A DNA stretch of 40,152 nt from assembly GCA_964443005.1 (NCBI GenBank), contig CAYUBI010000005.1, positions 1 through 40,152 on the forward strand, in the 5' to 3' direction. Numbering within the stretch: the stretch's first letter is position 1; the number at the start of each line of letters is the position of its first letter. A program made the position numbers and the translations under genes. This DNA comes from an uncultured Candidatus Marinamargulisbacteria bacterium. GTDB taxonomy: Bacteria > Margulisbacteria > Riflemargulisbacteria > GWF2-35-9 > CAYUBI01. The notes below the pieces were generated by a model, which had not been told where the DNA came from, searched no databases, and worked only from the letters and a program-made list of their open reading frames with translations. Shown here piece by piece: positions 1-40,152 of this stretch.

Positions 1-2
1 AA

Positions 3-107
3 GAAGGTTTAATTGCAGCTTATCAAAGACTAGTTGAACATGGAATTTCTTCTGAAAACGCTCGACATATGTTAGGCTTACTCCCTATGGATTCTTCGTT
101 ACATTAA
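3..107 (+). CDS. 3' end of a gene truncated by the window edge; resembles the C-terminal helical tail of Rpn/PD-(D/E)XK transposase-like proteins
   Basis: Hand translation: EGLIAAYQRLVEHGISSENARHMLGLLPMDSSLH*, TAA at 105-107. The pattern EG...xxLxxxGxSxExxxxxxGL is typical of Rpn-family C-termini. Confidence 0.4.
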   Translation, partial: EGLIAAYQRLVEHGISSENARHMLGLLPMDSSLH

Positions 108-182
108 ATACTATAGTTCTAACCCCGAATTGGGTGGGTTCTACCTATTAGACAGTGTAGAGGAGCCTTATCGTTTTTTTGC

Positions 183-959
183 TCACAGTTTACTGGGAGT
201 CCGACAGACTCCTAGTAAATCTAATAGTCCGTTAATAATTGTTAATGGATGTGGCGGACAACCTGGAATATAAAGATTTATGGGATAGCGTGTTAAAAAT
301 TCTCGATAAATGGCAGGTGAGTTTGCAAAAAGTCCCCCGCTAATTGCACAGGTTCCTAAAAGGATAATTAGTTTGGGCGCTGGTGTTGCTGTATATGCAT
401 CTTCAATTGCTGATGCCATAGCTTTGGTAAAAGGGCCACTGATGATGAGCCCATCAGCATGACGTGGCGATGCTACAATATCAATTCCAAAGCGTCCAAT
501 GTCAAAGTTGACATTGGAACAAGCGTTCCATTCCAATTCACAGCCATTGCAGCTTCCTGCGCTAACATGTCGCAGTTTGAGTGAACGTCCGAAAATTTTA
601 TGTATGTCAGAAGAAAGCGGTTCTACAGTGATTTGCTTTTGCAAAATTGTTGACTGTTGGGTCACAATTAATTGATTACGTTGAGTTGTGGCAAGTCGAT
701 AATTAGTTGACCATATTATTGTGTTTGTTGTGCTATTTCGTTGACATTGGCCACAAAAAAGGCAACGGCCTAAATCTAGTTGTAAGGGTTTTTGTTTAAG
801 TGCAAATGTCGGGCATGTCCAGCTTGTAGATTCTGAATTTTCACCTATTGCAGCTTGAATGAGTGGAACGCCGCGAAATGGAGCTAATAAAGTTGCTTTT
901 CGAATATCCTTGATCGTATGACGTCGGTGTGTTAGTGCTAAAATAAGTTCGTTAAACAT
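183..959 (-). CDS. hyfI: Ehr/hydrogenase-4 small subunit (NuoB/HyfI-like) with N-terminal ferredoxin-like domain
   Basis: NuoB-family motifs SAGSCNGCELE, ASPRHADG, GTCAISGG and IPGCPPHP; N-terminal CPT...DLGRCLFCGQC. Confidence 0.9.
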   Translation of the reverse strand: MFNELILALTHRRHTIKDIRKATLLAPFRGVPLIQAAIGENSESTSWTCPTFALKQKPLQLDLGRCLFCGQCQRNSTTNTIIWSTNYRLATTQRNQLIVTQQSTILQKQITVEPLSSDIHKIFGRSLKLRHVSAGSCNGCELEWNACSNVNFDIGRFGIDIVASPRHADGLIISGPFTKAMASAIEDAYTATPAPKLIILLGTCAISGGLFANSPAIYREFLTRYPINLYIPGCPPHPLTIINGLLDLLGVCRTPSKL

Positions 960-980
960 GACTTCTCCATTGGATAAGCA

Positions 981-2477
981 TCATAAATCAAATCCAGCAT
1001 ACGATAAGCTAAAACTTTTGTTACATAAAGGGAAGTCTGAAATTGCATTGTTACGCATGGCTAGAGTTAAACCAAACCAATTATTAAATGAGGGATCTTT
1101 GATTTTGTAACTGATTAGTTTCCCTTGCTCATTCGTCATGGCAATATGTGCAATTTCGCCACGCCATCCTTCTGTAAGACCTACAACAATGCTGGATGGT
1201 TGTAACTGTATTTCTTTTTGTTGAATATTTGCAGTGAATGGTTCAGCTTTAAGTGCTTGTTCAATATAAAACAATGATTGTTTAATTTCAATATATCGAA
1301 GATAGGCTCTAGCAAAGATACCTCCTTTTTTTAATCGAACTTTGTCAATTGTAATTTTGCGATAAGCACCAAAAGGATGATCTGCGCGAATATCCATTGC
1401 AATATCAGAGGCACGTGCAACCAGTCCAACACATCCTAATTCGTATGCTTGTTTATTCGTTAGAATGCAATTATGCTCCATTCGTGACAATACAGTTGAT
1501 GAGCTGAACATTGTTTCGCTAACAATATCAACTTCGTTAGCAAGCCACTGAATTAATATATTCAGTTGTGAAATTTGTTCAAGCGATAAACTGGCCGACA
1601 TTCCGCCGATTTGAAGCAGACCTCGCCCAAAACGATTTCCGCACCAATTTAGAAAGGTGTTAATAACTCGCGTGCGAATAGCCCCAAAAATTGAATTGCC
1701 TAAAAGATATCCAACATCACCTGCCAATGCAGATAAGTCTGCAAGGTGCATTGCAATGCGTTCTAGTTCCAAGGCAATTGCTCGAGCATAATAAACAGAC
1801 ATTGGAATTGATATTCCTGATAAGGATTCCATGATTTGTATGTAGGTGCTTCCATGTGCTATGACTGAGTCACCAGCTATTGATTCAGCTAACAGTATCC
1901 CTTGATTTGTTGGCGCGTTCATGAGTAATGTTTCGATTCCGCGATGTTGGTACCCTAGTTGAATCTCTAAATGCATAACTGTTTCACCATGACATAAAAA
2001 TCGAAAATGACCAGGTTCAATTATTCCAGCATGAATAGGTCCAACGCCAACTTCGTGGCTGGCTTCACCTGTCATATGTAAAAAAGGATAGTTCGCTATT
2101 GCAGGAAATGTTGCTAGATCAGTAATTGGAAAACGAACGGGTTTAAGCCATGGATGGTTAATAGGTGTAATTCCCCAGGCTTCAAAAAGTTCGCGTTCAA
2201 CCATGTGAAAGGCAGGAATTTCTGGAGTTAATGCTGGGTAATTGCTGCAGAGTTGAAGTGAGGTTGTAGCCATCCACAGTTGAGATTGTTCATCATTTGC
2301 AAGCACAGCGAGTAATCCAATGGTTGTGTTTGATTCAGGATATCCCATCCAAGCGATCAGACGCCAGTCGTTTGTTTTCATGAGTGAGATTACCTGATCG
2401 CGTAAGGTTAATAGTGGAAATGTTGAAATATTTGATCGAGGTATGCAACGATAGTTTGATAAAATAAATTTCTTCAT
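981..2477 (-). CDS. hyfG: Ehr large subunit (NuoC/D-fused, HyfG/HycE-like), lacking Ni-binding cysteines
   Basis: ERELFE, VGPIHAGIIEPGHFRF, LGYQHRGIE, EGWRGE and KIKDPSFNNW motifs. The two CxxC motifs are replaced by ESIAGD and KSFSLSYAGFDL. Confidence 0.9.
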   Translation of the reverse strand: MKKFILSNYRCIPRSNISTFPLLTLRDQVISLMKTNDWRLIAWMGYPESNTTIGLLAVLANDEQSQLWMATTSLQLCSNYPALTPEIPAFHMVERELFEAWGITPINHPWLKPVRFPITDLATFPAIANYPFLHMTGEASHEVGVGPIHAGIIEPGHFRFLCHGETVMHLEIQLGYQHRGIETLLMNAPTNQGILLAESIAGDSVIAHGSTYIQIMESLSGISIPMSVYYARAIALELERIAMHLADLSALAGDVGYLLGNSIFGAIRTRVINTFLNWCGNRFGRGLLQIGGMSASLSLEQISQLNILIQWLANEVDIVSETMFSSSTVLSRMEHNCILTNKQAYELGCVGLVARASDIAMDIRADHPFGAYRKITIDKVRLKKGGIFARAYLRYIEIKQSLFYIEQALKAEPFTANIQQKEIQLQPSSIVVGLTEGWRGEIAHIAMTNEQGKLISYKIKDPSFNNWFGLTLAMRNNAISDFPLCNKSFSLSYAGFDL

Positions 2478-2479
2478 GA

Positions 2480-3928
2480 TTATAATCCTTTGGCTGCTTC
2501 TTGAATGATGTCAAATAAGCCTATTGGAAGGCCTAAGCCAATAATACTTAAGATGATTAAAAAGCAAAGTTGAGGCAAATACGCCAGTATCGACAGTTTA
2601 GAAAATTGGTTTATTATTGGTTCTTGATTTTTGGGCATTCGCCCAAAAATCATTCGAAAAATATGGCGTGTCATTCCTACGAAAATAATCACCAGCATCA
2701 TCAGTAATGCCAAAAGAATCCACGGATGATGGTTTTGAAAGAGTGCTAAAATTAATAAAAATTCACTGAGAAAAAGTGCAAAGGGTGGAAATCCGCTGAT
2801 TCCAGCAAACGAGAAGAGCCATAACCATCCGGTTAGCCAGTCACGTTGCATCAAACCCTTTACTTTGCGAATTTCATCTGTGTGATAATGTTGAACTATG
2901 TTGCCTGCTGTTAAAAAGAAGGAGGCTTTGTTAAATGAATGTGCTAGGGTATGAAGTAATGCTGCAATTGCGCCCCATCCTCCTACGCCAAGTCCCAGAG
3001 CCATTAATCCCATGTTTTCTACAGAGGAATAGGCTAGTAAACGTTTAAAGCTAGTAACACGTACAATATAGAGTGCACATACTGCAACAGACATTAGCCC
3101 CATGATAATTAACAGTGAATGGGCATAGTCAGCTAAACCTGCTTTGACCATTAAGCTGTCTAGGCGAAGGATACCCAGCCAAGCACCATTTAATAACGTA
3201 GCAGATAACATTGCAGACATAGGCGATGGCGCTTCTGAATGAGCATCTGGAAGCCATGCATGCATCGGTGCCAGACCCATTTTTGTGCCAAATCCAACCA
3301 GGATAAAAAGAAATGCTAGTTTTAACCAAAATGGCTGCAATGCGGGTGCGTGTAAATACAAGTCTGAAAAAAATAGCGATACACTATCGCCAGCGCCAAT
3401 GGAAAGCAAAATCATGCCAACAAAAGCTAACGAAATTCCAATTGAACAAATAAATATATATTTCCATGCAGCTTCCAATGCTTCAGGCGTGCGTTGATAA
3501 TAAATAAGATATGCAGTAGCTAGTGTAGTTAATTCAATAAATACCCATAAAAGTGCAAAATTGGCACTCATCAGGAGTCCATTCATTGCAAATAAAAACA
3601 AAAAAAAGAAAGTATCGTACAATCGTTCTTGCATTGGAGAATCGTTCCGATGTCGAAAATATGCAATTGAATATAGGCTAACGCCAAGTGTAACACAGCC
3701 AAAAATAAAGAGAAAAAATGCATTTAGCGTATCGCTGAAAAAATATTTTGTCCATTGGCAAGGGTAGTTTAGTAGAAAAATTGAGAGAGAAATCATGAAT
3801 GCTGCATACGCACTTGTCAAACATTTTCGAATAACTCCAGACGCGATTATCCAGCATACTGCTACGCCAATGAGAGGTAGTAATAAAAGTAATGGGAGGC
3901 CAAATGTTGTAATGATAGTGAAATTCAT
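2480..3928 (-). CDS. hyfF: Proton-conducting antiporter-like membrane subunit (HyfF-like)
   Basis: Hydrophobic; WVFIELTT, ALEAAWKY, GFGTKMGLAPMHAWLPDAHSEAPSP and KRLLAYSSVEN motifs. Confidence 0.9.
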   Translation of the reverse strand: MNFTIITTFGLPLLLLLPLIGVAVCWIIASGVIRKCLTSAYAAFMISLSIFLLNYPCQWTKYFFSDTLNAFFLFIFGCVTLGVSLYSIAYFRHRNDSPMQERLYDTFFFLFLFAMNGLLMSANFALLWVFIELTTLATAYLIYYQRTPEALEAAWKYIFICSIGISLAFVGMILLSIGAGDSVSLFFSDLYLHAPALQPFWLKLAFLFILVGFGTKMGLAPMHAWLPDAHSEAPSPMSAMLSATLLNGAWLGILRLDSLMVKAGLADYAHSLLIIMGLMSVAVCALYIVRVTSFKRLLAYSSVENMGLMALGLGVGGWGAIAALLHTLAHSFNKASFFLTAGNIVQHYHTDEIRKVKGLMQRDWLTGWLWLFSFAGISGFPPFALFLSEFLLILALFQNHHPWILLALLMMLVIIFVGMTRHIFRMIFGRMPKNQEPIINQFSKLSILAYLPQLCFLIILSIIGLGLPIGLFDIIQEAAKGL

Positions 3929-3934
3929 GTATTG

Positions 3935-4570
3935 TTAATCCTTTAAGCGAGTTAATGTTTGGACTTTGACATCTTGAAATGTGGACTGAATTTTCGTCAC
4001 AAATAAACCTAATAAATAGATGGCAATAAATACGTCTAATAATACACCTAAATTTACAATAATTGGCATATGGTAAGTTAATGACAAGGACAATAAAAAA
4101 ATTCCATTTTCAAGCATCATGTATCCCATAACATGGGTGATGATTTTTTTTCGTGTAACAATGATAAATAGTCCCATCATCATGGTAGAAACTGAAATTC
4201 CGAAAAATAAAGGATTTAAATCAATAGTGTGTGCAGTAGCCCAATAGGCTACGTAAAATCCAAATGCAAAAATGAGACTACTAATTACGAGGGAATAAAA
4301 CATGGGAATATCGGGTTCTTCTTCGCGTTGAATGTTATTTCGTAGAATTAAGCGATGTAAAAATATGGGAATTAATGTTGTTTTTATTCCAATAGTTTCG
4401 ATGCACAAAATAATTAATGTTAACATATCTGTATGTGCACTGTTCGTGATGACTAATAAAAATAGAAAAAATCCCTGTGCTGAGATTGCTTTGATATAGC
4501 TTTCTAGTCGTGTTGATAGTGACGCGTATAGCATCGTAGTTCCAAAAATTATGGTAAGCAGCCCAATCAT
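3935..4570 (-). CDS. hyfE: Hydrogenase-4 membrane subunit HyfE-like
   Basis: About 210 aa, hydrophobic, with GYMMLENGIF and ending LTRLKD; sits between hyfC and hyfF. Confidence 0.85.
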   Translation of the reverse strand: MIGLLTIIFGTTMLYASLSTRLESYIKAISAQGFFLFLLVITNSAHTDMLTLIILCIETIGIKTTLIPIFLHRLILRNNIQREEEPDIPMFYSLVISSLIFAFGFYVAYWATAHTIDLNPLFFGISVSTMMMGLFIIVTRKKIITHVMGYMMLENGIFLLSLSLTYHMPIIVNLGVLLDVFIAIYLLGLFVTKIQSTFQDVKVQTLTRLKD

Positions 4571-5478
4571 TGTAGTACACCCTGATGCATAAAAACTACG
4601 AGCGAAATGATAGTTAAAGCTAATGAAGTTATTAGAAAAATAAACTGAGGAACATGTATCATTCGAATACGTGCAAAAAAAGATTCAATAGTCCCAATAA
4701 CTACAGCTAGTCCGGTAATGATACTTGCTAAAATAATCCATGAAGTCCAGCCTAATTGCATGGGCGTTACCAAAGAGGCAATGAGTGTACCGAGCAACAT
4801 CATCATTAATGCATGCGAATAGTAGATCATTGCTAAGCTGGGCCCCGAGTAATCTAAAACCATAACTTCGTGAATCATTGTTAATTCTAAATGTGTTTGT
4901 GGATCATTAACAGGAATTCGTCCGGCTTCGACTAAAAGTAATATAAAAAGTGCTAAGGCTGTTAAACCTGAAACTAATCCAGCATTGGTTTGATGCATTA
5001 ATAGCATCATTCCGCTAAAAGATGACGATCCATTTAGCGTAGTTAATCCCGCTAATAATAGAAAAAATGCAGGTTCAGCTATAGACGAAAAAGTCATAAA
5101 CCGACTGACTCCCATGCCCTCAAAACTGCTGCCAGTATCCATAGCACCCAAGGCTAGCATCATTTTTCCCACAGCAGTTATTAACACAAATAGGAATATG
5201 TCGCCAGAAAATGAGACGATTGCCTGATGGTTAATAGGTATCCACACAGATGCCATTATGATGCTGATCATAAATACAATGGGTGCCCATTGGAAAATCC
5301 ATGAGGTGCTTGTGCTAATCACTTCTCCTTTGCGTAACAGTTTAAGAAAATCCCAAAAAGGCTGTAATAAGCAAGGGCCTTGCCTGCCTGTCCATAAAGC
5401 TTTGACACGCAGAATAATTCCCATTATCCAAAATGGCCCAATTATCCATGCTATTAATGTGAGAATAATGTGAATCAT
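4567..5478 (-). CDS. hyfC: NuoH/HyfC-like membrane subunit
   Basis: GRQGPCLLQPFWDFLKLLRK, DTGSSFEGMG and EAGRIPVNDPQTHLELTMIHE motifs. Start moved to ATG 5478, which forms an ATGA overlap with the hyfB stop. Confidence 0.88.
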   Translation of the reverse strand: MIHIILTLIAWIIGPFWIMGIILRVKALWTGRQGPCLLQPFWDFLKLLRKGEVISTSTSWIFQWAPIVFMISIIMASVWIPINHQAIVSFSGDIFLFVLITAVGKMMLALGAMDTGSSFEGMGVSRFMTFSSIAEPAFFLLLAGLTTLNGSSSFSGMMLLMHQTNAGLVSGLTALALFILLLVEAGRIPVNDPQTHLELTMIHEVMVLDYSGPSLAMIYYSHALMMMLLGTLIASLVTPMQLGWTSWIILASIITGLAVVIGTIESFFARIRMIHVPQFIFLITSLALTIISLVVFMHQGVLQ

Positions 5479-7463
5479 GAGTGTACCATTAGCCATATCA
5501 TATTTGCGATTAAAAATAATAAACCATACAAAATATATAACTGAATATTTCCGGTTTGGATCCAAGTAACGCTGCCTAACGAGCGAATAAGTTTACGAAT
5601 AATGGGATTAACTATGTATCGATCCATTATATCTGAAAATGCAGATTCGAAATGAGCTTTTTGAGGAAAAAACGTTTTAGGAATATATTGGGTTACAGAT
5701 TTAGATAGCAAACGATTGACTAATCCGAGTAATGGTTCAGAAAAAGATGCACCTGAATACTGCATATGAGGTGTTGTTGCACTATATCCGCAATCCCATG
5801 TTTTGGCTCGAGTTACTGGTTGATTTTTTCGGATCATCCCGCGTAATGCTGCTATAAGCATCATTAAGACGAGACTAACGAAAATCGCTATTGATAAGGT
5901 GGAAACACCTGTGTTATTGAGTGTAAACGAGCTAGTTATACCTGCATTGAGTGCGATCCAGCGTACTGGCTCGCAAATGAGCACTTTAAAAAAAAGCGAA
6001 GGTATAAAACCCATTGCTAAAAGAAGAAGCATTGGAATTGTCATTGCCATAATCATTAGCTGATGAGGGTCAGTTCCTTCTTTTCCAAATGTGCTGCGAG
6101 GTTGGCCTAAAAATACGATACTGATTGCTCGGGTAAAACTGAATAGAGTTAATATGCTAGTGAGTGCTACGATGCTGATTGAAAGAATTAATATCATTAT
6201 TTCTGATGCATCTGATCCTGAAAGACCCCCAAAAAGGCCTTGTAAGAGCAGAAATTTACTGATAACTAGACCAAAAGGTGGAAGTCCAGCTATAGCAATG
6301 GCTCCCATGATAAATAGTGCTGCAGTTTTGGGCATACGATGAATCAATCCACCCAGTTTTTCGATATCACGCGTGTTTGTTTGTTGTTGAACAGCACCTG
6401 CAGCAAAAAAAAGCACCATTTTCGCGAGTGAATGTCCGAAAATATGAAAAAAGACAGCGCCAAATCCTAGCAAAATAAGGGACTCATTAAGATTACGAAG
6501 TCCCATCATTCCTAGAGACAGTGCAATGCCGATAATCCCAATGTTTTCAATGCTAGAATAGGCTAATATGCGTTTGAGATTCTTTTTTGATAATGTATAA
6601 ATAATTCCCAAAATAGCCGTAATTAGGGATATTCCCAGCATTCCATGAATGATAAGCGGAGTTGGCGTACCTAACCACGAAAGCATTCGAAGTATGCCAT
6701 AAATCCCTAATTTAATCATCACGCCTGACAATAATGCTGAGATAGGGGAGGGTGCTTCTGGATGTGCTAGCGTAAGCCATGTATGTAAAGGCATCCATCC
6801 TGCTTTTATGCCAAATCCGCAACCTAATAGGATAACAACTGCTAGAGTTAGCGTTGGATGACTTGTTAAATAGGGGCCAAAATTGGAAAAGGTGAATTGT
6901 CCTGTTCGCTGAGTTAGCAATAATAAACCAACTAAAATAAAAAGATAACCAATGTGCATTGCAACCAAATAATATAAGGATGCATTGGTAACTTCTTTGC
7001 GTCCATGTTCTAGGCTTATAACAAAAAAGGAGGATAAGGTCATCATTTCCCATACCCATAAAAAGGCAATAACATGGTGTGTTATTGCAACCATTATCAT
7101 GGATGCACATAAAATAACAAAAAAAACTCGGTGCATTCGTTTGTCAGCTTCTTGGGCATGAACCCTAGATAAATAACCGACCATATACATGCTACAGAGT
7201 CCAGTACCCAGTGCAATAATAACCAAAAAAAATGCACCTAATGGATCAATAATTAGTGGAATTTCACCATATAATTTGCCCAGTTCCCATATTGTTTGAA
7301 GCGGTTTCCCAGTTAACAAGACATTTCCGGCGCTGGCTACAACTGCGCCAGAACCTGCCAGTATTAATGTTAAAAATATAAATTTTATAAAACGAGTCCA
7401 CTGTGCAATTGATGTTGCACCTGCTAGTAAAATAAGACACAGTCCTATCCAGAAACTAGTCAT
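5475..7463 (-). CDS. hyfB: NuoL/HyfB-like proton-conducting membrane subunit
   Basis: WEMMTLSS, KAGWMPLHTWLTLAHPEAPSP, KRILAYSSIENIG, TWDCGY and QTGNIQLY motifs. Confidence 0.9.
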   Translation of the reverse strand: MTSFWIGLCLILLAGATSIAQWTRFIKFIFLTLILAGSGAVVASAGNVLLTGKPLQTIWELGKLYGEIPLIIDPLGAFFLVIIALGTGLCSMYMVGYLSRVHAQEADKRMHRVFFVILCASMIMVAITHHVIAFLWVWEMMTLSSFFVISLEHGRKEVTNASLYYLVAMHIGYLFILVGLLLLTQRTGQFTFSNFGPYLTSHPTLTLAVVILLGCGFGIKAGWMPLHTWLTLAHPEAPSPISALLSGVMIKLGIYGILRMLSWLGTPTPLIIHGMLGISLITAILGIIYTLSKKNLKRILAYSSIENIGIIGIALSLGMMGLRNLNESLILLGFGAVFFHIFGHSLAKMVLFFAAGAVQQQTNTRDIEKLGGLIHRMPKTAALFIMGAIAIAGLPPFGLVISKFLLLQGLFGGLSGSDASEIMILILSISIVALTSILTLFSFTRAISIVFLGQPRSTFGKEGTDPHQLMIMAMTIPMLLLLAMGFIPSLFFKVLICEPVRWIALNAGITSSFTLNNTGVSTLSIAIFVSLVLMMLIAALRGMIRKNQPVTRAKTWDCGYSATTPHMQYSGASFSEPLLGLVNRLLSKSVTQYIPKTFFPQKAHFESAFSDIMDRYIVNPIIRKLIRSLGSVTWIQTGNIQLYILYGLLFLIANMIWLMVHS

Positions 7464-8085
7464 TTTTTCTCCAGGACTGTTCCATAATTTCGAGTAAAGC
7501 TAAAACATCTTGACTTCGTGGTTTTTTTTTAAGTTCATTTGCAAATTCAGGTTGTTCACATGCAAAGGTTAATTTAATTAAAAGATCCATAAATCTTGTT
7601 CGATTGGGGCTTTGAATAAAAATGACACTATGAATAGAATTATTGATAGTTAGGGTATTGTTGAGTCGCAACGCATTGCAATAACCGATACATACGGTTT
7701 CATTGCTGTAATCTGTTAGTTTTGGCATTAATGGATGAGGTATACTGCATCCATTTCGATGAAAATTGTAAAATGGAGGGTATTTTTTTTGTGTGACTTC
7801 TTCACGAGTGATAGTGATTGGAAGTGAAAAACAACTTTTTTCATGAATAACTTTTGCAAATCGAATTGGATGTTTTAGGGATTCTGTTTCTCGGATGATA
7901 TCAATAGTAATGGGAATATTATGAAGCATAATCCATGATTGTAATGCTGCTTTTGAAAATCGATATTGATGTTGAATTTGATACGTAGGTATAGAGGCTT
8001 CGTTAATCCATTTATAAATTGTTTTTTCAGAAACATGTAAAATGTTAACCAAATCATTGATTTTGTAATCCATTGGTTCTCCCAT
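7456..8085 (-). CDS. Excisionase-type HTH DNA-binding domain fused to a (degenerate) PTS EIIA(Ntr/Fru)-like domain; likely regulator of the Ehr operon
   Basis: N-terminal DLVNILHVSEKTIYKWI...IPTYQIQHQYRF (HTH_17-like). C-terminal GCSIPHP corresponds to EIIA GIAIPH. Overlaps the hyfB start. Confidence 0.75.
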   Translation of the reverse strand: MGEPMDYKINDLVNILHVSEKTIYKWINEASIPTYQIQHQYRFSKAALQSWIMLHNIPITIDIIRETESLKHPIRFAKVIHEKSCFSLPITITREEVTQKKYPPFYNFHRNGCSIPHPLMPKLTDYSNETVCIGYCNALRLNNTLTINNSIHSVIFIQSPNRTRFMDLLIKLTFACEQPEFANELKKKPRSQDVLALLEIMEQSWRKND

Positions 8086-8231
8086 TTGATTTCACTGATC
8101 TTTAGATTGCCAAACGGAAAGATTATACATACATGCAGGGCGCAAAGCAATAAGAATTTTCGGTTTCCTTTACGTTGACCATGATAAAAAATGCATTTAT
8201 ACTTAGGGTACACTAATTATAAGGGTAAAAG

Positions 8232-10193
8232 ATGGAAGTTAATTATAAAATTCGAAATATTGAAGAAATTATTGCAGATGGTCTTACTTTTTTATTAAAT
8301 AAAACTCAAGCAGTTGTAGCAATTGTTTTAGTTATTATGACTGTTTTAATGTATGCATTGTTTTATCTTACAGGAATGCAGCTTCCTGTTCAAAGTTACG
8401 TGTTATTTTGGTTTGGGGCTATTATTATGATGGTTGCAATTTATGCTAGTCAATATCTTGCGCTGATCCGTCCTAAGCGGCTTTCAAAAGAGTTTTTACA
8501 AGATCGGTGGCGTGTGTTTTCTGATTTTTTTAGTCGTGGGTTGTGGATTGGTTTTACTCTTTTAATCATTCCATTGCTTGGGTTGATAGTAGGCATCCGT
8601 ATATTTGGAATTAATTCAATTCTTTTTTATTTATTTGGCGTTAGTGTCGTTTCGTTTTTTAGTCGGATTGGTGGGGGATTATTTGCAAAAGGTGCAGATA
8701 TGGCGTCACACATGATGATTGACGAGGTGTCTGATGTGGGGCCTGGTGATATTCGCAATGCTGCTGTTGTTGCAGATTATATTGGCGATCATTTAGGGAA
8801 TTCGATTGCAGTAGGTGTGGATTTAGTTGAATCATTCTTAATTGTATTGTTGAGTGTTGTTTTGTTAATGATAAGTGATCATGGTCAATCGATTCTTTCG
8901 ACTATTGTTCGAGATAAATTATTGCTTTATCCAATTCTTTTGGCTTTTGGTGGTACACTAATTGGTTATGTTTCTGGAAAAATATTGACCTTGTTTCGGC
9001 CGCGTTGTATTGAAACGAATTTGGTATATTCAATTTATTTGGCAGCAGTTATAACTATGCTAGTTGCTGCATTATTAATTAAATGTATGCCAATTGATTA
9101 TTCTCAATTTATTCCTTTTTGGGGTTTTTCTGCGAAATATGCTCCATTTTTGGCCATATGCTTGGGATTGATTTTGGCGATTGTGATTGGAATAAATAGT
9201 GATTATTTTACGTCATCATATCATCATCCTACTCGAAATATTGCTTCGTTTGCTCAGTATAATGCAGTTATTTCAATTTTGATGGGAATGTCTTACGGAA
9301 TGTTTTCAAGCTTGCTTCCTATTTTGTTTAGTACTTTGTTTATGTTGCTAGTATTTAAAATTGCAGGAATTTATGGAGTTATTATGTTGGGCTTAGGTTT
9401 GTTATCTGTCACGTCTGTTATTATTGGTGCCAATTGTTTTGCACCGTTTGCAGATAATGCCTTTGGTATTGCAAAAGTATGCAAATTAGATTCAGCAACA
9501 ATTAGCAATGTTGAAGCCTTGAACTCCATGGGAAATACAACGGTTGCTTTTGGGAAAAGTTTTTCAGTTGGATCTGTGCTGATTGTTTCATTTACTTTAT
9601 TTATTTTATTTATTCGTTTATCAGGAATTCATTATATGGATATTTCGGTGTTTCATCCGTTGTTGATTGCATCGTTACTTGCAGGGGGTATGTTACCCTT
9701 TCTTTTTGCCGCAGTTTTGCTACGGGCAGTGTCGTATACTTCGGTCGCAATGCTGGAAGAAAGTAAGCGTCAGTTTTTAGAAATTCCATTTTTAAAAGAA
9801 GGTAAAGTGTTCCCAAATGTGAGTGGATTTGTTGAATTGATTGGGTTCCCGATATTAAAACGAATGATTATTCCGAGTGTTATTGTCATTTGTATTCCAA
9901 TTGCAATTGGAATTTTTTTGGGAAAGGAAGTGTTGGCTGCTGTATTGTTTGGGTCTATGATGAGTGGAATATATTTATCGATTCATTATTCTATGACTGG
10001 TGAAAGTTTGGATCATGCAAAAAAATTTATTGAAATTGGAAATTATGGTGGAAAAGGCACTCCGACTTATCGTAATGCTGTAGTTGCAGATATTTTTGGA
10101 GATTCGCTAAAAGATTTGATTGGGCCATCAATCAATAATTATATTAAATTAATGTTAATTATTTCGATTGTGATTATTCCCTTGATTTTGTAA
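8232..10193 (+). CDS. hppA: Membrane-integral Na+/H+-translocating pyrophosphatase homolog, highly divergent (possible pseudo-enzyme)
   Basis: Colinear with mPPase motifs: RIGGGLFAKGAD, DIRNAAVVADYIGD, ADNAFGI, GNTTVAFGK, DHAKKFIE and GDSLKDLIGPSINNYIK. Many TM helices. Confidence 0.85.
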   Translation: MEVNYKIRNIEEIIADGLTFLLNKTQAVVAIVLVIMTVLMYALFYLTGMQLPVQSYVLFWFGAIIMMVAIYASQYLALIRPKRLSKEFLQDRWRVFSDFFSRGLWIGFTLLIIPLLGLIVGIRIFGINSILFYLFGVSVVSFFSRIGGGLFAKGADMASHMMIDEVSDVGPGDIRNAAVVADYIGDHLGNSIAVGVDLVESFLIVLLSVVLLMISDHGQSILSTIVRDKLLLYPILLAFGGTLIGYVSGKILTLFRPRCIETNLVYSIYLAAVITMLVAALLIKCMPIDYSQFIPFWGFSAKYAPFLAICLGLILAIVIGINSDYFTSSYHHPTRNIASFAQYNAVISILMGMSYGMFSSLLPILFSTLFMLLVFKIAGIYGVIMLGLGLLSVTSVIIGANCFAPFADNAFGIAKVCKLDSATISNVEALNSMGNTTVAFGKSFSVGSVLIVSFTLFILFIRLSGIHYMDISVFHPLLIASLLAGGMLPFLFAAVLLRAVSYTSVAMLEESKRQFLEIPFLKEGKVFPNVSGFVELIGFPILKRMIIPSVIVICIPIAIGIFLGKEVLAAVLFGSMMSGIYLSIHYSMTGESLDHAKKFIEIGNYGGKGTPTYRNAVVADIFGDSLKDLIGPSINNYIKLMLIISIVIIPLIL

Positions 10194-10218
10194 AAAAGTA
10201 TTTTTTAAGGAGGATGGA

Positions 10219-10989
10219 ATGGAAAAAAGCAACTTACGGCGACCGATTATGGCAGGAAATTGGAAAATGAACATGACAGTATCACAGGCTAAAATTTTGG
10301 CTAAAGATATTGTCGAAGCAGTTAAGGGAATTACTACGTGCGATATAGTCGTTGCACCTTCATTTGTTTGTTTGCAGGCTGTGCAAGAAATTATTTGTGG
10401 CACAAATGTTTGTTTAGCAGCGCAGAATGTTTTTTGGGAAGATGTGGGTGCATTTACAGGTGAAATTTCTGCTGATATGTTGATTGATTTAGGCGTTACT
10501 TATGTGATTGTTGGTCACTCTGAGCGTCGTCAGTTTTTTGCGGAAACTAATGAAACTGTTAACAAACGTGTTCACCAAGCGTTTAAAAAAAAGCTAATTC
10601 CTATTGTTTGTGTTGGCGAAACCTTGGCTGAACGAGAAGAAGGCAAAACGTGTGATGTTGTTAAACAACAGATTGTTGGCGCGTTGGCTGGTGTGTCAGT
10701 GACTGATATGCATCAGGTGATTGTTGCATATGAACCGGTTTGGGCTATTGGAACTGGAAAAACGGCAACAAATACTCAGGCTAATGATGTGCATGTTGCT
10801 ATTCGAAAGTATATTGAAGAATTATATAATTCCACGATTGCGGAGTTCGTAAGAATTCAATACGGTGGTTCAGTAAAACCTGATAATATTCAGGGATTAA
10901 TGACTGAATCGAGTATTGACGGGGCTTTGATTGGTGGTGCATCACTGAATGCTGAAAGTTTTGCAAATATTGTAAAATTCTCAAGATAA
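10219..10989 (+). CDS. tpiA: Triosephosphate isomerase
   Basis: AGNWKMN, GHSERR, AYEPVWAIGTG, YGGSVKP and IGGASL motifs; RBS AAGGAGG. Confidence 0.98.
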   Translation: MEKSNLRRPIMAGNWKMNMTVSQAKILAKDIVEAVKGITTCDIVVAPSFVCLQAVQEIICGTNVCLAAQNVFWEDVGAFTGEISADMLIDLGVTYVIVGHSERRQFFAETNETVNKRVHQAFKKKLIPIVCVGETLAEREEGKTCDVVKQQIVGALAGVSVTDMHQVIVAYEPVWAIGTGKTATNTQANDVHVAIRKYIEELYNSTIAEFVRIQYGGSVKPDNIQGLMTESSIDGALIGGASLNAESFANIVKFSR

Positions 10990-11004
10990 ACAAGGAGTAA
11001 ATCT

Positions 11005-11967
11005 ATGATTAGTTATAAGGAACTTGGTTTAGTAAGTACGAAAGAGTTGTTTAACAAAGCAGTCAAAGGTGGGTATGCAATTCCTGCATATAATTTTAAT
11101 AATATGGAACAAATGCAAGCAATTCTTCAAGCGTGTGTTGAAACAAAATCTCCTGTTATTTTACAGGTTTCTTCAGGTGCTCGGAAATATGCGAATGAAA
11201 CATTACTTCGGTATATGGCGCAAGGAGCAGTTCAGTACGTGAAAGAATTGGGATATTCAGTTCCTATTGTATTACATCTTGATCATGGCGATACTTTTGA
11301 ATTGTGTAAATCGTGTATTGAGTTTGGTTTTTCATCTGTGATGATTGATGGATCGCATCATTCATATGAAGAAAATATTGTGTTAACTAAAAAAGTTGTC
11401 GAGTTTGCGCATGCTCATGATGTAACTGTAGAAGGTGAATTAGGTGTATTAGCAGGAGTAGAAGATGACGTTAAAGCTGAAGATCATGTATATACACAAC
11501 CGGACGAGGTAGAAGATTTTGTATCTCGAACAGGTGTAGACTCGTTAGCTATTGCGATTGGAACCAGTCATGGTGCATTTAAATTTAAACCTGGAACAGA
11601 TCCTAAGATTCGTTTAGATATTTTGGCTGAAGTCGAGCGTCGAATCCCGGGTTTTCCCATTGTGCTTCATGGGGCATCTTCGGTTCCTGAAGATTTGGTA
11701 GCAATGATTAATCAGTATGGTGGGAAAATGGATCATGCTATTGGTATTCCTGAAGATGAGCTGCGAAAGGCTGCAAAATCTGCTGTATGCAAAATTAATA
11801 TTGATTCTGACGGTCGCCTAGCTATGACTGCTTCGATTCGAAAAGAATTTGCAGAGCATCCCAGTGAATTTGATCCTCGTAAATATTTGGGGCCTGCACG
11901 AGAGGCCTTGAAAAAACTTTATATTCATAAGAATATTAATGTTTTAGGATCTGCTGGAAAAGCGTAA
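11005..11967 (+). CDS. fba: Class II fructose-1,6-bisphosphate aldolase
   Basis: LHLDHG, SSVMIDGS, VEGELG, AIGTSHG, VLHGAS and KINIDSD motifs. Confidence 0.97.
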   Translation: MISYKELGLVSTKELFNKAVKGGYAIPAYNFNNMEQMQAILQACVETKSPVILQVSSGARKYANETLLRYMAQGAVQYVKELGYSVPIVLHLDHGDTFELCKSCIEFGFSSVMIDGSHHSYEENIVLTKKVVEFAHAHDVTVEGELGVLAGVEDDVKAEDHVYTQPDEVEDFVSRTGVDSLAIAIGTSHGAFKFKPGTDPKIRLDILAEVERRIPGFPIVLHGASSVPEDLVAMINQYGGKMDHAIGIPEDELRKAAKSAVCKINIDSDGRLAMTASIRKEFAEHPSEFDPRKYLGPAREALKKLYIHKNINVLGSAGKA

Positions 11968-11985
11968 GTAAAGGAGACATCAGTA

Positions 11986-13197
11986 ATGTGGACTACTTTT
12001 AAAGGCAAAAAAGTTAATATTCGGCGAATTGGAATTTTGACAGGTGGCGGTGATTGTGCTGGCCATAATGCAGTTATTGCAGGTTTATTGCGGCGTGTTC
12101 ACCAAGCAAATGCATTGTTGCCATGTGATGAGAAAATGGAGTTGATTGGGTTGCAGGAAGGCTGGAAATCATTGACGCGCGATATAGATGTTGAGGCCAA
12201 TTTGATTGGAGTTCAGCTAACAATGGATGATATTGAGGAGTCCTTTAAACAAGCTGGAACTATTATTTATTCTTCGCGAACCAATTTGTTTTCCAAAGAA
12301 AATATAGCAAAAAATGCACCTCAAAAAGCAATTGATAATCTAAAAAAAATGAATATTGATTGTTTGGTTGTTTTAGGTGGAGACGATACGCTAGGTGCTG
12401 CTGGAAAAATGGGTAAACAATTTGAATTTCCAATGTTTGGGGCACCTAAAACAATGGATAATGATGTGTTTGGCACAGATCGAACCTATGGATTTGATTC
12501 TGCAGTTGTGGAATCAGTTCATTTTTTAAAAAATATTCGAACAACAACGCGTTCACACAAACGAGTATTTATTGTTGAATTGATGGGGCGCCATGCAGGC
12601 TGGGTATCTCTTTATGCAGCAGTTGCAGAAGGTGCTGATGTAACGTTGTTGCCTGAAGAAGAAATCAGCATGGATAAATTATTTGCTCAGGTTCGCAAGA
12701 TGATGGCTGTGAAAGGGTGGGGAATTATTGTGGTTTCTGAAGGCGCACGGTTATTTGATAAACGCTATTCTGAAAAGCTAAATCAACGTCATCAGGAATT
12801 GCTAGATGCGGTTATTAGTCAAAAAAAATATGCAGTTTTAAAAGCAATGCACGAAATGCCGAAAAAATTAGATTCATTTGGAAATGAGCAATTGGGCGGA
12901 ATTGGTCAGTACCTATATTCAATTCTTGAACATCATGTACCGGATTTTGAATATCGATTGCAAATATGTGGACATGCTATTCGAGGAGGAGAAGCCAATG
13001 TTGCTGATCGCTTGTTAGGATTGCAGTTTGGTGATGCGATTTTTGATTATATGAAAGTCGGACAATTTGGCGTGTATCCAGGATTACAAGGTACGGAAAT
13101 TGTTTCAAATGAGTTAACTGAAGTAAAAGGTGGACGGTTTATTGATATTGAGAAAGATCGACTTTATCCGATGAAGGACATGGTTAATTTCTATTAA
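11986..13197 (+). CDS. pfkA: 6-phosphofructokinase family, predicted PPi-dependent
   Basis: GILTGGGD, GGDDT, PKTMDND and VELMGRHAG motifs. GGDD plus PKT is the established PPi-donor signature. Confidence 0.92.
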   Translation: MWTTFKGKKVNIRRIGILTGGGDCAGHNAVIAGLLRRVHQANALLPCDEKMELIGLQEGWKSLTRDIDVEANLIGVQLTMDDIEESFKQAGTIIYSSRTNLFSKENIAKNAPQKAIDNLKKMNIDCLVVLGGDDTLGAAGKMGKQFEFPMFGAPKTMDNDVFGTDRTYGFDSAVVESVHFLKNIRTTTRSHKRVFIVELMGRHAGWVSLYAAVAEGADVTLLPEEEISMDKLFAQVRKMMAVKGWGIIVVSEGARLFDKRYSEKLNQRHQELLDAVISQKKYAVLKAMHEMPKKLDSFGNEQLGGIGQYLYSILEHHVPDFEYRLQICGHAIRGGEANVADRLLGLQFGDAIFDYMKVGQFGVYPGLQGTEIVSNELTEVKGGRFIDIEKDRLYPMKDMVNFY

Positions 13198-13234
13198 GAA
13201 CGGTTTTTGGGTTAGAGCAGTTCATTTTCTTTAT

Positions 13235-13852
13235 TTGTTTGTCATAACTTTGGGTGACATGGTTTATGTGCTGTGTCGCCCAAAATTATGGCGATTTTTT
13301 ATTGCGTTTCAGTGTGAATATTTTTTTCGATCGCCCTATTTCGTAGCTGAACGTTATCATACTGCTGAACAATCGTGGATATATGGATATACGTCCTTAC
13401 TTACAATTCACCGAATTCTTTCTTATATTTTTCCACAGGGTGCGCGTATGAAAACGTTGTGTGATTTAGGCTGTGGAGATGGCCGTGTAGTCTTTGTAGC
13501 TGGGTTAGTGTGGAATATGTTTGCCAAAGGGGTTGATCAAAATCCTCTATTTATTGAAAAAGCTTTGATGATTAATCACTATATCGGTTGTACCAAAGTT
13601 CAATTTGAGGTTGCAAATATCCTAGATGCAGATTTAATTCCTTATGATGTTGTTTACTTAGCTTGGACTACGTTCCCCAAGCATTTTGAAATGGATATTA
13701 CGCGAAAACTTGTACATGAGATGCGAGAAAATACGTGGGTGATTTGTTTGTCATTTCCAGTTGATCATACTGCTTTTGTTGTACGTTTTCAGCAGAAATT
13801 CTATTTCTCTTGGGGCAGAAATATGGTATATTTTTGTCAGAAAATTATATAA
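13235..13852 (+). CDS. Class I SAM-dependent methyltransferase
   Basis: YGYT...CDLGCGDGR motif I, GVD motif II and YDVVYL. Start is uncertain; the frame is open back to 13175. Confidence 0.8.
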   Translation: MFVITLGDMVYVLCRPKLWRFFIAFQCEYFFRSPYFVAERYHTAEQSWIYGYTSLLTIHRILSYIFPQGARMKTLCDLGCGDGRVVFVAGLVWNMFAKGVDQNPLFIEKALMINHYIGCTKVQFEVANILDADLIPYDVVYLAWTTFPKHFEMDITRKLVHEMRENTWVICLSFPVDHTAFVVRFQQKFYFSWGRNMVYFCQKII

Positions 13853-13858
13853 AAGGAG

Positions 13859-14695
13859 ATGTTTATGCCAATTGTTGGTATTTTTCGAACGCGTAATACG
13901 GAAGATATTTTAACAGTAGAGCAATCAATTATAACAGTTGCTTTACAAACAGGCATGGAAATCAAATGTTATAATGCATTGTCGAAATCTATTCAATCAA
14001 AAGAATGTGACGTATTAGTAACTTTGGGTGGAGATGGTACGATTTTGAAGGCAGTTCATTTATTGGATAAAGCTCAACTACCAGTTTTAGCTGTAGCTAT
14101 GGGTAAGTTGGGCTTTTTAGCTGAAGTGGGTGCTGCAGATCTTGTTCGTGCGCTTTCTCGATTTCAATTGGGTGATTTTACGTTGGAGTCTAGAAATTTG
14201 ATGCAGGTGAATGTTTTTCGTCAACATCAATGGAAAGAATATCATGCTTTAAATGAAATTGTGGTTAAGAGTACGCATTCGCGTATGATTGAAGTTGATA
14301 CGTACATTAATGATCAGTTTTGTACGATGTATAAAGCGGATGGCGTTATTGTTGCAACGCCTACTGGATCAACTGCTTATAATTTATCTGCAGGAGGTCC
14401 ATTAATTAGTCCAACACTCAATGCCATGGTATTGTCACCTGTTTCTCCTCATGCATTGACTGTACGCGCTTTGGTGATTCCAGACGAAGATATTGTTACA
14501 ATTGTTCCCAAAAGTTTAGATACGCTTCTTTCAATTGATGGACAAATCGAGCTATTGTTTGATTCTGATAGTCAAGTAAAGGTAACTCGGTCTGCTAAAA
14601 CGGTTTATTTTGTTCGCTTTGAACCATATAATTTTTTTAATGCAATTCGAAATAAATTGCATTGGAGTGGCGCTAATTCTGTGGTGCATACCTAA
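13859..14695 (+). CDS. nadK: NAD(+) kinase
   Basis: LGGDGT, GKLGFL, ALNE and DGVIVATPTGSTAYNLSAGGP motifs; adjacent to recN. Confidence 0.96.
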   Translation: MFMPIVGIFRTRNTEDILTVEQSIITVALQTGMEIKCYNALSKSIQSKECDVLVTLGGDGTILKAVHLLDKAQLPVLAVAMGKLGFLAEVGAADLVRALSRFQLGDFTLESRNLMQVNVFRQHQWKEYHALNEIVVKSTHSRMIEVDTYINDQFCTMYKADGVIVATPTGSTAYNLSAGGPLISPTLNAMVLSPVSPHALTVRALVIPDEDIVTIVPKSLDTLLSIDGQIELLFDSDSQVKVTRSAKTVYFVRFEPYNFFNAIRNKLHWSGANSVVHT

Positions 14696-14698
14696 TTT

Positions 14699-16339
14699 AT
14701 GTTAGTACGTCTTTTTATTGCCGATTATTTATTTATTCATCGATTAGAATTAATATTTGGGTCTGGATTGATTGTTTTTACTGGAGAAACTGGCGCAGGT
14801 AAATCGATTTTAATTCGTGCTATTGCCGGTATTTTAGGTGAAAAATTGGGCAAAGAAGTTGTTGCGTCAGCTGCTACAAAAACCCAATTAGAAGCAGAGT
14901 TTACTAATTGTTCACCAGCTGTCTCAATTCTTTTAGCGGAGCAGCATATTGATGAAGATAATCGTTTGTATATATCGCGTGAAATTTATAAAGATGGTCA
15001 TAGTGTATATCGGGTGAATGGGACAGTTGTTTCGCCACAAATTGTTAAACAACTTAGCGTATATTTATTAGATATCTATGGCCAAAATCAAGCTCAACGA
15101 ATTTTGGAGCCTAGTTATCAATTGACTTTATTTGATAACTATTTGGGAAAGGCTCATCTTGATTTATTGGCATCATTTAAATCTATTTTTTTAAATTTGA
15201 ATTCAATAGATAAGACAATTTCTGATATGCAATCTCAGTTTTTGTCTGAAGAAGATTTGCGCCATAAACGTTGGCAATTAAGCGAAATTGAATCTGCAAA
15301 TTTGGATTCTGTAGATGAGGAAGCCTTACATTTATTGTATAAACAAATTCAGGATAAGACAATGATTGATTCGTTATCCCATACATTGATTCAATCGCTG
15401 GATTCAGCTCAGTCTGGTCTTGCTCAAGCGAAACGAAGTCTTGATGAGCTTTCCCACTGGGTTTCACTATTTAAGTCAATTAGTGATCGTGTTGATCGCT
15501 TAGTTAGTGAGGCTTCTGATATTCATTATGAATGTAGCCGAAATATGAAGGATGTATTTAGTGAATCAGTTAATAGTGAGAATATTGAGCAGCAGCTTCA
15601 TCAGATTGATGCTTTGAAACGAAGTTATGGGCCTATGATTTCGGATGTTTTGAAATATAGAGATCAGTTGCGTTCTGATATTGATAGTGCACTTCATCAC
15701 AATGAGCGATTGTTGGATGCTAGGCATCAACGTGAGTCGCTTTTTATGAGTTGTCATGCAGCTGCATCTGCGCTTTCAGCACAGCGACGAGAATCACTTG
15801 CTTCTGTGAATATTCAAATGAATCAGTTGTTGGAGCAATTAAATATGGTAGGGCATGAATTTATGATTGATTGTGATTCTTGCCCTTTGTCTCTTTCTGG
15901 AATAGACCGGTTACAGTTTCGACTTAAATTGGGGAGTCAGGGTATGTTTTTGCCACTTGCTAAGATTGCGTCAGGAGGCGAATTGTCCAGGATTATGCTT
16001 AGTTTAAAAACAATTTTTTGTCAGGCACAAGAAACCATGATTTTTGATGAGATTGATGCAGGTATTGGTGGGAAAACAGCGCAACGAGTTGCTGAATTAT
16101 TAGCAGATCTTGCAGAAAACAAACAGGTATTTGTGATTACTCATTTGGCGCAATTAGCTAGTCGTGCTCAGCAACACTATTTTATTGAAAAAGTGCAAAA
16201 TTGTGAAGTGATAAACTTTTCAATTTTTGCCTTAACTGGTGATCAGCGTCGTCATGAAATTGCTCGAATGTTGTCTGGGGATGTTACAGTAAGTGCTTTA
16301 CAGCATGCCAGTCAATTGTTAGGTGATATTTTATCATAA
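14699..16339 (+). CDS. recN: DNA repair protein RecN
   Basis: Walker A TGETGAGKS, coiled coil, ASGGELSR, IFDEIDAGIGG, ITHLAQ and EIARML motifs. Confidence 0.95.
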   Translation: MLVRLFIADYLFIHRLELIFGSGLIVFTGETGAGKSILIRAIAGILGEKLGKEVVASAATKTQLEAEFTNCSPAVSILLAEQHIDEDNRLYISREIYKDGHSVYRVNGTVVSPQIVKQLSVYLLDIYGQNQAQRILEPSYQLTLFDNYLGKAHLDLLASFKSIFLNLNSIDKTISDMQSQFLSEEDLRHKRWQLSEIESANLDSVDEEALHLLYKQIQDKTMIDSLSHTLIQSLDSAQSGLAQAKRSLDELSHWVSLFKSISDRVDRLVSEASDIHYECSRNMKDVFSESVNSENIEQQLHQIDALKRSYGPMISDVLKYRDQLRSDIDSALHHNERLLDARHQRESLFMSCHAAASALSAQRRESLASVNIQMNQLLEQLNMVGHEFMIDCDSCPLSLSGIDRLQFRLKLGSQGMFLPLAKIASGGELSRIMLSLKTIFCQAQETMIFDEIDAGIGGKTAQRVAELLADLAENKQVFVITHLAQLASRAQQHYFIEKVQNCEVINFSIFALTGDQRRHEIARMLSGDVTVSALQHASQLLGDILS

Positions 16340-16450
16340 TCTATAGTAATGATGTATTTTGCTCTTTACGAGTGCTAGGGAAGAATGGTATGTTATTAGG
16401 TAATAGGTACTTTTTTAAGTGAGTAGTTTTTGAAAAAAGGGGGAAATCCA

Positions 16451-16936
16451 ATGAATGAACCAGTTAAGAAAATGAATGATAATGAAGAAAAATTAGTGAC
16501 GTTCTATTTGGGTGAAGAAATGTATGGTATTGATATTATTGCAGTACAAGAAATAATTCGTATGCAAGAAATTACTAATGTTCCTAAAACATTGCATTAT
16601 GTAGAAGGCGTCATAAATTTGCGCGGTAAAGTTATTCCTGTTGTTGATTTAAGAAAAAAATTCAATCTTCCTAGTACTGAAGAAACCAAAGATACTCGTA
16701 TTATTGTTGTTGAATACTATTCTAAAATCATTGCGATGATTGTAGATAGTGTATCTAAGGTTATTCAATTGCCTGGTAATGCTATTGAGCCTCCATCTCC
16801 GATCGTATCTAATGTTGATTCTAATTATATGAAAGGCATTGGGAAAATTGACGGAAACCTTATTGTATTGCTTGATTTAGCCAAGGTTCTCGGTATTACG
16901 GTGCCTGCTGATTCGACAGAATTAGCAACAGCGTAA
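16451..16936 (+). CDS. cheW: Chemotaxis adaptor CheW
   Basis: YGIDI..VQEII, EGVINLRGKVIPVVDLR and IVDSV motifs. ATG 16451 follows a GGGGG RBS. Confidence 0.96.
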   Translation: MNEPVKKMNDNEEKLVTFYLGEEMYGIDIIAVQEIIRMQEITNVPKTLHYVEGVINLRGKVIPVVDLRKKFNLPSTEETKDTRIIVVEYYSKIIAMIVDSVSKVIQLPGNAIEPPSPIVSNVDSNYMKGIGKIDGNLIVLLDLAKVLGITVPADSTELATA

Positions 16937-16955
16937 CCTGTAATCAATTACTTTT

Positions 16956-19052
16956 ATGGAATTTGAAATCAATATCCAGGATTTTATCGATGAATCTGAA
17001 GAACAGATCAAAATTCTGAACGATAGCCTTCTTGTTTTGGAAAATAATTACGAGAACGAAGAGGTTATTGATGAGATTTTTCGGGCTGCCCATACTTTAA
17101 AAGGTGGAGCGGGTTTGGCTGGATATGCGACTGTTGCAGAATTGACACATCACATGGAAAATTTGTTTAGTGAAATTCGTGAAAAGAAAATGGTCGTTAC
17201 TAGTACTATTGTTGATGTTTTGTTTGAAGGTGTAGATTTGCTTCGCGTACTTTTTGATGAAGTGAATAAGGGCTCAACTAAAACAGATATTTCGTATGTG
17301 TGCAAGAAATTAGAAACATTGCTGGCAAATGAAAAAGCAGTAAAAAATAAAGCAAATGGAAAAAATAAAAAAGGAAAAATGGGAAAAGTTGGAGCTGAAG
17401 TGTTATTAAAGCAAGATGAAAGCGCTTTTGACCTTGGTGTACAAGAAAAACAGAAAATTTCTCAGTTATTAGATAAAGCTTTTGTTTTTTATTCGATTAA
17501 AATTGAAATTGATGAAAGTTGTTTGGCAGTTTCATTATTTGTGTTTATGGTGCTGAATAAGCTTCGTGAAATTGGTGAAGTGATTGTAACAAATCCGGAT
17601 GAGTCTGTGTTTGATGAGCAAGATTTATTTACATTGCAAATTTTGTTTGCGTCAAAAGAATCTGCTGCTGGCATTGAAATGGAATTAAAAATGCCGGATG
17701 TGAAAAATATTGTGGTGGAACCTTTTGATGGAATTCAGGCTATATTTGATGATGATTGCAGTGATAAGCAGGATAAAAGCTTTGATTCTGAAAAATTAGT
17801 CGTAAATGAAATTGCTGTTATGAATACGGTTGCTGATATTAAAAAACCTGGTGAAAAAAAGAATATCAGTAGTTTGAGGGTAGATAGTAATCGGATTGAT
17901 GACATATTAAATTTGGTTGGCGAATTAGTTATAAATAAAGCTCGGTATTTTCAGTTATCCAATGATTTAATTCGGCAATATGGCAAGGATCCTCAAATTG
18001 TTGAGGTTCGAGAAACAACATTGCAATTGGGGCGATTAGCAAATGAGCTTCAGGAAGCTGCAATGCAATTGCGGATGGTTGCGATTGATACGGTATTTGG
18101 TCGTTTCCCTCGACTTGTGCGTGATTTATCCAAGCGGCTTGATAAACAAATTCAAATTGAAATTATTGGAAAAGATACTGAGTTAGATAAATCCGTAGTT
18201 GAAGAAATTAATGATCCGTTAGTTCACTTAGTTCGAAACGCAGTTGATCATGGCATTGAAATGCCAGAAGATCGGAAAAATGCAGGGAAATCTGAAACTG
18301 GAATTGTTACCTTGCGTGCGTATCACAAAGGAAATTCTATTGTTATTGAAGTAGAAGATGATGGAAAAGGTATTAATTGCGATTTTATTAAAAAGAAGGC
18401 TCTTGAAAAAGGGATAATTTCGGAAGAAGAAGCTTCAGTTTTTAGTGAACGTGAAATACTGAATCTTGTTTTTGCTGCTGGATTTTCAACTGCAGATGTA
18501 GTCTCTGATATTTCTGGACGTGGCGTAGGAATGGATGTTGTTAAACGCAATATTGAAAAATTAAATGGTACAGTAACAATTGATACTAAACTAGGTTCTG
18601 GAACTGTTTTTTCAATTCAGTTGCCATTAACAATGGCAATTATTCCTACATTGTTGGTAATTGTTGCAAAAACTACTTATGCTGTTCCTTTAGTATCTGT
18701 TATTGAAATTGTAAGTGTTACGCCTAAGGAAATTTCGCGATTATCTGGTTATGAAGCAATTAATTTGCGGAATAAAGTAGTTCCGATTTTGCGATTGGAC
18801 GAAGTTTTTGATATTGGAAGCTTGACGCGTGAAAAAGAAATGATGGATGTTGTTATTGTGAATCATAATAATAATCATATGGGTTTAGTCGTAGACAGTT
18901 TGATTGGTGAACAAGAAATTGTGATCAAATCACTTGATAGTGAATTTGTTGCTTGCCCTGGAATTTCGGGTGCATCGATTTTGGGAAATGGTCGCGTTGG
19001 ATTAATCATTGATGTTGCTACATTAATTGATAAATTGGTAATTAATCGATAG
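16956..19052 (+). CDS. cheA: Chemotaxis histidine kinase CheA
   Basis: HPt IFRAAHTLKG, HLVRNAVDHGIE, EDDGKG, GFST, SGRGVGMDVV and a C-terminal CheW-like domain. Confidence 0.97.
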   Translation: MEFEINIQDFIDESEEQIKILNDSLLVLENNYENEEVIDEIFRAAHTLKGGAGLAGYATVAELTHHMENLFSEIREKKMVVTSTIVDVLFEGVDLLRVLFDEVNKGSTKTDISYVCKKLETLLANEKAVKNKANGKNKKGKMGKVGAEVLLKQDESAFDLGVQEKQKISQLLDKAFVFYSIKIEIDESCLAVSLFVFMVLNKLREIGEVIVTNPDESVFDEQDLFTLQILFASKESAAGIEMELKMPDVKNIVVEPFDGIQAIFDDDCSDKQDKSFDSEKLVVNEIAVMNTVADIKKPGEKKNISSLRVDSNRIDDILNLVGELVINKARYFQLSNDLIRQYGKDPQIVEVRETTLQLGRLANELQEAAMQLRMVAIDTVFGRFPRLVRDLSKRLDKQIQIEIIGKDTELDKSVVEEINDPLVHLVRNAVDHGIEMPEDRKNAGKSETGIVTLRAYHKGNSIVIEVEDDGKGINCDFIKKKALEKGIISEEEASVFSEREILNLVFAAGFSTADVVSDISGRGVGMDVVKRNIEKLNGTVTIDTKLGSGTVFSIQLPLTMAIIPTLLVIVAKTTYAVPLVSVIEIVSVTPKEISRLSGYEAINLRNKVVPILRLDEVFDIGSLTREKEMMDVVIVNHNNNHMGLVVDSLIGEQEIVIKSLDSEFVACPGISGASILGNGRVGLIIDVATLIDKLVINR

Positions 19053-19064
19053 GGAGATAATGTT

Positions 19065-20135
19065 GTGACTATGCCAATTAGAGTTCTTGTTGTTGATGAC
19101 TCTGTATTTGTTCGTACTGTTTTGCAGCAAATTATTCAGTCGGATCCTGAATTAACTGTGTGTGACACTGCGCATAACGGAGCCGTTGCCTTAGAAAAGA
19201 TTCAAGCGAATCCTCCGGATATTATTACGCTAGATGTTTCAATGCCTGTTATGAATGGCATTGATGCATTAAAAGAAATTGTTGATCGATGGAATATCCC
19301 TGTTATTATGCTAAGTTCGTTAACTGCAAAAGGTGCGGATGTTACAGTAAAGGCACTTCAAATGGGTGCTGCAGATTTTATTCAGAAACCTGATGGCGCT
19401 ATAGGCTTAGGAATTGAAAAAGTAAGTGAAGAACTAATTTCTAAAATAAAAGCATTGGGCAGAAAACGAATGCCAGCATTTAAGGATATTAAGTTCGAAT
19501 CTCGACTGAAAGAGGCTGTAGGCATTGAGAAAAAAGAGATATTCCATTTAACTCCAGATGGGAAATTAGGTAAAATTGTTGCCATAGGTATATCTACAGG
19601 TGGTCCAAAATCGTTAGGTGTGTTTTTGCCTAAAATTGCTGCGGATGTTAATGCTGCATTTGTGATTGTTCAGCATATGCCTCCAACTTTTACTGAGGCA
19701 TTAGCAATTCGGTTGAATGAATTGTGTCATATTCATGTGCAAGAAGCAAAAGATCAAACGAGTATTCAACCTGGAAATGCATATATAATTCCAGGTGATT
19801 TTCATGCTTGTGTAAAAAATACGGGAAATGAAATTAAGATATGTTTAAATCAAAATGAAAAAGTTTCTGGGCATCGACCGAGTGTTGATGTTTTATTCGA
19901 GTCTATTGCTCGTGAATGTAAAAATAAGGCTGTTGGAGTCATTATGACTGGAATGGGTGCTGATGGTGCAAAAAATATTGGGCTTATAAAAAAAGCGGGT
20001 GGAAAAACAATTGCGCAAGATGAGGCATCATGTGTTGTTTTTGGGATGCCAAAAGTAGCTATTGAACTTGGCAATGTTGACATAATCAGTTCATTGGACA
20101 TGATGCATTCGGTCATCATGCATGCGTTAGAGTAA
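19065..20135 (+). CDS. cheB: Chemotaxis methylesterase CheB (receiver + esterase)
   Basis: VVDDS, TLDVSMP, GISTGGP, VQHMP, RPSVD and MTGMGADGA motifs. Confidence 0.97.
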   Translation: MTMPIRVLVVDDSVFVRTVLQQIIQSDPELTVCDTAHNGAVALEKIQANPPDIITLDVSMPVMNGIDALKEIVDRWNIPVIMLSSLTAKGADVTVKALQMGAADFIQKPDGAIGLGIEKVSEELISKIKALGRKRMPAFKDIKFESRLKEAVGIEKKEIFHLTPDGKLGKIVAIGISTGGPKSLGVFLPKIAADVNAAFVIVQHMPPTFTEALAIRLNELCHIHVQEAKDQTSIQPGNAYIIPGDFHACVKNTGNEIKICLNQNEKVSGHRPSVDVLFESIARECKNKAVGVIMTGMGADGAKNIGLIKKAGGKTIAQDEASCVVFGMPKVAIELGNVDIISSLDMMHSVIMHALE

Positions 20136-20154
20136 AGGAGGGGACGAAAATACT

Positions 20155-20595
20155 GTGGTGATTAATATGAATATTGATAAAATGTGTTTAGGAACAAAAA
20201 ATAATGGTGAGCCGTTTAAAATGATGATTGTTGATGACTCTGCATTTATGATTAAAACGATTCAAAAAATGCTCGAAGCCTTTGGATGTGTTGTTTTAGA
20301 TAATGCTGGAAATGGTGATGAAGCTATTCAGAAACTTCTTAAGCTAGGAACTACGGTAGATATCGTTACTCTAGATATATCTATGCCGAAAATGGATGGA
20401 TTGACTGCGTTGCCTCAATTGATTAAAATTCACCCCAAACTTAATGTTATTATGGTAAGTGCTTTGGGTGACAAAGATAAGGTAAAACAAGCGATTATTT
20501 CGGGTGCTAAGCATTTTATTGTTAAACCATTTAAGCCTGAGAAAGTATTTGATATTTTCAAGTGGGTTATTGAAAAAAATTTTGGAGGTGCATAA
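20155..20595 (+). CDS. cheY: Chemotaxis response regulator CheY
   Basis: Single receiver domain (IVDDS, TLDISMPKMDG, VSA, VKPF) inside the che cluster. Confidence 0.9.
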   Translation: MVINMNIDKMCLGTKNNGEPFKMMIVDDSAFMIKTIQKMLEAFGCVVLDNAGNGDEAIQKLLKLGTTVDIVTLDISMPKMDGLTALPQLIKIHPKLNVIMVSALGDKDKVKQAIISGAKHFIVKPFKPEKVFDIFKWVIEKNFGGA

Positions 20596-21063
20596 ATGAA
20601 AGTCGAATATATCAATCCGTTTATTGGTTCAGTAATTACGGTTTTTCGAGAAGTATTGCCTGAAATCACTATCACACGTGGGCAATTGCAAGTATCAAGT
20701 TCTCCTATGGGAACCAAGGGTTGTGCTGCATTGATTGGTATCACGGGGCAGTTAGAAGGGCGTGTTATTTTAGACATGAGTAAGGAAACAGCAATAAAGA
20801 TCGCTGGAGTTATGAATAATGAGGCAATGACGCAGTTTGATTCAATGGTTGCTTCAACCATTAATGAATTGGCTAATATGATTAGTGGCGGTGCTATTAC
20901 TGCATTAAATAATATGGGCGCGCATTTTGATATTACTGCACCTACCATGTTTACCGGTCCTAGTATTACCTTATATGATGGTAGCAGCTTAGGTGAAGCT
21001 GTCATTATTCCCTTAGCTACTAATTATGGTGAGTTTTATATTAACGTTGCAATTAAAGATTAA
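20596..21063 (+). CDS. cheX: CheY-P phosphatase CheX
   Basis: EYINPF, IGITGQLEG and ELANMISG (ExxN motif), ITAP. Confidence 0.93.
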   Translation: MKVEYINPFIGSVITVFREVLPEITITRGQLQVSSSPMGTKGCAALIGITGQLEGRVILDMSKETAIKIAGVMNNEAMTQFDSMVASTINELANMISGGAITALNNMGAHFDITAPTMFTGPSITLYDGSSLGEAVIIPLATNYGEFYINVAIKD

Positions 21064-21103
21064 TAGTTGTTAAGATTCGCTCTATAATTACACTGTTTTT
21101 ACT

Positions 21104-21179
21104 GCCGATGTAGCTCAGATGGTAGAGCGATTCACTCGTAATGAATAGGTCAGCAGTTCGATTCTGCTCATCGGCTCCA
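21104..21179 (+). tRNA. tRNA-Thr(CGT)
   Basis: Acceptor stem GCCGATG/CATCGGC, anticodon arm ATTCA-CT-CGT-AA-TGAAT, T-loop TTCGATT, encoded CCA. Confidence 0.96.
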
Positions 21180-21203
21180 GGATAAATTTCTTATAGTTAG
21201 TAT

Positions 21204-22205
21204 TTAGAATAAACGGTATAGTGACAATAGGTAAAAACAGGCTGCAGAAAGCATGGATGAAATTGGAATTGTAATTAACCACGCCCAAATAATTTGTCGT
21301 GCAGTAATCCAGCGAACATTATTCACATGTTCAACAGTACCAACGCCCATAATAGCGCCTGCAATGACATGAGTTGTGCTAACAGGAATGCCAGCATGTG
21401 CTGTTCCAATTAGAACAATTCCAGCAGCTGTTTCAGCGCAAAACCCTTCCATCGCACGAATTTTTGTGATACTGGTTCCCATTGTTTTGACGATTCTCCA
21501 TCCACCAAAAATTGTACCTAATGCAATTGCTGCGTAACAAACAATAATAACCCACGAATCGATATGGAATTGTTTGTTGATTCCAGCAGTGAATAATGTT
21601 AATGCAATGATTCCCATTGTTTTTTGTGCATCATTGGTGCCATGCCCAATACAATAAAAGGTAGCAGAAATTAGCTGTAGATTCCGAAATAGTGTTTTTG
21701 CCTTTTGCGGCTTTAATTTTTTCGATAAAGATAGAACAAGAATTGTAAAGCAAATTGCTCCGAATGCGCCGAGTATGGGTGCAATAATTATAAAAGCAAA
21801 TATTTTAATGACGCCGTGCAATAAGATTACTTGAGTTCCTGCAGACGCAACTCCTGCACCGATTAATCCGCCGATTAGTGCATGACTACTTGATGTTGGA
21901 ATGCCAAAATACCATGTGATTAAATTCCAAATGATAGCACCAACAAGAGTTGCTAAAATAACGTGTAACGTAATAGAATCGATTTGAACAACGCCTTTGC
22001 CAATCATTTTCGCAACTGCAGTTCCAAATCCAAAAAAACCAACAAAATTTGCAGCACCTGCTAAAAATACGGCTTGAAGAGGTGTTAATGTACGAGAAAC
22101 AACAATTGTTGCTATAGCATTTGCAGCGTCATGAAATCCATTGATGAAGTCGAATAACAGAGCTGCAGCAATTATAATAATAACAATAGTGAGCGTTGAA
22201 AACAT
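21204..22205 (-). CDS. pit: Inorganic phosphate transporter (PiT family)
   Basis: NGFHDAANAIAT, GIPTSSSHA, HGTNDAQK and GIPVSTTH signature motifs. Confidence 0.95.
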   Translation of the reverse strand: MFSTLTIVIIIIAAALLFDFINGFHDAANAIATIVVSRTLTPLQAVFLAGAANFVGFFGFGTAVAKMIGKGVVQIDSITLHVILATLVGAIIWNLITWYFGIPTSSSHALIGGLIGAGVASAGTQVILLHGVIKIFAFIIIAPILGAFGAICFTILVLSLSKKLKPQKAKTLFRNLQLISATFYCIGHGTNDAQKTMGIIALTLFTAGINKQFHIDSWVIIVCYAAIALGTIFGGWRIVKTMGTSITKIRAMEGFCAETAAGIVLIGTAHAGIPVSTTHVIAGAIMGVGTVEHVNNVRWITARQIIWAWLITIPISSMLSAACFYLLSLYRLF

Positions 22206-22849
22206 TAAGCTTGCTTTACTTTAATGCCACGAATAATTTTTCCGACATAATCAACAGAATCTACAACATTTTCAAGGTGTTCAATGACTTCTTTAAGCCT
22301 AATAATATCTACGGGATCCATTTTTTTATTAAAAAGTTCTGCCATACAAATTTGAAATAAATCATCAGCTTCGTTTTCTAGAATATGCATTTTTGCCTGA
22401 ATTTGTTGCACATTACTATTAGCTTCTAGCTCTTTGACTAGTTGAACCATTAGTTGTCCAATTGAGACAATGATATCTGTAAATATGAGAATGTTGGGAG
22501 TAATTTTTTCAAGTTTATAAATTTCAATTTTTTTTGCAAGATTATATAAAATATCTATAGCTCGATCAATTTTAATTGCAAGTGTATGAATATCTTCGCG
22601 ATCAATGGGTGTAATAAATGTTTGATAAAGCTCATCAATCATTTGTTTCTCAATGGCATCTCCGCGCATTTCACATTCTTTAATCGCTAATACTTTGAGC
22701 TTTTTTTCATCATCACGTGATTGTTCTAAATGTGTCATTAATTCACGAAAAATAATGGCTGCTTCCACAAAACAAGTAGCTTGATCATTCATATATTTGA
22801 AAAATTTTGTTTCTCTGGGAAGTAGAAAATCGAGTAATTTAAATTTCAT
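22205..22849 (-). CDS. DUF47 / PhoU-like phosphate transport regulator
   Basis: E.RGD, TFITPIDREDI and LENEAD motifs; 1-nt overlap with pit. Confidence 0.92.
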   Translation of the reverse strand: MKFKLLDFLLPRETKFFKYMNDQATCFVEAAIIFRELMTHLEQSRDDEKKLKVLAIKECEMRGDAIEKQMIDELYQTFITPIDREDIHTLAIKIDRAIDILYNLAKKIEIYKLEKITPNILIFTDIIVSIGQLMVQLVKELEANSNVQQIQAKMHILENEADDLFQICMAELFNKKMDPVDIIRLKEVIEHLENVVDSVDYVGKIIRGIKVKQA

Positions 22850-22866
22850 GATGTTTATCCTTTTTA

Positions 22867-22898
22867 TTTATGATAATACTTTATAATCTTATCATAAA
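22867..22898. promoter_or_regulatory. Perfect 10-bp inverted repeat upstream of DUF47-pit (putative operator or hairpin)
   Basis: TTTATGATAA-N12-TTATCATAAA, immediately upstream of the DUF47 RBS. Confidence 0.45.
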
Positions 22899-23057
22899 CA
22901 GTGAATATCGAAAACAGATTTGTAAGTATGGGACTGTTACTTAATGAAATTCTGAAGGTATAGTTTTTAGTTGTTTCCTGTAAATATTCTAATGTTGCCC
23001 TGTGTTGAATTTAGCGTTAGAATGATTTGCTTCACAATATTTTTTCGGAGGAAATTA

Positions 23058-23564
23058 ATGTTTAATAAATATGTTTGGTTATGTCTTTTTATGCTTTTTT
23101 TCAGTTCAGTGATTCAGGCTGGTGAGGTGAATTCAGATGTTACTGGGAATTCAAGAGCTGGCAGGGTAGGTGTTAATTTATCTGCTTTTGGAAATAGCCT
23201 TGGTCTTGCGCTGTCTGGCGAATATTTTTTGAATAATCGTGTTGCAATTGGAATTGGTTCAGGTGTAGATTTTTTGGTATTTTTTATTGGGTCTGATACA
23301 GATTTATTTGCTAAAATTTATTTAGCAGATACGCCAATTAGTCCGTATATAGTTTTAAATGCTTCGCATTTTTTAGGTAAAACATTTGTGTTTTTTGATT
23401 TTTTAGATACTGATTTTTGGTATTATGGGCTACGTATTGGCACTGAATGGCAAAGCGATTTCAAAAGTGTGACTGCATTAGAATTAGGTATAAATATGTT
23501 TGATCCAATGGGACAAGCAAGTTATTCGGTTTGGTTCGGCGCTTCAGTAGGATATCGATTTTGA
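23058..23564 (+). CDS. Hypothetical secreted/outer-membrane beta-barrel-like protein
   Basis: ATG 23058 follows GGAGG. Signal peptide ends ..VIQA; alternating aromatic/Gly strands; C-terminal VGYRF (BAM-type beta-signal). Confidence 0.7.
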   Translation: MFNKYVWLCLFMLFFSSVIQAGEVNSDVTGNSRAGRVGVNLSAFGNSLGLALSGEYFLNNRVAIGIGSGVDFLVFFIGSDTDLFAKIYLADTPISPYIVLNASHFLGKTFVFFDFLDTDFWYYGLRIGTEWQSDFKSVTALELGINMFDPMGQASYSVWFGASVGYRF

Positions 23565-23612
23565 TTGGATATGTATCTAGGCATTTAGAAACTGAGCCTT
23601 CGAAAAAAAACA

Positions 23613-23641
23613 TTGACAATTCTGTTAATTTGCTATATTGT
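23613..23641 (+). promoter_or_regulatory. Sigma70-type promoter upstream of rhlE
   Basis: TTGACA (23613-18), 17-nt spacer, TATTGT (23636-41). Confidence 0.55.
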
Positions 23642-23835
23642 TATTAATAGTTTTTAGAATGTTAAATATATTATTGTAAATCCTTTTTCTAATTCTTCTT
23701 TTTTTTGTTATCAACCACCGATCAGTAACAAATAGTACTTAGAAACGATAAACTATTTAATCTGTTGATCGGCAGCATTCAGAACCAATCACAGATAAGT
23801 TTTTTATTTATCTAATTTTGAAAAGGAGTATTTTT

Positions 23836-25035
23836 ATGAGTTTTGACGTATTTAATTTTTCACAGGGGATTATGTCCCAAATCCAGGCACAGGGCTATTC
23901 TGTTCCAACTCCAATTCAAAAAGAAGCTATTCCCGTTGTATTGGAAGGTAAGGATGTTTTAGGTTTGGCTCAAACTGGAACTGGTAAAACAGCAGCATTT
24001 GCATTGCCTATACTGCAAAAACTACTTACAGGTAACAGAGGAACCATTCGGTCCTTGGTTATTGCACCAACTCGAGAGTTGGCTGAGCAAATTCATCAAT
24101 CGTTTCAAGTTTTAGGTAAAGCAACTGGGTTAAAAAGCTTGGCTGTTTATGGTGGAGTTAGTAGCTATCATCAGATTACTGCAATACGCCGCGGTGTAGA
24201 TATTCTTGTAGCTTGTCCCGGGCGGTTACTTGATCTTTTAGAACAACGTGAAGTTGATCTTAGAAAAATCCAGATTTTGGTTATGGATGAAGCTGATCAT
24301 ATGTTTGATATGGGTTTTTTGCCAACGATTAAGCAGATTATGCATTTTGTACCAGCACAACGGCAAACATTGCTTTTTTCAGCAACTATGCCCAAAGATA
24401 TTCAACGATTGGCTCAAAGTGTACTTAAAAATCCAGTTCATATTGAAATTGATCACAAAGCACCGATTGAAGCGATCTCCCATGTATTATTTCCAGTAGA
24501 ACAGCATCTTAAAACATCTCTTTTAATTGAGATTTTGAAATCAACGGATGCAAAATCTATTCTGATTTTCACTAAAACAAAACATAAGGCAAAGAATTTG
24601 GGTGAAAAACTTCAACAAGCAGGATATAAGGCAACGTCGCTTCAAGGAAATTTATCCCAAAGTAATCGTCAAAAAGCACTGGATGGGTTTCGTGATGGAT
24701 CTTATAAGATTATGGTTGCTACAGATATTGCTGCACGCGGTATTGATGTATCGTTGATATCTCATGTGATTAATTATGATATGCCAGATACGTCTGAAGC
24801 GTACACTCATCGAATTGGGCGAACAGGCAGAGCCTCGCGTACAGGTGAAGCTTATACGTTTATGACGCAAGATGAGCGATCTATTGCACAAGCGCTTGAG
24901 CGCAATGTAGGTGCAGAATTAGTTTGTCGGAAAATTGAGGGATTTAATTATAATGCACCACGGCCAGTTCATAATGTGGAGTTTCAGCGTCCACCCAGAC
25001 CTGCATACCGACGGTCAATGTCACGAACTCGATAG
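23836..25035 (+). CDS. rhlE: DEAD-box ATP-dependent RNA helicase (RhlE-like)
   Basis: Q motif PTPIQ, AQTGTGKT, PTRELA, DEAD, SAT, ARGID and HRIGRTGRA. ATG 23836 follows AAGGAG. Confidence 0.95.
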   Translation: MSFDVFNFSQGIMSQIQAQGYSVPTPIQKEAIPVVLEGKDVLGLAQTGTGKTAAFALPILQKLLTGNRGTIRSLVIAPTRELAEQIHQSFQVLGKATGLKSLAVYGGVSSYHQITAIRRGVDILVACPGRLLDLLEQREVDLRKIQILVMDEADHMFDMGFLPTIKQIMHFVPAQRQTLLFSATMPKDIQRLAQSVLKNPVHIEIDHKAPIEAISHVLFPVEQHLKTSLLIEILKSTDAKSILIFTKTKHKAKNLGEKLQQAGYKATSLQGNLSQSNRQKALDGFRDGSYKIMVATDIAARGIDVSLISHVINYDMPDTSEAYTHRIGRTGRASRTGEAYTFMTQDERSIAQALERNVGAELVCRKIEGFNYNAPRPVHNVEFQRPPRPAYRRSMSRTR

Positions 25036-25044
25036 ATTTATTCA

Positions 25045-25083
25045 AACTCACTCAAAATTAGTTTTACTGATTTTGAGTGAGTT
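25045..25083. terminator. Likely bidirectional terminator hairpin between convergent genes
   Basis: 17-bp stem AACTCACTCAAAATTAG / CTGATTTTGAGTGAGTT (one G-U pair) with a 5-nt loop. Confidence 0.75.
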
Positions 25084-25104
25084 GATATTTGTTAACGTTT
25101 TTAT

Positions 25105-27681
25105 TTAATTTTTGAGTTCTATCTTTTCAATTTGAATGAGATATTCGGAGTTTCCAGGCTGAACAGTTGGAATAATGCTTGTAGCGCTAATATACGCATC
25201 CTTATATTTTTTCACAAGACTAGCCAAGGTTTCTCCATTGTCTGCTCTAAAACTTTTTAGAGATAAGCTAGTTTGTGGCCATGAAATAGGTGCATTGAGT
25301 TTAAGGTCAATTGATGGAAATGCTTTTGTTGGCGATGCAATTGTTAGTACAAAATTTCCTGTTGTAATTGGATTTGAATTTCCTGACAGCAATTGAGCAT
25401 TGCCTGTTATGACAAGATTTCCTGTTGCTGTTCGATGTTCATACCATTCTTCTTCAGGAAACGAAATGCCAGCTCCACCTGCATAACCATTTCCATTTTT
25501 GTCTTGAAGGATAAAATATAATCCAGACAAGCCTTCATATCCATTAAAAACAGCTGCTGGTACTGGTTCTTCTGTATCACCTTTAAACGTATACACTGGG
25601 AATTTTGTATCAGTTCCATCAATGATTTTATATTCTCCATTGGGAACTGTATTGGCTAGTGTCATTCCTGTTTCAGCTGGAAGTGTTGGGGTTTCGCTGG
25701 TTACAAAAATTGTCATTTCTTTATCCGACCATATTTTATTTTGCTTCACACTTATCCCGCCTACACCAATATTCCATTTCCCTATAGGTGGATTTGGGAT
25801 AACCAAGTTTGATTCATTTATTTGTGTTTCGAGGCAATTATTGTTGTTGCAAACAGATAGTTCATAAGGAGCTTTTGCAACATCAGATACGAAGTCTATG
25901 GTTGCACTTTCTGTTTCAGTTAGTACTGTTTGGGTTGTGCTCCCAACAAATTCAGCAGATTGGCTTTCTGTCGTAAATGAAAAATCGCTGAAGGTAATAA
26001 CATTGTTCGTTATAGCATTATTTGGCTGAGGTGCCAGAGTTATTTGACTAAAGCTGCTGCTGGGATTTTTAGAAATTATTTCATCCATGATCAATTGATC
26101 TCCTGGTTTCCCAGGCGTAAATACACCGTCGATGGTATATCCGGTGTATGAAAAATGACTGAGTGGCATTGAATATTTATTTGACGAGCTGTGAACTCTG
26201 TCAATATCAGCCCCAAATTGGTATATGATTCCATAATCGTCAGTAAGGCCAACTTGAGCATGTACAATACCGTTTTTGAGTTCTGAGGATGAATCCATTT
26301 GAAACTCAAGATGTACATTTTTACTAAGGAAATGATAATCGATTTGTTTTTTCGGATCTGTCAGAATACCCGCGAAAACATAATCTTTATCAGATGCCCA
26401 TGAATAAGTTAGCTGCACTGCTGAAGTCGGACTTCCTAATGCTTTGACTACTGAGCCAGAGTTGTCTGTAAATATTCCATTTGGTTTAGGCGTAGTCCCA
26501 GTTTGTCCAGAGATGTGATCTAAGCTAACCGGAACTGTTCCGCTTAATTCTGCAGTGTCTGTATATATGAATTTTGTTGTTGTTGGTGATAAATAGAATT
26601 GGCCATCATTTTCGCTGGTTGCCAGTCGTGCATATACTGCACCTTTGTCAAAAGGGGGTTTGCTGAGTGATACTGTTGCTATTTTACCAGTTGAATCCAT
26701 GATTGCAGGTACTGTGTGTTTTAGCTTAAGTATTTTATCTGAAGGATCAATTTGATAAAATAGATAAGTTGCTTCTTGCGAAGACTGATTTAATGTTGCT
26801 TCAAAATCAATTTTGGGTGTACCCATTGTGAATGTTGTTCCATTCAGTGGTTTTGTAATTTTTGCTTGGGGATTGCTGCCTGAAAAAACAATATCTGAAA
26901 AGGTGATTAATCCATTCGCTGTGCCGAGTTTGTCTGCTGATAGCATAAATGATAATCCAGTTGTTTCAAGACCAAATGGATTTGAAACTAGTGCGTCAGC
27001 TAGTGTTTGATCCCTATATACCCATTCGTTTTTAGTAGAATCAAATTCATGTAATTTGAAGTCACTGAGTTTGATTGTATATAGATTGTAGGGAGTGTCT
27101 TTTTGAGAAGGAAGAAAGGGGATTTCGATTGCATAGGTTTTTGGGTAAAGATCTTCATCTCCATTTCCAACATTTAATTGAACCTGAAGTGTTCCTCCAG
27201 TAAGACTATTAAAATTTTTAGTGTCTCCAATTTTTGCTCGAAAATTAAGTGCTCCATTCACAGAGTTTGAGTTTATTCGTTCAGAAGTTGTTGAATACGA
27301 CCCAGGATCAAGATAAATATAACAGCCGCCTAAAAATAAATTTTTATTGTCAGGAAGACTATCCAGGGATAATTCGATAGATTGGTTATATATATTTTGA
27401 TAGATACTTTGGTAAGCACCTTCAGCTGGAATTGGTGGTATTTGATGGGGTATCCCTAAATTAATATACGTCGTGGGAACCCAGCTGTTTTCTGGTGGCA
27501 TTGAATTGGTTTGGGATATGTTTTTTGGATTAAATGGGCCAAATCGCGTCATGTTGGGTGCTGTTGTTTCTGCAGGATTTATTGGTAACTGTGGCGCTTC
27601 CGTTTGTTTCGTTGGATTGGTTGTATTACGAGTATATAAAACTGGATTATTTGAAGTAACTGCAGAAAATAAATTAGCCAT
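25105..27681 (-). CDS. Hypothetical beta-rich multidomain protein (three CBM/CIA30-like modules with Ig-like spacers)
   Basis: 858-aa ORF with RBS GAAAGGA; T/S/G/N-rich; internally repeated motifs (see findings). Confidence 0.75.
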   Translation of the reverse strand: MANLFSAVTSNNPVLYTRNTTNPTKQTEAPQLPINPAETTAPNMTRFGPFNPKNISQTNSMPPENSWVPTTYINLGIPHQIPPIPAEGAYQSIYQNIYNQSIELSLDSLPDNKNLFLGGCYIYLDPGSYSTTSERINSNSVNGALNFRAKIGDTKNFNSLTGGTLQVQLNVGNGDEDLYPKTYAIEIPFLPSQKDTPYNLYTIKLSDFKLHEFDSTKNEWVYRDQTLADALVSNPFGLETTGLSFMLSADKLGTANGLITFSDIVFSGSNPQAKITKPLNGTTFTMGTPKIDFEATLNQSSQEATYLFYQIDPSDKILKLKHTVPAIMDSTGKIATVSLSKPPFDKGAVYARLATSENDGQFYLSPTTTKFIYTDTAELSGTVPVSLDHISGQTGTTPKPNGIFTDNSGSVVKALGSPTSAVQLTYSWASDKDYVFAGILTDPKKQIDYHFLSKNVHLEFQMDSSSELKNGIVHAQVGLTDDYGIIYQFGADIDRVHSSSNKYSMPLSHFSYTGYTIDGVFTPGKPGDQLIMDEIISKNPSSSFSQITLAPQPNNAITNNVITFSDFSFTTESQSAEFVGSTTQTVLTETESATIDFVSDVAKAPYELSVCNNNNCLETQINESNLVIPNPPIGKWNIGVGGISVKQNKIWSDKEMTIFVTSETPTLPAETGMTLANTVPNGEYKIIDGTDTKFPVYTFKGDTEEPVPAAVFNGYEGLSGLYFILQDKNGNGYAGGAGISFPEEEWYEHRTATGNLVITGNAQLLSGNSNPITTGNFVLTIASPTKAFPSIDLKLNAPISWPQTSLSLKSFRADNGETLASLVKKYKDAYISATSIIPTVQPGNSEYLIQIEKIELKN

Positions 27682-27801
27682 AATGTTGATCCTTTCTAAA
27701 TATAGACTACCCCCAATGCATGATGGATCATTAAAATTTATAAGAAATTGATATTGTTAATAATTCTGATTCATCTAACAATATATCGGAAGTAAATATT
27801 G

Positions 27802-30800
27802 TTAATCCATCGAAAGATTTGAATGCGTTAGTCTCTTTTCAGAGTTTTCGAGAAATTGATAGATATGTTCCAAATGCACCCGGAAAAATGCTTGGCTTAG
27901 TTGTTTGAAATGATCGAGTAAGGCCTCGGGTTTGTTCTCAGTCTTTATCCAATCAATCATGTCTAAATATTCATCAACAAACTTAATGGTTTCTGTATCA
28001 AATTTCTCATCATAATGTGGTTTTTCATTGATGTATATTTTTGCTATAAAATCAATTAATGGTTTTTCAAAATATAGACTAAAATTCGATTCATTGGGTT
28101 TTGTTATATAGGAATTGTCTAGATTGTCAGGGTTATTTATTGAATCCTCAAAAGCTTGAATAACTGCTGTTTGCGCATGATATTCTTCATCTGTTTTCAC
28201 TTTTGATTCGTTTTCATATTGTGGTTGCATCAATAGTTCATTGAATAGTTCAAAGATTTCGATTAATTCAATATATATTTCTGGTTGATTATCGCTCGAG
28301 CGTTTAAGCGCTTTAATAAAATGTTCTGGAAATTTGAGTTGTTGCTTAGTCGTTAACAGTTCGATTAATTGTTCTTTTTCAAAAAGAGTTATTTTTGGAT
28401 CCTCTTTAATTAAATGTAAGGCGTTTGTTTTAAATCTTAAGGTGTTATTTGTGGGATTGATTACATAGTTTGCCCAGATATTTTTTTCTGAAATGATTTG
28501 ACTAATATCATGTTGCGTAAATTTTTCTGCAGTAGCAGTGGCTTTAAAAATAAAATTTCTTAAATGAATTTCTAGATTAGTTTTGTTAGATTCGGTAAAT
28601 AAATAGTTAAAAAAATCTGAGCAAAAATTTTTGCGTAGTATAAAAAAAATAGTTAAAGGGTAAATTTCGGCTAATGTTTGAGTTAAGACTATTTTTTGAA
28701 GCTCTTTTTCTATTTTTATTGCTGAAATATTTTGATGAATTAGGTCAGAGATAATTGTTTTGACTAAATGAGGATTAAAATAGTGAGAATAGGCTTTTAG
28801 CTTTTTATCATAATAGTTAATGATGTCATCTGGAAAATGTCTATAATTTGAATTTTCGTTGTTTATTTTTTCCCAGACGATAATAGGTATGGATTGATAA
28901 TTCGATTTTAACCACTTAATAAGTTCAGGTAGAATTTGGTTGGAATCAAATTCGTTCGTTTCGATAATTTGTAACAGATAGTCTTGAATTTGTTCTTTGC
29001 CAAATAGCGACATAAAGTTTTTTGTTTTGCTAATATAATAACTTAAAAGATAATGCTTTTTTTCTAAATTATTCATATTTTTATAAGTTTGCATTTCATC
29101 AGGTATTACCAAATCATTCGGAAACATTGGGTTTTCACGATGAAAGAACGTAGTTTTGATTTCTATCATTTTTTCATTTATTTCAACAGGACTTAATTTT
29201 GGAAAAGCCCGTCTAGTTTCTCGATAATATTGGATATCTTCAGTTGGTACATTAACTAATTTATTTGTACTCATGTAGATAATTGCGCTATCTAATTGAC
29301 ATAATGTTTCATGATTAAGTCTGCGATCATTCATAACTAGAAATAGAACGCGTAAGGCGTTTTGATTTGAAATTGTTAATGTATCCCGATTTTCATGTGC
29401 AAACGCAATGAAGTAATTGATAAAAATAATTAAATTTGAATTGATATTAGTTTTATTAATTTCGTTTATGATATAGTGTGTGTTTTCTTCTATGTCATTT
29501 TTCGCTGGGAATAAAGTTTGAAGAATAATTCTAAATCGACTATCTGTATTTTTTAATGTTAAACACGCTTGCTTTAGGTTTACCATGAATGCTTCATCAT
29601 ACATATCACTGTAATTTTTTAAAAATGTTTGAGCTTTTTTAATTGAAATATCAATATTTGTATCTGCTGTTATTAGTTTACTGAATTCATTTGTCCAAAA
29701 ATGATTTAAAGTATTTGTTTCGCCTCTATTAAATAAACAAATAGCTTTTAGTATTCCTAAAAAAAACAATGACCGTTTATTAACGATAAAATTTTCAGAG
29801 TCATTTAGGTCTATGACATTTTGTAATATTTCCAAAGCTGTATGATCTTTAATAAGTTTGTCTATAATGTCGATAATAGTAAAGGTAAATCTTTTTGCTT
29901 TTTCAATATTTTTTTTCATAAATTTTAATTCATTTGGAATGGTTTCAGAGTTATAAATCATTTTTTGAATAAGAAATTCTGTTTTATTTAATAGTTGAGA
30001 ATTCGTTAGCTCTGGATGTCTTTTTTTAACATAGCTAATAAAATCATTGTCGTTTTGATAAATATTTTTTAGAATTACTAAGGGTAAATCAATATCTAAA
30101 AAGTTTTTTGTAGCAAGGCAAAAATTGACTAAATGATTTAAAATAATAGGAATATAGAAATCTACGTCAGCAAATAATGTTACTGCTTTTTCGATTCCAT
30201 TTTCTTTGATACTGTTGAATGGTTTTTCTCTTGCCAGTAATTTGTTTTCTAGTTGTCTGTCATAGCGATTTAATAATGCAAGTAAGTTTTCGTAAGCTTG
30301 TGGATTTGTTGGGTTACGCTTGCACAATTCATTATTTTCAATGAATAGTAGTTGGAAATCTTTTTCAAGACTTGCTTTAAAACATCGTTTATATTCTGAA
30401 ATAAAGGACAAGCTTGTAATGCTTGCATTTATAAATAGGGTGATTATTTGATTTTTATGCAAGTCATCAGATATCATTGAAAATGCTGTTGAAATTTGTT
30501 TCGTTGTTAAATTTGGAATTATTTCAAATTGATTGTGATTTGTTTCTTTGACGAAAAATTGTTCAATTATACGTTGGTAAGCTTCAAATTTTGGAAACAA
30601 ATCAGATTTATTGATGACTGGTTTATCAAGATTATGATCACTATAAACAATCGCTGCTATTTTTAGTCCAATTTTTTTGAATTCATCATTGGATTCATTT
30701 TTGATGATTGAAAGAACAACATGGCTTATCATCTGGTTTTTGTAGGCTAATATACAATAGTAAATTTGAGCATACAGTTTGACGTAAAAGTCATTTCGGA

Positions 30801-31731
30801 ATGACAAATCTGTATCATTTTCAATCGTAAGAAAGCATTTTTTTGTTAAATTATATAATTCATTTAATTCGACCTCTGGGTCATTTTGATAAATACTATC
30901 AGGTTGTATTGTTTGTTGGTTTATTAATTGGATTGTTTTTTGATAAGTAGCAGAAACTTCTATAATATCGTGTGGAGAAAAATAGTGATGTTCATTAACA
31001 ACATTAGCGTGAATGTAAGTATGAGCTGCTAAAAAATTAGTAATACAATCAAGTAGTATTTTTGGGTTTTTAGTATCTAATTTGTGTGTGAGTATTTGTA
31101 ACTTTATTAATTTATGAAATTGGTTTATGATATGAATCAGTTCTATTTTTCGTACATTAACAGATAATTGATTTTTCAGTTGATTATATTTTTCTTGTAA
31201 TGAAATGATGCTTTTTGAAACATTGATGCTTTCTTCAATGAATCGAATATAAAGTGCACGTTTAGCTGAGTTTTTTAACGAATCGATTTCCTTGGGTTGT
31301 TCAAAATATTGTTTAGATAAATTGTTTAGTTTTTTTTCAGCTTGTTGAAAAAGATTAAAGTTATTTTTATGGTCTTGTGAAAAACAAAAAATAATATAAT
31401 GAATCAGCATCCATTCTTCAAATTGATTGGGAATATATTTTTGAGCATTATCCAGCAATTGAATAATATCAGTTTCAGTTTGATAACATTGCTTAAAGCT
31501 AGCTATTAGTTCGTCATTTGTGATTGGCTTTTTTTTATGAGATTTTCCCGATGTTTGACTGAAATTCATTGATGATTCATTAAATGAATGAAACATTCGG
31601 CGATGCTTTTCAATACTTTCTATGAATTTATTTTTTTCAGATTCGAGCATTGTTTCAGTGAAACTAATGTGTTTATAATTTATTTGCATTCTTAATTTGT
31701 CCTTGTAATAATTATGAATTGAAATTGCCAT
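27802..31731 (-). CDS. Large hypothetical alpha-helical protein
   Basis: 1309-aa uninterrupted ORF with RBS AAGGA; N/I/K/E/L-rich; no motif I recognise. Confidence 0.75.
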   Translation of the reverse strand: MAISIHNYYKDKLRMQINYKHISFTETMLESEKNKFIESIEKHRRMFHSFNESSMNFSQTSGKSHKKKPITNDELIASFKQCYQTETDIIQLLDNAQKYIPNQFEEWMLIHYIIFCFSQDHKNNFNLFQQAEKKLNNLSKQYFEQPKEIDSLKNSAKRALYIRFIEESINVSKSIISLQEKYNQLKNQLSVNVRKIELIHIINQFHKLIKLQILTHKLDTKNPKILLDCITNFLAAHTYIHANVVNEHHYFSPHDIIEVSATYQKTIQLINQQTIQPDSIYQNDPEVELNELYNLTKKCFLTIENDTDLSFRNDFYVKLYAQIYYCILAYKNQMISHVVLSIIKNESNDEFKKIGLKIAAIVYSDHNLDKPVINKSDLFPKFEAYQRIIEQFFVKETNHNQFEIIPNLTTKQISTAFSMISDDLHKNQIITLFINASITSLSFISEYKRCFKASLEKDFQLLFIENNELCKRNPTNPQAYENLLALLNRYDRQLENKLLAREKPFNSIKENGIEKAVTLFADVDFYIPIILNHLVNFCLATKNFLDIDLPLVILKNIYQNDNDFISYVKKRHPELTNSQLLNKTEFLIQKMIYNSETIPNELKFMKKNIEKAKRFTFTIIDIIDKLIKDHTALEILQNVIDLNDSENFIVNKRSLFFLGILKAICLFNRGETNTLNHFWTNEFSKLITADTNIDISIKKAQTFLKNYSDMYDEAFMVNLKQACLTLKNTDSRFRIILQTLFPAKNDIEENTHYIINEINKTNINSNLIIFINYFIAFAHENRDTLTISNQNALRVLFLVMNDRRLNHETLCQLDSAIIYMSTNKLVNVPTEDIQYYRETRRAFPKLSPVEINEKMIEIKTTFFHRENPMFPNDLVIPDEMQTYKNMNNLEKKHYLLSYYISKTKNFMSLFGKEQIQDYLLQIIETNEFDSNQILPELIKWLKSNYQSIPIIVWEKINNENSNYRHFPDDIINYYDKKLKAYSHYFNPHLVKTIISDLIHQNISAIKIEKELQKIVLTQTLAEIYPLTIFFILRKNFCSDFFNYLFTESNKTNLEIHLRNFIFKATATAEKFTQHDISQIISEKNIWANYVINPTNNTLRFKTNALHLIKEDPKITLFEKEQLIELLTTKQQLKFPEHFIKALKRSSDNQPEIYIELIEIFELFNELLMQPQYENESKVKTDEEYHAQTAVIQAFEDSINNPDNLDNSYITKPNESNFSLYFEKPLIDFIAKIYINEKPHYDEKFDTETIKFVDEYLDMIDWIKTENKPEALLDHFKQLSQAFFRVHLEHIYQFLENSEKRLTHSNLSMD

Positions 31732-31808
31732 AATTAACTGAATAGTTCCTTGTTCTCTGCAATATAACGATTAATTTATCGTAACAAGAGTTGAAAAATT
31801 TCACCTAT

Positions 31809-31834
31809 TTAATATAAGTATTAATATAAGTATT
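31809..31834. repeat. 12-bp tandem direct repeat in a divergent intergenic region
   Basis: TTAATATAAGTA x2 plus TT. Confidence 0.5.
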
Positions 31835-31917
31835 CACTGTTTTATGAACTTATGTGTATCTATTTCTTGAAATATGCATCTTATGTTATGTGAACAGATT
31901 AAATAGGAGGATATATT

Positions 31918-32241
31918 ATGGTAAAAGAATTAACGGATTCGAATTTTAAAGCTGAAGTATTAGATGAGAAAAATATTCCTGTGTTGGTAGATTTTTGGGC
32001 GCCATGGTGTGGTCCCTGTCGCATGCTTGCGCCAGTTGTAGAAGAAATGGAAAAAGCTTTTACTGGAAAAATGAAGTTCGTAAAAATTAATACAGAAGAG
32101 TATCAACAGAATGCTTCGAATTACGATATTACGGGTATACCTTGTTTAATCGTTTTTAAAGCTGGGAAAGAATATACTCGATTAGTTGGTTTTAGGCCTG
32201 CAGATGCGATGAAGACTGAGTTGAGTAAACTTGTTAGTTAG
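31918..32241 (+). CDS. trxA: Thioredoxin
   Basis: VDFWAPWCGPC active site, GIP cis-Pro loop, RBS AGGAGG. Confidence 0.97.
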   Translation: MVKELTDSNFKAEVLDEKNIPVLVDFWAPWCGPCRMLAPVVEEMEKAFTGKMKFVKINTEEYQQNASNYDITGIPCLIVFKAGKEYTRLVGFRPADAMKTELSKLVS

Positions 32242-32244
32242 AAT

Positions 32245-32748
32245 TTATTGATCTAAGATCAATTGAAGCTTTTTTCTGGCTCTAAGTGAAATAGCTTTTA
32301 CATTAGTCAGAGATAGCTTCAGTTGTTCTGCGATTTCTTTTGCTTTGTACCCTTCAATGTCTTTGAGTATTAAAACTGCCCGATATTTTTCTGGTAATTT
32401 TGAAAGTGCTATTTCCAATCGTTCGCCAAAATCTTGTTGATCAAATAAAAGAGCTGGATTACTTGTGTTATCTGCAAGGGTTGTTAGAATTTCTTCACTG
32501 TTACTATGTATTGGATTATTTCGTCGTTTGTGCATTCGGCAATGATTGAGTCCGATACGATATAGCCAACTAGCAAATTTTGATGGTTCTTTGACTGTAT
32601 GCCGTTTTTCGTAAGCACTGATTAACGATTCCTGTAATATATCTTGTGCTAAAGTACTTTCTTTACAAAGGCGTGTTAAATAATTATAAATTCGTTTTTC
32701 AAGTGGTTTGATTAATGTTTCAAATTCAGTATGATCAATAGATTGCAT
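32245..32748 (-). CDS. ECF RNA polymerase sigma factor (sigma-70 regions 2 and 4)
   Basis: AQDILQES, FASWLYRIGLN, LPEKYRAVLILKDIEG...EIA and RARKKL motifs. Confidence 0.92.
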   Translation of the reverse strand: MQSIDHTEFETLIKPLEKRIYNYLTRLCKESTLAQDILQESLISAYEKRHTVKEPSKFASWLYRIGLNHCRMHKRRNNPIHSNSEEILTTLADNTSNPALLFDQQDFGERLEIALSKLPEKYRAVLILKDIEGYKAKEIAEQLKLSLTNVKAISLRARKKLQLILDQ

Positions 32749-32828
32749 AGGTTAGATTTTAGCATCCAACGCAGTATTTTATAATGCATAGAATCCATGA
32801 TTATTTTTTATATTATATTAATAATTCT

Positions 32829-32843
32829 AATGTAAATTACATT
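32829..32843. promoter_or_regulatory. Palindrome upstream of the abiE operon (putative antitoxin operator)
   Basis: AATGTAA-A-TTACATT; a second ATGTAA half-site at 32870-75 lies next to TATAAT (32883-88). Confidence 0.45.
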
Positions 32844-32895
32844 GATAATCGAAAAATAGTCGACTAAGCATGTAATTTTATGTATAATTAAAGTT

Positions 32896-33537
32896 ATGAA
32901 AATAGAAGAACAAATTCAGTGTTTTAAAAATATTCCATTTACACATGGCAGTTTAGTGTCTTTATTGAAAGACTACAAGTGCCCAAATGATAAAATAGCA
33001 AAGCTTATTGCAGATAATTATATTCATTCTATCAAAAGAGGTTTATATGTTTTGACTAATAGAATAAATAAGTACCATATATCAAAAGAGCTGTTAGCGA
33101 ATCTTATATATGGGCCATCCTATGTTTCAGGTGATTATGCATTATCGTATTTTGGTTTGATTCCGGAAAGGGTTTATAAAATAACCTCAATAACTTTAAA
33201 TCGGGCAAAAAAAATAGCTACAGATTTTGGAGAATTTGAGTATATTAAAGCTAAAAGTGAGTTGTATGATATTGGATTAACGAGCGTTAAGGGTACTGAA
33301 ACGGATTCTTTTATAATCGCTTCATCGACCAAAGCCCTTTGTGATAAGATTATTTATACAAAAAATATTAACATTTTTTCTTTAAAAGATATGAATACAT
33401 ATTTATTAGATGATTTAAGAATAGATCAGGATAATCTAAAAGAAATCGATATAGAAATTGTTGATTCCTGCATAAAATCAGGCCATAAACAATTACAATT
33501 GGATTATTTATATCAAGTCTTAAAGGAAATAACGTGA
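32896..33537 (+). CDS. abiEi: Type IV toxin-antitoxin antitoxin, AbiEi family
   Basis: IKRGLY, ANLIYGPSYVS..YALSYFGLIPERV and KALCD motifs; GTGA overlap with the toxin gene. Confidence 0.88.
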   Translation: MKIEEQIQCFKNIPFTHGSLVSLLKDYKCPNDKIAKLIADNYIHSIKRGLYVLTNRINKYHISKELLANLIYGPSYVSGDYALSYFGLIPERVYKITSITLNRAKKIATDFGEFEYIKAKSELYDIGLTSVKGTETDSFIIASSTKALCDKIIYTKNINIFSLKDMNTYLLDDLRIDQDNLKEIDIEIVDSCIKSGHKQLQLDYLYQVLKEIT

Positions 33538-34376
33538 AAATTCTAGAACAAATGTTGTTGAACTACAAAATTAGATCCGATGACGATTATTTCAATGCTT
33601 TAAGAGAAGTTACCCAGGAAATTATTCTTGCTGGTTTGTATCGAGGTAATTTTTTTGCGAAAGCAGCTTTTTATGGAGGTACAGCGTTGCGAATATTTTA
33701 TGGTCTGAATAGATATTCAGAAGATATGGATTTTTCTCTATTAGTTGAAAATAATAAATTTTCTTTAGAAAATTATTTGCCATTTATTACCAAAGAATTT
33801 TTAGCGCTAGATTTAAAAATTGATATTGAAAAGAAAGAAAAAAATGTCAAAACCAATATCGAATCTGCTTTTCTAAAAACTAATACAAATATATATCAAA
33901 TTGATATTTATCATTCTGATATTAAAAAGAATATAAAAATAAAAATTGAAATAGATACTGTGCCACCTTTAGAATTTGCAACAGAGGAAAAATTAGTTTT
34001 GTTGCCATTTTCATATTATGTAAAATGTTTTTGTATATGTGATTTATTTGCTGGAAAGATGCATGCTTTATTATACAGAAATTGGAAAACTAGAGTTAAA
34101 GGAAGAGACTGGTATGATTTTGAATGGTATATAAAAAGAGGAGAAATTTTAAATTTAAAGCATTTTGTTGTTAGAGCAAAACAAAGCGGACATATTGTTA
34201 ATGATAATGATTTTGACAAAAATAAATTAATAGAAATTTTTAAAGTGAAGCTAGATCAGCTAGATATAGATTTTGCAAAAAATGATATTAGGCGGTTTAT
34301 TTCAGACGATCAATCGTTAGAGATTTGGTCAAAAACATATTTTCTACAATTAATTGAGAGAATTAAAATACAATAA
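33534..34376 (+). CDS. abiEii: Type IV TA toxin, nucleotidyltransferase AbiEii/AbiGii family
   Basis: FYGGTALRIFYGLNRYSEDMDF, KIKIEID, AGKMHA and KGRDWYD motifs. Confidence 0.92.
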   Translation: MKILEQMLLNYKIRSDDDYFNALREVTQEIILAGLYRGNFFAKAAFYGGTALRIFYGLNRYSEDMDFSLLVENNKFSLENYLPFITKEFLALDLKIDIEKKEKNVKTNIESAFLKTNTNIYQIDIYHSDIKKNIKIKIEIDTVPPLEFATEEKLVLLPFSYYVKCFCICDLFAGKMHALLYRNWKTRVKGRDWYDFEWYIKRGEILNLKHFVVRAKQSGHIVNDNDFDKNKLIEIFKVKLDQLDIDFAKNDIRRFISDDQSLEIWSKTYFLQLIERIKIQ

Positions 34377-34436
34377 CTCTGTCTAACTAATCGTGATGAA
34401 TTATATAAATTATGTTATACTATGTTCTATTCTTGT

Positions 34437-34519
34437 GCGAGTGTGGTGGAATTGGCAGACACGCTAGACTTAGGATCTAGTGCTTCGGCGTGGGGGTTCA
34501 AGTCCCTCCACTCGCACCA
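34437..34519 (+). tRNA. tRNA-Leu(TAG)
   Basis: Acceptor stem GCGAGTG/CACTCGC, anticodon arm CTAGA-CT-TAG-GA-TCTAG, variable arm with TTCG loop, CCA end. Confidence 0.96.
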
Positions 34520-34536
34520 AAATAAATCTTAAAGGC

Positions 34537-35826
34537 TTATTGGTCAAGAGCAATATTGATTCGTTTTAATGTTTCTAGTTTTCCAATTAATTCTATAACT
34601 TCAAATATTCCTGGCGTAACTTTTTTTCCGGTTGCAGCAAAACGTAAGGGGTGAATATAATCAGCAGCGTTTAGTTTGTTCGTGAGCGCTAATTCACGAA
34701 TAGCCAGCTCTATGGCGTTGGCTGTAAATGTTGGCAAATTAGTTAGCATAGCCATTAATTCATTGAGCCGAATTTGAATGTTAGGTTGCTTTATAATTTC
34801 ACGAAGTTCTGTATCAATTGGCAATGATGTTGTCCCTAATAAATACAGCAATCCGGCTTCTATAGAGGGAATATCCGTTGATTTTGGCCGTAACAAATGA
34901 AGTGCTTTAGTGAATGCTGGATGATTGCAAAATTGAGGGTTTCGATTATCAATAACTTCAACTATTTTCTCGTCTGATAACATTTTAATATGTTCTCTAT
35001 TGACCCATGCCAGCTTGACTTCATCAAATATTGCAGCTTTTTTGCTGAGTTGATCTAGTGAAAAAAGGTCAATTAATGTATTCAATGAGAAAATTTCCTG
35101 ATTCCCATGTGCCCATCCTAAACGAACTAAGTAGTTAATCATTGCTGAGGCTAAAATGCCTTGATGTTGATATTCATCAATTGATGTGGCTCCATGTCGC
35201 TTGCTTAGTCGTTGTCCATCTGGGCCAAGGATCATCGGTACATGCACAAATAATGGAATAGTCAAATTCAGAGTTTCATATAAGGCTTGATATATTAGTA
35301 ATTGGCGTGGTGTATTGCTCAGATGATCATCGCCCCTAATAACATGGGTGATTCCCATTTCTGTGTCATCTATTACGCAAGAAAAATTATAAACAGGTGT
35401 TTTGTTTTGTCGTAGAATTACAAAATCATCAATTAATGCTGGATCAAATTCAATATCTCCATGCAGTGCGTCCCTAACAATTAAGGGCGTTTGAATTTTA
35501 GGTACTTTAAAGAAAACTGCATCTTCAGACGTGTATGCATGTCCGGATTGAATCATTGCCTGTGCTCGATTTTGATAGATTTCTAAGCGTTGCGATTGAC
35601 ATACAATGGGTTCGTCACTAACTAGGCCAAGCCAGGCTAATTGGCAAATTAATTGTTCTGTAAATTCTGGTGTAGAACGTGCAACATCTGTATCTTCAAT
35701 GCGAACTAGAAATTGTCCACCCATATGTTTTGCGAAAAGATAATTGAAAATGGCGGTTCGGCCACCGCCCACATGCAAATAGCCTGTGGGCGAGGGCGCA
35801 AATCGAGTTCGAACAAGGCTGTTCAC
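34537..35826 (-). CDS. gltX: Glutamate--tRNA ligase
   Basis: RFAPSPTGYLHVGG (HIGH), RIEDTD, THVIRGDDH, RLSKRHG (KMSKS) and an anticodon-binding domain. Confidence 0.96.
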   Translation of the reverse strand: MNSLVRTRFAPSPTGYLHVGGGRTAIFNYLFAKHMGGQFLVRIEDTDVARSTPEFTEQLICQLAWLGLVSDEPIVCQSQRLEIYQNRAQAMIQSGHAYTSEDAVFFKVPKIQTPLIVRDALHGDIEFDPALIDDFVILRQNKTPVYNFSCVIDDTEMGITHVIRGDDHLSNTPRQLLIYQALYETLNLTIPLFVHVPMILGPDGQRLSKRHGATSIDEYQHQGILASAMINYLVRLGWAHGNQEIFSLNTLIDLFSLDQLSKKAAIFDEVKLAWVNREHIKMLSDEKIVEVIDNRNPQFCNHPAFTKALHLLRPKSTDIPSIEAGLLYLLGTTSLPIDTELREIIKQPNIQIRLNELMAMLTNLPTFTANAIELAIRELALTNKLNAADYIHPLRFAATGKKVTPGIFEVIELIGKLETLKRINIALDQ

Positions 35827-35827
35827 T

Positions 35828-38800
35828 CTAGATATCAGCTAGTTTTTTCAAATACTCAAAATGTTTACGACGATCTGCTTCAGCTTCTGCATATAAGGCT
35901 TCCGCTTGGTTAGGATTTGAAAATTTTAGTGACGAATACCTGGTTTCGGACAATAAAAAGTCTTTGAACGGCACTGTTGGCTCTTTGGATTCCCATTTAA
36001 GTTTCTTTTCCGTAGATTGTGGATTATATCGGTAAATTGGCCAATATCCAGAATCAGCTGCTTTTTTAGCTTGATCCATTGAATATTGCATATTGATTCC
36101 ATGATTGATACATGGTGCGTATGCAACAATAATTGAAGGACCATTATATGCTTCTGCTTCCATAATTGCATTTAACGCTTGTTGTTTGTTGGCTCCCATA
36201 TCAATAGATGCCACATAGACATATCCGTATGCCATAGCCATTAGTCCAAGATCTTTTTTCGCAGTACGTTTACCACTAGCAGCAAATTTTGCTACTGCAC
36301 CTATAGGCGTAGATTTAGATGCTTGTCCGCCAGTGTTGGAATATACTTCTGTATCTACTACCAGAATATTAACATTTTCACCTGAAGCTATTACGTGATC
36401 CAGGCCACCATAACCAATGTCATAAGCCCATCCATCGCCCCCAATAATCCAAACAGATTTATCTAAAAGATAGTCGCGATTTTCACGAACAACTTCAAGC
36501 AGTTGTAGAAGATTGCCAGTTGCTGTATTCATATCTTTTTCTATGATGGAAATAACTGTGTCAGCAGCTAATACTGCTTCAGCAGTAATTTTCGTTCTGA
36601 TAGCTAGCATAATTTCGATAGCTTGTTTGAGTGGTTGCGAAATTGCTAATGTCAGAAGTTTCTCAAGTGCCTGATAAACTGTATCTCGGGTTTGGTTTAC
36701 AGAAATACGCATGCCTAGTCCAAATTCCGCATTATCTTCGAACAAGGAGTTTGCCCATGCTGGACCTTGACCTGCAGGGTTTTGACAATATGGCGTTGTT
36801 GGAGCTGTTCCGCTATAAATTGAAGTACAACCCGTTGCATTGGCTACCATCATTCGATTTCCAAAAAGTTGAGTTACTAATTTAATATAAGGTGTTTCAC
36901 CACAGCCTGCGCAAGCCCCAGAAAATTCAAATAAAGGCTGTTTAAATTGCGACCATTTTAGCGTTCCTTCTTTAATTCCGTCTGTAATGTCTTCAGGAAG
37001 TTTACTGAAAAAAGCTACATTAGGTAATTGTGTCGCTAATTCATTTTCAATCGGTTTAAATGCTAGTGCTTTTTCTTTAGCTGGACACGTAACAATACAG
37101 CTACCACAACCTGTACAATCTTCCACATAAATTTGTACCCGATATTCTAGGTTTTTATCATTTTTTGTGTTGGATTTGATGGTGATAAATTCAACTGGTT
37201 TGTTGGTTAGCTGGTCAGGTTCAATTTGTTTGGTGCGAACGACTGCATGAGGACAAACAAAGGAACATTGATTACATTGAATGCAGTTTTCTTGGATCCA
37301 ATGGGGAACTTCGGCTGCAATTCTTCGCTTTTCGTATTGCGTTGTTCCTGTTGGAAATACTCCGTTATAGGGGATTTTTGATACAGGAAGGTCATCACCT
37401 TTTAGTAAAGCAATGGGTTTAATAACTTCTTTTACAAAAGCAACGTCTACATTCATATAATTGTCACAGGTTGCACATCCAACTGCTTTAGCTGGAATGT
37501 TTACTTCATATAAATGTGCTAGCGTATGATCAACCGCAGCCCAGTTTTTTTCGACAACTTCTTTTCCTTTTTTCCCATACGTTTTTTCAATATATTTTTT
37601 GATAAGACTAATGGCTTGTTTTTCTTCTAAAACTTTTGAAATTTTAAAGAATGCAGTTTGCATAATTACGTTAATGCGATTGCCCATGCCACTTTCTTTA
37701 GCAATTTTTGAGGCATCAATCGTAAAAAACTTAATTTTTTTCTCAATGATTATCTCTTGCATATCTAGCGGAAGTTTGGCAAACACATTGTCAGAAGTAT
37801 AATTGCAATTTAACAAGAAAATGCCACCAGATTTAAGGCCTTTTAGCATGTCATATTTGCCTAAATAGGATTGATTATGACAAGCTACGAAATCAGGTGA
37901 GGTAATCAGATAAGTTGACTTAATGGGTTTGGGCCCAAAGCGTAAGTGGGAAATGGTAATCCCGCCTGATTTTTTGGAGTCATAAACAAAATGTCCTTGA
38001 GCATAGAGATCTGTTTCATCGCCAATAATTTTAATCGAGTTTTTGTTTGCACCTACAGTTCCATCTGCGCCTAATCCCCAAAACATGCATTTGACTGTTC
38101 CTTCCGGTTCAGTTGAGAGATCCGATTTTAGATCTAGGGACGTATGTGAAACATCATCGATAATGCCTATAGTAAATTGGTTTTTTGATTTTTTTTCATT
38201 AAGATTGGCGTATACTGCTTGAATCATTGACGGATTAAATTCTTTTGAAGATAGCCCGTATCTTCCGCCAACAATCACTGGCTTCTTAGCGAATTTTTCT
38301 GTTGCTTGTTCGCAATCAAGAGCAGTAACTACGTCCATATATAAGGGTTCGCCAATGCTGCCAGGTTCTTTGGTTCGATCCAATACAGAAATTTTCTTCA
38401 CAGTAGCTGGGATAGCTTCTACTAGATGTTCGACTGAAAAAGGACGATATAAATGGACTTTGACAAGTCCAATATTTTCGCCTTTTTTGCTCGCATAATC
38501 AATATATTCTTCAATAGCTTCGCAAGCTGAACCCATGGCTACAATGATGTGCTCTGCTTTGGGGTTCCCAATATAATCAAAAAGATGGTATTGTCGCCCA
38601 ATGACTGTAGCTACACGATTCATTGTTTCTTGGACGATTTCTGGAACTGCTTGATAATAGTTATTAACAGTTTCTCGACCCTGAAAATATATATCTGGAT
38701 TTTGTGCAGTACCTCGAAGCGTTGGCTTGTTTGGATTCATTGCGCGGTCTTTAAAAGATTGAATGGTTTTTTTGTTAACCAGACTTGCAATAGTTTCATA

Positions 38801-39367
38801 GGTTAGTTCATCAATTTTTTGAACTTCGTGAGACGTTCTGAATCCATCAAAAAAGTGAAGAAAGGGAACACTAGATTCTAAAGTTGCTAAATGAGATATA
38901 AGTGCCATATCCATAGCTTCTTGTACTGAGTTTGAGGCAAGTAATGCAAATCCAGTTTGGCGTACTGCCATAACATCTGAGTGATCGCCAAAAATGGAGA
39001 GTGCTTGGCATGCCAAACTGCGAGCAGATACGTGAAATACAGTAGGAATGAGTTCGCCTGCAATTTTATACATGTTAGGGATCATCAATAACAATCCTTG
39101 AGATGCTGTAAACGTTGTTGTTAATGAGCCAGAAACAAGGGCTCCATGAACTGCACCTGCAGCACCACCTTCAGATTGCATCTCAACAACTTTAAGAATT
39201 TGATCGAAAATATTTCGGCGACCTTTAGCTGCCCATTCATCGCAGTTTTCTCCCATATTTGAAGATGGGGTAATTGGATAAATTGCTGCCACCTCGCTTA
39301 GTGCATACGCCACATGAGACGCTGCTTGATTACCGTCAATTGTTACAAAATTCTTTTTCTTAGCCAT
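35828..39367 (-). CDS. nifJ: Pyruvate:ferredoxin (flavodoxin) oxidoreductase
   Basis: AIYPITPSS, MQSEGGAAG, CIQCNQCSFVCP, CTGCGSC..TCP, FSGACAGCGE and GGDGWAYDIG motifs. Start moved to ATG 39367, after AGGAAGG. Confidence 0.97.
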   Translation of the reverse strand: MAKKKNFVTIDGNQAASHVAYALSEVAAIYPITPSSNMGENCDEWAAKGRRNIFDQILKVVEMQSEGGAAGAVHGALVSGSLTTTFTASQGLLLMIPNMYKIAGELIPTVFHVSARSLACQALSIFGDHSDVMAVRQTGFALLASNSVQEAMDMALISHLATLESSVPFLHFFDGFRTSHEVQKIDELTYETIASLVNKKTIQSFKDRAMNPNKPTLRGTAQNPDIYFQGRETVNNYYQAVPEIVQETMNRVATVIGRQYHLFDYIGNPKAEHIIVAMGSACEAIEEYIDYASKKGENIGLVKVHLYRPFSVEHLVEAIPATVKKISVLDRTKEPGSIGEPLYMDVVTALDCEQATEKFAKKPVIVGGRYGLSSKEFNPSMIQAVYANLNEKKSKNQFTIGIIDDVSHTSLDLKSDLSTEPEGTVKCMFWGLGADGTVGANKNSIKIIGDETDLYAQGHFVYDSKKSGGITISHLRFGPKPIKSTYLITSPDFVACHNQSYLGKYDMLKGLKSGGIFLLNCNYTSDNVFAKLPLDMQEIIIEKKIKFFTIDASKIAKESGMGNRINVIMQTAFFKISKVLEEKQAISLIKKYIEKTYGKKGKEVVEKNWAAVDHTLAHLYEVNIPAKAVGCATCDNYMNVDVAFVKEVIKPIALLKGDDLPVSKIPYNGVFPTGTTQYEKRRIAAEVPHWIQENCIQCNQCSFVCPHAVVRTKQIEPDQLTNKPVEFITIKSNTKNDKNLEYRVQIYVEDCTGCGSCIVTCPAKEKALAFKPIENELATQLPNVAFFSKLPEDITDGIKEGTLKWSQFKQPLFEFSGACAGCGETPYIKLVTQLFGNRMMVANATGCTSIYSGTAPTTPYCQNPAGQGPAWANSLFEDNAEFGLGMRISVNQTRDTVYQALEKLLTLAISQPLKQAIEIMLAIRTKITAEAVLAADTVISIIEKDMNTATGNLLQLLEVVRENRDYLLDKSVWIIGGDGWAYDIGYGGLDHVIASGENVNILVVDTEVYSNTGGQASKSTPIGAVAKFAASGKRTAKKDLGLMAMAYGYVYVASIDMGANKQQALNAIMEAEAYNGPSIIVAYAPCINHGINMQYSMDQAKKAADSGYWPIYRYNPQSTEKKLKWESKEPTVPFKDFLLSETRYSSLKFSNPNQAEALYAEAEADRRKHFEYLKKLADI

Positions 39368-39534
39368 ACTATACCTTCCTTTGACACTAGATTGCTTTAT
39401 CTTGCAACATTGAGACCTGATTTTTGATGAAAAATCGATTAACATATGGCAAGACATAGTTACATAAAAAATAGGGCCTCCCTAGTTTAGCGCAAATATG
39501 TTATCCTGTCATTTGGAAGTTAGTTGAGTGATTG

Positions 39535-39611
39535 CGGGGTGTAGCGCAGTCCGGTAGCGCACTGCGTTCGGGACGCAGGAGCCGGAGGTTCAAATCCTCT
39601 CACCCCGACCA
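39535..39611 (+). tRNA. tRNA-Pro(CGG)
   Basis: Acceptor stem CGGGGTG/CACCCCG, anticodon arm CTGCG-TT-CGG-GA-CGCAG, TTCAAAT T-loop, CCA end. Confidence 0.96.
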
Positions 39612-39613
39612 AT

Positions 39614-39907
39614 TTTTATCTAATTTTTGCATTACTTGGCTTACGTATTCATGCAGAAGTTGTTACGAATCGCGGGCGAATTGACGCAGTTATCGAGCTA
39701 AAAGATACGGTCTATGTATTCGAGTTCAAGCTGAGTGGCACGAAAGAGCAAGCGCTAGAGCAGATTAAGAAAAATGACTATGCTCAAAAATATCATGGTA
39801 CTACCCAAAAGATTGTTTTAGTGGGCGTAGAATTTGATAACGAAACGCGTAATGTTGGGCAGTGGGTAACGGAACCTCACCAAACAGTCAACTATTTCAA
39901 CAAATAA
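39614..39907 (+). pseudogene. 5'-truncated PD-(D/E)XK nuclease domain of an AAA-ATPase-like/PDDEXK_9 protein
   Basis: Hand translation, not in the ORF track: FYLIFALLGLRIHAEVVTNRGRIDAVIELKDTVYVFEFKLSGTKEQALEQIKKNDYAQKY...VLVGVEFDNETRNVGQW...NK*. No start codon; abuts the tRNA CCA. Confidence 0.8.
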
Positions 39908-40007
39908 TTAGCACGAATGGGACATTTCTGTTTCAAGATGCAATTGAACGTCTTCCAGCGTATGGCGCTGGCTATGCTATTGTCGTTGGCGACGACTGAG
40001 CTTGGAA

Positions 40008-40035
40008 GTCGGGGCGAATAATTATTCGCCCTTGC
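40008..40035. repeat. REP-like palindrome (GTAG-family variant)
   Basis: GTCG + perfect 20-bp palindrome GGGCGAATAATTATTCGCCC (40012-31) + TTGC. Confidence 0.6.
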
Positions 40036-40048
40036 TATCGTCGTTCCT

Positions 40049-40114
40049 AGCGGTAACGTTGGCATTGGAACTACGTCGCCGGAAGTTAAACTTCATAATT
40101 ATGGGCGAAATTAG
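40049..40114 (+). pseudogene. Fragment of a GNVGIGTTxP beta-repeat (tail-fibre/adhesin-like) protein
   Basis: SGNVGIGTTSPEVKLHNYGRN*; in-frame stop upstream at 40019 and no ATG start. Confidence 0.55.
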
Positions 40115-40152
40115 GATACAGCCATTAAGTGGATCAGGATATGGGAAAAGTC

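Follow-up and report, generated by a model that had tools for sequence, protein, structure and literature searches.

A degenerate membrane pyrophosphatase paralogue encoded beside tpiA in Candidatus Margulisbacteria

Membrane-bound pyrophosphatases (mPPases) are treated as one functional class, that of pyrophosphate (PPi)-driven H+ or Na+ pumps. According to a review of the family, each subunit has 16 transmembrane (TM) helices, and the pumps are dimers with communication between the subunits (PMC6882861). The review lists 16 hydrolytic-centre residues and assigns activation of the water nucleophile to two aspartates, D6.43 and D16.39, whilst a Na+-PPase-type gate consists of S5.43, D6.50, E6.53, S6.54, D/N16.46 and K16.50. 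Charge transfer by mPPases is reported not to need hydrolysis (PMC6882861).

A literature search returned no account of mPPase homologues that are inactive or degenerate, and none of mPPases from Margulisbacteria. The words ‘inactive’ and ‘pseudo’ are absent from the same review, and ‘PPase’ and ‘hppA’ are absent from the main text of PMC6349859, the supplements of which may list these genes.

The window analysed here is a stretch of 40,152 nt from an uncultured Candidatus Marinamargulisbacteria bacterium. Its mPPase-like gene is best read, with a probability of roughly 60%, as encoding a selection-maintained, poorly or non-hydrolytic membrane protein that is derived from mPPases and co-expressed with glycolysis.

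Gene, fold and N-terminus

The frame of the gene (8232..10193, plus strand) is unbroken and encodes 653 residues. In a profile search the protein matches PF03030 with 391.5 bits (E 1.1e-116, gathering cut-off 29.7), residues 4-648 aligning to profile positions 21-645 of 645. It passes the cut-off of none of the 12 NCBIfam mPPase equivalog models listed, the best of which is NF001960 (389.2 bits vs a cut-off of 546). Foldseek comparison of an AF2 model (pLDDT 84.6, pTM 0.87) with the Vigna radiata (Vr), Thermotoga maritima (Tm) and Pa pumps gave TM-scores of 0.84-0.89, with E-values down to 2e-29; those to VrPPase and TmPPase were 0.88-0.89. As judged from this model, the protein is a full-length PF03030 member with the mPPase fold. 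An initial annotation of the DNA had described an intact reading frame aligning without gaps to mPPase motifs, and had proposed alignment to PF03030 and to solved structures. The HMMER alignment to the Vigna radiata pump bears out the first point, every motif quoted is present in the translation in the order given, and the proposed alignments confirm both family and fold.

The protein falls short of the 16 helices of an mPPase subunit, the first 20 profile positions being unmatched. About 144 residues precede R5.50, where short canonical forms have 167-188, and the N-terminus of the protein was found to have no hydrophobic peak. Since an in-frame TAA stands just before the start codon (Table 1), there is no N-terminal extension that could encode TM1; both the missing helix and the stop at 8226 had been pointed out before and are confirmed. 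The possibilities that the N-terminus is longer, or that TM1 is encoded by an exon of its own immediately upstream, were considered and rejected on the grounds of this stop, of the 146-nt upstream spacer (8086-8231), in which no hydrophobic reading frame was found, and of the tRNA-Lys(CTT) gene that lies just upstream of the degenerate copy in all seven orthologous loci examined. Promoter-like sites number 21 in the region, vs a mean of 24.1 in shuffled sequences, and because this count is not above that of the shuffles, the site at 8175..8203 is weak evidence for a promoter.

Table 1. Coordinates of the degenerate mPPase paralogue gene, its motifs and its neighbours in the window
Feature	Residues	Coordinates	Strand	Remarks
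Promoter-like site		8175..8203	+	TTGACC, 17 nt, TATACT; 29 nt before start codon; 10/12 matches in consensus scan
In-frame TAA		8226..8228	+	Two codons before ATG
Degenerate mPPase paralogue gene		8232..10193	+	ORF, 653 aa, ATG start; 15 predicted TM helices, no TM1
TM5 end and 5-6 loop, KGADMASHMMIDEVSDVGPGDIRN	153-176	8688..8759	+	VrPPase alignment, residue list in PMC6882861; K5.58, D5.61 and D6.26-x-R-N kept; D5.65→H, K261→D, E263→V, E5.76→P, D5.77→G
TM6 motif DYIGDHLGN	182-190	8775..8801	+	D6.35, D6.39 kept; D6.43 is N190
Gate motif DLVES	197-201	8820..8834	+	D6.50, E6.53, S6.54; glutamate at Na+-PPase-type position
TM11 motif NCFAPFADN	401-409	9432..9458	+	D11.50→N, G→A; D11.57 kept; NCFAP at 401-405
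TM12 motif LNSMGNTTVAFGK	430-442	9519..9557	+	D530→N; N12.53, K12.50 kept; V438 at A/K position 12.46; LNSMGNTTV at 430-438; FGKS lysine is K442
TM15-TM16	593-639	10008..10148	+	LDHAKK (593-598) keeps D15.61, K15.64; GDSLKD at 623-628; K639 present; D16.31, D16.35, K16.38, D16.39, N16.46, K16.50 all kept; retained residues are invariant columns in clade alignment
tpiA		10219..10989	+	PF00121; 25 nt downstream of degenerate gene, same strand
Class II fructose-bisphosphate aldolase (fba)		11005..11967	+	PF01116
Phosphofructokinase (PFK)-family gene		11986..13197	+	PF00365; GGDD and PKTMDND motifs

Hydrolytic centre, ion gate and K+ site

Residue changes were read from the HMMER alignment to VrPPase, which is gap-free through all motifs. 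By the list in PMC6882861, the hydrolytic centre of the window protein has 12 of its 16 residues; the four lost are D5.65 (now H160), E5.76 (P171), D5.77 (G172) and D6.43 (N190). The water-activating pair is incomplete, with N190 at 6.43 and D628 kept at 16.39, and beyond the 16, three more residues are gone: D11.50 and, in the 5-6 loop, K261 and E263. In Vr numbering the changes are D257→H, K261→D, E263→V, E268→P, D269→G, D287→N, D500→N, D530→N, W690→L and N692→H, while R242, K250, D253, D270, R272, N273, D279, D283, D294, S298, D507, N534, K541, D691, K694, D723, D727, K730, D731, N738 and K742 are retained. The initial annotation had named the altered aspartate, from recall, as D236 of T. 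maritima, in agreement with Table 3 of the review, where Tm D243 is 6.50 and 6.43 is hence D236 (PMC6882861). It had also called the site dismantled: four of the 16 residues are indeed lost but 12 are kept, so that the site is crippled rather than dismantled. As these 12 survive, the protein may, on sequence, still hydrolyse some PPi.

The initial annotation had suggested looking for the same substitutions in orthologues, and they are shared. Among the 12 orthologues of the order, position 6.43 is N in eight and S in four, D11.50 is lost from all 12, and D5.77, which is 99.9% conserved family-wide (PMC6882861, Table 3), is lost from 10. The 5-6 lid varies, with an 8-residue deletion in two of them. 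As the pattern recurs in 11 orthologues besides the window protein, it is not a matter of chance, and none of 127 sequences with the full core set carries these changes. The clade is invariant at the 12 retained hydrolytic-centre residues, among them D16.39 and the three lysines.

These residues bear on whether the protein is a divergent but active ion-pumping pyrophosphatase, with a slimmed active site in which D16.39 alone activates water and fewer Mg2+ are used. Such a pump would fit the surviving hydrolytic-centre residues, the preservation of seven out of eight coupling-funnel residues and of every gate residue in the window protein, the strong purifying selection on the degenerate copies and the position of the gene with PPi-linked glycolysis genes. 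It is nonetheless unlikely, given the clade-wide losses at 6.43 and 11.50 and the frequent one at 5.77, the variable lid with its deletions, the absence of such changes from all 127 sequences with the full core set, and the soluble PPase that is mostly added in genomes with a degenerate copy only (see below). Invariance of 12 of the 16 residues is the pattern expected if some phosphoryl chemistry persists, and the protein may be a slow PPase using one general base.

The Na+-type gate set is complete in the window protein (S138, D197, E200, S201, N635 and K639). Across the orthologues, D6.50 and S6.54 are kept in 7/12 and S5.43 in 5/12, and the gate is altered in 5/12 (R5.50→Q, D6.50→N, S6.54→V/A). 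Thus the earlier description of an intact gate holds for the window protein but not for these five orthologues. A working Na+ gate is therefore no clade-wide constraint, and the case for an ion-conduction mechanism common to the clade is correspondingly weaker. At position 12.46, where alanine or lysine relates to K+ dependence, the window protein has V438 and the orthologues have S, T or A; lacking a lysine here, the window protein is perhaps nearer to the K+-dependent lineage.

Retention and genomic setting across the phylum

Orthologues came from a whole-genome search and from an exhaustive representative search, the latter giving four clade members (P0053, P0054, P0055 and P0057); a word-indexed search returned no relative nearer than 34% identity. 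They are present in 12/12 genomes of the order, and no stops were found in these or in any of 20 further degenerate copies. Pairwise dN/dS of the degenerate copies is 0.021, 0.037 and 0.08-0.12 (six close pairs), compared with 0.027-0.10 for canonical copies. In five of the six pairs used dS exceeds 1, G002/G010 (dS 0.48) being the cleanest; the comparison leaves out the canonical pairs G002-G010 and G007-G011 (different paralogue types) and three deep dS-saturated pairs. Decay to a pseudogene is excluded by intact frames in 12/12 genomes together with dN/dS of 0.02-0.12, and the earlier proposal of a homologue that is retained or repurposed, and not decaying, is upheld.

The degenerate copies do evolve faster than their paralogues. 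Over residues 145-205 the orthologues share 54% identity, vs 97-100% for the same segment in the canonical paralogues of the same genomes; between G000, the window's genome, and G007, the degenerate copies are 41% identical and the canonical copies 75%. Such rates and the long branches might suggest a relic nearing loss, or an annotation or assembly artefact, but that idea deserves almost no credence in view of the uninterrupted frames within and beyond the order, the low dN/dS, the conserved synteny and the position of the gene amid ordinary neighbours on a 40-kb contig of ordinary composition.

Conservation was assessed over 99 columns, each at least 90% conserved among 127 canonical sequences. 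Here the degenerate clade has kept 46, shifted 11 to a new conserved residue and left 42 variable. The 11 shifted positions line the former active site, as with G→A at 404, G→N at 189 and H→Y at 613. Together with the link to tpiA conserved across the phylum, they could be taken to mean that another phosphorylated ligand (a glycolytic sugar phosphate, Pi or polyphosphate) is acted on or carried via the remaining Mg/phosphate cage. Gene adjacency could, however, be historical, and this reading is quite improbable.

In the order, tpiA lies directly downstream of the degenerate gene in 10/11 loci and fba follows tpiA in 10/11, so that the synteny noted in the initial annotation is kept. Elsewhere in the phylum, tpiA comes next after the degenerate copy in 16/20 loci, vs 1/36 canonical loci; the sole canonical copy followed by tpiA (L052) falls among the ordinary canonical copies in the tree and not with the degenerate lineage. 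The PFK-family gene scores below cut-off with all NCBIfam ATP and PPi models, and its GGDD and PKTMDND motifs are those of what we take to be the PPi-dependent type.

All 20 low-scoring copies inspected across Candidatus Margulisbacteria lack between 2 and 14 of 18 core residues, and 19 of them lack 5-14; one, P0132, is publicly annotated as ‘sodium/proton-translocating pyrophosphatase’. The tpiA-linked copies elsewhere in the phylum (loci L068-L087; P0056, P0068, P0132 and others) form a neighbouring branch in an unrooted tree, with SH-like support of 0.87. They have in common with the window protein the W→L change before D15.61, G→A/S in TM11, loss of D11.50 and a downstream tpiA. Unlike it, most of them keep TM1, whereas they have decayed further, usually also losing K5.58, D11.57, K12.50, D15.61 and E6.53. 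In midpoint-rooted FastTree trees (the first without the fragments P0179, P0191 and can_G005, the later without can_G005 only) the degenerate clades lie near the root on long branches, a placement behind which long-branch attraction may lie. The common origin is therefore rested on shared synteny as well.

A second, canonical hppA, which the initial annotation had suggested seeking, is found on another contig of the same genome (C3:17489-19582). It encodes 797 residues with K at 12.46, keeps 17/18 core positions and passes NF001950 (1369 bits vs 826). No soluble PPase was found in the window genome by profile search with PF00719 or PF02833. Canonical hppA is present in 11/12 genomes of the order, as a type of about 740 or about 800 residues; G003 (95% complete) is the sole genome of the order without it and the only one of the 12 with PF00719. 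Across the phylum, hand tallies among the matches listed place PF00719 in 4/104 genomes with a canonical-scoring mPPase and in 15/28 with a low-scoring copy only, a class defined by E-value threshold in which residues were inspected for 10/28 genomes; for those at least 90% complete, the figure among the matches listed is 9/10. This complementarity is correlative, and the genomes compared are related to one another. Again among the matches listed, G069 (91% complete) has a degenerate copy only and no PF00719 or PF02833 match, and PF03030 and PF00719 are both missing from 12 genomes, so that some genomes do without either.

The distribution of the canonical gene also bears on the suggestion that the protein, itself non-catalytic, pairs with a canonical mPPase in heterodimers and regulates its partner, much as dead paralogues activate some enzymes. 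This would be in keeping with the communication between mPPase subunits (PMC6882861) and with the co-occurrence of a canonical copy here and in all but one genome of the order. As an obligate state, however, such a heterodimer is disfavoured, since a degenerate copy occurs without a canonical-scoring one in G003 and in at least nine further phylum genomes of 90% completeness or more. The partner would moreover be of differing type between order genomes, and the degenerate gene never adjoins the canonical gene in the loci seen; a partner role of this kind is very improbable. The listed dimer-interface residues already differ between the Tm and Vr pumps.

Proposed role and comparison with known systems

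It can be stated with good confidence that the window protein is retained and impaired and that it does not serve as the housekeeping PPase. On the favoured reading of a poorly or non-hydrolytic derivative, it would be a 15-helix mPPase-fold protein from an old paralogous lineage of Candidatus Margulisbacteria in which efficient PPi hydrolysis has been abandoned, the gene being kept by purifying selection and presumably transcribed with the lower-glycolysis genes tpiA, fba and then the PFK-family gene. The cell's pyrophosphatase role would be filled by the canonical hppA on the other contig and, in relatives without one, by soluble family I PPase. The residual cage of acidic residues and lysines on TM5, 6, 11, 12, 15 and 16 (12/16 ligands, with three lysines and D16.39) probably still binds Mg-PPi or Mg-phosphate. 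Because the lid (the 5-6 loop) and one water-activating aspartate are gone, binding would occur without fast hydrolysis. It might be used instead to gate or modulate cation movement via the E6.53/N16.46/K16.50 core or, alternatively, to report PPi or Pi status to the membrane. This mechanism of binding without hydrolysis, which we infer, is put forward tentatively.

A wider and more speculative proposal is that the degenerate copies throughout the phylum are pseudo-pyrophosphatases, which would bind PPi (or Pi) without turnover and gate a cation path or signal PPi status, thereby coupling membrane energetics to PPi-dependent glycolysis. Such sensing or gating would account for an operon link to tpiA that is ancient and, if true, would give the mPPase fold its first function other than pumping, as well as an example of a primary pump naturally converted to ligand gating.

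The degenerate lineage probably has a new job, and none described in print was found. A lineage kept by selection without the water-activating aspartate and the lid, and not replacing a PPase, would show that the fold is reusable beyond pumping. The degenerate copies amount to naturally mutated versions in which the still unsettled coupling between binding, ion movement and hydrolysis can be studied, and the canonical and degenerate pair in one genome offers a clean experimental comparison. Metabolic reconstructions of Margulisbacteria would need correction, since it would be a mistake to count the degenerate gene as a PPase that conserves energy.

Among solved structures, the Vigna radiata H+-PPase (PDB 4A01, 5GPJ, 6AFS) is the top sequence match (271 bits, TM-score 0.88). 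It has the full catalytic set and a glutamate at 6.57, whereas the window protein has E6.53 and an isoleucine at 6.57. TmPPase, the K+-dependent Na+ pump of Thermotoga maritima (PDB 4AV3, 5LZQ, 8B21), belongs to the same Pfam family and has the same fold (TM-score 0.89; E 4.8e-74 and 27-28% identity in sequence). The two have in common E6.53 in a D-L-x-E-S gate, N16.46, K16.50, 12/16 hydrolytic-centre residues and the absence of lysine at 12.46. Unlike TmPPase, the window protein has no TM1, has lost D5.65, E5.76, D5.77, D6.43 and D11.50, has valine at 12.46 and scores below all listed NCBIfam equivalog cut-offs. The canonical paralogue on C3 is of the same family and genome as the window protein but does not adjoin tpiA. 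Further afield, UhpC is a transporter-derived sensor, and the deoxyhypusine synthase of trypanosomatids reportedly includes a dead paralogue as a subunit. Both follow the same logic, in which turnover is lost from a duplicate that is retained for its binding or regulatory role; their families are unrelated to mPPase, and it is by evolutionary logic only that the window protein is likened to them.

Fold, reading frame and gene context

The window encodes a 653-residue homologue of the membrane pyrophosphatases (mPPases) in an intact open reading frame, residues 4-648 of which match positions 21-645 of the 645-position PF03030 profile at 391.5 bits. The protein falls under the curated cut-off of all 12 listed NCBIfam mPPase equivalogs, the top match being NF001960 (389.2 against 546). 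Among solved structures, it is closest in sequence to the Vigna radiata H+-PPase (E 2.2e-79), followed by the Thermotoga maritima Na+-PPase (4.8e-74), and an AlphaFold2 model built from an 11-sequence alignment (pLDDT 84.6, pTM 0.87) superposes on both pumps with TM-scores of 0.88-0.89. Given these matches and the superposition, the predicted mPPase fold is not in doubt.

The first transmembrane helix (TM1) is absent. An in-frame TAA closes the reading frame upstream, and the 146-nt spacer holds no hydrophobic reading frame. In the degenerate clade about 144 residues precede R5.50 (helix.position numbering), compared with 167-188 in short canonical enzymes, with no N-terminal hydrophobic peak, and a tRNA-Lys(CTT) gene directly precedes the mPPase gene on the same strand in each of the seven orthologous loci inspected. 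It follows that the 15-helix form lacking TM1 is a real feature of the lineage.

Features of the window around and beyond the degenerate mPPase gene
Feature	Position	Strand	Remarks
Complex I-like / group 4 [NiFe]-hydrogenase-like six-gene set	183-7463	-	upstream of the mPPase gene; 20-kDa subunit, fused 30/49-kDa subunit, two antiporter-like subunits, NADHdh/HyfC-like subunit; one ORF without Pfam match
HTH_17/excisionase-type protein, 209 aa	7456-8085	-	N-terminal domain, weak match to MADS1 antiphage HTH; overlaps the hydrogenase-like operon start by 8 nt
Promoter-like site	8175-8203		such sites not enriched in the region
In-frame TAA	8226-8228	+
Degenerate mPPase gene	8232..10193	+	intact ORF
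tpiA	25 nt downstream of the mPPase gene	+	no terminator-like site in the gap
Class II fba, then PFK-family gene	downstream of tpiA	+
PHO4/PiT-family phosphate transporter (333 aa), then 214-aa ORF	21204-22849	-	second phosphate-related membrane gene of the window
Pair of very large ORFs, 858 aa and 1309 aa	25105-31731	-	no Pfam match
Low-GC stretch	28001-34000		GC 0.27-0.30, elsewhere about 0.32-0.40; contains the 1309-aa ORF, with the 858-aa ORF just upstream
ECF-type sigma factor	32245-32748
AbiEii-type nucleotidyltransferase toxin (280 aa)	32896-34376	+	preceded by an overlapping 213-aa ORF without Pfam match, probably its antitoxin

The tpiA-fba synteny that the initial annotation proposed to check is retained in 10 of 11 loci of the order, the eleventh stopping at a contig edge. 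The PFK-family gene carries GGDD and PKTMDND motifs, which we take to be those of PPi-dependent PFK; NCBIfam leaves its type undecided. Upstream, the HTH_17 gene, whose 150-residue C-terminal part has no family match, is not conserved among orthologues, the tRNA-Lys gene standing in its place. Antiporter-like subunits also adjoin canonical hppA in three relatives (loci L027, L029 and L030).

Catalytic and gate residues

Vigna radiata numbering was taken from an alignment to that pump and verified with the residue lists and Table 3 of PMC6882861. Of the 16 hydrolytic-centre residues listed there, 12 are kept: K5.58 (K153), D5.61 (D156), D6.35 (D182) and D6.39 (D186) in TM5 and TM6; D11.57 (D408), N12.53 (N435), D15.61 (D594) and K15.64 (K597) in TM11, TM12 and TM15; and D16.31 (D620), D16.35 (D624), K16.38 (K627) and D16.39 (D628) in TM16. 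The four lost are D5.65 (now H160), E5.76 (P171), D5.77 (G172) and D6.43 (N190), and one of eight coupling-funnel residues is also lost, D11.50 (N401). According to that paper, the water nucleophile is activated by D6.43 together with D16.39, and family-wide conservation is 99.9% for D5.77 and 98.1% for D11.50. Further changes are D530 to N431, W to L593 and N to H595. Within the 5-6 loop, K261 is replaced by D and E263 by V, two positions added here to those of the paper. The altered motifs had been described correctly in detail, but to call the site dismantled was too strong.

All gate residues are present (S138, S5.43; D197, D6.50; E200, E6.53; S201, S6.54; N635, N16.46; K639, K16.50), with the glutamate at the Na+-PPase position. 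At 12.46 the protein has V438 in place of A or K. The claim of an intact ion gate therefore holds for the window protein but does not extend to the clade, since the gate is changed in five of 12 orthologues, all from family f3 (R5.50 to Q, D6.50 to N, S6.54 to V or A, S5.43 to A).

Conservation and spread of degenerate copies

A word-indexed search of 5.8 billion proteins gave no match above 34% identity to the window protein; an exhaustive search of 1.84 billion representatives gave four clade members, the database proteins P0053 (42% identity), P0054, P0055 and P0057. Whole-genome searches located an orthologue in all 11 other genomes of the order (33-42% identity, 380-523 bits), none with a stop codon. 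The substitutions, which the initial annotation proposed to compare among orthologues, are shared: D6.43 is changed in 12 of 12 (N in eight, S in four), and losses affect D11.50 in 12, D5.65 in 11 and D5.77 in 10. All 12 retain the entire TM16 motif as well as K5.58, D5.61, D6.35, D6.39, E6.53, D11.57, K12.50, N12.53, K15.64, N16.46 and K16.50.

Purifying selection is likewise evident. Nei-Gojobori dN/dS on close pairs of genomes, with frames taken stop to stop and dS above 1 in most pairs, was 0.021 for G001/G009, 0.037 for the cleanest pair, G002/G010 (dS 0.48), and 0.08-0.12 for four further pairs, near the 0.027-0.10 of the canonical paralogue in the same genomes. The degenerate copy is not decaying, and the reading of it as a gene in decay is hardly credible. 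At depth it diverges faster: the degenerate copies of the window's genome and of G007 share 41% identity, and their canonical copies 75%. Relaxed constraint centres on the catalytic region: residues 145-205 (TM5 end, loop and TM6) show 54% identity among five orthologues from different families, compared with 97-100% for the matching segment of canonical copies. Of 99 columns with 90% or higher conservation across 127 canonical sequences, the clade keeps 46, varies at 42 and has moved to a new conserved residue at 11.

Across the phylum, PF03030 matches occur in 134 of 146 genomes, with bimodal scores. All 20 full-length low-scoring copies (300-430 bits) taken for inspection have open frames; they lack 2-14 of our 18 core positions, with at least five missing in 19, and 16 of the 20 loci have tpiA immediately downstream, as against 1 of 36 canonical loci. 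Seven loci recovered with the clade alignment are recorded under Candidatus Margulisbacteria lineages; as they may overlap the genomes above, they are not counted separately. The order-level clade (support 1.0) is placed in the tree beside the second clade, that of these low-scoring copies (0.99), and SH-like support for the branch dividing both from canonical sequences is 0.87. As long-branch attraction is possible, their common origin rests on the tree together with the shared tpiA link. Decay has gone least far in the window's clade, and most of the other copies keep TM1.

At least two core positions are missing from 53 of 201 mPPase sequences, a count that includes the 12 copies of the order and three fragments. 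Some of these branch inside canonical clades, so degeneration has probably happened more than once. Nine further homologues lack 4-11 of the 18 core residues, P0075, P0086 and P0087 inside canonical clades and P0161, P0077, P0185, P0142, P0153 and P0190 outside the two degenerate clades, which suggests independent degenerations beyond the lineage studied. Two loci may be intermediates or separate events: L052 (G088:C23) encodes a fully canonical mPPase with tpiA-fba downstream, and L075 (G061:C21) a 787-residue low-scoring copy without a tpiA neighbour, with only two core residues missing, including D6.43 (to N), and with D6.50 changed to G.

The canonical paralogue and the role of the degenerate copy

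The second, canonical hppA sought by the initial annotation is present on contig C3 of the same genome (1.95 Mb, 103 contigs, 91% complete). Its 797-residue product, with K at 12.46 and 17 of the 18 core positions intact, matches PF03030 at 593.6 bits and passes NF001950 (1369 against a cut-off of 826). All 12 genomes of the order carry the degenerate copy and 11 also a canonical-scoring one; that the degenerate protein is a heterodimer partner of the canonical mPPase is distinctly improbable, as genomes exist with the former and no canonical copy.

No soluble PPase domain of family I or II was found in the window's genome. In a hand tally, the family I domain PF00719 occurs in 4 of 104 phylum genomes with a canonical-scoring copy (best PF03030 E-value at most 1e-140) and in 15 of 28 with only low-scoring copies (residues inspected for 10 of the 28), rising to 9 of 10 of the latter that are at least 90% complete, the exception being G069. 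It occurs in neither of two genomes of ambiguous PF03030 class. G003, the sole genome of the order without a canonical copy, is also the sole one with PF00719. Because PF00719 is concentrated where only low-scoring copies are found, the degenerate copy seems not to meet cellular demand for PPi hydrolysis, a correlation among genomes that are related to one another. That it is a slow, unusual PPase, with 12 hydrolytic-centre residues still in place, is unlikely. PF03030 and PF00719 are both absent from 12 of the 146 genomes (family f6 and others), four of them over 90% complete.

Within the mPPase family, the degenerate copy and its relatives make up a pseudo-enzyme-like branch. No published description of such homologues was found in the literature searched, whose supplements may list these genes, nor by word searches within PMC6882861 and PMC6349859. 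The surviving lysines and aspartates may still bind Mg-PPi or Mg-phosphate, while hydrolysis would be slow or absent without the lid and D6.43; a ligand that is instead another phosphorylated compound is improbable. Since the gate is broken in five of 12 orthologues, an ion-conduction role common to the clade carries modest weight. A binding-driven gate or sensor is mechanistically plausible, as charge transfer in real pumps requires binding and not hydrolysis, according to PMC6882861. The canonical paralogue in the same genome provides a clean internal control for the pseudo-enzyme-like copy.
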